Positions 1 through 64,000 of a DNA stretch of 64,000 nucleotides are shown piece after piece. The position numbers and the translations under genes were made by a program. The notes under the pieces were generated by a model. It saw only the letters and a list, made by a program, of their open reading frames with translations, was not told the origin of the DNA and did no database searches. Numbering within the stretch: position 1 is the stretch's first letter; each line of letters begins with the position of its first letter. The DNA comes from an uncultured Thermoleophilaceae bacterium (lineage in GTDB: Bacteria; Actinomycetota; Thermoleophilia; Solirubrobacterales; Thermoleophilaceae): NCBI GenBank assembly GCA_963825475.1, contig CAWGTC010000001.1:315742-379741 (forward strand). Direction: 5' to 3'.

Positions 1-819
1 GAGGCCCATCTCACCCGCGGACGCGAAGCGCTCGCTCGGCCGCTTGGCCAGCGCTCTGCGGATCACGTCGTCGAGGCCGGGGGGCAGGTCTGGCTGCAGC
101 GAGCTTGGAGGGACCGCATCGGCGCCAAGGTGGGCCGCGAGCGTCACGTTGAGGTTTGCGCCTGCGAACGGGGTGCGGCCGGTCGCCAGCTCGTACAGCA
201 GGCACCCGAGCGCGTAGACGTCGCTCCTCACCGAGCTCGGCTCACCCGATATCTGCTCCGGGGCCGCGTACGCGGCCGGCGGCGGCCCGGCCCAGGTCTG
301 GGCCGGCGAGTGGTTCGACCGGCCATCGGGGGCGGAGAATCCGCTCACGAGCAGCCGGGACGACCCGCTGCCCCCGAGGGCCTCGATGCGTCGTGGCTCG
401 AGGGCGCCGTGGATCAGCCGGGCGGAGTGGGCGGCGTCGAGCGCGGCCGCGACCCGCAGGATCAGCTCGACGGCCTCCCGGAGCTCCAGCGTGGTTTCGC
501 CCTCCATCCGCGTAGCCAGGCTGACCCCTTCCTCACCCAGGCACTCGGTAGCCACAAAGATCGTGCGGTCGGTCTTGCCGACCTCCTTCACCTCGGCCAC
601 GAACGGGTTGTTCAGCCTGTTGGCGCGCGTGCGCGCCTCCTGGAGCTGATCGAAGAGCCCTGGCGTGGCCGACAGCTCGCCCGACAGGACGTCGATCCAC
701 ACCAGCGGATCGTCCGGCTCGCGCCTGCCGAGGTAGAGGGTGCCGGTGGCGCTGTCGGCCACCCGCGCCTCGAGGCGGTACCCGCCCAGCCGCGCTCCGA
801 TGCCGGCAGCATGGGCCAC
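1..819 (-). CDS. Ser/Thr kinase-fold protein, predicted pseudokinase; C-terminus lies beyond the left window edge
   Basis: The minus-strand frame is open to position 1, so it is absent from the ORF track. Hand translation from GTG at 819: VAHAAGIGARLGGYRLEARV...RLIHGALEPRRIEAL...LLVSGFSAPD...AAYAAPEQISGEPSSVRSDVYALGCLLYELATGRTPF...RRALAKRPSERFASAGEMGL. Hanks subdomains VIII-XI are clear. HRD, DFG, the Gly-loop and the VAIK Lys are not recognisable. Confidence 0.7.
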   Translation of the reverse strand, partial: MAHAAGIGARLGGYRLEARVADSATGTLYLGRREPDDPLVWIDVLSGELSATPGLFDQLQEARTRANRLNNPFVAEVKEVGKTDRTIFVATECLGEEGVSLATRMEGETTLELREAVELILRVAAALDAAHSARLIHGALEPRRIEALGGSGSSRLLVSGFSAPDGRSNHSPAQTWAGPPPAAYAAPEQISGEPSSVRSDVYALGCLLYELATGRTPFAGANLNVTLAAHLGADAVPPSSLQPDLPPGLDDVIRRALAKRPSERFASAGEMGL

Positions 820-839
820 CGGGCTGATTATGCAGGACG

Positions 840-1826
840 TCAGCTCACGACTGAGAGCGCCGCGGGCTCGACCCCGAACCGCGCCTCGCTGAACTCACCG
901 ATGAAGTCCCCGTCCACTTGGACCGGGAAGGCCCGCCCTTCCAGAGCCTGCACGAGCGCGCCATCGACTGCGGGGAAGCCTTCGATCTGCCTGTGCCGGG
1001 CCACCGTCTCCGCCTTGCCCGAGAACGCCCTCCACATCACAGTCGGCAGCTCCGCCACGGTGGCGCGGCGCAGGACCGTGACTCCCAGCAGTCCATCCTG
1101 GAGTCCCGCGCCGTCGTTGATGCGGATGGGCCGGCGTCCGAAGTAGGTGTAGGGGTCGCAGTTCTGCACGATCACGGTGACGCCCTCGAGCCTGCGGCCG
1201 TCCACGTTCACCTGCACGTGCGGCGGGTTCACGAGGTACTTGCGGTTGAAGGTCGAGATCGCCGCGTACGTGTAGTACCACTCGCCGAGGCGCCTCTTCA
1301 TGCGCGGGTGGGCGTCCACCCGCTCGACCACGCTGGCGTCCAGCCCGATTCCCGCGGAGAACGTGAACAGCCGGTCGTTCACCCGCCCCAGGTCCACACG
1401 GCGCGGCCGGAAGTCGTCGGCCATGCGCAGCAGGTGCTCGGTGGCGTCGACCACGTCGTGGGGAATGCCGAGCACGCGGCAGTAGACGTTGGTGGCGCCT
1501 CCGGGCAGCACCGACAGCGGCGTCTCGGACCCGGCCAGGCCGTTGGCGGCCTCGTTCACGGTACCGTCGCCGCCGAAGGCCACCACCACGTCGTAGCCCT
1601 CGCCGGCGGCCTCCCGGCAGATCTGAGTGGCGTGGTGGGGCTTCTCGGTGTCCACGGCCTCGACGGCGTAGCGCGATTCGAGTGCATAGACCACCAGGTG
1701 GCGCAGGCGGTCGGAGACCGTGGTGGCATACGGATTCACGATCACCAGCATCCGCTGCTTCGGGGTGCGGTCGGGCAGCAGGCGCTCGGCCATCTGCTCC
1801 GCGCGCTCGAGGGAGGTCGGGGGCAC
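840..1826 (-). CDS. Diacylglycerol kinase catalytic-domain family lipid kinase (DagK/YegS-like)
   Basis: 328-aa ORF. VVAFGGDGTVNEAANGL and LPGGATN motifs are typical of the DAGK_cat family. It lies 20 nt upstream of the kinase-fold gene on the same strand. Confidence 0.85.
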   Translation of the reverse strand: MPPTSLERAEQMAERLLPDRTPKQRMLVIVNPYATTVSDRLRHLVVYALESRYAVEAVDTEKPHHATQICREAAGEGYDVVVAFGGDGTVNEAANGLAGSETPLSVLPGGATNVYCRVLGIPHDVVDATEHLLRMADDFRPRRVDLGRVNDRLFTFSAGIGLDASVVERVDAHPRMKRRLGEWYYTYAAISTFNRKYLVNPPHVQVNVDGRRLEGVTVIVQNCDPYTYFGRRPIRINDGAGLQDGLLGVTVLRRATVAELPTVMWRAFSGKAETVARHRQIEGFPAVDGALVQALEGRAFPVQVDGDFIGEFSEARFGVEPAALSVVS

Positions 1827-1856
1827 CTTGCACCCAACCCCGCGTGCGGGACCGAG

Positions 1857-2858
1857 TTACTCCACAGCCTCGAAGCGCACGATTCCGCCGTCTTCGGCCT
1901 CGGCCACTCGTCCCTCGTCGAGCAGGATGTCGGTGTGTCCCAGCACCTCGCTGAGGGTGAGGTAGGCCTGCGTCACGGCGATGTTGCCCCACAGGGCCTG
2001 GGCCAACTCGTAGGCGCTGCGCGGCCGCTCCGCGATCAGGCCGTGCAGCTTCTCCGCCCGGCGGCGGTGCATGCGGAAGCGCTCGTCGATCAGCGCGCGG
2101 TGATCGTGGATCGGGTCGCCGTGACCCGGGAGCACCAGGTCCACGTCCATCTCGCGCGTCTGGGCGAGTGACTCCAGATACGTCATCAAGGCGCGCTGCC
2201 TACCGGTCGAGCCGTCCCGCGCCCTGGTGATCAGCGGGTTCGAGGATATGCGGGCCAGCAGGTGGTCGGCGGCGATCAGGATCTTGCGCGACGAGTCGAG
2301 GAAGACCGTGTCCGAGGGGCTGTGGCCAGGGCGGTGGAACACCTCGAGCGACCGGTCGCGCAACTCGATGGCGTCCCCGTGGGTCAGCACCCGGGTCACA
2401 TCGGCGCGGGCGCCCCAAGCGCGAAACGCGCGCGACACCGATTGCAGAGCCGAGACCACGTCCTCGGGGATACCGTGGCGCAGCATCACTTCACGTGCGA
2501 AGTCGTCGTCGGCCTGGGCCTCTTCGGAGAAACGCTCCACGAACGGCACGGCGACATCGAGCGCCGCCACCTCGGCTCCCGACCTGGCGGCCACCAGGCC
2601 CACCAGCCCGAGGTGGTCGATGTGCTGGTGGGTCAGGATCACCAGCTCGACGTCCTCGAGCGCAGCCCCGCGCGATTCGAGGCCGCGCTGCAACTCATCG
2701 AAGGACGTGCCGGAGTTGGGTCCGGCGTCGACGAGGGTGAGCGGCTCGTCCTCGATGAGGTAGACGTTGACCCTGCCGACGGCGAACGGAGTCGGAATTG
2801 CAAGCCTGTGGATGCCGGCCTCGGCGGCCCGGGCGAAGGGATCCGGCTGCTCGCTCAC
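1857..2858 (-). CDS. MBL-fold metallo-hydrolase
   Basis: 333-aa ORF with an HxHxDH motif (ILTHQHIDHLG), further His/Asp ligands (HRPGHSPSD, LPGHGDP) and a C-terminal winged-helix-like tail. Confidence 0.85.
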   Translation of the reverse strand: MSEQPDPFARAAEAGIHRLAIPTPFAVGRVNVYLIEDEPLTLVDAGPNSGTSFDELQRGLESRGAALEDVELVILTHQHIDHLGLVGLVAARSGAEVAALDVAVPFVERFSEEAQADDDFAREVMLRHGIPEDVVSALQSVSRAFRAWGARADVTRVLTHGDAIELRDRSLEVFHRPGHSPSDTVFLDSSRKILIAADHLLARISSNPLITRARDGSTGRQRALMTYLESLAQTREMDVDLVLPGHGDPIHDHRALIDERFRMHRRRAEKLHGLIAERPRSAYELAQALWGNIAVTQAYLTLSEVLGHTDILLDEGRVAEAEDGGIVRFEAVE

Positions 2859-2933
2859 TCGGCTGTTGACCCTACCCGCGCCGTCCCCGAGGCACGCCTC
2901 AGAGGCCCACGGGGCGCATTCTCAGAATGTGCC

Positions 2934-2939
2934 TAGAAT
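2934..2939 (+). promoter_or_regulatory. Candidate -10 hexamer TAGAAT next to a 13-bp palindrome (CATTCTCAGAATG, 2917-2929) in the divergent spacer
   Basis: This is the only AT-rich patch in the 95-bp spacer between the MBL gene start (2858) and the coiled-coil gene ATG (2954). TAGAAT fits the TAnnnT actinobacterial -10 pattern. Confidence 0.3.
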
Positions 2940-2953
2940 GGTGCCCTTCAAGG

Positions 2954-4852
2954 ATGAAGATTCGCCGAAAGAACAATGAGGGTGTCCAAGCGGGGGACGC
3001 CGTAGAGGCCCAGTCTGACTGGGCCACGCTGGCCGATGTGGCTGGCCAGACGCCGCCAGCCGAGCCGGGCGAACAAGCGCGTCCCGACGCGGCCGAGCCG
3101 CCGCCACCGGCGAGCGGCCCGCCCTCGAGCCCTCAGGTCGAGGAGCTGCTCGGCGCCGAGCGCGAGGCGCAGAACCTCCTCGAGCGCCGCCGCGGCCAGC
3201 TGCGCTCCGCCGTCGCGGCCGAGGGCGAGCGGCGGGTGGCAGAGGCCACGCAGCGATTCGAGGCCGAACGCGCCGAGCTGGAGCGCCAGCTTGCCGAGGT
3301 TCGGGCCGAGGCTGAGCAATGGGCCGCGGGCGTGCGCGAGAGCCACGAGCAGCTGGGTCGCGACCTCGAACGGGAGCGAACGCGCAGCGGTGATCTGGAG
3401 GTCCGGCTCGAGGAGACAAGCGAAGCCCTCGAGCAGGCCACGAACGGGTTGGCCCAGACTCGCGAAGAGCTGCAGGCGGCGCGCGAAGAGCTCAAGCGCG
3501 AGCGCGAAGAGACCCGGGACCGCGCGAAGGACGCGGAGGGCAAGCTCGTGGAGGCGCGCTCGCAGGCGGAGGCCCTGGTGGCTCGCGTGCGCGAGGAACA
3601 CGAGCAGATCGGCGAGGAGCTCGAGCGCGAGCGCACGCGCACCGGTTCCCTCGAGGCCCGCGTCGAGCACGAGCGCCGGGCTCTGGAGATCGCGCGAGGC
3701 GGGCTGGAGCAGGCCAACGGAGAGCTTGAGCAGGTGCGCGCCGAACTGGAGCGCGAGCGCGAGCAGGCTTCGGCACGGGTCGGCGCCGCCGAACGCGAGC
3801 TGGCCGATGTTCGCGCCAAGGCGAAGGAGTGGAGCGCCGGTGTCCGTACGCGGGTCAAGACTGCCGAGAGTGAGCTGACCAAGGCCCAAGAGCAGGCCGA
3901 AGAGCGGGTCGCCGCACTGCGCGCCGGTCATGAGGAGGTGGCCCAGAAGCTCGAGCAGGAGGCTACGCGCCGCACGGAATTGGAGACCCGGCTCGCCCAG
4001 GAGACCCAGGCCGGCGAGCAGGCAGCCGCGGCCCTCGCGCAGGCCACCGCCGAGCTGGAGCAGTCGCGGGACGAGCTGGAGACCCAGCGCCGGCGCTCGC
4101 AGGAGAGCGTGCAGGAGGCCGAGGGCCGAGTGGCGTCGGCGCGCACGCGGGCCGAGGAGCGCGTGGCGGAGGTTCGCCAGAGCCACGAGCAGCTCGGCGA
4201 GCAGCTGGAGCAGGAACGCACGCGCGGTGGCGAGTTGCAAGCCCGGATGCGGCAGGAGAGCCAGGAAGCCGAACAGGCGCGTGCCGAGGTCGAGCAAGCG
4301 CACGCCGAGCTGGCTGAGGCCCGGTCCGTGGCGGCGCACGAGAGCCAGCGCCGGGCAGAGCTCGAAGAGCGTCTGGCGGCCATGGTCGAGCTGGAGGCAG
4401 ACGCCAGCGAGGTGCGCGAGCAGCGCGTGCGCGACCTGGAGAACGCCCTGGCCGAGGCTCGGCGAGCGGCCAAAGCGGCCGGCGTCGAGCTGCGCCCCGT
4501 GCAGGGCGGTCACGAGGGACACGAGCCGAGCGCACCAAGCGCAAGCGCGCCCGGGGATAGCGAGCCCACGGTCATGCGGCCCGTGGACGCTGCGGCCGCG
4601 GTGGCCGCGGCCGAGGCCGACTCCGACGACGCCCGCGTTGTGGTGATGGAGGCCGGACACGTCCGGCAGCGCCGCACCGAGGGGATCTGCTCGGTCTGTC
4701 GCCTCGCACGGCCGGACGCCGACCCCGGTGAGCTCGCCCGCCTCGGCTGGATCGAGCGCGAGCACCTCGACCTGTGTCCTGACTGCCAGGGCGAGGGTTG
4801 GCAGCTCCCCGAGGGAGCGACGGTTCCGATGCGCCGGTTCGCGAGTTCGTGA
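2954..4852 (+). CDS. Coiled-coil protein with C-terminal CxxC...CPDC zinc-ribbon, unknown function (paralogue 1)
   Basis: The start is taken at the ATG giving MKIRRKNNEG, which parallels VRIRRKSGED of the next gene. About 500 aa are E/A/R/Q-rich heptad-like sequence with a recurring module (W.AGVRESHEQLG..LERERTR.G.LE.RL). The C-terminus is CSVCRLARPDADPGELARLGWIEREHLDLCPDCQGEGWQLPEG. Confidence 0.7.
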   Translation: MKIRRKNNEGVQAGDAVEAQSDWATLADVAGQTPPAEPGEQARPDAAEPPPPASGPPSSPQVEELLGAEREAQNLLERRRGQLRSAVAAEGERRVAEATQRFEAERAELERQLAEVRAEAEQWAAGVRESHEQLGRDLERERTRSGDLEVRLEETSEALEQATNGLAQTREELQAAREELKREREETRDRAKDAEGKLVEARSQAEALVARVREEHEQIGEELERERTRTGSLEARVEHERRALEIARGGLEQANGELEQVRAELEREREQASARVGAAERELADVRAKAKEWSAGVRTRVKTAESELTKAQEQAEERVAALRAGHEEVAQKLEQEATRRTELETRLAQETQAGEQAAAALAQATAELEQSRDELETQRRRSQESVQEAEGRVASARTRAEERVAEVRQSHEQLGEQLEQERTRGGELQARMRQESQEAEQARAEVEQAHAELAEARSVAAHESQRRAELEERLAAMVELEADASEVREQRVRDLENALAEARRAAKAAGVELRPVQGGHEGHEPSAPSASAPGDSEPTVMRPVDAAAAVAAAEADSDDARVVVMEAGHVRQRRTEGICSVCRLARPDADPGELARLGWIEREHLDLCPDCQGEGWQLPEGATVPMRRFASS

Positions 4853-5211
4853 GGATCAGGCGAAAGAGCGGCGAGGATTCGCCGGCCGTGCGGCCGGTCG
4901 AGTTCGCCGGCACCGAGGCTGAGGCGTACCCCGATCAGCCCGACGAGGTTTCCGAGCAGGATGGGACTGCGTCGGAGCGTGACGAACTGACGGCGCTCGC
5001 CCAAGCTCAGCGGGAGGCGCACGAGCTGCTCGAGCGCCGCCGCAACGAATTGCACTCCGCCCAGTTGACAGAGGCGCGGCGGCAGCTCGCCGCCGCCGAG
5101 GAGCAGTTCGGGCAGGAGCGAGCCGAGCTGGAGGCCGAGGTGGCGGCGGCTCGGTCGGACGCCGAGGCGTGGGTTGGGAGCGTGCGCGAGAGCCACGAGG
5201 AGCTGGGCCAG

Positions 5212-5877
5212 GAGCTCGAGCGTGCTCGGGCCGAGGCGGAGCAGGCGCGGGGCGAGTTGGAGGCCGAGCGCGTGCGCGCGCAGGAGGCGGAGCAGCAGGC
5301 GGGGGTGGCTCGGTCTGAGGCTGAGGAGTGGGTGGCGAGTGTGCGCGAGACGCACGAGCAGCAGGGCCAGGAGCTGGAGGCGGCGCGCACTCGTTCCGCC
5401 GAGCTGGAGGCCGCCTTCGAGGAGCGCGGGCTGGAGCTCGAGCGTGCTCAGGCTGAGGCGGAGCAGGCACGCGGCGAGCGGGAGGGCCTGCAAGTTCGCG
5501 CCGGGGAGCTGGAGGCCGGCGTCGCGGAGCGCGGGCAGGAGCTCGAGCGTGCTCGGGCTGAGGCGGAGCAGGCGCGGGGCGAGTTGGAGGCCGAGCGCGT
5601 GCGCGCGCAGGAGGCGGAGCAGCAGGCTGAGCAGCAGGCGGGGGTGGCTCGGTCTGAGGCTGAGGAGTGGGTGGCGAGTGTGCGCGAGACGCACGAGCAG
5701 CAGGGCCAGGAGCTGGAGGCGGCGCGCACTCGTTCCGCCGAGCTGGAGGCCGCCTTCGAGGAGCGCGGGCTGGAGCTCGAGCGTGCTCAGGCTGAGGCGG
5801 AGCAGGCACGCGGCGAGCTGGAGGGCCTGCAAGTTCGCGCCGGGGAGCTGGAGGCCGGCGTCGCGGAGCGCGGGCAG
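5212..5877 (+). repeat. Near-identical in-frame tandem repeat, 327 bp + 339 bp, inside coiled-coil gene 2
   Basis: Copy 1 spans 5212-5538 and copy 2 spans 5539-5877. They differ by two substitutions and a 12-bp insertion (AEQQ). More diverged copies follow from 5878. Confidence 0.9.
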
Positions 5878-6712
5878 GAGCTCGAGCGTGCTCAGGCCGA
5901 GGCGGAGCAGGTACGCGCCGAGTCGGAGGCCGCGCAAGCTCGCGTCGGGGAGCTGGAGGCCGCGCTCGAGCAGGTGCGTGGCGAGTTGGAGGGCGAGCGG
6001 GCGCGAGCGCAGGAGGCCGAGCAGCAGGCGGCGTCGGCCCGGTCCGACGCTGAGGAGTGGGTTGCGAGTGTGCGCGAGACCCACGAGCAACAGGGCCAGG
6101 AGCTGGAGGCCGCGCACACTCGCGCCGGGGAGCTGGAGGCCGGCCTCGAGGAGCGCGGGCAGGAGCTCGAGCGAGCTCGAGCAGGCCAGGTCCGAGCTGG
6201 AAGCCGCGCACGGCCAGGCGCAGGCTGAGGTAGAGCGTCTGACCCGGGAGGTCTCGGACGCCAAGTCCGCCGAGGAGCGGGCGCGCAACGAGATCAAGCC
6301 GCGAGCCGCGCGCAAGATCGCCGACGCCCAACAGGCCGCTGAGGAGGCGGGTCGCCAGGCCGACGAGGAGCGCGAACGAGTCGCGGCCCTACAGAGCCAG
6401 GTGGCCGAACTCGAGGGCGAACGCGAGCAGTTGCGCGCGAATGCGCAAGAGCTCGAGGGTCAGGCTGCCGCGGCCCGGTCGGAGGCTGAGGAGTGGGTTG
6501 GGAGTGTGCGTGAGAGCCACGAGCAGCTCGGCCAGGCGCTGGAGACCGAGCGGGCCCGCGTCGGTGAGCTCGAGGCCGGCCTCGAAGAGGCGACTCAGGC
6601 GCAGGAGCAGCTACGTGAGGCCAGCGAGCGCGAGCGGGCCGAGGCCCAAGAGGCCCAGGAGGCCCTGCGAGCCGAAGCAGCGGAGAGAGAGCAGGAGCTC
6701 ACCGCCCAGGCC

Positions 6713-6840
6713 GAAGCTCAAGCCGAGGCGCTGAGGGTAGAAACCGAAGCCCAGGCCGAGGCGCTGAGGGTAGAAACCGAAGCCCAGGCCGAGGCGCTGA
6801 GGGTAGAAACCGAAGCCCAGGCCGAGACGCTGCGTGCGGA
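6713..6840 (+). repeat. 33-bp in-frame tandem repeat (EAQAEALRVET), about 3.8 copies
   Basis: The unit gaagcccaggccgaggcgctgagggtagaaacc starts at 6713, 6746 and 6779, with a partial copy from 6812. Confidence 0.9.
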
Positions 6841-7167
6841 CGCCGAAGCGCAGGCCGGTGAGCTGAGGGCTCAGGCGGAGAGCGAGCTCGCGGAGGCCCA
6901 AGTGGCCGCCGACGCTCGCGCTGGCGAGCTCGAGGAGGCGCTGGCCGAGTCCCGCGCCCGGGCCGACCAAGCCGACCACCAGCGTGCGGAGGTCGAGCAG
7001 CGACTGCGCGCGCTCGTGTCGCTCGAGGCCGACGCCCGCCAGGTGCGCGAGCGGCGAATGAGGCAGCTGGAGCGCGAGCTCGCGGAGGCCAGGAACGCCC
7101 CTGGGCCGGCCGTCGAGGCAAGTGAGGTAGATGCTCCCGCTCCAGCAGCATCACCGGCGCCGCCTGA

Positions 7168-7261
7168 GCCTGAGGCCGCATTCGAGCCGGACCCCGAGGC
7201 CACCTTCGAGCCGAGCCCCGAGGCCACCTTCGAGCCGAGCCCCGAGGTCGCCTCCGAGCCG
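7168..7261 (+). repeat. 24-bp in-frame tandem repeat (PEATFEPS), about 4 copies, in the linker before the zinc ribbon
   Basis: The unit cccgaggccaccttcgagccgagc occurs at 7192 and 7216, with diverged copies at 7168 and 7240. Confidence 0.85.
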
Positions 7262-7577
7262 CCTCAGGCCGCCGCTGCTCCATCACCTCTGAGCCAGGAG
7301 GCGATGACCCAGGCCCACGACGTGCGCGCCGCAGGGCCGGGGGCGGTGGAAGAGCAGCGCGGCCTCTTCGGCCGGCGCAGGCGGCGGTCAGGCCAAGGCA
7401 GTTGCTCGGTGTGCAACAACCCCGAGCCCAATCTGCCCCCGGGCGAGCTGGCCCTGAGCGGCTGGATCGAGCGCGGGGACGTGAGCCTGTGCCCTGACTG
7501 CCGCACCATCGGCTGGCAGCTCCCCGAAGGCGCCGCCCTGCCTTTCCGGCGTTTGTCCCAGAAGGGCTAGCGAAGCC

Positions 7578-8912
7578 CTAGAGGCCGCGGCGCCCGAGGA
7601 CGTGCGGGATCGTCCTCATCAGGATCTGCACGTCCGACCACAGCGACCAGTTCACGATGTACAGGTAGTCCAGCGCGACCATGTCCTCGAGCGGCAGGCG
7701 TGTGAAGGGGAGCACCTGCCACACGCCCGTCATCCCCGGCGTGAGATCGAGGCGGCCGCGCTGCCAGCCGATCACCTGGCTGTCCTCGTCGATGATCAGG
7801 GGTCGCGGACCCACCAGGCTCATGTCTCCGCGCAGGACGTTGAACAGCTGCGGCAGCTCATCCAGCGACGCGCCTCTGAGCAGCCGGCCGACACGCGTGA
7901 CCCGGGGGTCGTCCTCGATCTTGAACAGCCCCTCTTCGCGCAACGCCTCGAGCTCGAAGAGGTCGGGCTTCCGATCCTCGGCGTCCATGGCCATCGACCG
8001 GAACTTCAGGATCTGGAAGCTGTCTCCCTTGCGCCCGATGCGCGTCTGGCGAAAGAAGACGGGGCCCCGGGTATCGATCTTGATGGCGAGCGCGATCACC
8101 GCCATGAACGGCGAAAGCAGCAGCAGCCCGGCGCCCGAAAGAAGCGCGTCCATGGATCGCTTGAGGGCGAGCGAGGAGCGGGAGAGCCCGTAGCTGCGGA
8201 CCCCGAGAAGGGTGGAACCCGAGATGTCGTCGAACTCGACGGCCGAACCGAGGACCTCGAAGAGGCCCGGAAGCACACTGACCTTGATCCCCTTGGACTT
8301 GAACAGGCGGATCGTCTCCAGCATCTCGTGGAAGCCGTGATCGGTGTGGGTCACGATCACGCGGTGGAAGTCGCTGCGAGCGAGGTAGTCGCCGAAGGTC
8401 TCGGCGTCCTCACCGCGAGCGGTCACGCGGTTGAAGGGAATCAGCGCCACCAGTTTCGCGTTCAGCGACGGCTGGCAGTCGAGCAGGCGCTTTATCCGGG
8501 CGGCGTACGACACATCGCCCACCAGGACGCATCGTTCGGCGGGGGTTGCGGTCCGGGCCAATCGCCGTGCCAGCGTGCGACAGGTGAGCGTGCCGGTGAA
8601 CAGCACTGCCCAGAACGCGAACAGGGCGATGAAGCCCGGGGGGTCGGTCTCCAGCGCCGCCTGGGCGAACACGACCACGAGCGTGACCAGCGTGCTGAGA
8701 TGCAGGACCGAGGGCGCCTCGTTCAGGGTGGTCTTGTGGAGGACCAACTCGTCGCGGTCGTACAGCCCCATCATCTTCGCGGCGACCACGCAGACCGGCA
8801 GTGCCAGCAGCGACCCGAGCGAGATGAACGACGATGCGAGGGTCAGCCCGACCGAGCAGACGGCAAGGCCCACCGCGAAGAGGTCGGCGACGGCAAGCAT
8901 CCGCCGGTACAC
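7578..8912 (-). CDS. Polyprenyl-phosphate glycosyl-1-phosphate transferase (WbaP/exopolysaccharide initiating sugar transferase family)
   Basis: The C-terminal bacterial sugar transferase domain is clear: PVFFRQTRIGRKGDSFQILKFRSM...DDPRVTRVGRLLRGASLDELPQLFNVLRGDMSLVGPRP. It is preceded by 4-5 TM segments. The 742-aa track ORF is trimmed to GTG 8912 (or ATG 8900) because the upstream part is compositional noise and overlaps the cyclase gene. Confidence 0.85.
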   Translation of the reverse strand: MYRRMLAVADLFAVGLAVCSVGLTLASSFISLGSLLALPVCVVAAKMMGLYDRDELVLHKTTLNEAPSVLHLSTLVTLVVVFAQAALETDPPGFIALFAFWAVLFTGTLTCRTLARRLARTATPAERCVLVGDVSYAARIKRLLDCQPSLNAKLVALIPFNRVTARGEDAETFGDYLARSDFHRVIVTHTDHGFHEMLETIRLFKSKGIKVSVLPGLFEVLGSAVEFDDISGSTLLGVRSYGLSRSSLALKRSMDALLSGAGLLLLSPFMAVIALAIKIDTRGPVFFRQTRIGRKGDSFQILKFRSMAMDAEDRKPDLFELEALREEGLFKIEDDPRVTRVGRLLRGASLDELPQLFNVLRGDMSLVGPRPLIIDEDSQVIGWQRGRLDLTPGMTGVWQVLPFTRLPLEDMVALDYLYIVNWSLWSDVQILMRTIPHVLGRRGL

Positions 8913-9152
8913 CTTGTCGCGGTAGGCGACATCGTCCCGAGGGGCGGATTCGGTGATCCGGGCTGCGCCACGCCCGTCGGTGCCGCGTCGCCGCGGCGCT
9001 CGGACTGTCGGCCTAGCGGGGGCGCCAGGTTTAATGATGAGGTGGACTCCATCCCTCCTGCAAAACGCGATGTTGCCCGGCTGTGTGTAACCGGGCCTTT
9101 GTCGGACGGAGAAACGTAAAGCACTGATGCGACCGTCGCAAGCAGGCGCGGC

Positions 9153-10997
9153 GTGATCGCCGGCGGGCTCGGGGCCGGCCACGGTCGGGTCCGAGACCCC
9201 GGCCGGGCCGCCGGACCGGAGGCCACCCATCGCGAGGCCGGAGCGCTGCGGCTGGCTTGGAACGGAGGCGCGGAGGCCCACGAGGCCGATGGCCTGCTCG
9301 TCGTACTCGACGGATTTCTGCTCGGGCCGATGGCCGATCTGGCGAACGTGGCCGAAGCCTGGCGCCGGGCGGGCAATTCGGTGACCGACCAGTTGCAGGG
9401 TGCCTTCACGATCGTGATCTGGGACGGACGCTCGCAGCGTGGCATCGTGGCTTGCGATCACTTCTCCCTCCGCGTCTGCCTCATGCACGGGACCGAGGGC
9501 GGGACGCTGCGCTTCTCGACCCATCTGCCGACGCTTCGGCGCATGCTCGCGAGCGATCCCGGGCCCGAGCCTCAGGTGATCGTGCCGTGGATCGCGCCCC
9601 AGTACCTCCAAGGTCACAAGACCATGCTGGCCGGAGTCGAGCGCGTCGGTGGTGCGCGATTGCTCGAGCTGAGCGCCGGCGGCTGGCGCCGGCGGCGCTA
9701 CTGGCGCCCGACGTGGAACGGCACGCTCGACGCGCCTCGCGCGGAGCTGGCCGCGATGCTTCGCAGCGAGCTGGCGCGCGCCGTGGCCCAGCGATTGGCC
9801 CCCCACACCCCAACGGGCACGATCCTCAGCGGCGGGCTGGACTCGTCCGTGGTCCTGGCCACCGCGGCCGCGCTCGAACCGCGCCCCGACCTCAGGGCCT
9901 ACTCGACCGTTTTCCCGGATTGGCCCGCGGCCGACGAGTCGCAGCGAATAGCTGCCACCACCGGTTTTCTCGACGTGCCCGCCTCACGGTTCGTAGTACG
10001 TCCCCAAGGTGCCTTGCGCATGGCCCTCGAGCAGCTGCGCGACTCGGGAACGGTTCCCGGCGGACCCGGCGGACTGGTCGAGCGTCCGGGCGTCCGGCAG
10101 GCTGCCGCCGATGGCGTGCACGTGCTATTCGACGGACAGGGGGGCGACGAGGTCTTCGGCAGCTCCCCGTACCTCCTTGCGGATCGCCTGCGCCGAGGCA
10201 ACGTCCGGGGCGCGGTCCGGCTGCTTCGGCGGACGGTGCCCTACCTGCGGCGGCGAACTTCCCAGGCTGCCGCCTGGACTCTCTTGCGCGACTTCGGTCT
10301 GAGCCCGGCGCTGCCTCGGCGGGCTCGCGTGGCGGTCGCGCGCCGGGGCGTCCGTGGCCATCACGCGCCCGAATGGCTCACCGCCGCCTCCGGCCGCACG
10401 CTTTCGGACGTGCACCAGCCGTGGCCTTGGATCGACGACGAGTCCGATGTGCCGCGGTGGTGGGCGTATCAGTCCTACCTGCTCACGGATCACGTAGAAG
10501 GCAGCGGCTTGGGTGAGCACATGTGGGAGCGCGCGGCTCCGTTCGGGATGCGCTCCGCTGCCCCGCTCTTCGATCTGGGCCTCGTGCAGCTCGTGCTGCG
10601 GATGCCTCCCGAAGCGACGTGGCAGCGGGTCGACCGCTCGCTGGCACGGGAGGCGGTGGCCGGCCGGCTCCCGGAGGCCGTGCGCAACAACCGCAGAAAG
10701 GCGAACATCGGGCCCTTCTACCTCGATCTGCTGACCGGGCCCGACAACACGATCGTGCGGGAGCTGCTTCTGGATCCGCGCGCGCGGGTACGCGGGTTCG
10801 TCGATCCCGTGTGGCTGGACCGGAGCCTCGCCCGCCTGCCGACGAGGGCGGACGCCGACTGGCTCATGTGGACCACCGTGGCCTGGCGTCTGGCGATGGC
10901 CGAGTGCTGGCTGCGCTGGCTCGAGGAGCCTGGCTTTCCCGAGTCCATGCTCGACCGGCCGGACCTCCCCGAGGTCTCCGCCCGCCCGGCGACCTAG
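9153..10997 (+). CDS. Lasso peptide cyclase (asparagine synthetase homologue, C protein)
   Basis: 614 aa with an Asn_synthase PP-loop (GTILSGGLDSSVV). The N-terminus (VIAGGLGAG) lacks the Cys2 nucleophile of true AsnB. Precursor, PqqD, B2 and ABC genes are adjacent. Confidence 0.85.
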   Translation: MIAGGLGAGHGRVRDPGRAAGPEATHREAGALRLAWNGGAEAHEADGLLVVLDGFLLGPMADLANVAEAWRRAGNSVTDQLQGAFTIVIWDGRSQRGIVACDHFSLRVCLMHGTEGGTLRFSTHLPTLRRMLASDPGPEPQVIVPWIAPQYLQGHKTMLAGVERVGGARLLELSAGGWRRRRYWRPTWNGTLDAPRAELAAMLRSELARAVAQRLAPHTPTGTILSGGLDSSVVLATAAALEPRPDLRAYSTVFPDWPAADESQRIAATTGFLDVPASRFVVRPQGALRMALEQLRDSGTVPGGPGGLVERPGVRQAAADGVHVLFDGQGGDEVFGSSPYLLADRLRRGNVRGAVRLLRRTVPYLRRRTSQAAAWTLLRDFGLSPALPRRARVAVARRGVRGHHAPEWLTAASGRTLSDVHQPWPWIDDESDVPRWWAYQSYLLTDHVEGSGLGEHMWERAAPFGMRSAAPLFDLGLVQLVLRMPPEATWQRVDRSLAREAVAGRLPEAVRNNRRKANIGPFYLDLLTGPDNTIVRELLLDPRARVRGFVDPVWLDRSLARLPTRADADWLMWTTVAWRLAMAECWLRWLEEPGFPESMLDRPDLPEVSARPAT

Positions 10998-11079
10998 CAC
11001 TTCTTCCAGTCTTGTCCCCGGGTCGGGTGGTGCGTAAAGTCCGGCCGACTGCAAGAGCAGCCTGACGAAACGGAGTCTC

Positions 11080-11247
11080 ATGGAGCAGGGAACACCTCAG
11101 TACGACTTGCCGCGGCTGGTGGACTACGGCCGGCTGCAGGATGTCACCGCCAACAACGGCCAGCCCGTGTTCGTCGACGTCCCGCAGGGCACGCCGGTTC
11201 CGCCGCCCAGCGGCGACATCGTCGGCGACGACGACAACCTGAGCTAG
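11080..11247 (+). CDS. Lasso peptide precursor A1 (55 aa)
   Basis: Not in the ORF track because it is under 60 aa. Sequence: MEQGTPQYDLPRLVDYGRLQDVTANNGQPVFVDVPQGTPVPPPSGDIVGDDDNLS. The leader fits YxxPxLxxxG with Thr at -2. The predicted core is NNGQPVFVD..., with Asp9 as ring acceptor and a C-terminal Ser. GGAG lies 6-9 nt upstream. Confidence 0.8.
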   Translation: MEQGTPQYDLPRLVDYGRLQDVTANNGQPVFVDVPQGTPVPPPSGDIVGDDDNLS

Positions 11248-11250
11248 ATC

Positions 11251-11415
11251 GTGGAACGCGAGACCATCAAGTACGACACGTCGCCCTCCATCACCGATTA
11301 CGGCGATCTGGCGGCGATCACCGCCAACAACAATATCCCGCAGTTCGTCGACGTCCCGCAGGGCACGCCGGTCGGCCAGGGCCCGATCGTCGGCGACGAC
11401 GACAACCTGAGCTAG
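11251..11415 (+). CDS. Lasso peptide precursor A2 (54 aa)
   Basis: The GTG start lies 3 nt after the A1 stop. Sequence: VERETIKYDTSPSITDYGDLAAITANNNIPQFVDVPQGTPVGQGPIVGDDDNLS. The TA|NN...FVD junction and the GDDDNLS end match A1. Confidence 0.75.
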   Translation: MERETIKYDTSPSITDYGDLAAITANNNIPQFVDVPQGTPVGQGPIVGDDDNLS

Positions 11416-11428
11416 CGCCGGTCACCTG

Positions 11429-11448
11429 CTCCACGCCGTCGCGTGGAG
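11429..11448 (+). terminator. Stem-loop immediately after the precursor genes (8-bp stem ctccacgc/gcgtggag, 4-nt loop)
   Basis: Perfect inverted repeat 14 nt after the A2 stop. There is no U-tract, so it is more likely an attenuator or stabiliser than a full terminator. Confidence 0.35.
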
Positions 11449-11692
11449 GTCTAGGCTGCGCCCGTGCCTGCAGGGACGGACGGGGTCGAGATATGGGTGC
11501 TGCTCGAAGCCGAGGACCCTGCGCGGGCGACCGTGCTCGAGACCCTGTCGGCATCGCCAGGGCTCGCGCCCGTGGTTCGTCCATGGCCGGCCCGCGAGCG
11601 AGTGCGGCCGGCCGGCGGCCTTCCTCTGCCGCTATCCAACCTCTGAGCAGCCGACCGCTCTCAAGCGGCGTCTGGGTGGCGCCCGGGCGATC

Positions 11693-12088
11693 GTGCTCGC
11701 CGCGTCCGGCATCCGGCGAGACGACGCGCGCGCAGCAATCGCCCAGGGCGCCGATGCCGTGCTGCTCGAGGACGACGCGCCGGCCGTAGTGCTGCCGGCG
11801 GTGCATGCGGCGCTGGCGGGGCTCGTGGTGCTCTCGGCGGCCCTCGGGCCGGCGGTGGCGCGCTCCCCGCTGACGCCGCGGGAGAAGCAGGTGCTGGCGC
11901 TGGTCGTGATGGGCTACTCGAATCGGGAGATCGCCGATCAGCTGGTGGTCGCGGAGAGCACGGTCAAGAGCCACCTCTTCTCCGCTTTCCGCCGGCTCGG
12001 CGTGCGTTCACGCAGCGAGGCCGTGGCCCTGATCACCGACCCGGGACGCGGCCTGGGAAGCGGGATTTTGACCATCGCACGCGAGTAG
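11693..12088 (+). CDS. LuxR/NarL-type HTH regulator; an upstream receiver-like part may be split by a frameshift
   Basis: The C-terminal HTH is LTPREKQVLALVVMGYSNREIADQLVVAESTVKSHLFSAFRRLGVRSRSEAVALI. Frame 1 from GTG 11464 reads VEIWVLLEAEDPARATVLETLSASPGLAPVV (receiver beta1-alpha1-beta2-like), but it stops at 11646. Confidence 0.65.
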   Translation: MLAASGIRRDDARAAIAQGADAVLLEDDAPAVVLPAVHAALAGLVVLSAALGPAVARSPLTPREKQVLALVVMGYSNREIADQLVVAESTVKSHLFSAFRRLGVRSRSEAVALITDPGRGLGSGILTIARE

Positions 12089-12110
12089 GGGCGGCAGGTA
12101 TCCTCCCCAC

Positions 12111-12413
12111 GTGGGACCGACCAGTGTTGACCAGAGCACCCCCCGGCGGGTCACGATTCCCCAGCATGTCGTCTTTCGCAAGTTCGTGGACGAGACGGTG
12201 GTCCTCAACCTCGAATCCGGGTGCTACCACGGGCTCAATCCGATAGCCGGGTACATGCTCGAGCTGCTTGGTGAGATGGGCGATGTGAGTGCCGTGATCG
12301 AGCGGATCGTCGACGAGACCGGGGTCGCGGAGGACAAGGTGGGCGTCGACCTGCGTGCGCTCTGCGCCTCCCTCGCCGAGCGGGGTCTGATCGAGGTCGA
12401 TGCAGAGAGCTGA
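12111..12413 (+). CDS. PqqD-family RiPP recognition element (lasso B1)
   Basis: 100 aa: ...IPQHVVFRKFVDETVVLNLESGCYHGLNPIAGYMLELLGEMGDVSAVIERIVDETGVAEDKVGVDLRALCASLAERGLIEV. This is the classic PqqD pattern. Confidence 0.85.
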   Translation: MGPTSVDQSTPRRVTIPQHVVFRKFVDETVVLNLESGCYHGLNPIAGYMLELLGEMGDVSAVIERIVDETGVAEDKVGVDLRALCASLAERGLIEVDAES

Positions 12414-13353
12414 GCCCGGCGGCGACGCCGCGCTCGGCCTGCGCTTCACCGGAGACCCTCTTCCCGGCCTCGTGGCCGGAGTAGAGGGCGACCTGCCGTC
12501 GGTAGCCGTGGAGCGCGCCGGCGAGGCCGTGATCGACGAACGCTGGGCCGAGGCGACAGCTCCTGAAGTGATCTTCGCCCGCCCCAATCGTGACGGGACT
12601 CCCTTCCTTCGCATCGAGGCCGACGACTCTGCGGGGTACCGGGTGTCGGCCCGCGGCTACGGCACGCACCTGATCAGCGCGGACGGCAGTGACTGCGTCT
12701 CGAGCCTCCCGGGCGGACCGGCCTGGCGTGGACTGCGGCTGCTGGCCAGCCAGACCATTCCGCTCCTTACCACGCTCCGTGGCCGCGAGGTGATGCACGC
12801 GGCCGGGGCCGTGGTAGGTCAGCGCCTGATCGGCCTCGTAGCCCCATCCGGGACCGGGAAGAGCTCGACGGCGTGCAACCTGATCGCGCACGGCGGAAGC
12901 TTCTTCGCCGACGACGTGCTCGCCCTCGATCTCGTGGACGGCCGCGTTCGCGCCCATCCCGGCCCGCGACTAGTGAGCGTGCATCCGCGCGATCTCGGAG
13001 CGATTCCCGAAGGGCCCCGCGCGAGGATCGGCACACGGCTGGACCAGAGCAACAAGGTGCACCTCGAGCCGGCGGGCTTCCCCCGGGCGCTGCCGCTGCA
13101 CGCCATGGTCTTCCTCGACCGCCGTCCGGAGACGGCGACCACGACCATCTCGGCGCTCGACAACGTGGCCCCGCGACTGCTCGGCAATGCTTTCGTGTCC
13201 TACTTCGACGCTCCCGAGAGGCTGGCGCGGCAGCTCGAGATCGCGGGCACGCTGGCGGAGACCATCCCGCTGGCCAGCCTCGACATCGCGGCCGGGGACG
13301 GCGCCTCCACGGTCGCGCGCCGGGTCGGCGAATGGGTGGAGACCCTCCCGTGA
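12400..13353 (+). CDS. HPr kinase-like P-loop kinase (lasso precursor C-terminal Ser kinase type)
   Basis: 317 aa. GLVAPSGTGKSSTACNLIAHGGSFFADDVLAL resembles the HprK C-terminal domain (GxSGxGKS...ADD). It overlaps B1 by 14 nt and B2 by 4 nt. Confidence 0.8.
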   Translation: MQRAEPGGDAALGLRFTGDPLPGLVAGVEGDLPSVAVERAGEAVIDERWAEATAPEVIFARPNRDGTPFLRIEADDSAGYRVSARGYGTHLISADGSDCVSSLPGGPAWRGLRLLASQTIPLLTTLRGREVMHAAGAVVGQRLIGLVAPSGTGKSSTACNLIAHGGSFFADDVLALDLVDGRVRAHPGPRLVSVHPRDLGAIPEGPRARIGTRLDQSNKVHLEPAGFPRALPLHAMVFLDRRPETATTTISALDNVAPRLLGNAFVSYFDAPERLARQLEIAGTLAETIPLASLDIAAGDGASTVARRVGEWVETLP

Positions 13354-13787
13354 GCGGCGCGGCGCGTGCCGGCCTCGATCCGCTCCTGCGCGCGTCACCT
13401 CTGCCCCCGGTGGTTCGTGCCCGGATCGGCGCCGAGATTATCGCGACCTATGCCGAGGTCAGGTGGCGGATGCTCCGTGGCGATATCCGGGACGTCGTGG
13501 CCACGTTGCGCGGGGAGACCGACGATGTGCACGACCTCTCCGATGCGCGCCGGATGGGCATCCGTCTCGGACGGGCGGTGCGCCGGACGCTCGATCCGCT
13601 TCCGTTCGACTCGCGTTGTTTGATGCGCTCGCTCGTGCTGCAGCGCATGCTCGCGCGGCGGGGAGTCGTCTGCCGGCTCGTGATCGGCGTCCGCCCGGGG
13701 GAGACCCTCGAGGCCCATGCCTGGATCGAGCACGGGGGCCTGCCGTTGCTGCCCACGCTCGGCTATGAGCCACTCACGGTCCTCTGA
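13350..13787 (+). CDS. Lasso peptide leader peptidase B2 (transglutaminase-like Cys protease)
   Basis: GTG 13350 overlaps the kinase stop (GTGA). Sequence: ...FDSRCLMRSLVLQRMLARRGVVCRLVIGVRPGETLEAHAWIEHGGLPLLP. The Cys...His spacing is typical of McjB-like B2 proteins. This is the tail of track ORF 12873..13787. Confidence 0.85.
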   Translation: MSGAARAGLDPLLRASPLPPVVRARIGAEIIATYAEVRWRMLRGDIRDVVATLRGETDDVHDLSDARRMGIRLGRAVRRTLDPLPFDSRCLMRSLVLQRMLARRGVVCRLVIGVRPGETLEAHAWIEHGGLPLLPTLGYEPLTVL

Positions 13788-13788
13788 G

Positions 13789-15684
13789 TCAGCGGTATGC
13801 GGCGGCCTGCAGGTCGAACAGCTCGGCGTAGCGGCCGCCGAGCGCCACGAGCTGCTCGTGTGAGCCCTCCTCGACGATCGCGCCTTCGTGCAGGACGTAT
13901 ATGCGGTCGGCCGATCTGACGGTGGAGAAGCGGTGGGAGATCAGCAGCACGGAGCGTCCGCGGGCCAGGGCCTGGACGTACTCGAACAGCTCGTGCTCCG
14001 AGCGGGCGTCGAGCGACGCTGTCGGCTCGTCGAGCACCAGCAGGCGAGCCTCCCTGAAGAAGGCGCGCGCGAGCGCGATGCGCTGCCATTGGCCCAGCGA
14101 CAGGTCATACCCGCCCGTGAACTCCTTGCCCAGAAGCGTCTCGTAGCCCTGGGGCAGGCGTTCGAGATAGTCGTGGGCACCGGCCTGCTTCGCCGCCTCG
14201 ATGATCGCCTGCGTGTCCTCGACCGCCTCCGCTCTGCCGAACCCGATGTTCTCCCGCGCGGTGAGCTGATAGCGCACGAAATCTTGGAAGATCACGCCTA
14301 CGTGGCGCCTGAGCGCGCGCCGGTCGAGCGTGCGGATGTCGATGCCGTCCCACAGCACCCTGCCTTCCGTGGGCGTGAACAGCGCACCGAGCAGCTTGGC
14401 GAGCGTCGTCTTGCCTGAGCCGTTCTCCCCGACGAGGGCTACCACCTCCCCTGCGCCGATCCGCAACGACACGCCGTTCAGCGCCTTGTACTCGGCGTTG
14501 GGATAGGCGAAGTGCACGTTCTCCACGACGAGCTCGCTGAACGGCGCCACCTCCTCGAGGGGGGCGGAGGTGCGCTCGGAGGTCGCCGCCGGCGCCCGAG
14601 CGAGGAAGCGATGGAGGTCGCCAAGGAACAGGCTTGACTCGAAGAGCCGGCTGATGCCCTTGAACACCTGCTCGATGCGCGATCCCAGGAGGCGAATCGC
14701 GAGCACCGCGGCCCCTGCCTCCGCCAGACCGATCCGGTCCGAGAGCACGAACGAGATCAGCAGCGCGAACGCGGCGCTCGTGACCACCACTGTCGCGAGC
14801 GTCCCGGCCAGGGCAAGAAGCAGCCGGCGCCGGACATGGACGCGCAGGTCACGCAGGTAGTCCAGGTAGCTGCGATCCCAGCGGCGGCGAAGGATCTGGC
14901 CTAGGCCGAAGGCCCGCAGCTCCTTCGCCTCCTCACGTCCGATCAGCGTCTGGACGAGGTAGAAGCGCAACCGGGTGCCCGGGGTCTGCTCGACGTTGAA
15001 GCCGAACTCGATCTTCCCCGTCGCCCGGGAGAGGAGCCACAGCGGCAGCGCCGACGCGAACAGGATGGGCACCACGAGCGGCTCGATGATGACCAGGGCC
15101 ACGGTGAGCCCGACCGCCCCGAGGATGCCCCCAATTGTCGCGATCAGGCCCTGTGAAAGGGTCAGAGGCTGAAGCAGAGCGTTGGTCTGGACCCGCTGGA
15201 GGTCGTCGAAGAACTCGGGCGACTCGAAGGTCTCCAGGTCCACCGCCGTGGTCACGGAGAGCATGGAGTCGAGCGTCGAGCGTTGCACGTGCTCGCCGAG
15301 CATTCGCTGGGCAAGGGTCTGGAAGGAGCCGGCGAAGCTGCCGAGCGCGCCCGCGGCCACGAGGCCGATCAGCGGGGGCAGAGCATCGAGCACGGCGCCG
15401 TCCGACTGCGTGGTCTCGAGAATGGCCTCGAGCGCCAGCTTGCCGAGAAGGACTTGGACGCCGAGCAGCACGGCGACGAAGATCTGCGCCACGGCGCAGA
15501 GATCGAACAGCCGGGGATTCGCCTCGCGGGCCAGCTTCACCGCCGAGCGTGCGATACCCGGCAGGCTGCGAACCGTCCTGGGCCTCCCCTTCCCCGACAG
15601 GTAGTACTGCTGGCGGTCGAAGGGCTTCTGGTCGCTCTCTCCCTCCGCGCCTGACGGCGGCGGCTTCCCACTGTCGTCAGGCAT
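13789..15684 (-). CDS. ABC transporter, fused permease/ATPase (lasso exporter D type)
   Basis: Walker A is GENGSGKTT, the signature is LSLGQWQR, Walker B is LLVLDEPT, and 6 TM segments lie N-terminal. The start is trimmed to ATG 15684 (MPDDSGKPP...), which avoids overlap with the divergent gene at 15737. Confidence 0.85.
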   Translation of the reverse strand: MPDDSGKPPPSGAEGESDQKPFDRQQYYLSGKGRPRTVRSLPGIARSAVKLAREANPRLFDLCAVAQIFVAVLLGVQVLLGKLALEAILETTQSDGAVLDALPPLIGLVAAGALGSFAGSFQTLAQRMLGEHVQRSTLDSMLSVTTAVDLETFESPEFFDDLQRVQTNALLQPLTLSQGLIATIGGILGAVGLTVALVIIEPLVVPILFASALPLWLLSRATGKIEFGFNVEQTPGTRLRFYLVQTLIGREEAKELRAFGLGQILRRRWDRSYLDYLRDLRVHVRRRLLLALAGTLATVVVTSAAFALLISFVLSDRIGLAEAGAAVLAIRLLGSRIEQVFKGISRLFESSLFLGDLHRFLARAPAATSERTSAPLEEVAPFSELVVENVHFAYPNAEYKALNGVSLRIGAGEVVALVGENGSGKTTLAKLLGALFTPTEGRVLWDGIDIRTLDRRALRRHVGVIFQDFVRYQLTARENIGFGRAEAVEDTQAIIEAAKQAGAHDYLERLPQGYETLLGKEFTGGYDLSLGQWQRIALARAFFREARLLVLDEPTASLDARSEHELFEYVQALARGRSVLLISHRFSTVRSADRIYVLHEGAIVEEGSHEQLVALGGRYAELFDLQAAAYR

Positions 15685-15736
15685 CGAGGAGAGGATACGT
15701 CGAGGAGTCAGGAAGCTGAATGTAAGGTGCGCTCCC

Positions 15737-16486
15737 GTGAGCGCGCTGCATGTCGTCATCCTCGCTGCCGGCAAAGGCAGCCGCCTGGGCGCGCTCGGGG
15801 CCCAGAAGCCCAAGTGGCTGCTCGACGTCGGGGACCGGACTATCGCCGACCACCAGCTCGAGGGCCTGGAACGGGCGTCCGGCACGGTCGCGTCGGTGAG
15901 GGTGGTCACAGGTCACGCCCGCGAGGCCATCGACAGGTTTCTCGAGGCCGGCCGCGATGTCCAGGTGGTCCACAACATCGAGTACGCGCGCCTCAACAAC
16001 TGGTACTCGGTGCTGCTGGCGCTGCGGTCCATCACCGACCCTGATCCGCGCGTGGCGATCATCAACGGCGACCTCTTCGCGCGCGCGGACTGGATAGCCA
16101 AGTTTCTGGTCGACAGCACCGGCACTTCCTCCGAGTCGCTGATCGCCGTGGATACCCAGCGGCCCGTGACCGACGAGTCGATGAAGGTGGCCATGGACGG
16201 AGCCTCTCGACTGAGCGCGATCGGCAAGGAAGGCATCGTGAACCCCGTGGGGGAATACGTGGGCATGCTGATGGCGGCGGGATCGGTGCTAGAGGACTTC
16301 CGCACCGCACTGGAACGCTTCGAGCGCCAACCGGAGTCCGCGAATGAGTGGTACGAGAGCGCCGTGGGCGTCTCCGCCGCTGCGGGCACGGATTGGACGG
16401 TGTGGCCGACTCCCGACAGCCACTGGGTCGAGATCGACGACGATGCCGACCATTCGATCGCGCTGCGGATGAGCGAAAGTCTCTGA
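15737..16486 (+). CDS. MobA/LicC-like NTP-transferase (putative cytidylyltransferase)
   Basis: 249 aa with an N-terminal VVILAAGKGSRLG nucleotide-binding loop and an NNWYSVLLA motif, as seen in LicC/IPCT-like cytidylyltransferases. Confidence 0.7.
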   Translation: MSALHVVILAAGKGSRLGALGAQKPKWLLDVGDRTIADHQLEGLERASGTVASVRVVTGHAREAIDRFLEAGRDVQVVHNIEYARLNNWYSVLLALRSITDPDPRVAIINGDLFARADWIAKFLVDSTGTSSESLIAVDTQRPVTDESMKVAMDGASRLSAIGKEGIVNPVGEYVGMLMAAGSVLEDFRTALERFERQPESANEWYESAVGVSAAAGTDWTVWPTPDSHWVEIDDDADHSIALRMSESL

Positions 16487-16488
16487 AA

Positions 16489-17548
16489 GTGCGGGAGCGC
16501 ACCATCGCGATTCCGCGCCTGCTGCACGTGGGTCCGGACTGCCTGTCCGCGCTTGCGCCCCTGCTCAAGGAATCGTCCTTCGACCTGACCCGGATCCTCG
16601 TCGGATCGGGCAGCGGACCGTCGGTCAAGTTCGCCGATCAGGCGCTCGACGGTCTCAGGCACGTGGGGCTCGATGCTTCCGGCGCTCGGGGCCTGGCCGG
16701 GCGGCTCGACCAGGCCGCCGAGCTGGCCGCCAGCGTTATCAGCGACGGCGTGACGCTGCTGGTGGCGGTGGGAGGGGGGAGGGTGATCGACACGGTCAAG
16801 CTGGCCGCTGCCCGTACGGGCACCGATTTCGTGAGCGTGCCCACAGCGATATCGCACGATGGCATCAGCTCTCCGGTGGCGTCGCTGGTGCCGAAGGAGG
16901 GAGCGCGTCAGTCCTACGCGGCCTCCATGCCGGGCGGGATCATCGTGGACGTCGGCGTGATCGGCTCGGCGCCCCCTAGGACACTCCGGGCCGGAGTCGG
17001 GGATCTGGTGAGCAATCTCACCGCTTTGCTGGATTGGCGACGCGCCGATCGGCTCGGTCATGCGCGCTTCGACGCCTTCTCGGCGATGATCGCCGAGCAC
17101 GCGGCCCGGCCGGTGCTCGACCTCGAGGATCTGGGTCGTCCCGAGAGCCACGAGCTGATCGCGAAGGGTCTGTTGATGAGCGGCTTGGCCATGGCCGCGG
17201 CGGGTACCAGCCGACCCTGCTCCGGAGCAGAGCACTTGATCAGCCACAGCCTCGACGAGATCCTGGGGGAGCGGGCGGCGATGCACGGGGAGCAGGTGGC
17301 GCTCGGCTGCCTGGTGGCAGCGGCCGCCCACGACTCGCCCCTGCGGTCCACCCTGATGTCGTTCTTCTCGCAGCTCCGGCTGCCCACGGCTCCCGGGGAT
17401 CTCGGCGTGACCGAGCACGAGCTGACCGAGGCCATACGCGCCGCTCCCGCCACGCGGCCCGATCGCTACACAGATTCTCTCCGACGTGCTCGAGCAGCCG
17501 GACGATCTTGCGCCGCTCCTCGAGCGGGCGTTCGCCACCCCCGACTGA
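16489..17548 (+). CDS. sn-glycerol-1-phosphate dehydrogenase-like (AraM/EgsA, iron-ADH/DHQS-like superfamily); apparent 1-nt frameshift at about 17473
   Basis: GTG 16489 lies 2 nt after the previous stop. Motifs: LVAVGGGRVIDTVK, SVPTAISHDG, GAEHLISHSLD, MHGEQVALG. Frame 1 reads ...RPDRYT, then frame 2 continues ILSDVLEQPDDLAPLLERAFATPD* and ends at 17548. Left uncorrected, the ORF runs to 17613 into the convergent gene. Confidence 0.6.
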
Positions 17549-17566
17549 TCGCCGCAGCGCCGATAC

Positions 17567-18745
17567 CTAGCTGGGAAGAGCGTTCGTCAGAGCTTGCTCG
17601 ACGCTCTGGTTGAACCGAACGGCGGTGTGGTGCTCGGCGGTAGCCAGACCACCTCGTCTCAGCGTCGCGCGGAGGGCTGGGTCGCGGGCCAGCTGCTGAA
17701 CGCGGCCGGCGAGTTGCGGCGCGTCCTCAGCTGGATAGAGCAGTCCGTTCTTACCGTGGATCAGATACTCGCCGGATCCTCCCCGCCCGGTTGCCACGAC
17801 CGGCCGGCCACTGGCCATGGCTTCCAGGGGCACGAGGCCCCATGGCTCTTTCCACACGACGGGGAATATGACTGCGTCGGCGGCGGCATAAACCGCCGGG
17901 AGCTCCCCAGGGTGGCGCGGACCGTCGAAGGTCAGCCTGTCCGCGACGCCGAGGGAGGAAGCGAGCTCGGCGAGCGCAGCGAGGTGGTCGGGGGGGCCGT
18001 CGCCGACCACCCTGAGGGTTGCGTCCGGCAGGTCGGCCAACGCCTCTATGACGGTCGAAACCCCCTTACGCGGGTCCACCCGTCCCACGTAGAGGAGCCG
18101 ACCCTGCCAAGCGCGCTCGGGTGCCGGGGAGAACTGGGAACCGATGCCGGACGGAATCACCGATGTGTCGGTGAGGTCCAACCCGCGATCTAGAGCGTGC
18201 GCGCGCGTGGCGCAGCTCACGAATGCGTAGTGAGCGGCAGCGTCGAAATGGATCCGGCCAGGTGAGCGGAGCACCCGATCGAGCAGCCCAGGTGGGTAAC
18301 GGCGACGTCGGGCGCGCCGGTTCCAGGCGTCCGCGCGACGTCCATAGTCGAGCCAGTCGTCGTGGACGAAGGCCACCGCCGGAAGGCGGTGCCGGCGCGC
18401 GATCTCGAGCATGGACATGCTGAGGCCGCCCATCGACCACCACGAAACGACATCCGGCTCGAAGTCGACGAGGTGGCGCTCCAATACCGAGATGTTGTGG
18501 CGCTCGATCGCCAGCGACTCGCGCGCGGACCGCGGCGGGAATCCGTGGTCGTGCCAGTACCAGCGAATCTCCCGGTGGGTGTCCGCGATCTCCGCGAGCG
18601 CGGGGTCGCGCACATTGTCCACCGTCAGGACACGGACGGCGTGCCCGCGCCCCTCGAGATAGCTCACGGCACCCTCCCATACCGCCTCGTAGCCGCCGCC
18701 AAGGTCCTGAGGGGGAAAGCTGTTGCCGACGGTCAGGACTCGCAC
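17567..18745 (-). CDS. Glycosyltransferase family 4 (GT-B)
   Basis: The start is trimmed to GTG 18745 (VRVLTVGNSFPPQDLGGGYE). The C-terminus has the GT1/GT4 signature ...VIFPVVWKEPWGLVPLEAMASGRPVVATGRGGSGEYL. Confidence 0.8.
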   Translation of the reverse strand: MRVLTVGNSFPPQDLGGGYEAVWEGAVSYLEGRGHAVRVLTVDNVRDPALAEIADTHREIRWYWHDHGFPPRSARESLAIERHNISVLERHLVDFEPDVVSWWSMGGLSMSMLEIARRHRLPAVAFVHDDWLDYGRRADAWNRRARRRRYPPGLLDRVLRSPGRIHFDAAAHYAFVSCATRAHALDRGLDLTDTSVIPSGIGSQFSPAPERAWQGRLLYVGRVDPRKGVSTVIEALADLPDATLRVVGDGPPDHLAALAELASSLGVADRLTFDGPRHPGELPAVYAAADAVIFPVVWKEPWGLVPLEAMASGRPVVATGRGGSGEYLIHGKNGLLYPAEDAPQLAGRVQQLARDPALRATLRRGGLATAEHHTAVRFNQSVEQALTNALPS

Positions 18746-18761
18746 GAGCCGAGCATACGAA

Positions 18762-20048
18762 CTAGGGACCGCGTCCAGGCGGCGTCCGCGAGCGGGGTGC
18801 GGCGTAACGGGCGAACAGGTCTCGAAGGCGCGCTGCGCTCGCGAGCACGTCGAACTCGGCCTCGACGGTGCGGCGACCCGACTCGCCCATGCGCCTGCGC
18901 TCCTCGGGGTCGCCTGCGAGGCGTCCGATCGCATGCACGAGCTCGTCTGCGCGCCCGGGGCGCACCACGAGGCCGTTGTCGCCGTCCCGGACCAGCTCCC
19001 GGATGCCCATTACACCGGCGGCGACCACCGGGAGCCGGTGCGCCATGGCCTCCATCAGAACGACCGGGATTCCCTCGGCGAAGCTCGCGTGCACGTATAG
19101 GTCCGCCATCGAGTAGTGGTGAGCGATCTCGTCCTGGCCGACGGCGCCGGTGAACTCGACGCGCTCCGAGACGCCGAGGCGATCCGAGAGTTGCTCGAGC
19201 GCGGAGCGCTTGGGCCCGTCTCCGACAATCGTCAGGTGCACGTCGATGCCGCTCGCGCGCAGCTGCCGGACCGCGTCGAGCAGCAGCGCTTGGCCCTTTA
19301 CCGGGGCGAGGCGGCCCACCGAAACGAGCCGCAGGGGCGTGACCTCGGCGGGGGCACTGGTCGGCCTCGGGGGGTAGGCGGCGGGATGGACGCCGCAGTG
19401 CACTACGTGCAGCTTGCTCCAGTGCTCCTCCTCGACGAGCCCCATCAGCTGGCTGCGTCCAAAGTCGCTGATCGCCACCGCGAAGTCGGCACTTCGTACC
19501 TTCACGGCGACTGCCTGGTTCAGAACGTCGTAGAACTCCGACGGGCCGTGAACGGTGAGGCTCCAGGTGTACTTGCCGTCGCGCCCCGCGCGATTCGCGA
19601 GGTCGGTCGCGAGCATGGCCACGGCCGGCGCCGTGCCGGGCAGGTGTGCGTGCACGTGGCGGATGTCTCGCGTGCGCAGCTCCCGCCACAGCATTGCGGA
19701 CTCGCTCACCCAGGTGAGGGCTAGGAGCTTTCCGCGTAGTCCCGGACGCACCGTTCGCAGAGAGTCGCGGACGAGCTTCAGGTAGGCCGTAGGCGACGTG
19801 GCGAGTGCGGCCACGTGGCTTCGCGTCAGATCGCCGATCCGTGGCGGGAGGAAGCTGAAGGTGCGCGCCGCCTCGGCGCGGTCGGCCCCCGTGAGGAGCT
19901 CGTCCGGTGGGGTGGGCCACACCGAGAACGTGGCCACGTCGATCCCCAGATCTCGCAGCGCCTGAACCTCCCGGAGGATGAAGGTGTGGGAGATCTTCGG
20001 ATAGCGGCCCACCAGGTACGCGATGCGGGCTGGCGGCTTTGGGTCCAT
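18762..20048 (-). CDS. Glycosyltransferase family 4 (WcaL-like)
   Basis: 428 aa. IAYLVGRYPKISHTFILREVQALRDLG at the N-terminus and ...HASFAEGIPVVLMEAMAHRLPVVAAGVMGIRELV at the C-terminus. Confidence 0.8.
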   Translation of the reverse strand: MDPKPPARIAYLVGRYPKISHTFILREVQALRDLGIDVATFSVWPTPPDELLTGADRAEAARTFSFLPPRIGDLTRSHVAALATSPTAYLKLVRDSLRTVRPGLRGKLLALTWVSESAMLWRELRTRDIRHVHAHLPGTAPAVAMLATDLANRAGRDGKYTWSLTVHGPSEFYDVLNQAVAVKVRSADFAVAISDFGRSQLMGLVEEEHWSKLHVVHCGVHPAAYPPRPTSAPAEVTPLRLVSVGRLAPVKGQALLLDAVRQLRASGIDVHLTIVGDGPKRSALEQLSDRLGVSERVEFTGAVGQDEIAHHYSMADLYVHASFAEGIPVVLMEAMAHRLPVVAAGVMGIRELVRDGDNGLVVRPGRADELVHAIGRLAGDPEERRRMGESGRRTVEAEFDVLASAARLRDLFARYAAPRSRTPPGRGP

Positions 20049-20056
20049 GTCCCCGG

Positions 20057-20863
20057 CTACCTGCTGGCGCCGCCGACGGCGATCCCCATGTCCCGGACAT
20101 CGACCGCGATCGCCACTGCGTCATCAGAAGCGAGCGTCTCCCACGCGCGTTCCATCCCGGGCGACCAATGTATGTCGTCGAATACGAAGATCGCAGAGGG
20201 TGCTGCGAACGGGAGGATCTCTCTGAAGTACTCCACCGTTGCCGCTTCGCTGTGATGTCCGTCGATGAAGGCGTAGTCAACCGGGCCCGGCAACGCGTGC
20301 AGGGCGTCGTCGAGTGTGTCCTGGAACCGTCCAGGAACGAGCTGCACGTTGTCGAGGCCTAACTCGCGAAGGTGCCGGTCTGCGGTGTCGATGCGTTCCC
20401 TCGACGCCTCGAAGCTGACGAGCCTGCCCGTGCCGTTCATTGTCAGGGCCGCTGCCTGGTACGCGGCCGAGATGCCGACGCAACTCCCCAGCTCGAGGCA
20501 ATTCGACGGCTGGACCGCGCGGATCAGGCTGAACAGGACGCGTGCCGACAGCGGCCGTTTGCTCGCGGTTCGGCTCAGGTGTCCCAGCGGGACCTCGATG
20601 ATGCGTCCATCAGCCGGGTCTGCGGACCACTCCGGGCCCGTGGTGCGAATGATCTCGGTTGAGCGGTCGACGCGTTCCCGCAGAGCCTCGATTCGCGTGA
20701 CCCATGCCTGCTCCTCGGCGTCCAGCCGGCCACGCCACCCTCGTTCCAGCGCATCCCTGAGCTGCACCGACTCCCGCTGGTCCGACCGCTTGAGTTGCCT
20801 GAGCGCCGCGCGGTAGCTGCTGTTATCCGCGAGACGCCGGAGGCCGTTCCTGAGCGAGGTCAA
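20057..20863 (-). CDS. Class I SAM-dependent O-methyltransferase (family 3-like)
   Basis: 268 aa with CLELGSCVGISAAYQAAAL and YAFIDGHHSEAATVEYF motifs. Its start overlaps the stop of the upstream gene. Confidence 0.7.
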   Translation of the reverse strand: MTSLRNGLRRLADNSSYRAALRQLKRSDQRESVQLRDALERGWRGRLDAEEQAWVTRIEALRERVDRSTEIIRTTGPEWSADPADGRIIEVPLGHLSRTASKRPLSARVLFSLIRAVQPSNCLELGSCVGISAAYQAAALTMNGTGRLVSFEASRERIDTADRHLRELGLDNVQLVPGRFQDTLDDALHALPGPVDYAFIDGHHSEAATVEYFREILPFAAPSAIFVFDDIHWSPGMERAWETLASDDAVAIAVDVRDMGIAVGGASR

Positions 20864-22266
20864 TGTTCCGCGATGCTACGGCGTGGCGGTCCGATCCAGC
20901 ACATTCCGGCCCACGTCCATATGAGCAATGTGGGCAGCGTGAACGAGAGGGGCGTGGTGCCCGCGACCACCAGGTACATGCAGGTGAGCCCGACAAGGCC
21001 GATCTTCCAGGGACGCAGATCCGGTGGGCCCCTGCGGGTTATCGCGCCGCCGATCGCCCACATCAGCGCGAAGGCCCACAGACCGGCACCCACCAGACCG
21101 AGCTCCACGGCGTTGTTCAGGTACACACTGTGCACGTCCTGGATGATCGTGAGCGGAATGTCGTCGGCCTGCCGGTAGTAGTCAATCGCCTTGACGCGGT
21201 AGGTGCCCCAGCCGAAGCCGAATGCCGGCTTCTCCTCCAGCATCCGGAGCGCGGCGGCGTTCGAGTTCTGGCGGTCCCATAGGGGACGGTCGTTATCGCG
21301 TCGCTCCGAGGCCTGGGCCTGGAGTCCCGGGATCGTTGCGAAGGCGACGAGGACGATCGCCAGCCCGCCGACGATGGCCGACGGGACGTAGCGCCGTGTC
21401 TCACGGGCGACGAGCAAGGCGGCGATTGAGCCGACGATCGTGCCGAGCCAGACGGACCTGGTGACCGTGAGCAAGGTGCCCAGCAGGCACAGCGCCGCAA
21501 CTGCTACGGCGATCCCCTTGAGGCGGCGATCGCGCCAGCTCAAGGCTGCGATCACCGCCACGATCGCGCACGCATACAGCAGCATCCCGTTGGCTGCCGC
21601 CTCGGCGAAGGGCCCGCGGGCGCGGTCGAAGTGAGTACCCACGAACGGGTCGTCGATATAGCGCGGCACGAGAATCCCGCGCGGCCCGGTGGTCTCGATC
21701 AGCGCGGTCAGGCCGAGGTAGCCGCCGAGCGCGACGAACGTTCCCATCAGAATCTGGCGATCGCGAACCTCTCGGTACGCTAGCGGCGCGACGAAGAAGA
21801 GCACGAATGCGACCAGGCTGAAGCGGTCCAGCAGGTTGAAGCGGGGGCTCGACTCGGTGAGCGTGCCTGCGAAGAGCGCGGAGCAGAGCGCATAGGCTGC
21901 GGTCACGACGAGAAGCCAGTGGATGGGGCTCGTCTCGAGGCCCTTCGGCCGGGCGTGCCATTGCCGTACGAGCAGAGATGCAACCGCCGAGAAGATGAGC
22001 ACCCGATCGATAGCGACGGGAACGTTCATGTCGCCCCAGTGGCCGGAGAAGACGGCTATCGCCAGCCCAAGGCTGAGCGGCCACGCCGGTCGGGCGACCA
22101 GCGACACAACCACAAGCAGAAGCCCGGCCATCGCCGCAACCGCACCCTCGAAGGCGTCGGTGGGACTCGACGTCTCTGCTGCCGCGGCCCCCGCCGCTGC
22201 CGCGGTGAGAAGTCCGAGCGCCGCGATCGCGTAGAGCGCCCCCGGCGGAATAGGCCGGGCGGTCAC
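20860..22266 (-). CDS. O-antigen ligase/polymerase family membrane protein (Wzy-like)
   Basis: 468 aa with about 11 TM segments and a Wzy_C-like loop (LLTVTRSVWLGTIVGSIAALL...). Confidence 0.7.
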   Translation of the reverse strand: MTARPIPPGALYAIAALGLLTAAAAGAAAAETSSPTDAFEGAVAAMAGLLLVVVSLVARPAWPLSLGLAIAVFSGHWGDMNVPVAIDRVLIFSAVASLLVRQWHARPKGLETSPIHWLLVVTAAYALCSALFAGTLTESSPRFNLLDRFSLVAFVLFFVAPLAYREVRDRQILMGTFVALGGYLGLTALIETTGPRGILVPRYIDDPFVGTHFDRARGPFAEAAANGMLLYACAIVAVIAALSWRDRRLKGIAVAVAALCLLGTLLTVTRSVWLGTIVGSIAALLVARETRRYVPSAIVGGLAIVLVAFATIPGLQAQASERRDNDRPLWDRQNSNAAALRMLEEKPAFGFGWGTYRVKAIDYYRQADDIPLTIIQDVHSVYLNNAVELGLVGAGLWAFALMWAIGGAITRRGPPDLRPWKIGLVGLTCMYLVVAGTTPLSFTLPTLLIWTWAGMCWIGPPRRSIAEH

Positions 22267-23516
22267 ACGCGGGCGCGTTTGAGAAGCTCTCGATTCTCAC
22301 GCATGAGCGCGAAGCCGAGGCCGAGCAAGAGGCCACCACCCAGCCCGATCAGCATCAGGCGCTGAAGCGCCGACCACCTGTCGGAGTCCGCGGCGGAGGC
22401 CGGCACGGCCAGCTGCAGCAGGCCCTTCGTGGACAGTCCCCCCGCCTCGTTGTTCCGGTACTGGAGACCAGTTGCGTCGGCGCGCACCTGTGCGGTGTAG
22501 AGATCGACGCGGGCACGCGCGATCGCATCCTCGCCGGCGTCCGGTTCACGCTGAAGCTGGCGCAGACGGGTTCTGGCGGCGTCGAGGGCTGTCCCTGCGC
22601 GGCGGAGGCGGTTCAGGAGGCTTGTCGACTCCTGCCTACGGTTCAGCGCCTCGACATAGACGATCAGGCCGCCAGCCGCGGCGTTCGCGAGGTCCACCGC
22701 CTCTCGCTCCGAGCCCCCCTCGGCTTCCACGGCGATGAGGGTGCTGCCTGGAAGCGGCGACCCAGTCAGCCGTTCGCGAGCCGCGTCGTATGAGATTCCC
22801 ACTTCGCGCGCGGCGTCTCTGACTACGGGCTCGGCTGCCAAGAATCGCCCGTAGGACCGGGCGAGCGCGGCGTTTGCGACGAGGGTGTCGTCGAGTGAGT
22901 ACACCGGCGCATCCGCGCGGCCGACGTTGACACGCGCCTCACTGTCATAGACCGGGTCGCGCAACAGGCCGATCGCTGCCCCCGCCGCCACGAGCAGGAG
23001 GACGGGGATGAGGGTCAGGGTGCGCCGGCGGAGAGCGCTCTCGAGCGGACCGCGAAAGCCCGCCCGCTCGGCCGTACCGCCTCCCGGCTCCGGCTCCGTC
23101 TGGGGCGCCTGTTTGTCGGGGCTCGGGCTCGACGGAGGTGGAGGCATCTCCGCCGGCTCCCGCCGCCCGGTGTCCGGGTACGGCGGAGCGGGAGCAGGGG
23201 GCGGAGCGCTCTCGACTGGCGTCCTGTAGGCGCTCGGGCTCGACGCAGGTAGGGAAATCTCCGCGGGTTTCCGGCGCCCGGTGTCCTGGGCGGGCGGCGG
23301 AGCGGGAGCGGGCGGTGGGGCGCTTTTGCGCGGGCTGCGGAAGCCGGACAGCTCCGGCGTACCGCCTCCCGGACCCCCCTGGAGCGCCCTCATGTCGCCG
23401 ATCGGCCTAGGCTCAGGCGGGGGCGCCTCCGTAGGCGTCCGTCGCCCGGTGTCCTGGGCGGACGGCGGAGCGGGAGCAGGTGATCTATGACGGCGGAACC
23501 GTCGGCGAGTACTCAA
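22263..23516 (-). CDS. Wzz-like polysaccharide chain-length determinant with a Pro-rich repetitive N-terminal extension
   Basis: TM segment plus DPVYDSEARVNVGRAD (Wzz N-terminal motif), a coiled region and a C-terminal TM. The first roughly 140 aa contain three imperfect repeats (APPPAPAPP..DTGRR.P.E). Confidence 0.7.
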   Translation of the reverse strand: MSTRRRFRRHRSPAPAPPSAQDTGRRTPTEAPPPEPRPIGDMRALQGGPGGGTPELSGFRSPRKSAPPPAPAPPPAQDTGRRKPAEISLPASSPSAYRTPVESAPPPAPAPPYPDTGRREPAEMPPPPSSPSPDKQAPQTEPEPGGGTAERAGFRGPLESALRRRTLTLIPVLLLVAAGAAIGLLRDPVYDSEARVNVGRADAPVYSLDDTLVANAALARSYGRFLAAEPVVRDAAREVGISYDAARERLTGSPLPGSTLIAVEAEGGSEREAVDLANAAAGGLIVYVEALNRRQESTSLLNRLRRAGTALDAARTRLRQLQREPDAGEDAIARARVDLYTAQVRADATGLQYRNNEAGGLSTKGLLQLAVPASAADSDRWSALQRLMLIGLGGGLLLGLGFALMRENRELLKRARV

Positions 23517-23570
23517 AGCGGGGCTAAGGATGACATTTCCCGCCGTGCGCGTGCGCAGGGCTGCGCGACT

Positions 23571-24029
23571 TCATGCAGTCAGGGCGGCTCGGACGGCGTC
23601 GTGAAACGGCCCGGGCTCGGGCGGCCTCGGACCGGTCGGAGCAGGCGCAGTCGTCACGAGCCGCGGCAGATCCCCGACATTCCACACGGGGACTACCTTC
23701 GCGCGCTCCGCAAGCGCCTCGGTCAGTTCCACTTGATGGTCGTCGACGTGCTCGCCGTGGCGCCGGCGACGCGGCACCACGAGCGGCGTGCGTCCGTTGC
23801 GCAGGCACAGCAGGATGCTGCCCACCCCCGCGTGCGTCACCACGACGTCAGCGGCGCGGATCCGCTCGACCATGTCGGCGAACGGCAGGAAGTCGATCAC
23901 CTCGGCTGCAGCGCGCGGCGCCGGCGAGTGCCCGTACTGCACCACCAGGTCGTCGGGCGGGAGCGCGGATAGCCCGTTGATCAGGCGCGGGAACGGGTCA
24001 TGGTGTGTCCCGACGATGACGAAGATCAC
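23571..24029 (-). CDS. Alg13-like glycosyltransferase family 28 C-terminal domain protein (PssE-like)
   Basis: GTG 24029 overlaps the upstream stop (GTGA). Sequence: VIFVIVGTHHDPFPRL...VVTHAGVGSILLCLRNGRTPLVVPRR..GEHVDDHQVE. Confidence 0.8.
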   Translation of the reverse strand: MIFVIVGTHHDPFPRLINGLSALPPDDLVVQYGHSPAPRAAAEVIDFLPFADMVERIRAADVVVTHAGVGSILLCLRNGRTPLVVPRRRRHGEHVDDHQVELTEALAERAKVVPVWNVGDLPRLVTTAPAPTGPRPPEPGPFHDAVRAALTA

Positions 24030-24481
24030 AGGAGGCTCCCGGCGTGCACAGCCTTGCGGCGCCTGCGTGCCGCTTCCGGCCACTGCACGAAGAACGCGCT
24101 TGCGAGCGGATAGACCATCCGCCCGCTGAGCGAGAGACCGTGTGTTCGCGTCAGGCTCTCGACGTACACGCAGCGGCACCGGTGAAGCCGGCCGATTAGG
24201 AAGAACGGGACCGCGAGGCCCGCGCCCGTCGAAAGGATCACGTCCGGTCGCTCCGACCTCACGATATGCCACGCCATGCGCAGATTGCGCAGGAAGTTCG
24301 GGAAGCTGCGGTTCGTCGGCCCGTATCCTCGTACCACCTCTTGGCCGTCGAGCAGATAGTCCACGTCAGTGCCTGGCAGCGTCACCCAGGTGGTGTCGAG
24401 CCCCTCCCAGCTCGGCGCGAGCGACAACATCTGAACCAAGTGGCCGCCCGGCGAACAGACCAGCAATGCGCGCCGCGACAT
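24026..24481 (-). CDS. Alg14-like membrane-anchoring subunit (PssD-like)
   Basis: 151 aa: LLVCSPGGHLVQMLSL...ERPDVILSTGAGLAVPFFLIGRL...VYVESLTR. Confidence 0.8.
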   Translation of the reverse strand: MSRRALLVCSPGGHLVQMLSLAPSWEGLDTTWVTLPGTDVDYLLDGQEVVRGYGPTNRSFPNFLRNLRMAWHIVRSERPDVILSTGAGLAVPFFLIGRLHRCRCVYVESLTRTHGLSLSGRMVYPLASAFFVQWPEAARRRRKAVHAGSLL

Positions 24482-24507
24482 GGCTCAGACGTTAGCCTCG
24501 TCGGCCG

Positions 24508-25383
24508 ATGAGGCTCGCCACGGTGGTCACGTTCTTGAACGAGGAGCGTTACCTGGAGCGCACGCTCACATCGATTGCAGAGCAGACGCATCTACCTGCG
24601 CAGCTGGTGCTGGTCGATGATGGCTCAAGCGATCGCTCGCCTCTTATCGCACGGGGCTTCGCAGCCGCCCACGAGTGGGCGGAAGTTCTCACGCTTCTCC
24701 CCAAGCCGCCTGCTGGAGACCGGCTTGCCCGTGCCCATGTGGTGCGCGCCTTCTCGCAGGGCGTCGAGCGCATCGACGTGGACGCGGACGTCGTTGCGAA
24801 GCTAGACGCCGACATCGTCTTTCCTTCAAATACCTTCGCGACGCTGGTCGCTCAATTCGAGGCGGACGAGCATCTCGGCCTCGCCGGGGCTTTTCTGAGC
24901 TTCGAGGAGAACGGCCGAGTCGTGCGCGAGCGGCCGCCCCCGTACCACGTCCGCGGCGCGACGAAGTTCTACCGGCAGGAATGCTTCGAAGCCGTGGCCC
25001 CGCTCCCGGAAATCCTCGGCTGGGACACGATCGACGAAGCCCGGGCGAGGATTGCGGGCTGGACCGTACGCAGCTTCGCAATACCGGGGGGAGACCCCCT
25101 GCATCTTCGGCCGACCGGCTCCTACGATGGTCGGATTCGAGGCTTCAGCCGCCACGGTCTGTGCGCGTGGAACTACGGTGCTCACCCGCTGGTGGTAGCA
25201 CTCGGAGCCGTGGCGCGGATGCCGGAGAGGCCGCGAGTGATCGGCGGGCTCGCGTACCTCGGGGGCTGGATGCGGGCCGGACTGCGGCGGTCGCCGCGCG
25301 CGGAGCCGGAGGTCCGCCGCGATGTCCGTCGCATGCAGCTCGCGCGCGTCAGGCGGGAGGTCGCCGAGCGCGTACGGCGCTAG
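24508..25383 (+). CDS. Glycosyltransferase family 2
   Basis: VVTFLNEERYLERTLTSIAEQTHLPAQLVLVDDGSSDRS plus a DAD motif (KLDADIVF). Confidence 0.8.
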   Translation: MRLATVVTFLNEERYLERTLTSIAEQTHLPAQLVLVDDGSSDRSPLIARGFAAAHEWAEVLTLLPKPPAGDRLARAHVVRAFSQGVERIDVDADVVAKLDADIVFPSNTFATLVAQFEADEHLGLAGAFLSFEENGRVVRERPPPYHVRGATKFYRQECFEAVAPLPEILGWDTIDEARARIAGWTVRSFAIPGGDPLHLRPTGSYDGRIRGFSRHGLCAWNYGAHPLVVALGAVARMPERPRVIGGLAYLGGWMRAGLRRSPRAEPEVRRDVRRMQLARVRREVAERVRR

Positions 25384-26402
25384 GGCTCCGCTCGAAGGTC
25401 CGTTCGCAGCGCTTGGAGGTACTGCCACGGGAACTGACGCATCAGGGTGGAGGGAGAGGTGCGCCCGAAGACACCCCTGGGGCCCCGATAGGCCCCGATC
25501 CCACGCCGCCCAGGATCCTCGGCGTAGAAGGCGACTGCGCCACCCGTGTCGCGGATCACGAGGCCGTAGCGCTGGGCGGCCCTGGCCATCTCGCGGACGA
25601 TGGGCTCGACCTCCAGCTCCGACACGTCCACATCCGGATCGAGCCGGAAGCGCGTTCCGGCAGGTATCGCGGTCGGGCTCTCGATGTCGCCGTCCGTGCG
25701 CGCCGCGGGCCACGAGTACACCCGGGCTCTCGCGTCGGGAATCGTGAGCGCCAGCCCGTGGTTGATTCGTCCCGCCCGCAGCTCGTGGAGCCGCATCAGC
25801 CCGCCGAGTATCGGGATCCCGGTGGCGCTCGCTCCCCAGCCGGGCGGATCCGTGTAGGTACCTACGTTCTCCGAGACGTTCTCCATCCGGCCGCCGAACG
25901 TCGCGTGCCAGCCGTCGAGCTCTCTGCGTGCGCGCCAGAACTCCCACATCGTGTCCGTCGAGGGCTGCCAGATCACGAGCCGGCCGTCCGAGTCGGGGGA
26001 CGGGCGCGCTCCGCGGGGAATCGGCACTTCCTCCCAAGCGGCCTGCAGCAACGCGCGTCGGGGCGGCGTGGGGTCCGGCAGCGCGACGCGAACCGTACGC
26101 AGGCCGCGGGGCGCTCTGTAGACCGGGATGCCGTACTCGGTCGTGTTGATCCACGGGGAACGCACGCTCAGCTGGCGCTGCAGGTCGGAGACGTAGAACG
26201 ACGAGAGGGGGTCGAGGGGCGCATCGGCGGGCAGCGGCTTGTTCCAGAAGGACCTCGGTGCGAACGGCCTGGCCGGCCGCTTAGCCTTTTTCTTGCCCGT
26301 TGGCTGCGTCTTGGCTGGGCCGCGGATCCCCCCGAAGCCCTCGGCCGCCATCGGAGCGGAGCACAGCAGCGCGGCCACCGCCACGGCGATCACTGCTCGC
26401 AT
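25380..26402 (-). CDS. Secreted protein of unknown function (paralogue of 45761-46720)
   Basis: The start is taken at MRAVIAVAVAALLCSAPMAAEG, which is signal-peptide-like. It shares GIPILGGLMRLHELRAGRINHGLALTIP with GLPILPGLVRYDEVRSGRIDHALRITVP in the paralogue. Confidence 0.6.
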   Translation of the reverse strand: MRAVIAVAVAALLCSAPMAAEGFGGIRGPAKTQPTGKKKAKRPARPFAPRSFWNKPLPADAPLDPLSSFYVSDLQRQLSVRSPWINTTEYGIPVYRAPRGLRTVRVALPDPTPPRRALLQAAWEEVPIPRGARPSPDSDGRLVIWQPSTDTMWEFWRARRELDGWHATFGGRMENVSENVGTYTDPPGWGASATGIPILGGLMRLHELRAGRINHGLALTIPDARARVYSWPAARTDGDIESPTAIPAGTRFRLDPDVDVSELEVEPIVREMARAAQRYGLVIRDTGGAVAFYAEDPGRRGIGAYRGPRGVFGRTSPSTLMRQFPWQYLQALRTDLRAEP

Positions 26403-26572
26403 CTTGCCTAGATCTGGATACAGCACGCGCGCTCCCCGGTCCATGCGACCGTATCGGGTCCGCGGCGAGGTGGCTTTAAGCCGAGGGCCGGAACGGGCGC
26501 TCCGGCCCGGTCCGCTCATCGCCGTTGGAGGCGGCGGCTATACGGTACTGCCGCGCTTCGCGCCCTTCACCC

Positions 26573-27697
26573 ATGCCGCAGCTCTCTCGTATCCCTGGTC
26601 TCCGCCAACTGCCCGGCGCCCTGGGCCCGATTCGTGAAGACGTTGTGCTCTTCGAGAGCTGGCGCGGTCAATTCTCGGACAATCCGCGCGCGATCTCCGA
26701 GGAGCTCCACAGGCGCGGCGCGGAACTCCAACACGTCTGGGTGGTGGACCCGGCACTGGCCGGGAAAGTCCCGGACTGGGTCGTGCCGGTGGCTCCCGAG
26801 AGTGCCGGCCATCTCGCCATGATGGGACGTGCCCGCTACCTCGTGGCCAACGGAACCGTGCTGGGGTTTCACCGCAAGCGGCGCGGCACGACCTTCCTAC
26901 AGACCTGGCACGGCACCCCGCTCAAGAAAATTGGCTTCGACACCAACCGGGACGACTCGCGCCCGTCGCGGCAAGCGGGGAAGACGCTGGAGCGGAACAT
27001 CCCGAACTGGGACCTGCTGCTGTCGCCGAACCACTTCAGCACGCCCATCTTGCGTGACGCTTTCAGGTACTCCGGCACGGTTCTGGAGACAGGCTATCCA
27101 CGCAACGACCTGTTGCTGGCCCCTGAGGCCGGCGAGATCCGTGAGCGCGTTCGGGAGGAACTCGGAATCGCAGGGGGTCAACGGGCCGTGCTCTACGCCC
27201 CGACATTCCGCGACAGGGCCAGGTTCTCAGGCGAGGCCGAGATGCAGCGGCTCGCCCGCGACCTTGGCCCATCGCAAGTGGTGCTACTTCGCACCCACAA
27301 GACGGACGCGGGACAGCTCACGCTCGGCCCGCGCGCGCTGTTCCACGACGTGTCTGCCTACCCGGACAATCGTGAGCTCTACCTCGCCGCGGACGTCCTT
27401 GTTACCGACTATTCCTCGCTCATGTTCGACTTCGCCGTAACACGGAAGCCGATGCTGTTCTACACGCCTGATCTCGCGCAGTACCGCGACGAGCTGCGGG
27501 GGTTCTATTTCGACTTCGAGGCCGAGGCACCCGGGCCGCTGTTGTTCACGCTCGACGATGTGACGCGCGCGCTCGAAGATCTCGATGCAATCGTTGACGG
27601 TCACAGGGATGCGTATGCGCGCTTTCGCGAGCGTTTCTGCCACCTCGAGGACGGCCACGCGTCCGAGCGCGTAGTGGACGCACTGCTCGCCGTCTGA
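26573..27697 (+). CDS. CDP-glycerol glycerophosphotransferase (TagB/TagF family)
   Basis: FESWRGQFSDNPRAISEEL, LQTWHGTPLKKIGFD, LYAPTFRD and LVTDYSSLMFDFAVTRKPMLFYTPDL are hallmark TagF-family blocks. The alternative TTG start at 26525 is not excluded. Confidence 0.8.
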   Translation: MPQLSRIPGLRQLPGALGPIREDVVLFESWRGQFSDNPRAISEELHRRGAELQHVWVVDPALAGKVPDWVVPVAPESAGHLAMMGRARYLVANGTVLGFHRKRRGTTFLQTWHGTPLKKIGFDTNRDDSRPSRQAGKTLERNIPNWDLLLSPNHFSTPILRDAFRYSGTVLETGYPRNDLLLAPEAGEIRERVREELGIAGGQRAVLYAPTFRDRARFSGEAEMQRLARDLGPSQVVLLRTHKTDAGQLTLGPRALFHDVSAYPDNRELYLAADVLVTDYSSLMFDFAVTRKPMLFYTPDLAQYRDELRGFYFDFEAEAPGPLLFTLDDVTRALEDLDAIVDGHRDAYARFRERFCHLEDGHASERVVDALLAV

Positions 27698-27860
27698 CTA
27701 GCGAGCGTTCTCGGCGACTTCGCGGGTCGAGGAGTCGCTTCCCTCAGCCCGTCGACGTCCCCGGCATCGCAGATCAGTCCGCCCTCCCCCCACCAATCCC
27801 GGAGGGAGCCTGCATGGGGCTCGATACGCTGCCCTTTCCTTTCCGACCGCGTCCTTCTCC

Positions 27861-28595
27861 GTGAATCGCCCCTATCGTCCCAAGAGCTATTGGTCCGACC
27901 GCTTGCGCGACGGATTCGACCTACGGGCGACGGGGCACCTCCAGTACAGCCAGGCCTACAACGCATGGCTTTACCGGGCCAAGTCACGAGCGCTGGACGC
28001 ATGCCTGCGAGGCGTTCCCGAGACGACTTCGACTCTCGATATCGGGAGTGGGGTGGGCTGGGTCGTTGAGCAGCTACTCCGGCATGGCATGCGCGTTGAG
28101 GGATGCGACATCGCCCCGGTCGCCGTCGAGGAGCTCGACCGTAGGTTCCCCACCGTGCCCTTCTTCATGTTGGCCCTCGGGACGGACCAGATTCCTCGAC
28201 CGGACGCGACGTACGGTCTCGTAACCGCGCTCGATGTCACCTACCACATCACCGACGATGCACAGTGGCTTGCCGGCTTGTCCGAAATCGCGCGGGTGCT
28301 GAAGCCGGGAGGCCGGTTGATCGTGAGCGATGGCCTCGGTCCAGATGATGCAGAGCCTGCGGCGCATGTGCGGTTCCGGTCGCGGGAGACGTGGTCGCGT
28401 GCCGAGAGCCTCGGTCTTGAGATCTCCGCGGTCCGCCCGTATTTCCGCTGGCTGTCGCGCCCACGGAACGCACGGGGGTTTCGGCATTTAGGCGACCGCA
28501 CGCGAGGTGCCGTCGAGTTCGTCCTCGAGCGTGCACTACCAAGGAGTCCTCATATGCGCTCTGCGGTTCTCGTGAAACGCTCCAGGAAGCTGTGA
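27861..28595 (+). CDS. Class I SAM-dependent methyltransferase
   Basis: LDIGSGVGWVVEQLLRHGMRVEGCDIAP (motif I) and LKPGGRLIVSD. Confidence 0.75.
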   Translation: MNRPYRPKSYWSDRLRDGFDLRATGHLQYSQAYNAWLYRAKSRALDACLRGVPETTSTLDIGSGVGWVVEQLLRHGMRVEGCDIAPVAVEELDRRFPTVPFFMLALGTDQIPRPDATYGLVTALDVTYHITDDAQWLAGLSEIARVLKPGGRLIVSDGLGPDDAEPAAHVRFRSRETWSRAESLGLEISAVRPYFRWLSRPRNARGFRHLGDRTRGAVEFVLERALPRSPHMRSAVLVKRSRKL

Positions 28596-28653
28596 GCGAT
28601 GCCGACGACGAGGCGTCTCGGATGCACGCGACGAAGTCGTCCACATCTCAGCG

Positions 28654-29646
28654 ATGACGCCGGGTAACGCGGGTCAAGATCCCGCGGTCAGCGTGGTCGT
28701 GCCCGCGCGCAACGCGTCCGCGACCATGGGAGGCCTGTTCGCGGCCCTGGACCGCCAGACGTACACGGGTCCATGGGAAGTCGTTGTGGTGGACGACTTC
28801 TCGACCGACGCCACCGCAGATTCCGCACGGTCCTGGGGTGCACGAGTCGTGCACTTGGACGCACAGAGCGGTCCTGCCGCGGCGCGTAACGCGGGGATCG
28901 CCGCCGCACGCGCGCCGCTGATCGCATTCACGGACGCGGATTGCGAGCCAAGCCCGGAGTGGCTTGCGGAGATCACAACCTCGCTGGCCCGCGCCGATAT
29001 CGCGATGGGGCCGGTCCTCCCGACGCCCGGCGTGTCCCGAGGTCCGTTTGCCAGGACGTTGCGCATCGAGTCCGAGTCGCCGCTGTTCGAGACGGCGAAC
29101 CTGGGCGTCAGGCGGGAGGTGGTGGATCGCATCGGTGGCTTCGAGCCGTTCGCGCCGATAGAAGACGGCCGCCGCGGCGGGCTGAGGCCATCGGTGGACC
29201 AGGGCCACTTTGGCGAAGACGCCGTGTTCGGCTGGCGCGCGCGCCGACTGGGTGCCCGAACCACGTTCGCGGAGAAGGCGCTCGTGCACCACGCAGTTTT
29301 CCCACGCGGCGCGCGCGGCTACATCGCCGAGCGCTGGAGACTGCGCTTCTTCCCAGCGCTTGTCCGGGAGGTCCCGGAGTTGCGATCCCGACTGACGCTG
29401 CGCTTCTTTCTATCGAGGAAGACGGCGCTCTTCGACCTGGCCATAGCCGGCACGGCGCTGGGCGCGGTGAGCGGCCGCAGGTGGCCGCTGCTCGCTTCGC
29501 TCCCCTATCTGACGCAGCGCCTGAGCTGGCATGCGGCCGGTAGGCGTGCGGTCGCGAAACGCAACCTGGCCATCCTCGCAGGCGATGCCGTCGGGCTTGC
29601 CGCGCTCGTGAGGGGAAGCGTCGCGGCCCGCAGGATCCTGCTCTGA
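28654..29646 (+). CDS. Glycosyltransferase family 2 (member of a 3-paralogue set)
   Basis: VSVVVPARNASATMGGLFAALDRQTYTGPWEVVVVDDFSTD and FTDADCEP. The C-terminal membrane-associated tail is shared with 36336-37324 and 60932-61870. Confidence 0.8.
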   Translation: MTPGNAGQDPAVSVVVPARNASATMGGLFAALDRQTYTGPWEVVVVDDFSTDATADSARSWGARVVHLDAQSGPAAARNAGIAAARAPLIAFTDADCEPSPEWLAEITTSLARADIAMGPVLPTPGVSRGPFARTLRIESESPLFETANLGVRREVVDRIGGFEPFAPIEDGRRGGLRPSVDQGHFGEDAVFGWRARRLGARTTFAEKALVHHAVFPRGARGYIAERWRLRFFPALVREVPELRSRLTLRFFLSRKTALFDLAIAGTALGAVSGRRWPLLASLPYLTQRLSWHAAGRRAVAKRNLAILAGDAVGLAALVRGSVAARRILL

Positions 29647-29777
29647 GCTGCGCTACCACTGCGATACTGGCGGCGGTGAGGACGAGGCGCAACCGGACCG
29701 GGCAACTCGGCCTGAATGTGGCGCCGCGAGAGACGATCCTCCCCGAGGTTGCGCTCGGACCGAGCCGCTCGATTCCC

Positions 29778-30649
29778 ATGCCCGCGGTGTTCGAGAGGCT
29801 CGACGGCCCGCCAGTGTTCATCACGGGTCAGGGGCGCTCCGGAACATCGTGGACCTTGGATCTGTTCGACCGCCAGCCAGAGGTCTGTGCGATCTTCGAG
29901 ACGTGGCTCTTGACCCAAACGCGCGGCGTGACCGCGGTGTTGACCCAGCCCCAATGGCATCCCGACTACTACGCAGCCCAGCTCGAGAGCATCGGGGTGG
30001 CGCACGCCGCCGTGCAGCTGGTGGATTACGAGACGGCGGTCCGCGATCTCGCAGAGCTCACCGCACGCTGGCTGATGCGCCCGGTCCAACCCGAGCACCG
30101 ATTCATGGTCGAGAAGGGCCCGCTTGACATCGCTGCGAGCTTCACGATGTTTCCCGATGCGCGACTCGTTCATGTGATCCGTGACGGGCGCGACGTCTCG
30201 CTGTCCGTTGCGGCCGCTGCCGACTCTTGGGCGCCTTCGATGCGCGGGGGATCGGTCGTGCCAGGGCCTCGGCGTGGCGAACCGCGGTCAAGGAGATCCG
30301 TAGCCATCGGGGTGCCCTCGGCGACCGCTACTTCGAGGTGCGTTTCGAGGACCTCAAGACGAACTTCGAGCCGACCGTGCGCGCTGTGTTTCAGTTCGCG
30401 GGCGTACCGGCTGACGACCAAGCGGTCGAGCGCGCTCGTTTGGAGACTGACCTGTCGAGCTACAGCCAGGAGACGCGTGCCAGCGGCTTCCGCGGCACGG
30501 GCAGTGTCGGTAGGTGGCGGAAGCACTTCAGCCTGCGCGACGCGATCGAGTTCGACAGGGCGGCCGGCTCGATGCTGATCGAGCTCGGGTACGAGGACGA
30601 CCGGTCGTGGCTGTGGGACGTGGCTCGCCGGCGCGTTCGCCGGAGCTAG
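29778..30649 (+). pseudogene. Sulfotransferase, frameshifted at about 30228-30260
   Basis: Frame 0 reads PVFITGQGRSGTSW (5'-PSB loop) ... VIRDGRDVSLS (3'-PB). Frame 2 (track ORF 30227..30649) carries the C-terminal ...RYFEVRFEDL...GFRGTGSVGRWRKHFS. A G5 run at 30246-30250 lies in the junction. Confidence 0.65.
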
Positions 30650-30651
30650 CG

Positions 30652-32124
30652 ATGGCGACAGCGTCTGGCGTCCCCACTACGGGTCGCCGCGCCAAGGCGG
30701 CCCGGGGAACGGTCATCAACTCCGCGTTCCTGATCGGCCTGAACGCGCTCGCGCTGATCAAGGGCTTCGCTGTGGCCGGTTTCATCACGGTCTCCGACTA
30801 CGGAGTCTGGGGGCTCTTGGTCGTCGCGTTCACCTCGCTGTATGGGCTAGTGCAGATCGGCGTGAACGACAAGTACATCCAGCAGGACGCCGAAGATCAG
30901 GAGCACGCATTCCAGCAGGCGTTCACGCTCCAGCTCGCCTTGAGCTTGTTCTTCGTGGCGCTCATGGTCGTGATGATGCCGGTCTATGCGCTGGCCTATG
31001 GCAACTGGGAGATTCTGCTCCCGGGCTGGGCGCTGGCGCTCGCCATGCCCGCTAGCGCGTTTCAGGCACCGCTGTGGACCTTCTACAGGCGGATGGACTA
31101 CCTGAAGCAGCGGCGCCTTCAAGTGATCGACCCGGTCTTGAGCATCGTTGTGACACTCGGACTGGCTGCCGCAGGATTCGGCTACTGGTCGTTCGTAATT
31201 GGGACGATCTGCGGAAGTTGGGCCGCGGCAGTCATGGCGATACGGGCTTCTCCCTACAAACTCGCCCTCCGGTACGAGTCAGGCACTGTGCGCGAGTACG
31301 CGCGCTTCTCGGGCCCGTTGATGTTCCAGGGCGCCTGCGTGGCTGTGATCCAGTTCGTGCCGGTACTCACTGCCCAGCGCACGCTTGGAACCGCCGCCGT
31401 AGGTGCGATGGCGATCGCCAGCAACATCTCGAGGTACACGCTCAAGGTCGACCAGATCATCACGGGGACGCTCTATCCGGTGGTTTGTGCGGTCAAGGAC
31501 CGCCGGGACCTACTGCAAGAGGCGTTCCTGAAGTCGAATCGGCTGGGGCTGCTCTGGGCCGGCCCCACGGGCGTAGGCATCTTTTTGTTCGCGCCCGACC
31601 TGGTGCAGTTCGTGATCGGCTCTCAATGGCAAGAGGCCATCCCGATCATCCAGTCGCTCGGCATAGTCGCGGTGATCAACCAGATCGGCTTCAACTGGAC
31701 CGCCTTCTACCGGGCGATTGGCGATACGCGCCCGATCGCCGTGGGCGGTCTGGCCATGGCCTTGGGCGTAACGGGACTTGCCGTGCCGCTTCTCCTTGCC
31801 GAGGGACTCCAGGGGTACGCGGTTGGCATGGGCCTCGCGGCAACTGTCCTCCTCGCGGTCCGGATGGTCTATCTCCGACGCCTCTTTTCGCTCAGGCCGA
31901 TAGTCGGGAACGTCGCTCGGGGGCTCCTCCCGGTGGCGGTTGCGTTTACCGTCACAGGGGCCGCCCGGCTGCTTCTCTGGGGCGGCGAACGCGCGGAGGT
32001 TCAGGCCTGTCTTGAATTTGCCTTATTCGTGGCCATCGCGGGCGCCTTTACGGTGATCTCGGCACGCAGTCTGCTGGTCGAGTTCCGGGGCTACCTTCAG
32101 CGCCCGTCGGCCACGCCTGCCTAG
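30652..32124 (+). CDS. Polysaccharide flippase (Wzx / MOP superfamily)
   Basis: ATG 30652 lies 2 nt after the preceding stop. About 12-14 TM segments. The N-terminus TVINSAFLIGLNALALIKGF is typical of oligosaccharide flippases. Confidence 0.75.
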   Translation: MATASGVPTTGRRAKAARGTVINSAFLIGLNALALIKGFAVAGFITVSDYGVWGLLVVAFTSLYGLVQIGVNDKYIQQDAEDQEHAFQQAFTLQLALSLFFVALMVVMMPVYALAYGNWEILLPGWALALAMPASAFQAPLWTFYRRMDYLKQRRLQVIDPVLSIVVTLGLAAAGFGYWSFVIGTICGSWAAAVMAIRASPYKLALRYESGTVREYARFSGPLMFQGACVAVIQFVPVLTAQRTLGTAAVGAMAIASNISRYTLKVDQIITGTLYPVVCAVKDRRDLLQEAFLKSNRLGLLWAGPTGVGIFLFAPDLVQFVIGSQWQEAIPIIQSLGIVAVINQIGFNWTAFYRAIGDTRPIAVGGLAMALGVTGLAVPLLLAEGLQGYAVGMGLAATVLLAVRMVYLRRLFSLRPIVGNVARGLLPVAVAFTVTGAARLLLWGGERAEVQACLEFALFVAIAGAFTVISARSLLVEFRGYLQRPSATPA

Positions 32125-32816
32125 CGCCGCCGCAAACAGACGATGCAGAACTGCGTACCGGCTCCTTCAATCCGCTCGGTGTTCATACCGGCCTCGTCAG
32201 CGATGGATCGCACGTCGTCGAGCTCTACGGCGGAACCAAGCCAGGACGGATCTTCGACACCCTTCGGGTAGCGGCCGACGACGCGCGCGAGACGCCGCCT
32301 AAGGCCACCAGCTTTCCGCCGGTGCAGATCGGGATCGTTCGAAACCTGGAACGCCGCCCACGCTCCGGGCTTCAGTACCCGCCCCATGTCGCGCACGTAG
32401 GCGAGCGTGATCTGCGGGTCGGGAATGTGCTGGAAAACGACGTGTGAGACAAGGGCATCTGCCACACCGTCAGGGATTCCCGTAAGCGATGCCCCGTCGC
32501 CCTGGACCCAGGTCACGTTCTCGAGGTCGGCGTTGTATTCGCGCGCGCGGTCCAGCATCTCTGTTGAGATGTCGATCGCGTGGACACTGCCCGCGCCCAG
32601 CACGGTGGCCGCCCGCGTCAGCCGGCCAAGCCCGCAGCCCACGTCAACAACAGCGTCGCCGGGCTGAATCGCAACCCCAGCGATCGCAAGCAGCTGTCGC
32701 AGGTCGGCCTCACCCTGCGCCCAGAAGCGCGCGATGTCTGGATTGCGGTAGTCGAGCCGGTTGTCGACGAAGAAGAACGCGTCCTCCTTGGCGCGTTCGT
32801 CCCAGAAGTCACCCAT
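32121..32816 (-). CDS. Class I SAM-dependent methyltransferase (paralogue of 60188-60889)
   Basis: MGDFWDERAKEDAFFFVDN...VVDVGCGLGRLT...VVFQHIPDP. It aligns along its whole length with the 60188 gene. Confidence 0.8.
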   Translation of the reverse strand: MGDFWDERAKEDAFFFVDNRLDYRNPDIARFWAQGEADLRQLLAIAGVAIQPGDAVVDVGCGLGRLTRAATVLGAGSVHAIDISTEMLDRAREYNADLENVTWVQGDGASLTGIPDGVADALVSHVVFQHIPDPQITLAYVRDMGRVLKPGAWAAFQVSNDPDLHRRKAGGLRRRLARVVGRYPKGVEDPSWLGSAVELDDVRSIADEAGMNTERIEGAGTQFCIVCLRRR

Positions 32817-32842
32817 ATGCGCAGCCGTTCCACGACGCAAGC

Positions 32843-33799
32843 CTAATGGCCAAATGGTGTGGCCCGACGATGCTCCCAATAGAGCTCTCGCTGGCGCTCA
32901 ACGCAGTCGGGATGCCACGGCTTGTTGGCGCCGGGACCCTCGAAGTGGCGGATGCCCGGGCGGTAAAGCGCCCGCAGGCGAGCCAACCGGCTGAAGGTCC
33001 CCCTGCTCCAATCGTGCCGAAGCGCATTCGTCGCGTTCCAGCGTGGATGGAGGCGGACACGGCGTCGGCCGAGCACGAGGTTCAGGGCGTCCTGGTCTGG
33101 CCATTCGAACTCGGATCCGCGCTCGGCCACAACTTCGGCAGTGCCGCCGTGGTGTCATCTCGACGCATCTCCTCAAGATGCATCAAGAGGACTCCACTGT
33201 TGAAGTAGACATCACGACTGGGCAAGCCAAGCTCCTTCGGCCGCCCGCGGTGATTGGGCTGAAAGACGTTGGTTACCGCACCGAGCCAATAGCCGCTAAG
33301 GTCGGTGAGCCAGAGCGGCTCGAGTGAATCACAGGCCAGCGTGTCGGCATCAAGGTAGAGACACGCGGCGACGGCCGGCAGAAGCTCGGGCAAGAACAGC
33401 CGGTGCCACATGGCCGACGTGAAACGGGAGTCCGACGGCAGTGCTGCGACGCTCTTGTCGTGAACCTCAACGAAGGAGATCGAGCCGCCGCTCGCCCGAC
33501 CAGTTCTGTCAAGCGCTCTGAATCGAACTCATCGAACCGTGGGCCGTGGAGATAGTGGATATGTACGGCTAGGCGTCCGCCGCTGGCGAGGATCGAATGG
33601 ATTAGCGCCGCGCTATGCGTGACGTACGACCCCTCGGCGGCGCACGAAACGTGGAGCGTCTCCAGGTCAGTCTCCGCCCGAGAAAAGCTGGGAGTCGCTT
33701 AAAATAGCGCCGGTTCGTGCCACCAGCGGGGCGCCCCACTCGCTCGACCAGCCTCTGCGCACGTAGGGGCTCCACGGCTGCGGAATCAGGACCGCTCAA
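32843..33799 (-). pseudogene. Glycosyltransferase family 8, at least 3 frameshifts
   Basis: GT8 blocks are scattered over three frames. LHVSCAAEGSYVTHSAALIHSIL reads up to about 33665. ISFVEVHDKSVAALPSDSRFTSAMWHRLFLPELLPAVAACLYLDADTLA...YFNSGVLLMHLEEM is track ORF 33082..33411. AERGSEFEWPDQDALNLVLG...HFEGPGANKPW is track ORF 32843..33130. Junctions lie at about 33665, 33490 and 33133. Confidence 0.7.
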
Positions 33800-34554
33800 T
33801 GCTTGATTGCCATCCGTCCCGTGTAGTCGATCCGGGTCAGCAGAATCGGAGCCGCGGTCGTCTCGAAGTGCTCATCGACCGCACGCCGGCAGCCCTCCCA
33901 GTGTCCGTAATCGTCGATGATGAGCGGCCCGCCGTCGGCCAGACGCGGGTAGAGATGAAGTAGCTCGTGTCGGGTCGATTCGTACCAGTCTGTGTCGAGG
34001 CGTAGAAGAGCAAGTCTCTCAGGCGCGTCCGCTGGCAGAGTCTCTTCTACCGGACCCCGCACGAAGTGCAGCCGCTCCTCCGGATAACCCGTCGCAAGCA
34101 AGGTCTTTCGCACTCCCTCCTCGTTGAAAACCGCGGGTGAGAAGTACTCCGGCCACGCAGGCCCGGTCTCGGCGTCGTTCCAGGTCTCGAGCGCTGGCCG
34201 ATGGAACTGCGACACATCCTCACGAGTCGGCTGAGTCATGCCCTCGAAGGTGTCGTACAGCCAGATGTCGCGCTCAGCACCGAGGTCCTGAAGAGCCAGA
34301 ATCATTGCGAGCACCGAACCACCACGCCAGACACCGCACTCGGCGAACGCACCTTCGATTCTGCGCCTCTCGCAGTAGCGGACTGCCTCGATTATCGCGA
34401 GCAGGCGCGGCACGCTCGTGATGCTGTGCGGGAGCGCGCTGTCGACGATACGCTGCTCAACCGGGGGCAAGTTCCTGAGGTCGGCGTCCGGAGAGACGGG
34501 GTCGTCACGAATGAGCACGGGTTGGGATGGGCCGGAGCGCCGGAGGGAGAGCAT
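33796..34554 (-). CDS. TylF/MycF-family (macrocin-type) sugar O-methyltransferase
   Basis: 252 aa: ECGVWRGGSVLAMILAL...LYDTFEGM...LRLDTDWYESTRHELLHLYPRLADGGPLIIDDYGHWEGCRRAVDE. Confidence 0.85.
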   Translation of the reverse strand: MLSLRRSGPSQPVLIRDDPVSPDADLRNLPPVEQRIVDSALPHSITSVPRLLAIIEAVRYCERRRIEGAFAECGVWRGGSVLAMILALQDLGAERDIWLYDTFEGMTQPTREDVSQFHRPALETWNDAETGPAWPEYFSPAVFNEEGVRKTLLATGYPEERLHFVRGPVEETLPADAPERLALLRLDTDWYESTRHELLHLYPRLADGGPLIIDDYGHWEGCRRAVDEHFETTAAPILLTRIDYTGRMAIKH

Positions 34555-34696
34555 TGATGAAGCGAGCCTTCACTGGCGCGTCATGCTAGCCGGGGGGTGC
34601 CGCGCGCGTGGAAACTGAGGTGGAGGCCGTACGCCCTGCCTGGGCGCGCGCGGGCGACGGAACAGGGGGGGGGGTATAAGGATCAGCGTCCCTCTT

Positions 34697-35456
34697 CATA
34701 GGCGGCGGACTCCCCGCACGGCGGGCTTCAGACGGCGGAAGGGGAGCGGGGGGGGAAGCAGCGCGTCGTCCTCCTCGGCAAGGAAGCAGAACGTGTCGAA
34801 GCCTTCCTCGAGGATCGAGTAGCCGGCACCGCGGAAGTGCTCGACGCACGGCCGCCCGGTCCTCGCGCGAGAGGTGGTAATGCTCGTAGATCGCGAGCCG
34901 CGGGCGGAAGCGGCGGAGGTCGATCGTGCGCAGAATCTCCCAGTCGTAGCCCTCGGTGTCGGTCGAGCAGCAGGTCGAGGTCCTCGAGCCCGTGCTTCGC
35001 GGCCAGCGAGTCGAAGGTCAGCGCCGTGACCTGGCGCTCGACGATCCGCTCCTCGACGTCCGGGATGTCCTTCCTGTGTCCCAGCACCTGGTCGCGCGAG
35101 AACGAGCCGGTCCCGTGGTACCAGTAGGGCAGCCGCTCCAACTCATCCCGGTCGCCTTTCGCAAGTGGTAGAACGGGAGCTGACCGTCCTTGGCGCCGAT
35201 CGCCGCGTTCTCGAGCGTGACGCCCTCGATGTCGCCGTAACGCCTGGTGAGGCTCTCGAAGATGTACGGGAACGGGCTCGACCATCACGCCTCGCCACGA
35301 GCGCGTCTGGATGAACTCGCTGAGGTGGTCGTGGTGGTCGCCGTCGTTCGACCCGATCTCCACGAACAGCGCCTCGGGATAGCGGTCGGCGAATGCCTCG
35401 ACCAGCTTCGGCCCGGCCATTCGCCACAGCTGCCAGCGATAGCGGAGCCCCCGCAC
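34697..35456 (-). pseudogene. FkbM-family methyltransferase, about 4 frameshifts
   Basis: Hand-stitched from three frames: FVEIGSNDGDHHDHLSEFIQTRSWRGVMVEPVP / YIFESLTRRYGDIEGVTLENAAIGAKDGQLPFYHL / AKGDRDELERLPYWYHGTGSFSRDQV...LEDLDLLL / DTEGYDWEILRTIDLRRFRPRLAIYEHYHLSREDRAAV / VEHFRGAGYSILEEGFDTFCFLAEEDDALL. Junctions lie at about 35272, 35165, 34965 and 34850. Confidence 0.65.
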
Positions 35457-35486
35457 GAACCGCTTGCCGCGGCGGAGCGATCTTCT

Positions 35487-36227
35487 TCACCGGCGGGGGG
35501 CCGTGCCGTCCGCGTGCAGCACGACGTGCGGGATCTTGCGCGTCTTCCCGGCCTTCGACTTGATCTTCACCTTGAAGTCGCCCTTGTCCTCGACGTTGTC
35601 GAAGCCGGCGGTCCACAGCATCCTTCGCCAGGTCTTGCGCGCTGGCAGCCAGAAGACGACCGCCTTGTCGCGATCCGCGAAGTAGCGCGACACGGGGAAG
35701 GGTACGAGGCCGCTCATCGGGTCGTACTCGTCGGCGAAGATGAAGCGCCCGTGGCAAAGGTTGGCAAGCCGCTCGAGGGCGAGCAGCTGGTCGCGCAGAT
35801 GCAGGATCACGGCTCCCACGAAGACCAGGTCGAAGGTCCCCAGCTCCTCGGGGGTGGCGCGGTAGATGTTCTGCACCACTCGCTCGACCTTCGACCCGAG
35901 GATCTCTTTCGCCAGGCGAAAGCCCTCGCCGCGATCGGTCATGGTCCATTCCTTCGGCCGCCGGCGCGGGGGCCAGTCGTACTCGGACTCGTGATCGACG
36001 TCCAGGGCCACTACGTCAGCGCCCCGCCGCTCCATCTCGAACGCCCAGAAGCCGTCCCAGGTGCCGATGTCGAGCACCCGCAGGCCGTCCATGCGCTCGG
36101 GGAGGCGGTAGTGCTGGACGTGGGAGCGGAGGTCAAACCAGCCCTCGGTCACCAGCCCGTCGCCGAGATCGATCGTGTGGTACCAGCTGAGCTCCCGAAC
36201 GCGCGCGGCGTGATCAGGCGTGGGCAC
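35487..36227 (-). CDS. Class I SAM-dependent methyltransferase (DUF1698/CmoB-like; paralogue of 63602-)
   Basis: 246 aa: ELSWYHTIDLGDGLVTEGWFD...RVLDIGTWDGFWAFEMERRGADVVALDVD. Confidence 0.75.
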   Translation of the reverse strand: MPTPDHAARVRELSWYHTIDLGDGLVTEGWFDLRSHVQHYRLPERMDGLRVLDIGTWDGFWAFEMERRGADVVALDVDHESEYDWPPRRRPKEWTMTDRGEGFRLAKEILGSKVERVVQNIYRATPEELGTFDLVFVGAVILHLRDQLLALERLANLCHGRFIFADEYDPMSGLVPFPVSRYFADRDKAVVFWLPARKTWRRMLWTAGFDNVEDKGDFKVKIKSKAGKTRKIPHVVLHADGTAPRR

Positions 36228-36335
36228 TCACTCCTCCTCTCGTCGCCAAGCCCAGAGTGTTCCGGCACCGTACAGTGGCTCGCCCTCGGCCACCGGTGAG
36301 AGACTGAGCCACGGGCGCAGTGTAAGCTGCACCCC

Positions 36336-37324
36336 TTGAATAGCGCTGACGGCGAAATCAGCAGCCTAGCCGTATCGGTGGTCGTCCCCTCGCACGCGCG
36401 TCGGCTGCGGCTGCGCTGGCTGCTGAACGCGCTGGAGGAGCAGACGCTCGACCCGGCGGCGTTCGAGGTCGTCGTCGTCCACGACTACGAGGGCGAGGAC
36501 GCCGAGCTTATCGCCGGGCATCCGCTGGCCCGGGACGGGCGGATGCGCCAGCTGACGATCGAGCCGGGAACCGGCCGGCCGTCGGTGCAGCGCAACATGG
36601 GCTGGCGGGCCGCCCAGGCGCCGCTGGTCGCGTTCATCGACGACGACTGCCGGCCCGAGGCCGGCTGGCTCGAGAATCTGCTCGAGGTGGCCAGGGCGCA
36701 TCCGGGAGCGATCGTGCAGGGCACGACCAGACCCGATCCCGTTCGAGGCCGCCTCGCTTCGCCAGCCCGCATGCCCGCACGCTCTCGGTCAAGCCACCGC
36801 ACGAATACGCCCAGACCTGCAACATCGCCTACCCGAAGGCGCTGCTCGAGCGCGTCGGCGGGTTCGACGAAGCCTGCCGGCGCCCGCCGGGCGAGGACAC
36901 GGACCTCGCGCTGCGCGCCCGCGCCACGGGGGCCGACCTGGTCGCGCCCGAGGCCGTCGTCTACCACGCGGTGGACGCCTACTCGCTGCCGGAGGCGATA
37001 AAGCTCAACCTCAAGTGGCGCCATCTGGCGTTCGTGATCAAGCGGCACCCCCAGCTGCGGCGGCATTTCACCCATCGCGTGTTCTGGCGCCGCAGCCACC
37101 GAGACATCGTCCTTCTCCTGGTCGGAGCGGCGCTGGCCTCTCGCCTACCCGCCGCGATGCTGCTCGGCCTGCCGTGGGTCTACGGACGGCTCACGAAGCG
37201 AGGACGGCACAGGCGGGCCCTCGTCGCGGGCGCACTCGAGATGCCCGGCGGGTTCGTGGTCGACCTGGCCGAGGTGGCGACCATGTGCTGGGGCAGCGTG
37301 CGGTACCGGACGCTCATACTGTGA
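36336..37324 (+). pseudogene. Glycosyltransferase family 2 (paralogue of 28654 and 60932), frameshifted by an 8-bp duplication
   Basis: Frame 0 reads VSVVVPSHARR...VVVVHDYEGED...FIDDDCRPEAGWL...IVQGTTRPDPVRGRLASPAR. Frame 2 reads ARTLSVKPPHEYAQTCNIAYPKALLERVGGFDE...VVYHAVDAYSLPEAIKL... and runs to 37324. The junction is gcccgcaT gcccgcaC at 36765-36780. Confidence 0.7.
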
Positions 37325-38442
37325 GCGCCACCGTCGCGCCGCTCGACGTCGCGCTGCTCAACCCTTTCTTCTGGCCCGAGGTACGCCGCGGCTCGGAGCG
37401 GCTGGTCCACGACCTGGCAGTCGACCTGATCGCGCTCGGAGCCCGGCCTCAGCTGATCACGAGCCATCCCGGCCGGCCACGTGGGTCTGTCGAGGACGGG
37501 TTTCGGATCACTCGCAACTGGCGCCCGCCCGAGCCCTGGAGGGTCCGTAAGTTCGAGCCACACCTGTCGCACGTCCCTTTCAGCTATGCCTCGCTGATGG
37601 CGTCTGGCGCCGACGTGGCCCACGCCTTCTACCCCACCGACGCGCTCGCCGCGCTCCGCTGGTCGCGCAAGACGGGGCGTCCGGCGGTGTTCTCATACAT
37701 GGGGCACCCGGTCCGGGAGATGTGCGCGACCTACCGGCTGCGAAAGACGATTCTCGAGCAGGTAATTGGCGAGAGTGACGCGATCGTCGCCTTGAGCCGT
37801 TCTGCCGGCGACGCGATGTGGAGGTGGTTCGGGGTCGAGCCGCGGATCATCTACCCCGGTGTAGATCTCGATGCCTTCGTTCCCGGCGAGGGGCGGTCGG
37901 AACACCCCACCGTTGCGTGCGCGGGTGCGGTCGATGATGGGCGAAAGCGGATTCCCCTGCTCCTGCGTGCCTTCAGCCTCGTTCGCGATTCGCGTCCGCA
38001 CGCCCGCCTGCTGCTGACGCGGCCGTCGGATCCCAAACTCGCGCAGCGCCTGACCGACGGGCACCCCGGAGTCGAGTTGGTACCGGCGGAGCGGCCGGTG
38101 GCATCCGTCTTTCGCGAGGCGTGGGCCAGTGGCCTGACGTCGTACAACGAGGCCTTCGGCCTGGTGCTGGTCGAGTCGCTCGCCTGTGGCACCCCGGTGT
38201 TTGGCGCTCGCGAAGGCGGCGTCCGCGAGATCGTCGACAGCACTGAGATCGGTTGCCTGTTCGAGGGTGACGACGAGCGCGACGTGGCGAGGTCGATCCT
38301 CGAGGCGCTCGAGTTGGCGGAGGCGCCCGGAACCGCTGCCGCGTGCCGTTCGAGGGCCGAGTGGTTTGACACCCGCTCGGGTGCGCGCGCTCACCTCGCG
38401 CTCTACGACGAGCTCGTCGACGCGAGGGGGTCAACGCGGTGA
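37321..38442 (+). CDS. Glycosyltransferase family 4 (GT-B)
   Basis: GTG 37321 overlaps the previous stop. Sequence: VALLNPFFWPEVRRGSERLVHDLAVDL...TSYNEAFGLVLVESLACGTPVFGAREGGVREIV. Confidence 0.8.
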   Translation: MSATVAPLDVALLNPFFWPEVRRGSERLVHDLAVDLIALGARPQLITSHPGRPRGSVEDGFRITRNWRPPEPWRVRKFEPHLSHVPFSYASLMASGADVAHAFYPTDALAALRWSRKTGRPAVFSYMGHPVREMCATYRLRKTILEQVIGESDAIVALSRSAGDAMWRWFGVEPRIIYPGVDLDAFVPGEGRSEHPTVACAGAVDDGRKRIPLLLRAFSLVRDSRPHARLLLTRPSDPKLAQRLTDGHPGVELVPAERPVASVFREAWASGLTSYNEAFGLVLVESLACGTPVFGAREGGVREIVDSTEIGCLFEGDDERDVARSILEALELAEAPGTAAACRSRAEWFDTRSGARAHLALYDELVDARGSTR

Positions 38443-39649
38443 CCCTTACGCTGGGCCTCGGCCTGGGCCTTTCCGATCCATTCGGAGAGCTTCGCTGTTT
38501 CGGTGTGAAGGTTGGCGACGGTCGAGACGTGTTCACGTGCCAGTGCGCCTAGCTGTACGCGTTTACCGATGTCGTGGTCGAGCATCGCGTGGATGGCCTC
38601 GGCCAGCGCTTCGGCGTCGCCTGGTGGCACGAGCGATCCCCACGGCTCTCGGACCAGCTCCGGCAGCCCCACTTCATCCGAGGCAACCACACACAGCTCC
38701 ATCGCCATGGCCTCCTTGACCACGACCGGCATCGAGTCGCGGTCGCCGTTCCGGGCCACTACGCACGGCATGCAGAACAGATCCGCCCGTTCCAGGAGCG
38801 CTTGGATCGCGGGCGGCCGCATGGCTCCGAGGAGGCTCACACGGTCGGCGAGCCCGAGCTGAGCAATCTCGGCCTCGAGGTTCGTACGCTCCGGACCTTC
38901 GCCGGCGATCGAAAACGTTACGTCGGGCAATAGTGCCGCGGCCCGCAGGAGGTGAACGAAGCCTTTCTTTTCCACCAGTCGCCCGATGGCCACGACGTGG
39001 CGTCCGCCGGGGAGAGGGGATGACCGTACGTACGCCGACGGGTCGATGCCCATGATCTGCTTGAACACCCGGCTGGCACCCTCCGGGCCGACGGCACTGC
39101 GCAGGTGTCCGACCGTGTATTCGCACCCAGAGGTCGAGAAGTGACTGCGCCTGAGCCTTTCGGACAGCCTACGAGGCTTGGTGTAGATGTCGTACGCGTG
39201 TGCCGTGAGGCTGGTAGGAACTCCGATCAGGCGGCCGATCCGATACGCCTCGTCGGCGGTGGCCGTGGCGAAGTGGGTATGAAGGTGGACGTTCGGTGCC
39301 AGCTTCGCCACCCGCCGTGCTCGGACCGCGAGTCGGCGCATCGGTACGCCGCGGGCCTGCTCCGGTTGCGCGCGCCGATGTCTCAGGTCGGCCAGAGAGC
39401 GCAGCGGATGCCTCAGGAGGATTCCGACCAGCGCGTGGAGCCGCTTTGACCGAGTTCGTCCTCGATCCAGTGGACTTCCATACCCGGGGGGACCGACGCC
39501 TCAGGGTCGTCAGACCTGCGGCGCGCTTGCACGGAGACGCGATGCCCGAGGGCGGCCAAGGCGGCTGCCTCCGAGACCACAAAGGTCTCCGAAAGAACGG
39601 GAAAGCGATCGACGAAGATTTCAACCGCGGACTTGTGCGGATCAGTCAC
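38403..39649 (-). pseudogene. Glycosyltransferase family 4 (WcaL-like), single frameshift at about 39435
   Basis: The N-terminal 78-aa ORF (39413..39649) reads VEIFVDRFPVLSETFVVSEAAALAALGHRV...WIEDELGQ. The downstream frame continues KRLHALVGILLRHPLRSLADL... into track ORF 38403..39341 (...VVVKEAMAMELCVVASDEVGLPELV). The junction is an A3 run on the minus strand (ttt 39435-39437). Confidence 0.7.
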
Positions 39650-40002
39650 CCGCGGCTCCGTGTTCTCTCGTCTAAAGCGAAGCCGGGCCCGTGAAAGAGG
39701 GTCAATATCGGTTCCGCGTCGTTAATCATGAGCCGCACCCAGACGTGATCGAGCATCTCCACGCCAACGCCGCGAAGTGGGGCGTTGAGGGCTGGGTTTG
39801 AGGCCAAGCTGCACGAGGTCCCCGGTGCATCCTTCGTGCTGCTCACCGCGACCAACCATCACGTCGCCGCGGGCATGCCGCCTAGAGTCACCAGCTGAAT
39901 CCGCATTCTGATGCTTCCAGACCGCATTCACGCCCACCCTAACCGCGCCCCTCTTCAATAGGCTCGCAGGATGAGGACGCTCGGGGTGCGACGCTGAATC
40001 CG

Positions 40003-40875
40003 GTGCCGGGTCGAGACGGGCTGCGAGTCGCCGCCATTGTCCCCGTTGGGGAGGAATCGCCGCTCCTCGATGACTGTCTCCAGTGCCTCGCCGCGCAAAC
40101 CGCGCCCGTCGACGAGGTGATCGTCGTGGACGACTCTCCGCAGGCGGATGTCGCGGAGCGGCCCGGGGTTCGCCTGCTCCGGAGCGGTGGCCTGGGTCCC
40201 TATGCGGCCCGAAACGTCGGATGGCGCGCGAGCGAGGCGGACATCGTGCTCTTTCTAGACATCCGCAGCCGTCCGCGCCGCGAATGGGCGTTCCTCCTCG
40301 GCCAAGCGTTGCAGGAGCCCTCGGTGGCGCTGGCCAGCTCGGACGTTCTCGTCAGCGGCGGTCAGTCGCTCGGTGCGCGCGTGGGTAAGCGGCATCGGTT
40401 CTTCCGCAAGGAGCGATACACCCGCGACGGGCTTTTCCGTCCGTACGCCCCCACGTGCAACCTCGGTGTCCGGCGGGACGCGCTGGTCGCGGTGGACGGG
40501 TTCAGGGAGATCCGGAGCAGTGCCGATATGGACCTCTGCTGGCGCATCCTCGCCGACCCGGGCAAGCGCCTCGAGTCTCTGCCCGAGGTACTCATGGAGT
40601 GGGTCGCTCGCGACCGGCTGCGGGACTACTTCGAGCAGTGCTACCGCTACGGAAAGGCTCATCATTCTCTGTACGCGGCGTGGGCCGGTGAGGGTGGGCC
40701 GGTCAAGGCGCCCTTGCGCTACAGAAGGCTCGTCCGCCTGGGGTTGCGACTGACCAGTCGGGCCGTACGAGCGGGGCTGGTGCGCCACGACGGGAGTGAG
40801 GTGATCGACTGCCTACGCGAGGGCGGGCGCCTGGTCTACGAGATCGGGTATCGGAATGCCGCGGGTCGCACCTAG
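40003..40875 (+). CDS. Glycosyltransferase family 2
   Basis: VAAIVPVGEESPLLDDCLQCLAAQTAPVDEVIVVDDSPQ and FLDIRSRP (a DxD-like position). Confidence 0.7.
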   Translation: MPGRDGLRVAAIVPVGEESPLLDDCLQCLAAQTAPVDEVIVVDDSPQADVAERPGVRLLRSGGLGPYAARNVGWRASEADIVLFLDIRSRPRREWAFLLGQALQEPSVALASSDVLVSGGQSLGARVGKRHRFFRKERYTRDGLFRPYAPTCNLGVRRDALVAVDGFREIRSSADMDLCWRILADPGKRLESLPEVLMEWVARDRLRDYFEQCYRYGKAHHSLYAAWAGEGGPVKAPLRYRRLVRLGLRLTSRAVRAGLVRHDGSEVIDCLREGGRLVYEIGYRNAAGRT

Positions 40876-40946
40876 CTTGTGACAGGACCAATAACTCGCT
40901 CCACCACTCGGGCGGCGGCCCGCCCATCGTCGATCGGGCAGAAGCG

Positions 40947-42041
40947 TCACCGAAACCGTTCGTAGGGATCCGCGTAGTCCCTGCTCAGGAGATCGAAATC
41001 CTCAAGCATCTCAAGCACCTCCTCCGTGGTGCGACACACAGGCCCCGGAGCCTCGGCCTCGAGGTCGAAGTAGAACCCCCGGACACCGTCGCGGTACTCC
41101 TCGAGGTCGTACGTGAAGAACACGATCGGCTTACCGGTGACGGCGAAGTCGAACATGGCTGACGAGTAATCGGTTATCAGCACGTCGGCGGCGAGGTAGA
41201 GGTCCCGGATGTCGGGATGGTCGGAGACGTTCCTCCCGACGGCCCCGAGGGCATTCCCGAGCTTGGACGCCAGCAGGTAGTGAAGTCGCAGGAGCAGAAG
41301 ATGGCTGTCACCCAGCTGCGCCGCCATGCGCTCGACGTCGAGCGTGAGCGAGAAACCGAGCCGACCATCGCGGTCCACCAGGTTGTCGCGCCACGTCGGG
41401 GCGTAGAGCACGGCCCGAACGTCGTCGGCGATCCCCAGCTCTGCCCGCACCCGCTGCCGGACTTCGGCGGCGTCCGGAGCGCTGAGGATGTCGTTCCGCG
41501 GGTAGCCGGTCTCGAGGATCTCGCCGTCGAAGCGAAACGCGCGGCGGAAGATCTCCGTGCTGAACGAGTTTTGCGAAACAAGGAAGTCCCACTTCTCGAA
41601 GTCCCTTGCCATCCGGTCGAGTCCCGAGCGGTTTTCCTTCCAGCGCGGGTTGTCGAACCCGATCCGCTTTAGCGGTGTGCCGTGCCAGGTCTGCAGATAT
41701 GTGGTGCCGTTCCGTCTCCTGAAGTTCCTCGGCATAGGAATGTTGGACACGACCTGACCGGCGCTTCCGACCTGGCGCAGGTACGGGAGGCTGTACGGCT
41801 CCACCGCGGTCACCCCGGCAGGCGCCTGGCGACCGGGGGAGGTGATCCAGACGGGCTCGTGCGGCGTGTTCCGCCGCGTGAGCTCTTCGTAGATCGCGCG
41901 GGGGTTGTCAGAGAACGCTCCGTTGAAGCTGTTGTAGAGGACCCGCCGCACCCGGGGCTTCCCAAGCGTCTGCAACGCCGGGGCGGCGGCTGCACGGGCG
42001 AGCCGCGATAGAAACGCGCCAGCTGGAGGGGCGCTAGGCAT
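40947..42041 (-). CDS. CDP-glycerol glycerophosphotransferase (TagB/TagF family), second copy
   Basis: LYNSFNGAFSDNPRAIYEEL, YLQTWHGTPLKRIGFDN, LYAPTWRDN and LITDYSSAMFDFAVTGKPIVFFTYDLEEYRD. It starts 3 nt after the stop of the nucleotidyltransferase gene. Confidence 0.8.
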   Translation of the reverse strand: MPSAPPAGAFLSRLARAAAAPALQTLGKPRVRRVLYNSFNGAFSDNPRAIYEELTRRNTPHEPVWITSPGRQAPAGVTAVEPYSLPYLRQVGSAGQVVSNIPMPRNFRRRNGTTYLQTWHGTPLKRIGFDNPRWKENRSGLDRMARDFEKWDFLVSQNSFSTEIFRRAFRFDGEILETGYPRNDILSAPDAAEVRQRVRAELGIADDVRAVLYAPTWRDNLVDRDGRLGFSLTLDVERMAAQLGDSHLLLLRLHYLLASKLGNALGAVGRNVSDHPDIRDLYLAADVLITDYSSAMFDFAVTGKPIVFFTYDLEEYRDGVRGFYFDLEAEAPGPVCRTTEEVLEMLEDFDLLSRDYADPYERFR

Positions 42042-42044
42042 CGC

Positions 42045-43244
42045 TCATCCCCGTCCGCGCGCGATGACACTGGCCGGCGCCCACGCGTAACGGCCGACAA
42101 CCCTGATCGCGTGGCTGAGCCGGGCTGAAGTCATACGGGTTCGCGAGCCGCCGCGCAGCTCGGGCCGGCGCTCAAGCAGCACCTGGTCCGGGGGGAAGAT
42201 TCGGCGGCGGGCAAACGCACGGAGACCCCCTGAGGGGCTGAGGAGGCCGTCGACAAGCGAAATCTCAGCGCGGACCTGTTGGCGCGATCCCTCGCGCCAC
42301 GGATTGGCGAGTCGCACGGCTGCTCGCTCGCGACGGGCGAGCGGCCGGGCGGGGGCGATCAGAGAGCCGCGGGCAAGCCCCGCCATGGTTTCGGCATGCT
42401 CGGCGGCGGCGGCAAGCGCAGGGGCCAGTTCAGGATGACGCCCGGCGACCGTTCGGACCCCGGCCGCAGTCTCCCCTGGTCGACCCAGCGACGCCCACCA
42501 GGCCGCGACGTCGACCGTCTGCCGCAGCCCCGCAAAGCCGTCCCGCGCGAGGAACAACAGCAGGAAGGACAGTTCGTCCGTGGGGAGCAGCCGCCGCGAA
42601 CCGTCTTCGTTGATGGTTGCGCGGTCCAGAGCCGCCTGAGCGAAAGTCGACTCATACCAATGCACGCGCCAGTGCAGCTCGAGCGGGGGCAGGTCCGGGT
42701 GGTCCAGCACGCGGTGGAGCTCGGGCAGGCCGTCGATAGGTCGCGACCAGTCTGGCTCTGTCCAGCCGAGCCCTCCGGCGAGATCGACTGCTCGATCGAG
42801 CCCAGCGCCGGGAACCAGCAGATCGATGTCGGAAGACTGGCGCGCCCCGAAGTTGCCGTAGATGGAGTCGGCAAGCGCCGTCCCCTTGAGTGCAACTACC
42901 GCAAGCCCGTCCGCCTCGAGCGTGCGCGCCAGCCGCCCCGTAAGCGCGTGCTGGATCATCCCGCGGTGGCGAGCGATCATTCGGGCGCCGCCGAGCCACT
43001 CAGCGAGTGGCTCGGTCAGCTCGATAGCCGGATCGTCGAGAAGTCGCCCGCCTAGCGTCGTGATCATCCGCTGGGCCGCAAGCAGTCCGAGCACGCGTTC
43101 CAAATCGGCGACCGCCGCCAGCCTGTGGACCTCAGCAACCCGGTCGGGTGTCGGCTGAGCGACCGCGCGTATGAGGGCCACCACCAGCGCGTGCTCGGGT
43201 GTCACGGCCGCAGCGTACGCGCTCAGGAGGGCTGCGCGTCGCAA
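42045..43244 (-). CDS. NTP_transf_5-type uncharacterised nucleotidyltransferase
   Basis: 399 aa: ...VVALKGTALADSIYGNFGARQSSDIDLLVPGAGLDRAVDL..., a Pol-beta-like G[SN]...D.D signature as in the family co-occurring with HprK-like kinases. TTG start. Confidence 0.65.
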   Translation of the reverse strand: MRRAALLSAYAAAVTPEHALVVALIRAVAQPTPDRVAEVHRLAAVADLERVLGLLAAQRMITTLGGRLLDDPAIELTEPLAEWLGGARMIARHRGMIQHALTGRLARTLEADGLAVVALKGTALADSIYGNFGARQSSDIDLLVPGAGLDRAVDLAGGLGWTEPDWSRPIDGLPELHRVLDHPDLPPLELHWRVHWYESTFAQAALDRATINEDGSRRLLPTDELSFLLLFLARDGFAGLRQTVDVAAWWASLGRPGETAAGVRTVAGRHPELAPALAAAAEHAETMAGLARGSLIAPARPLARRERAAVRLANPWREGSRQQVRAEISLVDGLLSPSGGLRAFARRRIFPPDQVLLERRPELRGGSRTRMTSARLSHAIRVVGRYAWAPASVIARGRG

Positions 43245-43343
43245 TTCGGCTCCGGCGGCGGGATGACGAGGCCTACGTGACTGTCCGAACCTGCGCCGCT
43301 AGCGGGCCGTTGGGTGTACCGTGGGCTGCACAGGGAGCCCCGG

Positions 43344-43874
43344 ATGTCCTCTATCGACAACACGCCAGCTGCTCGGAAGGTGGTCTACGACCAGCCTCAG
43401 GTCCGAGACTACGGGTCCCTGGTCACGCTCACGGCGGATTTCGATGTGCACTTTGTCGGTTCAGTCGCGAAGATTGTGACGCTCGCCACCGTGAGTTCCC
43501 CGCTGGCCGTTGGCGGCGGCGCTACTGGCCCGGGCGGTGGTGGTGGCAGTGCGGGCAGCCTCGCGCCATCGAATCTGACTCCGGACACCGGAGGAGTGCT
43601 CTCCGACATCGCGCAAGCCGATGGCGTTCCCGAGGGCGGGACCGAAACTCCGGCCACGATTGACAACGGCACGGGGGTGCTTGCAGACGGCCCGGCTGGG
43701 GGCGGGGAGGCGGCCGGATCGGGCTCGATCGGCGGCGGCGCGGGCGCGGGCGGCGGCGGTGAGGGCGGGAGGCTCCCGTTCACCGGCTATGCGGCTGCGA
43801 CTGTTGCCGCGCTCGGAGCGGCCTTCACCGGCGCCGGCGTAGCGGTGCGCGCCCTGCTGCGCCGCCGCAGCTAG
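43344..43874 (+). CDS. Gly-rich LPXTG (LPFTG) surface-anchor protein with a lasso-leader-like N-terminus
   Basis: GGGAG lies 7 nt upstream of the ATG. Sequence: MSSIDNTPAARKVVYDQPQVRDYGSLVTLTADFDVHFVG..., then Gly-rich low complexity, then GGRLPFTGYAAATVAALGAAFTGAGVAVRALLRRRS*. The N-terminal 31 aa align with the leaders of A1 and A2. There is no classical Sec signal. Confidence 0.7.
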   Translation: MSSIDNTPAARKVVYDQPQVRDYGSLVTLTADFDVHFVGSVAKIVTLATVSSPLAVGGGATGPGGGGGSAGSLAPSNLTPDTGGVLSDIAQADGVPEGGTETPATIDNGTGVLADGPAGGGEAAGSGSIGGGAGAGGGGEGGRLPFTGYAAATVAALGAAFTGAGVAVRALLRRRS

Positions 43875-43892
43875 CAAGACCGGCAGGCGAGC

Positions 43893-44852
43893 GTGACGCG
43901 CGGTGAGTCGCCCGAGTGGCGGGGCAGTGCGTTCGGGCTGAGTCTCTCCGGCGCCTTCGTTGCGCCCGGGTTGGCAGGTGAGACGCGTTCGTCGAGTTCA
44001 GCGTTCGCGACCGAGCTGGCGTTGGTTGCTCGGGGAGATCTCGGCGAGGGATGGGCTCCGGTCGAGGTCGAGCTGCTCTACGAGCAGGTGCTTCCCAATG
44101 GCAGATTTGCGATCCGCCGCCACCCGGAGCGTGGCTACCGACTGGAGCACACGTACTACGGACAGTTCTGGGTCGCGACGGACGGGGCCCGAATCTCGTG
44201 TGCTCCCGAGGATTTGCCGAACTGGCTGTGGCAGCGCTTCCTGGTTGGCCAGGTGCTGCCGCTGGCGTCACTGTTGCAGGAGTACGAGGTGCTTCATGGC
44301 AGCGCAGCTGCGATCGACGGGTCTGCCGTGCTGGTGATGGGCGCCAGCGGGGCCGGGAAATCTTCCGTGTGCCTGCACCTGGTGGCCGGCGGCGCGACGT
44401 TCCTCACCGACGACGTGGCTGCCCTGGAGCTACGCGACGGGGCCGTCCTGACGCATCCGGGTCCGGGGTTGGCGAGCCTCGACGAAGACGAGCTCGCACG
44501 CCTGCCACCCGAGCAGACGGGAGCCTGGGAACGGCTCGGGGTTTCCGACGGGGAGGTCCGACTCATGGTGACCGGCGCCGGACACCAGGCTCTTCCGGTC
44601 GCCGCGATCTACCTTCTCACCCATCGCCCCGAAGCTCGCCGGCTCGAGATCGTCGCTACGGCGGCGGCTTGGCCCGAGGCTCTGCTGGGCGGCACGTTCA
44701 ATGCCTACCTGCGGGATGCGGGGCGTCTGGTGCGCCAGCTGGAGGTGGCGGGTCGTCTCGCGGAGACAGTGCCCTTGCGAGAGGTGACGGTGCCCGAGGG
44801 TGTGGGGGCGGGCGCTGTGGCCGACGCCATCGCCTCCTCGTTCAGGCCCTGA
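43893..44852 (+). CDS. HPr kinase-like P-loop kinase, second copy
   Basis: 319 aa. LVMGASGAGKSSVCLHLVAGGATFLTDDVAALELRDGAVLTHPGPGLASL aligns with 12400-13353 (GLVAPSGTGKSSTACNLIAHGGSFFADDVLALDLVDGRVRAHPGPRLVSV). Confidence 0.8.
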   Translation: MTRGESPEWRGSAFGLSLSGAFVAPGLAGETRSSSSAFATELALVARGDLGEGWAPVEVELLYEQVLPNGRFAIRRHPERGYRLEHTYYGQFWVATDGARISCAPEDLPNWLWQRFLVGQVLPLASLLQEYEVLHGSAAAIDGSAVLVMGASGAGKSSVCLHLVAGGATFLTDDVAALELRDGAVLTHPGPGLASLDEDELARLPPEQTGAWERLGVSDGEVRLMVTGAGHQALPVAAIYLLTHRPEARRLEIVATAAAWPEALLGGTFNAYLRDAGRLVRQLEVAGRLAETVPLREVTVPEGVGAGAVADAIASSFRP

Positions 44853-44985
44853 TCAGCGCCAGGACCTCGTCCCGCTTCTCGCCCATGTGCTCCTCCGATA
44901 CCTGCGATTCGAGGTTTGAGCCGCAGCAGCGGCTCGGTGTTGGAGGCACGCACGTTGAAGTGCCAGTCCTCGTAGTCCACCGACG
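44844..44985 (-). pseudogene. Duplicated 3'-end fragment of the phosphomannomutase gene (direct repeat of 46822-46962)
   Basis: About 141 bp with roughly 95% identity and one 1-nt indel. It encodes ...SVDYEDWHFNVRASNTEPLLRL, then goes out of frame. Confidence 0.85.
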
Positions 44986-45038
44986 CGCAGCTCATCGATG
45001 GCCATTGGGGCCGCAGTGTAGACCGCAACGCCCCCGCT

Positions 45039-45431
45039 TCAGCTCAGAGGCTCGTACGGATCCCGCAGCTCCGGAAACATCGGGAAGTGCTTTCGGTTGC
45101 GGGTCATGAGGTCCACGCCAAGGCGTTCGGCTGTAGCTGCGATCACGTAGTCGACCAGATCGATTCCCGGGTGGCTCCGCACGAACCGTGAAGCTAGAGC
45201 CCCGGCTCGCTCGCCGAGATCATCATCCACCTCCAGCCAGTCGATCGCTTCCATCAGCTTCCGCGTTCTCGGGCGCTCGTCCGGACGCATCCCGGCAAGG
45301 AGCTCCACTTTGGTCAGGACAGACGCTGACAGCCTCTCGCCGCCTGTTTCCAGGCCAGTGATGAGCTGGCGCGCGCGTTCATCGCCGCGGAGGTGGTCGA
45401 TCAACACGGATGTGTCGAGCAAAGCGGTCAC
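45039..45431 (-). CDS. vapC: PIN-domain toxin VapC
   Basis: 130 aa. LLDTSVLIDHLRG... carries the first acidic residue of the PIN fold, with further acidic residues downstream (MEAIDWLEVDDD, GIDLVDYVIAA). It overlaps the antitoxin gene by 4 nt. Confidence 0.85.
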   Translation of the reverse strand: MTALLDTSVLIDHLRGDERARQLITGLETGGERLSASVLTKVELLAGMRPDERPRTRKLMEAIDWLEVDDDLGERAGALASRFVRSHPGIDLVDYVIAATAERLGVDLMTRNRKHFPMFPELRDPYEPLS

Positions 45432-45679
45432 CGCTCGAGCCGCGCACCCAGGCCCGGGCGACGAATCCGCTCCACGTAGTGCTCGCCGTCGAAGTCACGG
45501 TCGGCCCAGGCGCCGAAGCTCTCCCCAAGAGCGGCGCTTCGCTCCGGGCCCTGCATGCGGTAGGTGGCCGAGAGCGATCGCCGCACGAGCTCGGCCAGCC
45601 CGAGCCCCGTCTTCTCCGACTCGCGCTTCAGCGTCTCATACTGCGCATCCGTGAGCGTGATCTGGGTCCGATGAGCCAT
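45428..45679 (-). CDS. vapB: Ribbon-helix-helix antitoxin (VapB-like)
   Basis: 83 aa. MAHRTQITLTDAQYETLKRESEKTGLGLAELVRRSL shows an RHH beta-strand plus two helices. Confidence 0.75.
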   Translation of the reverse strand: MAHRTQITLTDAQYETLKRESEKTGLGLAELVRRSLSATYRMQGPERSAALGESFGAWADRDFDGEHYVERIRRPGLGARLER

Positions 45680-45702
45680 AGTGATGTAAGCCTACATCAC
45701 TA
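45679..45702. promoter_or_regulatory. Perfect 10-bp inverted repeat (TAGTGATGTA-agcc-TACATCACTA) overlapping the vapB start codon; putative TA operator
   Basis: Read directly from the sequence. The arms are 45679-45688 and 45693-45702. RHH antitoxins typically autoregulate through such palindromes. Confidence 0.6.
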
Positions 45703-45760
45703 GCCGAACCCCAGGTGGGTGATCTCTTCGGGCCCTTCAAGGGCGACGCCTACTGGAGCA

Positions 45761-46720
45761 TCAGGGTCGCGGAAGCCGGCGGGTGTCGACTACTTCGAAG
45801 TCGCTGCCCTGCACCTGGGTAAAGGAGTGCAGGTCGTCGTTGTCCCATCCGTCGGAGGGGGCGCCGGACACGTTCCAGGCTGAGCCGTTGTCGGCTACCA
45901 GCGCGCCGTAGCGCTTGAGAGCGCTGAGCACGACCTGAGACTGGGGCGGGTAGCCGGAGACGTCGAAGCTGGCCCGCAGTCTCACCCGTTGCCCCATCGC
46001 TGGCAGGTCGGGGTCGCGGGAGTGCGAGGCGAAGTGCCGCGCGGGGTAGATGAACGCTCGTCGTGTGCGCGGCACCGTTATTCGCAGCGCGTGATCGATG
46101 CGACCGCTGCGAACCTCGTCGTAGCGCACAAGCCCGGGCAGGATCGGAAGGCCGGCAGCGTCGGCGGAAGTCCAGAAACGCGGGCGCAGGCGGTTCGAGC
46201 GCAGGTTCCAGGTTGCTCCCGATCCGGCCCTCCAGCTGCGCCCGCCGTTTTGGGGGTAGGCCGCGTAGAGCTCGTACAGGCGGCAGCGATCGCGGTCGAC
46301 CACGATCAGGTGGCGGTCTCCCTCGGACGAACGTCCGCCCTGGATCGCCATGTTGGCGGGTATCGGGTAGGGGCCCGGGTCGGAACTGTGGTGGTATTTG
46401 AACCGCATCGGTACCCGCTTCTGGGTGCTTGACACCACGCGGTAGGGGATGCCGATTGGCTCTCCTTCGTAGAGCCCCGAGGCGAAGCCCGCGTGCGCGG
46501 GGGCCGACCGCCCGACCGCAGATACCATCGCCGCCGAGCGAGGATGCAGCGGCAGCTGGTCAACCCGCATATTCCAATGGCTGCTGGCCGGGAAAATGGG
46601 GCAGTTCGGCGCGCCGGGCAACCTGGGCGTGCGACCCTCGCCGGCCCCGCCGGGGACGCCGGCCAACACGAGCGGCACTGCGGCGAGTGCCGCGAGGGCG
46701 GCGGGGACGGCCCAGCGCAT
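45761..46720 (-). CDS. Secreted protein of unknown function (paralogue of 25380-26402)
   Basis: 319 aa with signal peptide MRWAVPAALAALAAVPLVLAG. It shares central blocks with the 25380 protein. Confidence 0.6.
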   Translation of the reverse strand: MRWAVPAALAALAAVPLVLAGVPGGAGEGRTPRLPGAPNCPIFPASSHWNMRVDQLPLHPRSAAMVSAVGRSAPAHAGFASGLYEGEPIGIPYRVVSSTQKRVPMRFKYHHSSDPGPYPIPANMAIQGGRSSEGDRHLIVVDRDRCRLYELYAAYPQNGGRSWRAGSGATWNLRSNRLRPRFWTSADAAGLPILPGLVRYDEVRSGRIDHALRITVPRTRRAFIYPARHFASHSRDPDLPAMGQRVRLRASFDVSGYPPQSQVVLSALKRYGALVADNGSAWNVSGAPSDGWDNDDLHSFTQVQGSDFEVVDTRRLPRP

Positions 46721-46819
46721 CGGCCGAGGTTATCGCGGCATGGTAGGAGGTGGTCGCGGCCGTGGCGGGCTCGGTCGGGTGGGCGAGAAGGCCCGTTGAC
46801 GGCCCCGAGGCTGCGCCCT

Positions 46820-48199
46820 CTAGGCCCTGATCAGCGCCAATACCTCGTCCCGCTTCTCGCCCATGTGCTCCTCCGATACCAGCGACTCGAGGTTGAGCCG
46901 CAGCAGCGGCTCGGTGTTGGAGGCGCGCACGTTGAAGTGCCAGTCCTCGTAGTCCACCGACACGCCGTCCAGGTGGCTGACCTCTCCGTCGGAGTACCGC
47001 GAGGCGATCTCCTCCATCTTGGCGTCCGAGTCGCTCACCTCGGAGTTGATCTCCCCGGAGATGAAGTAGCGCGCCAGCAGGGGCGCCAGCAGCTCGCTCA
47101 TCTTCGCCCCCTTCGCCGAGAGCAGCTCGAGAATCAGCAGCGCGGGCAGCGTGCCCGAGTCGGCGCAGTAGAAGTCGCGGAAGTAGTAGTGCCCCGACAC
47201 CTCGCCGCCGAACGCCGCTCCCTCCTCGCGCATCCGCGCCTTGAAGAACGCGTGGCCCACGCGGTTCACGTGGGCGCTGCCGCCCGCCGCTTCGACCAGG
47301 TCGCGAACGGCGCGTGACGCTCGTACGTCGTACAGGATCGCTGCGCCCGGCTCCTTGGCCAGGATCGACTGCGCCAGCAGGGCGGTGAGGAAGTCGCCGT
47401 CAACGAACCGGCCGGTGTCGTCGATGAAGAAGCAGCGGTCGGCGTCGCCGTCCCAGGCGATGCCGAGGTCGGCCCTCTCGGAGAGCACCTTGTCGATGAT
47501 GAAGCGGCGGTTCTCCTCCAGCAGCGGGTTGGGCTCGTGGTCGGGGAACTCGCCGTCGGGCTCCCAGTAGAGCTTGACCTGGTCGAGGCCGAGCATGTCG
47601 AGGATCGACCCGCACGTCGGGCCGGCCATGCCGTTGCCACCGTCGAGCACGACCTTCATCGGCTGGATCGAGGACTGGTCGATGAAGGCCAGCGCGTCCT
47701 CCCGAAAGGGCTCGCCCACGTCTTCCGTCTCGGTGCCACCAACGGGCTCGGCAGCCGGGCCGGGCTCGCCGGCCGTCATGATCTCGCGCAGCTCGCCGAT
47801 CCCCGAGTCGCCGGAGAGGGGGAGGGCGCCGCGGCCCACCAGCTTCGCGCCCGTGTAGGCCTTGGGGTTGTGAGAGGCGGTGCACATCAGCCCGCCGTCG
47901 AGGCCGCGCGACCCCACGGTCCAGTAGAGCATCTCGGTGCCCACCATCCCGATGTCGAGCACGTGCGCGCCCTCGTCACGCATGCCGGCCACGTAGCGCT
48001 CGGACAGCGACTCGGCCTGGAGGCGCATGTCACGCCCAATCGCCAGCCGCAGCTCGGTGGCGGCCGTCGCATACATGTCGGCCAGCACGAGCGCGAAGGC
48101 GCGGCCGAGGCGGTAGGCCACGTGCTCGTCGATCTGCTCGCCGTAGAGGCCGCGCACGTCGTACGCCTTGAAAATGGATTGATCGATGGTGGTGGGCAC
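46820..48199 (-). CDS. Phosphomannomutase/phosphoglucomutase
   Basis: The start is trimmed to GTG 48199 (VPTTIDQSIFKAYDVRG). The active-site loop is CTASHNPKAYTG, the metal loop is WDGDADRCFF and the sugar loop is GGEVSGHYYF. Confidence 0.9.
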   Translation of the reverse strand: MPTTIDQSIFKAYDVRGLYGEQIDEHVAYRLGRAFALVLADMYATAATELRLAIGRDMRLQAESLSERYVAGMRDEGAHVLDIGMVGTEMLYWTVGSRGLDGGLMCTASHNPKAYTGAKLVGRGALPLSGDSGIGELREIMTAGEPGPAAEPVGGTETEDVGEPFREDALAFIDQSSIQPMKVVLDGGNGMAGPTCGSILDMLGLDQVKLYWEPDGEFPDHEPNPLLEENRRFIIDKVLSERADLGIAWDGDADRCFFIDDTGRFVDGDFLTALLAQSILAKEPGAAILYDVRASRAVRDLVEAAGGSAHVNRVGHAFFKARMREEGAAFGGEVSGHYYFRDFYCADSGTLPALLILELLSAKGAKMSELLAPLLARYFISGEINSEVSDSDAKMEEIASRYSDGEVSHLDGVSVDYEDWHFNVRASNTEPLLRLNLESLVSEEHMGEKRDEVLALIRA

Positions 48200-48248
48200 G
48201 GCCCGGACTCTATGATCACCCGCTGCATGGAGCCCGCCAAGCCTTCGA

Positions 48249-48954
48249 TTGGCGGTCTCGATCGTGCTGCCGGCCTTCAACGAGGAGGCCAACGTGGCGC
48301 AGGCGGTGGCCGAGGCTACGAGCACCGCCGAGCGCCTGTTCGCCGACCACGAGGTGATCGTGGTCGACGACGGCTCGCACGACCGGACCGCCTCGATCGT
48401 TCGCGAGATCGCCTCGCGCGACCCCCGCGTGCGCGTGATCAGCCACGGCCGCAACCGCGGGTATGGCGAGGCGCTGCGCACCGGGCTTCCTCGCCAGCCG
48501 CCTCAACTACGTCTTCTTCACCGACGCGGATCTGCAGTTCGACCTCGACGAGCTCGAACGCTTCCTGCCCTATGTGGGCACGGTCGACGTGGTGGCCGGC
48601 TACCGGATCAACCGCCAGGACTCCCTCTCGCGGAGGGCGATGGCCCACGCCTGGAACGTGCTGGTGCGGATGCTCTTCTACGTGCCGGTGCGCGACATCG
48701 ACTGCGCCTTCAAGCTCTTCGAGCGGCGGGTGCTGAGCGATGTGGACATCGAGTCGGTGGGAGCGATGGTGAACACCGAGCTGATGGTGAAGCTGGGCCG
48801 CCGGGGGGCGAGCGTGGTGGAGGTGGGCGTGCACCACCGGCCGCGGCGAGCGGGCGAAGCCCGCGGGGCCAATCCCCAGGTGATCGCCACCGCGTTCCGG
48901 GAGGTCGTGCGGATGCGACGACGACTGGCCGCTCTCGACAGCCGCAACCTGTGA
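48249..48954 (+). pseudogene. Polyprenol-phosphate glycosyltransferase (GT2, DPM1/GtrB-like), 1-nt frameshift at 48483-48485
   Basis: Frame 0 reads SIVLPAFNEEANV...VIVVDDGSHDRT...NRGYGEALRTG. Frame 1 (track ORF 48463..48954) reads FLASRLNYVFFTDADLQFD...VAGYRINRQDS...DIDCAFKLFERR. The junction is accGGGcttc, where accggcttc is expected. Confidence 0.75.
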
Positions 48955-49841
48955 GCGCGACCTGCGCGGCCTGCGGGGCCGCTTCGCTCGAGCCGCACCT
49001 GACCGTGGCCCGAGACGAGGGCGCCAGCCTGGTGGCCACCACCACCGCCTACGGCACGGCGCCCGCCGACCTGGTGCGGTGCACCGTGTGCGGCCATGCG
49101 CAGGTGGCCGAGTTCCCCGCCGAGGCGGCGCTGGCGGAGGCCTACGGCGAGGTCGACGAGGGCGCATACCTCGAGGAGGAGACCGGCCAGCGCGCCACGG
49201 CGCGGCGGGCGCTCGACCGCATCGAGCGCCACGTGGGCACCGGAAAGCTGTGCGATCTGGGCTGTTGGGTGGGCTTCCTGGTGTCCGAGGCCGAGCGGCG
49301 GGGGTGGGAAGCGCAGGGGGTGGAGCCCTCGGAGTTCGCCTCCCGGTTCGCGCGCGAGCGCCTGGGCCTGCGGGTGCAACAGGGCACCCTCGAGTCCGCC
49401 GGCCTGCCCGAGGGCCACTTCGACGCTCTCGTCCTGGGCGACGTGATCGAGCACCTGCCCGATCCCGGCCGGGCGCTGGAGCGGATGGGCGCGCTGCTGG
49501 CGCCGCGCGGTGTGGTGTACCTGGCGCTGCCCGACGCCGGCAGCCGGGTGGCGCGAGCGCTGGGGGCTCGCTGGTGGTCGGTGCTGCCCACCCACGTCCA
49601 GTACTTCACCCGCCCCAGCATCTCGCGGCTGCTCGACCGCCACGGCTTCACCGTCGAGTGGATGAGCACCGCGCCGAAGGCCTTCAGCGTGCGCTACTAC
49701 GCCGAGCGGCTCGAGGGCTACTCGCCGCCCGTGGCGAGAGCGGCGGCGGGCGCGACCGTGCGCCTGGGCGTGGCCGACCGACTGGTGTGGCCGGACTTCC
49801 GCGACCGGATGGCCCTCGTGGCGCGGCGGCGCGAGTCTTGA
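48951..49841 (+). CDS. Class I SAM-dependent methyltransferase with N-terminal Cys4 zinc ribbon
   Basis: GTG 48951 overlaps the GT2 stop. CAACG...CTVCGH, then LCDLGCWVGFLVSEAERRGWEAQGVEPS. It is a paralogue of 62667-63578. Confidence 0.75.
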   Translation: MSATCAACGAASLEPHLTVARDEGASLVATTTAYGTAPADLVRCTVCGHAQVAEFPAEAALAEAYGEVDEGAYLEEETGQRATARRALDRIERHVGTGKLCDLGCWVGFLVSEAERRGWEAQGVEPSEFASRFARERLGLRVQQGTLESAGLPEGHFDALVLGDVIEHLPDPGRALERMGALLAPRGVVYLALPDAGSRVARALGARWWSVLPTHVQYFTRPSISRLLDRHGFTVEWMSTAPKAFSVRYYAERLEGYSPPVARAAAGATVRLGVADRLVWPDFRDRMALVARRRES

Positions 49842-51226
49842 GCGGCCACCGCAGGGCCGCGGTGATCGGAGCCGGCGTGGCCGGACTGACGGCCGCCTAC
49901 GAGCTGGGAAAGCAGGGCTGGGCGACCGACGTCTACGAGCGCTGGCCGGGCCTCGGCGGGCAGGCGGCCACCTTCGACGTGGGGGAGGGGGTGCTGCTCG
50001 AGCGCTACTACCACCACCTCTTCACCAGCGACCGCCACATCGCCGGTCTGTACCGCGAGCTCGGCATGCCCGACGGGATCGAGTGGCGGCCGTCCAGCGT
50101 GGCGTTCTTCGCGCAGGGCGCCAGCCACCCGTTCACCACGCCGCTCGACCTGCTGCGCTTCTCCCCGTTGTCGATCCTCTCCCGGCTGCGCATGGGGCTG
50201 GCGGTGCTCAACCTCCAGCGCCGCCATCCCCGGGTCGAGCCGTTCGAGTCCCGCACCGCGCACGACTGGATCGTGGGTGCGATGGGGGCTGAGGCATGGG
50301 ACGCGGTGTGGGGGCCGCTGCTGCGCGGCAAGTTCGGCGACCGGGCGGAGGACATATCGATGGGGTGGCTGTGGAGCAAGCTCACCCTGCGCCGCCAGAT
50401 CAAGGGCCAGGAGGCCAAGGGCGAGGTGCTCGGCTATCCGCGAGACGGCTTCGAGCCGCTCTTCCGCCGTCTGGCCGAGCGAATCGAGGCACGGGGCGGA
50501 CGGGTGCTGATCGATCGCCCGGCCGCTCGCCTGGCGCGCGCCGGCGGCGGGTTCGTGATCGTGCCCGGCGAGGCCGGGTCATTCCGCCGCGGCCACGACC
50601 CGCGCCAGTTCAAGGCCGGCGGCGAGCCGGTGCCCTACGACGCGGTGGTCGCCACCGTGCCCAACGGCCCGTTCGAGCAGCTGCTCGATCCGGCGCTGGC
50701 CGGCGAGCTGTCCGAGGGATATCTCGATCGCCTCAGCTCGATCGAGTACCACGCCGCCCTGTGCCTGGTGCTCGAGATCGACCGCCGCTTCTCGTCGTTC
50801 TACTGGACCAATGTGGCGGACAACGATCTGCCCTTCGTGGGCCTGATCGAGCAGACCAACTTCGTCGCGCCCGAGCACTACGACGGGCGGCGCTTTCTCT
50901 ACGTGGCCAACTACGTGGCCCGCGACGACGCGCTGCTCGGCCTGTCCGCCGACGAGCTGCTCGAGGTCTACACGCCCGGGCTGCGGCGGGTGAACCCCGG
51001 CTTCGACCTCTCGTGGGTGCGCAAGCGGTGGCTGTTCCGCGAACCCGATGCCCAGCCGATCGTGACGGTGGGCTACCGCGACCTGCTTCCGCCGTTGCAC
51101 ACCGGCGCGCCCGGACTCGTGCTGGCCAACACCACGCAGGTCTACCCGGAGGACCGCGGGACCAACTACGCAGTGGAGCTGGGACAGCGTGCCGCGGCGG
51201 CGGTGAGCGGCCCACCCGCGCCCTAG
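49838..51226 (+). CDS. FAD/NAD(P)-binding oxidoreductase (amine-oxidase/phytoene-desaturase-like fold)
   Basis: AAVIGAGVAGLTAAYELGKQGWATDVYERWPGLGGQA is a Rossmann dinucleotide motif. The TTG 49838 or GTG 49862 start overlaps or abuts the previous stop. Confidence 0.75.
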   Translation: MSGHRRAAVIGAGVAGLTAAYELGKQGWATDVYERWPGLGGQAATFDVGEGVLLERYYHHLFTSDRHIAGLYRELGMPDGIEWRPSSVAFFAQGASHPFTTPLDLLRFSPLSILSRLRMGLAVLNLQRRHPRVEPFESRTAHDWIVGAMGAEAWDAVWGPLLRGKFGDRAEDISMGWLWSKLTLRRQIKGQEAKGEVLGYPRDGFEPLFRRLAERIEARGGRVLIDRPAARLARAGGGFVIVPGEAGSFRRGHDPRQFKAGGEPVPYDAVVATVPNGPFEQLLDPALAGELSEGYLDRLSSIEYHAALCLVLEIDRRFSSFYWTNVADNDLPFVGLIEQTNFVAPEHYDGRRFLYVANYVARDDALLGLSADELLEVYTPGLRRVNPGFDLSWVRKRWLFREPDAQPIVTVGYRDLLPPLHTGAPGLVLANTTQVYPEDRGTNYAVELGQRAAAAVSGPPAP

Positions 51227-51237
51227 ACTTGCCGCGA

Positions 51238-52410
51238 ATGAGCGCGCGCGGACGCCGCCTGCTGTGGGCGATCATCGGGCTGGGGCTGGTGGCGCGGCTG
51301 GTGGTGGCGTTCAGCACCTACGGGGTCCGGTTCGACGTGGACTCCTACGCGCTCGTGTGGGCCGCGCTGCACGAGGACGCCCTGCACGTGTACGGCGACG
51401 TGAACCGGTGGCCCTATCCACCCGGGTACTTCACCTGGATCCTGTTCGCGGGCAAGCTCGAGAGCGTGACCGGGCTCCGCTTCGCGGACCTGATCCAGAT
51501 CCCGGCGATTCTCGCGGACCTGGCGATCGCGTTCCTCGTGCAGTGGGCCCTGGGGCAGCGGGGGGTGGCTGAACGCGTACGGCTTGCCGCCGCCGCTCTG
51601 GTTGCGCTGGGGCCGAGCTTTCTCGTGGTGTCGGGCTTCCACGGGCAGATCGACTCGATCGCGATCCTGCCTGCCCTGGCCGGGGTGCTGCTGTGGCAGC
51701 GCCTGGACGACCATCCGCGCCGGGCCCTGGCCGTGGGCCTGCTGATCGGGTTGGGCGGAGTGCTCAAGACCGTGCCGCTCGTGGCGGTACTGGCGCTGCT
51801 GCCCTGGACGCGCTCGGTGCGCGAGGGCGCCGTGCTGGTGGTCTCCGCGGCGGCGCTGCCGGTGGCGGCCTTCGTGCCCTTCGCGATCGCCGATCCCGCC
51901 GGGGTGTGGGAGGCCGTGAGCTACCGAGGCGTGCCCGGTGTGGGGGGGCTCAGCCTGGTCGCCCAGCCCGAGCTGGCGCGCGGCTGGATGAACGACGCGG
52001 TGGTGGACCCGTCCTGGCTCACCTTCGCGCTGATCGACTACGGCGGCGCGATCACCGCCGGCGGACTGGCGCTGGTGGCCTACCTGCTGTTTCGCTACCG
52101 GCCGGATCCGGTGGAGGGCGCAGCGCTGGTCTACCTCGCGCTGTGGATCTTCGGAGTCAACTTCTTCCTGCAGTACGTGATCTGGGGCCTTCCCTTCATG
52201 CTCGTGGCCGGCTACGTGCGGGAGGTGGCAGCCCTGCAGGTGCTGATGCTGCCGGCGGCCGTGCTCGTGTACCTGCGCCCGTGGGAGGACCCGGCCGCCG
52301 CCTGGGTGTACGCGCCCGCGGCGATCGTGCTGTGGGTGGTGTTCGCGGCTTGGTTTGCGGTCCTGTCCCGCCGCTTGGCCGGCGCCCGCTACAGGACCCT
52401 GCCCGACTAG
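51238..52410 (+). CDS. Integral membrane GT-C-like glycosyltransferase (DUF2029/mannosyltransferase-like)
   Basis: 390 aa with about 10 TM segments. An early loop contains an acidic pair (RFDVDSY) and RWPYPPGYFTW. The family assignment rests on topology and pattern only. Confidence 0.55.
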   Translation: MSARGRRLLWAIIGLGLVARLVVAFSTYGVRFDVDSYALVWAALHEDALHVYGDVNRWPYPPGYFTWILFAGKLESVTGLRFADLIQIPAILADLAIAFLVQWALGQRGVAERVRLAAAALVALGPSFLVVSGFHGQIDSIAILPALAGVLLWQRLDDHPRRALAVGLLIGLGGVLKTVPLVAVLALLPWTRSVREGAVLVVSAAALPVAAFVPFAIADPAGVWEAVSYRGVPGVGGLSLVAQPELARGWMNDAVVDPSWLTFALIDYGGAITAGGLALVAYLLFRYRPDPVEGAALVYLALWIFGVNFFLQYVIWGLPFMLVAGYVREVAALQVLMLPAAVLVYLRPWEDPAAAWVYAPAAIVLWVVFAAWFAVLSRRLAGARYRTLPD

Positions 52411-54480
52411 ATGCCCGTCGACGAATACGTGGGCGGCCTGGTGTTGTTCGCGATCACCGCGGGATCGGCGCTCGGTACCGCCGCGTTGGTGGTGCGCCGG
52501 CGGCTGGTGCACCTGGCCGGAAGCGAGGCCGTCCTGGCCGGGGCCCTCGTGGCCAGCGCCGTGCTGATCGCGGAGCACCTGCTGCCCGGGCTCGTGGGAC
52601 TGCTGTCGCGCGCGAGCGCGGCCGTGTGCGCGCTCGCCATTCTCACTGCCGCGGCGGTGCTGCTGCCGCGGGCCGGTGCGGGCGGCGGCGAAACGGGGCC
52701 GCCCACCGCCCGGAGCGGGAGGCTCCCGTCGTGGGCGATGGCCGGCGTGGCTCTGGTCCTGCTCGCAAGCGCCACGGCCGCCGCCGTCTGGTCGAGCTCG
52801 GTCACGGCGTCCACGGACGTGGACACGCTCACCTTCCACCTGCCCAACATCGCCCGGTGGATCCAGACGGGCACGTTCTGGCGGGTCGACCAGTTCACGC
52901 CGCTGCTGGCCAACGGCAACTACCCGCACAACGGCGACGTGATCTTCCTCGCCGCGGTTCTGCCTTGGGACAGCGACGCTTTCGTCCGCGCCCTCGGCGT
53001 GCCCTTCGTGGCGGTGGCGGGCCTCTCCGTCTACGCCATCGCCGTGCGCCTCGGCTCGGCGCGCGCCACGGCGGCCCTGTTCGCCACCCTCTTCGCCTCG
53101 ATCCCCATCGTGTCCTACGCCAGCCACGAGGGCGCGAAGACCGATCCGGTGATGCTGGCGTGCTTCGGCGCGGGCCTGCTCTTCATGCTGCGCCACCTCG
53201 AGTCGCGGCGGATGTCGGACCTCGTGCTCGCGGGCCTGGGGCTGGGCCTGGCCTTCGGCACCAAGTGGTACGGGGTGTCGAGCGTGGCGGCCGTCGGCGC
53301 CCTGTGGATCGCCCTGTGGCTGTGGGACCGGCGCCCGACAGGCGAGCTGTTGCGCAGCGCCGGTGTGCTGGCCGGGGTGGGCGCGCTGGCCGGAGGCTTC
53401 TGGCTGCTGCGCAACTGGGTCGAGTCCGGCAACCCGGTGGCTCCCACCCGGGTGGCTGCGGGCGGGCTCGAGATCTTCGATGCCCCGACGGACTTCGTAC
53501 GCGAGTGCGGCGGCTACACGGTGGCCCACTACGTGACCGATCCCGGCATCTGGCGGGAGTACATCCTGCCCGCCTACCGGGTCACGTACGGGCTGCCGGG
53601 CCTGTTGCTCGTGGCCGGCTGGGTACTTGGCGTTGCCGCGCTGGCGCGGGGACGCTCGCCTGTGCCCCGGGCACCGCTGTTCCTTGCCCTTGCGGCGGTG
53701 CTCCTGGCCGTCGTGTACTCCATCACTCCCTACAGCGCGCTGGGCCTCGAGGGCCAGCCCGCCGGAGTCGGGGCCAACACCCGCTGGCTTCTGCCCGCCT
53801 TCCTCGTGGCCGCCCCCCTCGCGGCCTGGGCGGCCACGCAACTGCCCAGGGTCCGGCTGCTGCTCGAACTGGCCGCGGTGGTGGCGGTTGCGGACGGGGT
53901 GCGCCGCGGGTTCTCGGACCCGGCCGGCGAGGTGGCAGTGGCCGGCCTCGCGCTCGCGGCTGCGGCGGGCGCGGTGCGAGCGCTCCGCATGCTCCTGCGC
54001 CGGGCCGGCACGCCCGACCGGGCGGCCTGGGCCGTTGTGGGCGCGGTGGTGGTGGCGGCGCTCGCCGTGGTGGGCCACCAGCGCCAGCAGACCTTCTACG
54101 ACGAGCGCTACCGGGTCACCGATCCCGTGGCGGCCTGGTTCGCCGAACGGGCGCCGACTGATCGCCGCGTGGCCCTGGCCGGCGTGTGGGGCACTCAGGT
54201 GATCTCGCCCGTGCTGCCGGCCTTCGGACCACGGCTCGGCAACGAGGTGGCCTTCGCGGGCGAATACGTGCGGGGACAGCTGCGCGAGTATGAGCGCCGG
54301 TCGGAGTTCCTGGGCGCCGTGGACCGCGGCGGCTACGACCTGCTGGTGGTGGGCCGCGACGGCTACGGCGAGTGCCAGGTGCCGGGGCGAGAGGGCGACG
54401 AGGACGCGTGGGTCCAGGGGGCCGGCTACGAGAAGCTGGCCGAGAGCCGGTATCTCACCCTGTACAGGGTCCCGGCTTAG
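52411..54480 (+). CDS. Integral membrane GT-C-like glycosyltransferase (ArnT/PMT-like) with C-terminal soluble domain
   Basis: 689 aa. It starts immediately after the previous stop. Multiple TM segments are followed by a roughly 150-aa C-terminal domain. Confidence 0.5.
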   Translation: MPVDEYVGGLVLFAITAGSALGTAALVVRRRLVHLAGSEAVLAGALVASAVLIAEHLLPGLVGLLSRASAAVCALAILTAAAVLLPRAGAGGGETGPPTARSGRLPSWAMAGVALVLLASATAAAVWSSSVTASTDVDTLTFHLPNIARWIQTGTFWRVDQFTPLLANGNYPHNGDVIFLAAVLPWDSDAFVRALGVPFVAVAGLSVYAIAVRLGSARATAALFATLFASIPIVSYASHEGAKTDPVMLACFGAGLLFMLRHLESRRMSDLVLAGLGLGLAFGTKWYGVSSVAAVGALWIALWLWDRRPTGELLRSAGVLAGVGALAGGFWLLRNWVESGNPVAPTRVAAGGLEIFDAPTDFVRECGGYTVAHYVTDPGIWREYILPAYRVTYGLPGLLLVAGWVLGVAALARGRSPVPRAPLFLALAAVLLAVVYSITPYSALGLEGQPAGVGANTRWLLPAFLVAAPLAAWAATQLPRVRLLLELAAVVAVADGVRRGFSDPAGEVAVAGLALAAAAGAVRALRMLLRRAGTPDRAAWAVVGAVVVAALAVVGHQRQQTFYDERYRVTDPVAAWFAERAPTDRRVALAGVWGTQVISPVLPAFGPRLGNEVAFAGEYVRGQLREYERRSEFLGAVDRGGYDLLVVGRDGYGECQVPGREGDEDAWVQGAGYEKLAESRYLTLYRVPA

Positions 54481-55472
54481 AGCCAGCCACGCATGCGGAA
54501 GAAGCCGAGCATGCTGGCGAGCAGCACCACCATCGCGGCGACGATCGCCCAGAAGGCCGCGGTGCCGCCCTCGCCGGGAACGCCGACGTTCATCCCCCAG
54601 ATGCTGGCGATCAGCGTGAGGGGCAGGATCACCACGCTGAAGGCGGTGAGCACCCGCAGCACGTCGTTCACCCGGTGCGCGAGCACGGACTCGTTGGTGT
54701 CCTCGAGCGCCTCGATCACCTCCTTGTAGTTCTCGAGCATGTCCCAGATGCGCTCGGAGGCGTCGACGATGTCGTCGAAGTAGATGTCGATGTCCTCCGC
54801 CATGTAGCGCTGCTTGGTGCGCTCGAGATCGCGCAGCACCGGCCGCTGCGGGCGGATGATCTTGCGGAAGTTGATGATCTCCTGCTTGGCGTTGGAGATG
54901 TCGCGCACGACCTCCTCCGAGCGCCCCAGGAAGATGTCCTCCTCGATCCGCTCGAGCTTGTTGCCCATCTTGCGCAGCATCGGGAAGCAGTAGTCGAACG
55001 AGTCGTCGACGATCTTGTAGAGCAGGTAGCCGGGTCCCTTGGAGAGCAGGGCGTCGCGCATCTCCTCCGACGCGCTGCAGCGCTCGAACAGGTAGTCCAC
55101 CGGCGGAATCGGCCGGTTGGGCAGCGTGATCAGGAAGTCCGGCCCGACGAAGATGTCCAGCTCGGCCGCGTTGAGCCGGCCCACCGCCTTGTCGAATACC
55201 GGGAAGTGGAGGACGATGAACAGGTAGTCGTCGTACTCGTCGATCTTCGGGCGCTGGTTGCGCGAGGTCACGTCCTCGTAGTCGAGGGGATGGAACTCGA
55301 AGTGCTCCTCGAGCCATGCGCGGTCGATAGGGCCGGGCCGCTCGATGTTGATCCACCGGAGGCCGTGGGCCTCGATGGTCTCTACGTTGGGCTCAGGAGC
55401 GGCGTGAGCGGGATCCGCGTCGGACCCGACGCGCGGGCCCTTGCGAAGGCGTGGACGTGGAATGCTCGGCAT
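54477..55472 (-). CDS. corA: CorA-family magnesium/cobalt transporter
   Basis: 331 aa with two C-terminal TM helices and the GMN signature (LIASIWGMNVGVPGEG). Confidence 0.9.
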   Translation of the reverse strand: MPSIPRPRLRKGPRVGSDADPAHAAPEPNVETIEAHGLRWINIERPGPIDRAWLEEHFEFHPLDYEDVTSRNQRPKIDEYDDYLFIVLHFPVFDKAVGRLNAAELDIFVGPDFLITLPNRPIPPVDYLFERCSASEEMRDALLSKGPGYLLYKIVDDSFDYCFPMLRKMGNKLERIEEDIFLGRSEEVVRDISNAKQEIINFRKIIRPQRPVLRDLERTKQRYMAEDIDIYFDDIVDASERIWDMLENYKEVIEALEDTNESVLAHRVNDVLRVLTAFSVVILPLTLIASIWGMNVGVPGEGGTAAFWAIVAAMVVLLASMLGFFRMRGWL

Positions 55473-55513
55473 CGGCTATCAGCGGGTCGTCGTCGGGCTC
55501 CTGCATCACCCTC

Positions 55514-56845
55514 ATGGTACTTCGACGCCGCGGCTTTCTCTCCCGCCTCCGGTCGCCGGTAGTGTGGCCCTCCGTGCGGCGCAAGGTGCTGGCGGTGGCG
55601 GTGATCCTGGTCGTGGCCCTGGCGGCACGGCTGCTCGTGGTGGCGGCTACGCCGGACTACGCGCCCGGGACCGATCCCGCGGATCTCGACCGGATCGCCA
55701 TCTCGATCTCTGAGGGCGACGGGTTTCCGGACAGCAGCGTGGCGCCCGGGCCCACGGCGCTGCGGCCGCCGCTTTTTCCCACGTTTCTCGCGGCGGTCTA
55801 CAAGGCCACCGGCCGGCGCTACACCGCGGGCCGCATCGCGCAGGCGGTCCTGGGAGTCCTCACGGTAGCCCTGCTCGGTCTGCTGGCGCTGCGCCTGTGG
55901 GGCACGCGGGCGGCTCTCGCGGCGATGGCGCTGGCGGCGGTGTACCCGCCGTTCCTCGTTCTGTCCGGCTCGCTGCTAACGGAGAACCTGTTCCTGCCGC
56001 TGGTGCTGGCGGCACTGCTGGCTGCGCTGCGGGCCGGGGAGGACAGGGCGGGGCGCCTGCGCTGGGCGTTCGCGGCCGGGGGGCTGGCGGGCCTGGCGGT
56101 GCTCACCCGCGCCAACGGCGCGCTCGTGCTCATACCCCTCGTGTTGGCGGTCTGGGGTGTCCCGCGGCTGTCGCGGCGCGCTCTCGCCGCTCCCGCCGCG
56201 GTGGTGGTCGCCGCCGTGCTCACCGTTGCGCCCTGGACCGTGCGCAACGCGGTGGTGTTCGACGCCATCGTGCCGGTGAGCACCCAGGCGGGCTTCACCG
56301 CCGCCGGCACCTACAACGACTACACGCGATCGCAGGACGAGTACCCGGGGGCGTGGCGCCCACCAACCCTGGACGCCGAGCTCGGGCCGTTGTTCTCGTC
56401 GGGCCTCGACGAGGCCGAGCTGGAGTCGCGGCTCTCCGGGGAGGCGATCTCCTACGCCCTCGACCACCCGGGCTACGTGGCCCGGGCCGCCTTCTGGAAC
56501 GCCATGCGCATGTTCCATCTCGGCGGCTGGGAGTACGACCGGGCGATCGCCGGGGACCGCGGCGGGCCCGAGCTGCCCGTAGCCGGCTTCATCGCCTTCT
56601 ATGTCGTCGTCGCGCTCGCCCTCGCAGGCGCGCTCACGCCGGAGGCCCGCCGAGCTCCGCGATGGCTCTGGCTGACACCTGCCCTGTTCGGCTCGGTCGT
56701 GCTGATCGCGGGCTTCGTGCGCTACCGCGCCCCGATCGACCTGTTCATCTTGCTGCTCGCGTCGCTCGCCGTGGCGCGGCTCGGCGGGCGGCTAAGACCT
56801 CGTGGCAGCGACGAGGTAGTGCGGGTAGGGCCCGAAGCGGTGTAG
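55514..56845 (+). CDS. GT-C membrane glycosyltransferase (ArnT / dolichyl-phosphate-mannose-protein mannosyltransferase family)
   Basis: The start is trimmed to ATG 55514. The loop AATPDYAPGTDPADLDRIAISISEGDGF after TM1, PPLFPTFLAAVY and about 11 TM segments are typical of the GT39/GT83-like family. Confidence 0.65.
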   Translation: MVLRRRGFLSRLRSPVVWPSVRRKVLAVAVILVVALAARLLVVAATPDYAPGTDPADLDRIAISISEGDGFPDSSVAPGPTALRPPLFPTFLAAVYKATGRRYTAGRIAQAVLGVLTVALLGLLALRLWGTRAALAAMALAAVYPPFLVLSGSLLTENLFLPLVLAALLAALRAGEDRAGRLRWAFAAGGLAGLAVLTRANGALVLIPLVLAVWGVPRLSRRALAAPAAVVVAAVLTVAPWTVRNAVVFDAIVPVSTQAGFTAAGTYNDYTRSQDEYPGAWRPPTLDAELGPLFSSGLDEAELESRLSGEAISYALDHPGYVARAAFWNAMRMFHLGGWEYDRAIAGDRGGPELPVAGFIAFYVVVALALAGALTPEARRAPRWLWLTPALFGSVVLIAGFVRYRAPIDLFILLLASLAVARLGGRLRPRGSDEVVRVGPEAV

Positions 56846-57445
56846 GGGCCGGGGAACGCCCGGCTCGAGACCCGCCTCCGACAGCATCCGCGCGGCCTCC
56901 TCCCTCGAGCGGCAGTGGATCGGATCAGGACCCGCGACCAGGCGGTCGTGACCGCGGTTGAAGAGGTACTTCCATCGCGGCTCGACGTCGATGTCCTTGA
57001 GCAGCAGCGTCCCTCCGGGCGCCAGGCGCCCAGCCAGAGCGGCCAGCATCGCGGCCTGCCCTTCGGCCGGCACGTGGTGGAGCAGGTCGATGGCCAGCAC
57101 AGCGTCGAAGAGGGCCCCGGTGCTGTTCATCTGCGTCACGTCGGCTTCGGAGACGTCCACCCGGGGGGAGCGCCCGGCCGTGGCGCGGGCCACCCGCACC
57201 CGGCCGCCGTCGATGTCCATGCCCTCGACGGTCACATGCGGGTTGATCTCCGCCAGGTAACGCTCGAGCACCGCGAAGCCGCATCCCACCGAGAGCACCC
57301 GTCCGCGCAGCCCGCGCAGCTCCGGGTCCAGGGCGCCGAGTGGCGCCACCGCCACGCGGGCGGCCACGAACGCGCGGCTTGACGCGCCGGTGCCGCGGTA
57401 GGTGGCCAGCGTGCGGCGCAGGGCCCCGACGTCCACGGCCATCAC
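56792..57445 (-). CDS. Class I SAM-dependent methyltransferase
   Basis: RVLSVGCGFAVLERYL (motif I) and LAPGGTLLLKD. Its start overlaps the stop of the upstream UbiA-family gene by 4 nt. Confidence 0.75.
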   Translation of the reverse strand: MMAVDVGALRRTLATYRGTGASSRAFVAARVAVAPLGALDPELRGLRGRVLSVGCGFAVLERYLAEINPHVTVEGMDIDGGRVRVARATAGRSPRVDVSEADVTQMNSTGALFDAVLAIDLLHHVPAEGQAAMLAALAGRLAPGGTLLLKDIDVEPRWKYLFNRGHDRLVAGPDPIHCRSREEAARMLSEAGLEPGVPRPLHRFGPYPHYLVAATRS

Positions 57446-58344
57446 AGGTAGAGCAGCACGAGCACGGTGGCCACCCAGGCCGTCACCGCACCGATCATGC
57501 CCGGGTCGCTGCGCAGCAGGGTCGGCGCGCCGCGCGGGTCCTCGCGGTCATAGACGAGATACAGGTAGCGGAAGATCCCGTACAGCACCATCGGCGCGGT
57601 GAACAGCATCTCGTCGCCCACGATCGGCGACTCCGTGGCGTAGATCGCATAGGAGATCACCGTGCCGGCGGTGACCAGCGACACCATCTGGTCGAGGAAG
57701 GGAAGCGAATAGTGCTCGAGCACGGGCCGGCTGTCGCGCCCGCTGTGCATTTCGCTCACGGCCTCCTGGCGGCGCTTGGTGAAGCTCAGAAACAACGCCA
57801 GCATCGCCGTGCACACGATGAGCCACTCCGACGCCGTCACATCGGCGGACACCGTGCCACCGAGCACACGCAGGAGGAAGCATCCGGCGATGGCCATCGA
57901 GTCGAGGATCACCATGCGCTTGAGCACCACGGTGTACGCGGCCGTGAGCGCAAGGTACGCGGCCACCGCGGCCGCGAGCTCGGGGGCCACCGCAAAGGCG
58001 CCGGCGAGGGCCGCGATTCCCAGCACCGCAGCCACGACGGCCGCGGTGCCCACGTCGAGCGCGCCGGCGGCGATCGGCCGCGTGCGCTTGACCGGGTGAG
58101 CACGGTCGAGAGCGGCGTCGCGGATGTCGTTGAGCAGGTAGCCGGCGCTCGCCGCGGCACAGAAGCAGACGAAGGCGATCGTGGTGTCCACCACGGCTCC
58201 CGTCTCGTCGAAGCGCCCCGAGAACAGCAGCGGCGCCAGCACGAACCCGTTCTTGATCCACTCGAGCGGGCGGAGCGCCGTCCAGACGGCCGAGATCTTC
58301 CCGCGCCCCGTCTCCGGGGTGCCCTGTCGAGCAGCCGATGCCAA
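57442..58344 (-). CDS. UbiA-family prenyl-phosphate phosphoribosyltransferase-like (decaprenyl-phosphate 5-phosphoribosyltransferase type)
   Basis: LRPLEWIKNGFVLAPLLFSG and AGYLLNDIRDAALDRAHPVKRTRPIAAG (NDxxD motif). I prefer the TTG start at 58344 because the 58452 ATG would overlap the SAM riboswitch on the other strand. Confidence 0.7.
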   Translation of the reverse strand: MASAARQGTPETGRGKISAVWTALRPLEWIKNGFVLAPLLFSGRFDETGAVVDTTIAFVCFCAAASAGYLLNDIRDAALDRAHPVKRTRPIAAGALDVGTAAVVAAVLGIAALAGAFAVAPELAAAVAAYLALTAAYTVVLKRMVILDSMAIAGCFLLRVLGGTVSADVTASEWLIVCTAMLALFLSFTKRRQEAVSEMHSGRDSRPVLEHYSLPFLDQMVSLVTAGTVISYAIYATESPIVGDEMLFTAPMVLYGIFRYLYLVYDREDPRGAPTLLRSDPGMIGAVTAWVATVLVLLYL

Positions 58345-58407
58345 CCCGCCGAGACTACTTGCAAGCGCCCGGGAGATCGCTATTGTCCCTGTCTGACATA
58401 GCCGTAC

Positions 58408-58584
58408 GCATCTAGAGGGGTGGAGGGAAATGGCCCGACGAAGCCCCGGCAACCATCCGACGCGACCTGGTCGCGGAGGAAAGGTGCCAAGTCCATCAGG
58501 TCTCGTACAGACCTGACAGATGTGGCGAAGCTCCTCAGATCAGAGCCTCCGTCACAGCGCAAGCGGCGGAGGTTCTTCGATTTT
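58408..58584 (+). promoter_or_regulatory. SAM-I (S-box) riboswitch with terminator-like expression platform
   Basis: catcTAGAGGGGTGGAGGGAAATGGCCCGACGAAGCCCCGGCAACC...AGGTGCCAAGTCC...GACAGATG matches the conserved SAM-I core. P1 pairs catct (58410-14) with agatg (58518-22). A hairpin gcctccg...cggaggt (58545-58571) is followed by ttcttcgatttt, then the AAGGAG RBS and ATG 58598. Confidence 0.8.
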
Positions 58585-58597
58585 AAGGAGTCGGGTT

Positions 58598-59833
58598 ATG
58601 GCGGCGGTACAAGCTCTCAAGTGCAAGGAATGCGGTGCGACGTATGCCCTGGAGGCGCGTCACGCCTGCGACGAATGCTTCGGTCCGCTGGAGGTCACGT
58701 ACGACTTCTCGGGACTCGATGCGGAGGCCACCAAGCGGCGGATCCAGGCCGGTCCGGCCTCGATGTGGCGGTATGCGGACTTCCTGCCGTTCGAGCACGC
58801 CCCGCGCACCGCGCTGGCGGCCGGAGTGTCCCCGCTGATCCGTGCCGACCGGCTGGCCGAACGGCTCGGCCTCGGCGAGGTGTGGGTCAAGAACGAGACC
58901 TCCAACCCCACCCACTCGTTCAAGGACCGGGTGGTCACGGTGGCGCTGGCCAAGGCCCAGGAGCTGGGGTACGAGGTGGTGGCCTGCGCCTCGACCGGCA
59001 ACCTGGCCAACGCCGTTGCCGCCCATGCCGCCGCGGCCGGGCTGGAGTCCTACGTGTTCGTACCGGCCGACCTCGAGGAGCAGAAGATCCTGGCCACCGG
59101 CGTGTACGGCACCAACCTGGTAGGCGTGAAGGGCAGCTACGACGACGTGAACCGGCTCTGCAGCGAGCTGGCGGGCGAACGCGACTGGGGCTTCGTGAAC
59201 GTGAACGTGCGGCCCTACTACGCCGAGGGCTCGAAGACACTGGCCTACGAGGTGGCGGAGCAGCTGGGCTTCGAGCTGCCCGACCGCGTGGTCTGTCCCG
59301 TGGCCTCGGGCTCGCTGTTCACCAAGATCGCGCGGGGCTTCGAGGAGTGGCAGGAGGTGGGCCTGGTGGAGGGTGAGCTGCCCACGTTCAACGGCGCACA
59401 GGCCGAGGGCTGCTCCCCCGTGGCCCAGGCCTACGCGGACGGCCGCGACGTGTGCAAGCCGGTCAAGCCGTCCACGATCGCGAAGTCGCTGGCGATCGGC
59501 GACCCGGCCGACGGGCCCTACGCGCTCGACCTGGCGCGGCGCACCGGCGGGGCCATCGACTCCGTGACCGACCACGAGATCCGCGCGGCCATCCGGCTGC
59601 TGGCGGAGACCACCGGCGTGTTCACCGAGACGGCCGGCGGCGTGACCACCGCGGTGCTGGCCAAGCTGGCCGAGCGCGGGGACATCGACGCCGGCGAGCG
59701 GGTCGTGCTGGTGATCACCGGCGAGGGCCTCAAGACCCTCGACGCGGTGCGCGGCAGCTTCGAGACCCGCGTGATCGAGCCCACGACGGCGGCCTTCGGG
59801 GACGCCTTCGGCCGCCAAGCCGTGGCCTCTTGA
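58598..59833 (+). CDS. Threonine-synthase-like PLP enzyme with N-terminal zinc ribbon (possible homocysteine synthase)
   Basis: MAAVQALKCKECG...CDEC, PLP lysine block NPTHSFKDRV, and GNLANAVAAHAA. AAGGAG lies 9 nt upstream. Confidence 0.8.
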   Translation: MAAVQALKCKECGATYALEARHACDECFGPLEVTYDFSGLDAEATKRRIQAGPASMWRYADFLPFEHAPRTALAAGVSPLIRADRLAERLGLGEVWVKNETSNPTHSFKDRVVTVALAKAQELGYEVVACASTGNLANAVAAHAAAAGLESYVFVPADLEEQKILATGVYGTNLVGVKGSYDDVNRLCSELAGERDWGFVNVNVRPYYAEGSKTLAYEVAEQLGFELPDRVVCPVASGSLFTKIARGFEEWQEVGLVEGELPTFNGAQAEGCSPVAQAYADGRDVCKPVKPSTIAKSLAIGDPADGPYALDLARRTGGAIDSVTDHEIRAAIRLLAETTGVFTETAGGVTTAVLAKLAERGDIDAGERVVLVITGEGLKTLDAVRGSFETRVIEPTTAAFGDAFGRQAVAS

Positions 59834-59909
59834 CCGGCCGGCCCTTCAGCCGCGGGGGGTCGCACGGCGGGGGCGGTGCCCCGCCTGCGACGAGTACACT
59901 GCCGCGCCC

Positions 59910-60185
59910 ATGAGCGTCATGGTCAAGATCCCGACGCAGTTGCGCAACGTCACCGCGGGCGACGCCGAGACCACCGTGGACGGGGCGACCACCGTCGGCG
60001 AGGTGCTCGACGGCCTGTATGACCGCTACGACGGCCTGCGCGACCGCATCGCCGAGGACGGCGACCTGCGCCGCTTCGTGAACGTGTACGTGGGCGGTGA
60101 GGACATCCGCTTCCTCGACGGTCTGGACACGTCGGTCGAGGACGGCGACGAGGTCACGATCCTCCCCGCAGTCGCCGGCGGCTGA
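59910..60185 (+). CDS. MoaD/ThiS-family sulfur-carrier protein
   Basis: 91 aa with a beta-grasp pattern and a C-terminal ...EVTILPAVAGG* diglycine. Confidence 0.8.
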   Translation: MSVMVKIPTQLRNVTAGDAETTVDGATTVGEVLDGLYDRYDGLRDRIAEDGDLRRFVNVYVGGEDIRFLDGLDTSVEDGDEVTILPAVAGG

Positions 60186-60187
60186 AC

Positions 60188-60889
60188 TCAGCTTCGGCGG
60201 CGGGTCAGCACGAAGCAGAGCTGCGTGCCCTCCCCGGCCACGCGCTCCACTTCCATGCCGCCCTCACCCGCGGCCGTGCGGAGCTCGCCCAGGTCGATGG
60301 CGGACCCGAGCCAGGCGGGGTCGGCCTGACCGCGGGGCCCGCGGCCGGTCAGCGCGCGCAGGGCGATGCCGACGCCCTCCCGTCCGGTGCGCCGGCGGTG
60401 GATATAGGGCGCGTTGGAGACCTGGAAGGCCGCCCACCCGCCCGGCCTGAGCACGCGGCCGATCTCGCGCACGTAGCCCAGCGTGACGGCCGGTTGCGGG
60501 ATGTGCTGAAAGACCACGTGAGAGATGCACACATCCGCGCTGGAGTCGTCAACGCCCGCCAGCGACACCCCGTCGCCCAGCAGCCAGTCGACCCCGTCCA
60601 GGCCGCGGCCGTGGTCGCGGGCCAGCTCGAGCATCCGGGGGGAGACGTCGAGGGCGCGAACGCCGCCACCGCGGCGGGCGAGCACGCGGGTCATCCGGCC
60701 AACCCCGCAGCCGATCTCGACGATGTCGTCGGAGGGCTCGATCGTGGCCCCCACGGCATCGAGGAGCATGTCCAGCTCCTCCTCGCCGCGGGCCCAGAAG
60801 ACTTCGGGGTCGGACCGCTGGTAGCTGAGCTTGTTGTCGACGAAGTACATGGCGTTCTCCGCCGCGCGCCGATCCCAGAACTCCCGCAT
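60188..60889 (-). CDS. Class I SAM-dependent methyltransferase (paralogue of 32121-32816)
   Basis: ATG 60889: MREFWDRRAAENAMYFVDN...IVEIGCGVGRMT...VVFQHIPQP. The track ORF 60188..61513 is trimmed. Confidence 0.8.
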   Translation of the reverse strand: MREFWDRRAAENAMYFVDNKLSYQRSDPEVFWARGEEELDMLLDAVGATIEPSDDIVEIGCGVGRMTRVLARRGGGVRALDVSPRMLELARDHGRGLDGVDWLLGDGVSLAGVDDSSADVCISHVVFQHIPQPAVTLGYVREIGRVLRPGGWAAFQVSNAPYIHRRRTGREGVGIALRALTGRGPRGQADPAWLGSAIDLGELRTAAGEGGMEVERVAGEGTQLCFVLTRRRS

Positions 60890-60931
60890 GCCAGTCTGCG
60901 CCACGGGCGCAACTGTAGTGTTCGCGCCACC

Positions 60932-61870
60932 GTGGAAGTGAGCGTGATCGTGCCGGCGCGCGACGCCGAGGTCACGATCGGCCGAACTCTCGAGTGCCTG
61001 CGCGGCCAGCAGGCGCCGTTCGAGTACGAGGTGCTGGTGGTGGACGACGGCTCGCGCGACCGCACCCCCGACATTGCCGCCGCCGCGGGCGAACCGGTTC
61101 GCCTGCTGTCCCAGGATCCTGCGGGGCCGGCCGCCGCGCGCAATCGTGGGTGCGCCGCCGCTCGCGGCGCAGCCCTCGCCTTCTGCGACGCCGACTGCTT
61201 CCCGGAGCCCGGCTGGCTGGCATCGGGCGTTCGCGCGCTGGAGCAAGCCGATCTCGTCCAGGGGAGGGTCGGCCCGGACCCGGGTGCGGTGCTGGGGCCA
61301 TTCGACCGGAGCCTCTGGATAGACCACGAGGTGGGTCTGTGGGAGACGGCCAGCCTGTTCGTCTCCCGCGAGCTGTTCGACCGGGTCGGGGGGTTCGAGG
61401 ACTGGCTGCGGCCGGTTGCGGGCAAGGCCATGGCCGAGGATGTGTGGTTCGGGTGGCGCGCCAAGCGCGCCGGCGCGCGGTCCGCCTTCTGCGCCGAGGC
61501 GGTGGCCTACCACGCGGTCTTCTCACGCGGCGCCCGCGACTACGTGGCTGAGCGGCGGCGCGCGCGCCACTTCCCGGAGATGGTGGCCCGCATGCCCGAG
61601 CTGCGGCAGGCGTTCCTCTACCGGCGTGTCTTCCTCAGCCGCCGCTCGGCAGCCCTCGACGCGGCTCTGCTGGGCGCCGGCGCGGGGCTGGTGCTACGGC
61701 GTGCCTGGCCGCTGGTGGCGGTCTTGCCCTACATGGGACTCCTCAGAGCGCGTGCTCGGCCTCACGGCCGCTCGGGCGCTCACGTGGCGGCGGTGGAGGT
61801 GGCGGCCGACCTGGTGGGTGCCTGGTCGCTCGCCCTCGGCAGCCTGCGGACCCGCCGGCCCGTGCTCTAG
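60932..61870 (+). CDS. Glycosyltransferase family 2 (third member of the paralogue set)
   Basis: VSVIVPARDAEVTIGRTLECLRGQQAPFEYEVLVVDDGSRD and FCDADCFPEPGWL. The tail aligns with 28654-29646. Confidence 0.8.
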   Translation: MEVSVIVPARDAEVTIGRTLECLRGQQAPFEYEVLVVDDGSRDRTPDIAAAAGEPVRLLSQDPAGPAAARNRGCAAARGAALAFCDADCFPEPGWLASGVRALEQADLVQGRVGPDPGAVLGPFDRSLWIDHEVGLWETASLFVSRELFDRVGGFEDWLRPVAGKAMAEDVWFGWRAKRAGARSAFCAEAVAYHAVFSRGARDYVAERRRARHFPEMVARMPELRQAFLYRRVFLSRRSAALDAALLGAGAGLVLRRAWPLVAVLPYMGLLRARARPHGRSGAHVAAVEVAADLVGAWSLALGSLRTRRPVL

Positions 61871-62604
61871 GGCCTGAGCCGTTCGAGGCGGGTGCGAAGG
61901 CCGCTCCTCGGCGAGCCGGGGGCGGGACGGCTGGGAAGTCCGCGCGCCGCCAGCTCACGCCCGACGAAGTCTGAGAGGTAGCGGTTGTTCTCCTCCTCGT
62001 CGAGGCTGATCCGCTCGCGGTAGGAGAACCCGTCCCGCCACCACATGGCCTGCACGCGCGCTTCTTCGTCGAGCCGGTCCCAGAACCCGGGGGGAAAGTA
62101 CTGGTTCTCGTGGGCGTGGAGCGAGTGCAGCTTCAGGACGAACTCGATGTCGTCGCCCGCGACGTCGATCAGCCAGCGGTGGTGCGGCCAACCCACGAAC
62201 GCTCCGCCGAAGACTCCCCAGCTCTGCTCCTCGAGCCGGGAGGGCACCTCGATGTAGCCGGCCTTCGCGATCCTGACCATCTCGGCGCACACCCACACCG
62301 GATCGCGCACATCCTCGAGGGTGTGAGAGCAGACCACGAAGTCCACCGATCCATCCTCGAACGGATAGGGCTCCCGGGCGCAGAGGTCGCGTTGAACCCA
62401 CGTGTCCGCCGTGAAGCGCTCTGTTGCGCCCTCGCCCCGCGGCTCGATCCATCCGCGGCGCTCGTACAGGCCGCGGGTCTCGTAGGGCATCAGGTCGATC
62501 ACCCAGTCGGCGCGCGCCAGCGGGTCCGCCCATCCACCCACGTCGAGCACGACGGCCGAGTCGTCGAGCTGCTCCACGATCCTGCGCCGGCTGGCCTCGA
62601 GCAT
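61867..62604 (-). CDS. Class I SAM-dependent methyltransferase-like protein
   Basis: ATG 62604: MLEASRRRIVEQLDDSAVVLDVGGWADP...FVVCSHTLEDVRDPVWVCAEMVRIAKAGYIEVP. Confidence 0.65.
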   Translation of the reverse strand: MLEASRRRIVEQLDDSAVVLDVGGWADPLARADWVIDLMPYETRGLYERRGWIEPRGEGATERFTADTWVQRDLCAREPYPFEDGSVDFVVCSHTLEDVRDPVWVCAEMVRIAKAGYIEVPSRLEEQSWGVFGGAFVGWPHHRWLIDVAGDDIEFVLKLHSLHAHENQYFPPGFWDRLDEEARVQAMWWRDGFSYRERISLDEEENNRYLSDFVGRELAARGLPSRPAPGSPRSGLRTRLERLRP

Positions 62605-62666
62605 GCGCTCGAGTCTACGAGCGCCCGGGAACGGGTTCGCGGCGGCTGGTACCGTCGCGCGCCCCC

Positions 62667-63578
62667 ATGCCCGGCCGGCCACGGAAATGCGAGCTCTGCG
62701 ATCGGCCCGGGCCGTTCCCGCCACTGTACGAGCGCGGGGGATTCGTGCTCGTGCGCTGCCCGGAGTGCGGTCTGGTGTTTCAGGAGCCTCCGCCGTCCCC
62801 GGAGGCGATGGCGTCTCTCTATTACTTCAGCGACGAGCTGGCGGGGCGGTTGGAGACCGACCTGCGCGTGGTCGCATCGAAAAGGGCGAGGGAGAAGCGG
62901 TCGCTGCTCGACGAGGCGGGGGTCAGGCCCGGGGGGCGGACGCTCGACGTAGGCTGCTCGACCGGCGCGTGGCTGGAGGTGGCGCGGGATGCGGGATGGC
63001 AGCCGATCGGGATCGAGATCGGCGATGCCTTCGCGCAGGTGGCGAGGGGGCGCGGGTTCGAGGCGCATACGGGCACGCTGGCCGAGGTGGCGCCGGGTTT
63101 GGAGCCCCACTCGTTCGCGCTGATCACGTTCTGGGACGTGCTCGAGCATCTGCCGGAGCCGCGTGCGGCGCTGGAGCAGGCGGCCGGCCTGCTGGCGCCC
63201 GGCGGCGCGATCGCGCTGACGTTCCCCAACGTGGCCGGTCTCTACCCCCAGGCCACGCTTCGCCTGCTCGCCCGCCGCACCGGGATATGGGAGTACCCCG
63301 AGGTTCCGGCGCATCTGTACGACTTCTCGCCGTCCACGGCGGCCGGGTTGCTGGGCCGGGCCGGCCTCGAGCCCACGGCGGTGCGGACCACCGCCGTGCC
63401 CTTTTCCCACTACCGCTCCACGGCCATGGCCGACCAGCTGGCCGGCCGCGGCTGGAGGGGCTGGGTGCTGAGGTTGGCGTTCGAGGCGCTGCACGCGGTG
63501 CTGTACCCGGTGGCGGCCTTGTCGGGCCGGGGGAACGCGTTGTTCGTCGTCGCCGGGCCTCGAGTGCCTCAGAGGTAG
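62667..63578 (+). CDS. Class I SAM-dependent methyltransferase with N-terminal zinc ribbon
   Basis: MPGRPRKCELC...RCPECG, TLDVGCSTGAWLEVARDAGWQPIGIEI, and FWDVLEHLPEP. Confidence 0.75.
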   Translation: MPGRPRKCELCDRPGPFPPLYERGGFVLVRCPECGLVFQEPPPSPEAMASLYYFSDELAGRLETDLRVVASKRAREKRSLLDEAGVRPGGRTLDVGCSTGAWLEVARDAGWQPIGIEIGDAFAQVARGRGFEAHTGTLAEVAPGLEPHSFALITFWDVLEHLPEPRAALEQAAGLLAPGGAIALTFPNVAGLYPQATLRLLARRTGIWEYPEVPAHLYDFSPSTAAGLLGRAGLEPTAVRTTAVPFSHYRSTAMADQLAGRGWRGWVLRLAFEALHAVLYPVAALSGRGNALFVVAGPRVPQR

Positions 63579-63601
63579 GCTGCACGACCGTGCCGGGCAC
63601 C

Positions 63602-64000
63602 ATGGACACCGAGCAGCTGCAGCGCCTCGTGGACGAGCGGCGCTGGTACCACACGCTCGAGCTGGCGCCCGGGATCACCACGCCGGGGTTCTTCGACCAC
63701 AGGCCGATGGTGGACCGCTACGAGCTTCCAGAGTCGCTGGCGGGCAAGCGGGCCCTCGACGTGGGCACCTTCGACGGCTTCTGGGCCTTCGAGCTCGAAC
63801 GCCGGGGCGCGGATGTCGTAGCCCTCGACGTGGACGATCTGGCCGGCTCGACTGGCCGCCCCGCATGCGCGAGAAGGGCGTGCGGGGCGAAGAGGCCAAC
63901 GCGGAGATGTTGAGCGCCGGCGCCAGCTTCGAGGTCGCCCGCGCGGCGCTGTCCAGCTCGGTCCGGCGCGAGGTGGTCAACATCTACGACGCCACCCCGG
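63602..64000 (+). pseudogene. Class I SAM-dependent methyltransferase (paralogue of 35487-36227), apparent 1-nt deletion at about 63847, truncated by the window edge
   Basis: MDTEQLQRLVDERRWYHTLELAPGITTPGFFD...ALDVGTFDGFWAFELERRGADVVALDVDDLAG, then the next frame continues LDWPPRMREKGVRGEEANAEMLSAGASFEVARAALSSSVRREVVNIYDATP. Confidence 0.6.

Follow-up and report, generated by a model that had tools for sequence, protein, structure and literature searches.

A* lies at positions 43344..43874 of the forward strand (stop codon included) of the analysed window, i.e. the whole 64-kb stretch of DNA, and encodes a 176-aa leader-plus-anchor protein. The gene is identified by its open reading frame, its homologues and synonymous-only codon differences. 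It starts with an ATG at 43344, preceded by a Shine-Dalgarno-like AGGGAG 6 nt upstream, and ends with a TAG stop codon at 43872-43874. The sole longer start, a GTG at 43314, adds only MYRGLHREPR, which is not a signal peptide, and alignments of the homologues begin at the ATG. No promoter or terminator was picked up by simple scans. Since the GC3 minus GC2 contrast of the gene is weak, a simple composition-based gene picker skipped it.

All segments of the protein are encoded on the forward strand. Residues 1-31 (43344..43436) form a lasso-type leader, as indicated by profile tests, the score with the NCBIfam model NF033521 and conservation in the family. They are followed by a conserved 25-residue core-like segment (residues 32-56, 43437..43511; DFDVHFVGSVAKIVTLATVSSPLAV), which was delimited by column conservation and begins with D F D V H F V G S at core positions 1-9, and by a Gly-rich, acidic, K/R-poor linker (residues 57-143, 43512..43772) that is disordered according to its composition and the AF2 model. 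The LPFTG motif (residues 144-148, 43773..43787), which is conserved in the family, precedes 20 uncharged residues, a predicted transmembrane helix, and a basic tail (residues 149-176, 43788..43871; assigned from AF2 and the family pattern). The AF2 prediction contains a helix at residues 26-50, with confidence falling along it, a linker with a pLDDT of about 50 and a second helix at residues 148-174 (pLDDT 86-93), and it shows no folded passenger domain. The initial annotation had already pointed out the Gly-rich stretches and LPFTG, both of which are confirmed. The 21 hydrophobic residues and RRRS that it placed after the motif are corrected here to 20 uncharged residues and RALLRRRS, which together with LPFTG form the C-terminus expected of a sortase substrate. 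The protein falls into no Pfam or NCBIfam family, and the anchor models (PF00746 and NCBIfam LPXTG) gave no match to it at E<=1.

Two genes adjoin A*. K2 (43893..44852, forward strand), which begins 18 nt downstream, encodes an HprK-type kinase (Pfam Hpr_kinase_C, TIGR04352), and N (42045..43244, reverse strand), which is divergent from A*, encodes an NTP_transf_5 (PsmN-type) nucleotidyltransferase (PF14907 at 8.7e-28). Both had been overlooked in the initial annotation. The module sits inside a cell-surface glycopolymer locus and is surrounded by genes for glycosyltransferases and TarF-like glycerophosphotransferases.

The window also contains a lasso cluster. On the forward strand it comprises the lasso cyclase C (Asn-synthase-like, 9153..10997), which the A* module does not require elsewhere; the lasso precursors A1 and A2 (11080..11415, with A1 at 11080-11247 and A2 at 11251-11415), which have the same leader type as A*; B1 (12111..12413; NF033530 at 1.9e-9), the sole PqqD-type RRE of the window; the HprK-type kinase K1 (12400..13353), a paralogue of K2 by sequence comparison that presumably acts on A1 and A2; and B2 (13350..13787; NF033537 at 8.1e-18), the sole lasso leader peptidase of the window, whose GTG start at 13350 overlaps the K1 stop codon (GTGA). 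The ABC exporter of the cluster (13789..15909) lies on the reverse strand and has orthologues at two related loci, L001 and L003. B1 and B2 are 30 kb and C is about 30-32 kb away from A*. The sequence and coordinates of the A* reading frame, as well as the coordinates of A1, A2 and the PqqD gene, agree with the initial annotation.

The leader of A* and its relation to lasso precursors

Characteristic residues of the A* leader are Y15(-17), P18(-14), V20(-12), D22, G24, S25, L26, T30(-2) and A31(-1). The spacing Y(-17), P(-14), [VI](-12), T(-2) follows the YxxPxL...T(-2) rule for lasso leaders (PMC10368454), so that A* carries what is expected of a lasso-precursor leader, namely YxxPx[LIV] at -17 to -12 and Thr at -2. 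The resemblance of the N-terminus to lasso leaders, on which the initial annotation was built, proved to be far above chance. With a profile made from A1 and A2 only, A* scored 14.4 bits, a value reached by 0 of 10000 shuffled sequences (maximum 11.9), and with a profile of five lasso leaders all seven family members found first scored 21.8-26.1 bits, whereas the best of 14000 shuffles reached 12.7. When all 1104 segments from the six-frame translation of the window were scored with a profile of three lasso precursors from other loci, A* came first with 25.0 bits, followed by A1 (21.6), A2 (17.2) and then a segment with 4.6 bits. NF033521 (lasso_leader_L3), a 20-position leader model, aligns to residues 15-31 and matches 31/55 family members at E<=1; the scores of the A* N-terminus (13.8 bits, E 0.045) and of A1 (15.4 bits) are both below its 19-bit cut-off. 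This model, named 'lasso RiPP family leader peptide-containing protein', describes the leader only, whereas A* combines leader and anchor. A search of 1.84 billion proteins with the N-terminal profile of the A* family retrieved the true short lasso precursors P0064, P0079 and P0082. Leader-profile matches to P0051 (eukaryotic kringle repeats) and P0073 (a large repeat protein) were excluded as false positives.

Downstream of the leader, A* does not fit a lasso precursor. Its core has no Asp or Glu at positions 7, 8 or 9, as had been noted initially, and the family consensus there is V/G/S, so a macrolactam is not expected to form. With 176 aa it also exceeds the about 35-60 aa of precursors encoded with a lasso cyclase. 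It might nevertheless be imagined that A* is an atypical precursor in which an unusual N-terminal ring would yield a giant lasso-headed, membrane-anchored protein. The canonical leader would be in line with this, as would the cyclase-containing lasso clusters that the A* gene abuts in L001 and L002 and the cluster 30 kb off in the window. We regard this reading as highly improbable, given the missing acidic residue in both A* and the family consensus, a length 3-4 times that of known precursors, and four loci (L005, L006, L009 and L010) in which no cyclase was found near A*.

The A* family and its gene neighbourhoods

The family search yielded 78 profile matches, about 55 of them full length, spread over clusters with mutual identities below 50%. 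The library was clustered at 50% identity and contains at least 55 full-length representatives. A profile search of genome contigs added one MAG locus and a metagenome scan gave three loci, one of them new; a word-indexed search with the A* N-terminal profile returned a single chimeric fragment. Full-length members are 120-200 aa long, compared with about 40-55 aa for precursors of the paeninodin and pseudomycoidin type, and share one architecture, in which the leader and the conserved segment are followed by a low-complexity linker, the motif L[PA]F[TS]G, 20 residues, an R and a basic tail. The conserved unit does not start downstream of residue 35, and conservation is strongest in the leader and in the anchor. 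In the leader, Y is found in 68/69, P in 69/69, G in 69/69, T(-2) in 67/69 and A(-1) in 60/69 sequences, while 56/56 full-length members carry L[PA]F[TS]G with an invariant F, in the form of LAFTG in 3 of them. Conservation of the transmembrane sequence goes beyond a mere hydrophobic character. Linkers (length 38-110) consist of 38% G, 10% P, 9.8% D+E and 2.8% K+R, with a mean net charge of -5.3; in L009 the linker is replaced by (PID)n repeats. We found no Pfam or NCBIfam model and no paper describing the combination of leader and anchor, and a literature search for lasso with LPXTG, RiPP with sortase or Solirubrobacterales lasso peptides returned nothing relevant. Judged from its sequence, A* is a member of a conserved, undescribed family in Solirubrobacterales-like soil actinobacteria.

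One of the readings offered in the initial annotation was that of a fusion relic. A non-functional remnant of a fusion between a lasso-precursor and a surface-protein gene, or a spurious reading frame in high-GC DNA, could explain the weak GC3 minus GC2 contrast and the missing Pfam or NCBIfam family. However, the architecture is maintained between clusters of less than 50% identity, leader and anchor are conserved best, the gene neighbourhood is conserved and AGGGAG precedes the ATG by 6 nt. In addition, conserved codons differ mostly synonymously, as in the anchor, where the window and L001 differ by 16 synonymous and 5 amino-acid changes, and purifying selection on the family is supported by these sequence comparisons. 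The conservation of the family effectively refutes the relic reading, to which we give a negligible probability.

The pairing of A* with K2 and N is conserved. The kinase gene comes immediately after A* in the window, in L001, L003, L005, L009, L010 and L011 and on the P0005 and P0006 contigs; in L006 it follows the PqqD gene, and P0011 is a read-through fusion with the kinase. The adjacency is kept in at least 10 loci, and the pairing with the kinase recurs in nearly all related loci. N adjoins A* in L005, L006, L009, L010 and L011 and is nearby in L001, with 7 loci counted in all. K2 is 57-59% identical to the K2 orthologues adjoining other A* members and 35% identical to K1, and the K2-type kinases group together as orthologues, apart from the K1 type encoded within the clusters. 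By this measure of sequence relatedness, K2 is the dedicated kinase paralogue of the A* module. Its motif H-x14-G-x2-G-x-G-K-S-x15-D-D is intact, with the same spacing as in BsfK (motif from PMC10368454), and its AF2 model (pLDDT 92.7) has its best fold matches in HprK/P and PEPCK. An RRE carried by K2 itself is unsupported, as the model matches only these two folds, and with no RRE-like domain seen in it direct binding of the leader by K2 is only putative. The sequence of N contains a DID metal-binding motif, while no solved structure matched the protein.

Some A* loci also contain lasso maturation genes. In L006, the operon N-A*-PqqD-kinase-B2 holds A* in the precursor slot, and neither a cyclase nor a second reading frame with a leader is present on the contig. 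The window B1 is 41% identical to the L006 PqqD, whose gene directly follows A*, and the window B2 is 47% identical to B2 of this operon. A further contig (P0067) carries ABC-permease-PqqD-kinase-B2 divergent from A*, and orthologues of the window ABC exporter directly and divergently adjoin A* in L001 (87% identity) and L003 (81%). B1 is probably the leader-binding partner common to A*, A1 and A2. The initial proposal that the leader may recruit the lasso RRE or the kinase to an anchored protein is supported by this gene context (K2 at 18 nt, N divergent, the L006 operon). In L005, L009 and L010, neither B1, B2, C nor a precursor was found within 10 kb of A*, so removal of the leader may not be universal.

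The proximity to lasso genes could also mean that A* is a decoy or feedback regulator whose leader competes for or sequesters B1/B2 at the membrane and thereby tunes lasso output or immunity. A* outscores A1 and A2 on the lasso leader profile, the window has a single B1/B2 pair, and the gene abuts lasso clusters in L001 and L002, all of which would fit. Still, the family has its own kinase lineage, and A* occurs with N and K2 at the three loci lacking C, B1, B2 and a precursor within 10 kb and at L006, which lacks a cyclase. A decoy would also not need the conserved post-leader segment and the anchor, and we consider this role very unlikely.

Possible modification sites, export and anchoring

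As would be expected of a substrate of HprK-type RiPP kinases, A* is encoded together with a kinase of the HprK family whose catalytic motif is intact. The initial annotation had drawn attention to the C-terminal Ser as the residue phosphorylated by such kinases. This residue is present in the window protein, but a family-wide role as the kinase target was rejected: S is found at the C-terminus in 10/56 and T in 6/56 members, while 40/56 have neither. C-terminal S/T is enriched (16/56, binomial P ~0.002 against a 13% background, with sequences that are not independent). The C-terminal Ser, which is phosphorylated by PadeK and PsmK, is missing from most A* members and, as it is not conserved, is not the modification site of the family. 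Candidate sites based on column conservation are S/T at core positions 9, 15 and 20, which occur in 62%, 80% and 80% of the family, respectively, with none of them invariant; a P follows two residues after core position 20 in 81%. In A* itself the candidates are S40, T46 and S51/S52.

An internal site near the leader has a precedent in BsfA/BsfK/BsfB1 of Bradymonas sediminis (Duan et al. 2023, PMC10368454), whose H-G-G-G-K-S-D-D spacing is identical in K2. Lasso kinases of the HprK type use the linear precursor with its leader still attached as substrate, can modify a Ser inside the core and work faster in the presence of B1; phosphorylation of BsfA takes place at an internal core Ser near the leader junction, is leader-dependent and RRE-accelerated, and the cluster contains an N gene (PMC10368454). 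BsfA differs from A* in being a true lasso precursor with Gly1, Asp8 and a cyclase, and its leader has Ile(-2) whereas Thr(-2) is found in 67/69 members of the A* family.

The absence of an N-terminal signal peptide noted in the initial annotation was upheld, and the start at GTG 43314 reveals none. A Sec signal was found neither in A* nor anywhere in the family when N-terminal length, alternative starts and hydropathy were examined; ahead of the leader Tyr, the members have a median of 7.5 residues. The best 15-residue Kyte-Doolittle window of the post-leader segment reaches ~1.5-1.8 in subtype a and ~1.1 or lower in subtype b. As this segment is not hydrophobic in subtype b, a hidden family-wide signal peptide within it was rejected. 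HMMs for LPXTG anchors match the family weakly (PF00746, Gram_pos_anchor, in 2/55 with a best E of 0.04), and no sortase gene was found in the 64-kb window or in any of the related loci analysed. A* resembles sortase-anchored LPXTG proteins of Gram-positive bacteria in its tripartite C-terminus with about 20 uncharged residues and an Arg-rich tail, and its Gly/Pro-rich low-complexity stretch before the anchor is reminiscent of their wall-spanning stalk. It differs from them in having no Sec signal, no folded passenger domain, only sporadic weak Gram_pos_anchor matches and no sortase nearby.

These differences would suit a membrane-tethered cytoplasmic scaffold or regulator. Its N-terminus would stay in the cytoplasm, where a leader that is never removed would serve as a permanent dock for K2, N and possibly B1, and the protein would organise or regulate the surrounding glycopolymer or lasso machinery at the membrane, with LPFTG being merely part of a conserved transmembrane region. 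Besides the missing Sec signal and sortase and the barely matching anchor HMMs, the absence of B1 and B2 within 10 kb in L005, L009 and L010 and the conservation of the transmembrane sequence beyond hydrophobicity speak for it. On the other hand, the topology of such a tail anchor would place four or five Arg outside the cell, and the positive-inside rule disfavours Arg-rich tails in this position. A permanent dock would also leave the near-invariant T(-2)/A(-1) peptidase recognition site unexplained, as well as the presence of B2 in the A* operon of L006 and beside A* on the P0067 contig. Moreover, actinobacterial sortases have known motif variants, which are mirrored by LPFTG and LAFTG, and the acidic, K/R-poor, extended linker resembles a wall-spanning stalk. 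We view a scaffold as a plausible but distinctly less probable explanation, the most serious of those set against display in the envelope.

Proposed maturation and implications

With somewhat better than even confidence, we propose that A* joins a lasso-type RiPP leader to an envelope-anchored, intrinsically disordered protein. We likewise lean, if only modestly, towards A* being a leader-guided substrate that would be phosphorylated, probably phosphoglycosylated and probably trimmed of its leader before it is displayed in the envelope.

We infer the following course. In the cytoplasm, leader residues 15-31 would dock A* to K2, with help from the PqqD-type RRE B1 where it is present; this step is modelled on BsfA/BsfK/BsfB1. 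K2 would then phosphorylate a Ser/Thr just past the leader (core position 9, 15 or 20), and not the C-terminal Ser. Subsequently, the PsmN-type N may add a hexose to the phosphate, as PsmN, which adds hexose to phosphoserine, does on pseudomycoidin (PMC6993621). B2 together with B1 would cut off the leader after T30-A31. With no Sec signal, the acidic, K/R-poor remainder would have to cross the membrane while the C-terminal helix and the Arg tail keep hold of it, and a sortase would probably transfer it to peptidoglycan at LPFT|G. The modified N-terminal peptide would end up on a flexible stalk in the envelope, encoded within a glycopolymer locus.

In a further, rather unlikely, variant, A*, K2 and N would together prime an envelope glycopolymer that is linked to protein, a wall-anchored 'proteo-teichoic acid' whose assembly is directed by a RiPP leader. 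K2 and the PsmN-type enzyme would put a phospho-sugar on a Ser/Thr of tethered A* at the cytoplasmic face, the neighbouring glycosyltransferases and TarF-like glycerophosphotransferases would extend it, and the product would be exported and transferred to peptidoglycan at LPFTG. The transmembrane anchor of A* would thereby take the carrier role normally held by undecaprenyl phosphate.

The closest parallels to the proposed maturation are the paeninodin (PadeA/PadeK) and pseudomycoidin (PsmA/PsmK/PsmN) systems, which share with A* a YxxP...T-2 leader, an HprK-family kinase and an NTP_transf_5/PsmN-type enzyme. Some A* loci additionally have the split B1 (PqqD) and B2 (transglutaminase-core peptidase) and an ABC exporter, as these systems do. 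A* departs from them in its lack of a ring-forming Asp/Glu and, in L005, L006, L009 and L010, of a cyclase, and in its disordered linker and LPFTG membrane or wall anchor.

RiPP leaders are usually viewed as handles on small secreted natural-product precursors. In A*, such a leader is kept under selection on a protein that resembles a wall stalk, accompanied by a kinase, a nucleotidyltransferase and sometimes an RRE and a leader peptidase, which suggests that peptide-processing machinery was repurposed to modify a cell-surface protein. For genome mining this calls for caution, as leader-motif searches and lasso rules will pick up A* genes, which do not encode lasso peptides. If the proposed reading is true, HprK-type RiPP kinases would have protein substrates, a sortase-type substrate would reach the surface without a Sec signal, and lasso-type machinery would have been co-opted to mature a structural envelope protein. 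The A* module would offer a compact, testable three-to-five-gene system for this in the poorly studied class Thermoleophilia.

A lasso-type leader on a protein with an anchor motif

The A* gene (43344-43874, + strand) comprises 176 codons between ATG 43344 and TAG 43872-43874, with AGGGAG located 6 nt 5' of the start codon. Its product consists, in order, of MSSIDNTPAARKVVYDQPQVRDYGSLVTLTA and, beyond the predicted cleavage site, DFDVHFVGSVAKIVTLATVSSPLAV, an 87-residue Gly-rich stretch, LPFTG, 20 uncharged residues and RALLRRRS. The initial annotation had considered that a different true start might reveal a normal signal peptide. The only longer start, GTG 43314, merely adds MYRGLHREPR, which contains none, and homologues align from ATG 43344, which argues against this idea. 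In an AF2 model, whose input included 55 family sequences, the N-terminus was ordered and non-globular with a helix at 26-50 along which confidence falls, residues 51-147 were disordered (pLDDT about 50) and the C-terminal helix 148-174 was confident (pLDDT 86-93).

The two lasso precursors A1 and A2 and the PqqD-type RRE gene B1 were found where they had been placed (11080-11247, 11251-11415 and 12111-12413). They form part of a complete lasso cluster together with cyclase C (9153-10997), a LuxR-type regulator (11693-12088), the HprK-type kinase K1 (12400-13353), the leader peptidase B2 (13350-13787) and an ABC exporter (13789-15909, - strand). The B1 and K1 genes overlap by 14 nt (12400-12413) and the K1 stop and B2 start share GTGA (13350-13353), which suggests translational coupling of RRE, kinase and peptidase. 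Core residue 1 of A1 and A2 is predicted to be Asn (TA|NNGQPVFVD and TA|NNNIPQFVD), and its ring partner is probably Asp9; Asn at this position together with a 9-residue ring would be unusual among lasso peptides. The lasso precursors of two related loci, L001 and L002, have Leu or Ala at core residue 1. Both A1 and A2 terminate in GDDDNLS.

The proposed similarity between the N-terminus of A* and the lasso leaders held against shuffled controls: a profile built only from A1 and A2 gave A* 14.4 bits, a score that 10000 shuffled versions of its first 60 residues never reached (maximum 11.9). With a five-leader profile (A1, A2 and three lasso leaders of other loci) the first seven family members scored 21.8-26.1 bits versus a maximum of 12.7 over 14000 shuffles. 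Another profile contained only the three lasso precursors from other loci; across all 1104 stop-to-stop segments in the six frames of the window (118,891 amino acids) its best match was A* (25.0 bits), followed by A1 (21.6) and A2 (17.2), while all remaining segments stayed at <=4.6 bits. The independent NCBIfam model NF033521 (lasso_leader_L3) aligned to A* residues 15-31 with 13.8 bits and scored A1 at 15.4, both below its 19-bit cut-off, and matched 31 of 55 family members (E<=1). By these four sequence-based tests the resemblance exceeds chance. The canonical lasso-leader arrangement YxxPxL...T(-2) (PMC10368454) is kept in A* with identical spacing, namely Y15(-17), P18(-14), V20(-12) and T30(-2).

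The A* family and its conservation

A first word-indexed search yielded six relatives. When 1.84 billion cluster representatives were scanned exhaustively with a profile of the N-terminal 59 columns, 78 matched at E<=1e-3, 35 of them also at E<=1e-10. Two of the matches were plainly spurious, one consisting of kringle repeats and the other being a large repeat protein, and were excluded. Nearly all retained matches were 110-200 amino acids long and shared one architecture of leader, conserved segment of ~22 residues, low-complexity linker, L[PA]F[TS]G, 20 uncharged residues and R plus basic tail, so that the homologues with leader and LPXTG motif that the initial annotation had suggested seeking do exist. 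The profile also retrieved the genuine short lasso precursors P0064, P0079 and P0082, which ties both groups together from the family side.

Some matches deserve separate mention. The eukaryotic kringle repeats of P0051 (CYTQPRARDYRGLVNVT, ten copies) matched the leader profile with an E-value of 5e-7, a warning that the short leader motif alone can yield repeat-driven false positives. P0039 (382 amino acids) repeats a leader-like motif, PYxxPxLxDHGxxxxxTAE..., five or six times in tandem, and its C-terminal part looks by eye like an intramolecular-chaperone (peptidase S74-like) domain; here the lasso-type leader may have been reused in yet another way. The entries P0011 (394 amino acids), P0029, P0017 and P0037 are frameshifted or read through: P0011 runs from A* into the K2 kinase, and others lose the anchor. 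Faulty assembly or gene calling across the Gly-rich, high-GC linker is the probable cause.

Across 69 representatives the leader was the best-conserved part, with Y in 68, P in 69, V or I in 66, D in 68, G in 69, L in 66, T(-2) in 67 and A(-1) in 60, which contradicts a conserved unit beginning downstream of residue 35. The following segment separates two main subtypes, a (DFDLxFVGSVAKxVTMAAVSxP) and b ([AS]xHLLMGAxxxxDLSFSSP). In the anchor, L, F and G of LPFTG never vary and R169 hardly does; among 56 members the motif reads LPFTG in 50, LAFTG in three and LPFSG in three, and the alternation of P and A fits motifs used by actinobacterial sortases. Anchor HMMs barely respond to the family, and no sortase gene was found in any locus examined. 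The linker is 38-110 residues long with a mean net charge of -5.3 (38% Gly, 10% Pro, 9.8% Asp+Glu, 2.8% Lys+Arg). Since the L009 member (9470-9994) has (P-I/L-D)n repeats (PIDPIDPIDPIDPIDPLDPID...) in its place, the property under selection is an extended acidic spacer and not glycine as such. Differences in conserved codons are mostly synonymous, as in the anchor region, where the window and L001 differ by 16 synonymous and five amino-acid changes. This pattern indicates a real gene under purifying selection, and on this ground the reading of A* as a relic of a precursor-gene fusion was discarded.

Genomic context of A*

A second HprK-type kinase gene, K2 (43893-44852, + strand; Pfam Hpr_kinase_C, TIGR04352), starts 18 nt downstream of A*, and N, an NTP_transf_5 gene (42045-43244; PF14907, 8.7e-28), lies divergently upstream. 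K2 and K1 are paralogues with 35% identity over their full length. K2 shares 57-59% identity with the kinases behind the L001 and L003 family members, which are themselves only 30-38% identical to in-cluster kinases. It keeps the motif H-x14-G-x2-G-x-G-K-S-x15-D-D with the same spacing as in the characterised lasso kinase BsfK (PMC10368454). Its AF2 model (pLDDT 92.7) is HprK/P- and PEPCK-like, and no RRE-like domain was found in it. Immediately downstream of K2, a PIN-domain and ribbon-helix-helix pair forms a VapBC-like toxin-antitoxin module (45039-45679, - strand).

About 14 long loci were compared, mostly from soil metagenomes of related organisms, so that their counts do not represent independent events. 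A kinase gene directly follows A* in the window, L001, L003, L005 (a Solirubrobacterales MAG chromosome), L009, L010, L011 and the contigs of P0005 and P0006, and P0011 is a read-through fusion of both genes. N adjoins or lies near A* in the window, L001, L005, L006, L009, L010 and L011. The RRE and peptidase genes adjoin A* in some loci and lie elsewhere in others. In L005, L009 and L010, A*, K2 and N occur with no B1, B2 or C within 10 kb, which makes A* and K2, usually with N, the invariant core. L006 contains a single-strand operon of HEAT, N, family protein, PqqD, K2-type kinase and B2; as this contig has neither a cyclase nor another leader-bearing ORF, the family protein fills the precursor slot. 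On the P0067 contig (subtype b) ABC, permease, PqqD, kinase and B2 genes are divergent from A*, and in L001 and L002 a full lasso cluster lies directly beside it. The window has only a single B1 and a single B2, which share 41% and 47% identity with their counterparts in the L006 operon; A*, if it uses them, therefore shares them with A1 and A2.

In all long loci (window 16-42 kb; L004, L005, L007, L009, L010) the module lies within a cell-surface glycopolymer cluster with Wzy, flippase, GT1/GT2/GT4, WecG, Bac_transf and CDP-glycerol glycerophosphotransferases. The flanks shared between loci consist of DAGK and a metallo-beta-lactamase at one end and of CorA and threonine synthase at the other; together with the Solirubrobacterales assignment of the L005 MAG, they suggest a Solirubrobacterales-like actinobacterium as the source of the window. 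In the window this ~26-kb cluster (about 16000-42041) separates the lasso cluster from A* and K2 and includes Wzy_C (20860-22266), a flippase (30514-32124), two CDP-glycerol glycerophosphotransferases (26525-27697 and 40947-42041), several GT2/GT4 enzymes and many methyltransferases. It looks like an insertion or rearrangement, because the L001 lasso cluster directly adjoins A*. In four loci (L001 10304-11296; L005 about 11477-12505; L006 680-1711; L010 11017-12006) the module is accompanied by a conserved gene for a HEAT_2-repeat protein, for which tblastn gave no match in the window. Two PMT-family (protein O-mannosyltransferase-like) membrane glycosyltransferases flank CorA (52411-54480 and 55451-56845), and L009 likewise has a PMT_2 gene close to the module; such enzymes could bear on the glycosylation of exported Ser/Thr-rich proteins such as A*. 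Two large ORFs at 2927-6228 (641 and 476 amino acids) belong to no Pfam family, and the coding strand is ambiguous there, with long high-GC3 ORFs on both strands (2927-4852, +; 2948-4765, -).

Proposed maturation and export

The substrate of HprK-type lasso kinases is the linear precursor that still bears its leader (PMC10368454); the mature peptide is not phosphorylated by them. BsfK phosphorylates an internal core Ser and requires the leader, and the RRE B1 strongly accelerates the reaction (PMC10368454). The NTP_transf_5 protein PsmN is required for adding one or two hexoses onto phosphoserine (PMC6993621). From homology and conserved context we infer, as for everything on A* beyond sequence, conservation and context, a five-step sequence. 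K2 would recognise A* through its leader, with B1 helping where available, and phosphorylate a Ser or Thr in the conserved segment that follows the leader; N would then carry out phosphoglycosylation, B1/B2 would trim the protein after T30-A31, and the product would be displayed on the envelope. T(-2) and A(-1) function in recognition by the peptidase, and their near-invariance favours real leader removal. The C-terminal Ser, pointed out earlier as a kinase site, is real in A* and enriched above background, but it is far from conserved (Ser in 10 of 56 members, Thr in six more); inheritance or use as a secondary site may explain its presence, and, judged by this distribution, it is not the family's defining acceptor. 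A lasso fold was excluded, in agreement with the earlier view that no canonical macrolactam can form, as Asp and Glu are missing at core positions 7-9 and several loci have no cyclase.

The reported lack of an N-terminal Sec signal extends to the whole family: no member has a signal peptide, the extension ahead of the leader Tyr has a median of 7.5 residues, and in subtype b the segment following the leader is not hydrophobic. According to the positive-inside rule the Arg-rich tail should stay cytoplasmic, and the bulk of A* must then cross the membrane non-classically. Candidate routes are the adjoining ABC exporter, which is the divergent neighbour of A* in L001, L003, L004 and the P0067 contig, or N-tail translocation of the acidic unfolded chain.

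A* resembles sortase substrates in its C-terminus but is missing their Sec signal. It departs from lasso precursors in two defining features, the ring-forming acidic residue and the combination of small size with a co-encoded cyclase. The protein is covered by neither a Pfam nor an NCBIfam model and goes unnamed in the source databases, and full-text literature searches turned up no account of an anchored protein with a lasso-type leader. The closest parallel is the tailoring half of the paeninodin, pseudomycoidin and Bsf pathways for phosphorylated or glycosylated lasso peptides, which the presumed modification of A* would resemble. What would be new in this family is that the leader-guided maturation of RiPPs is applied to an envelope protein.
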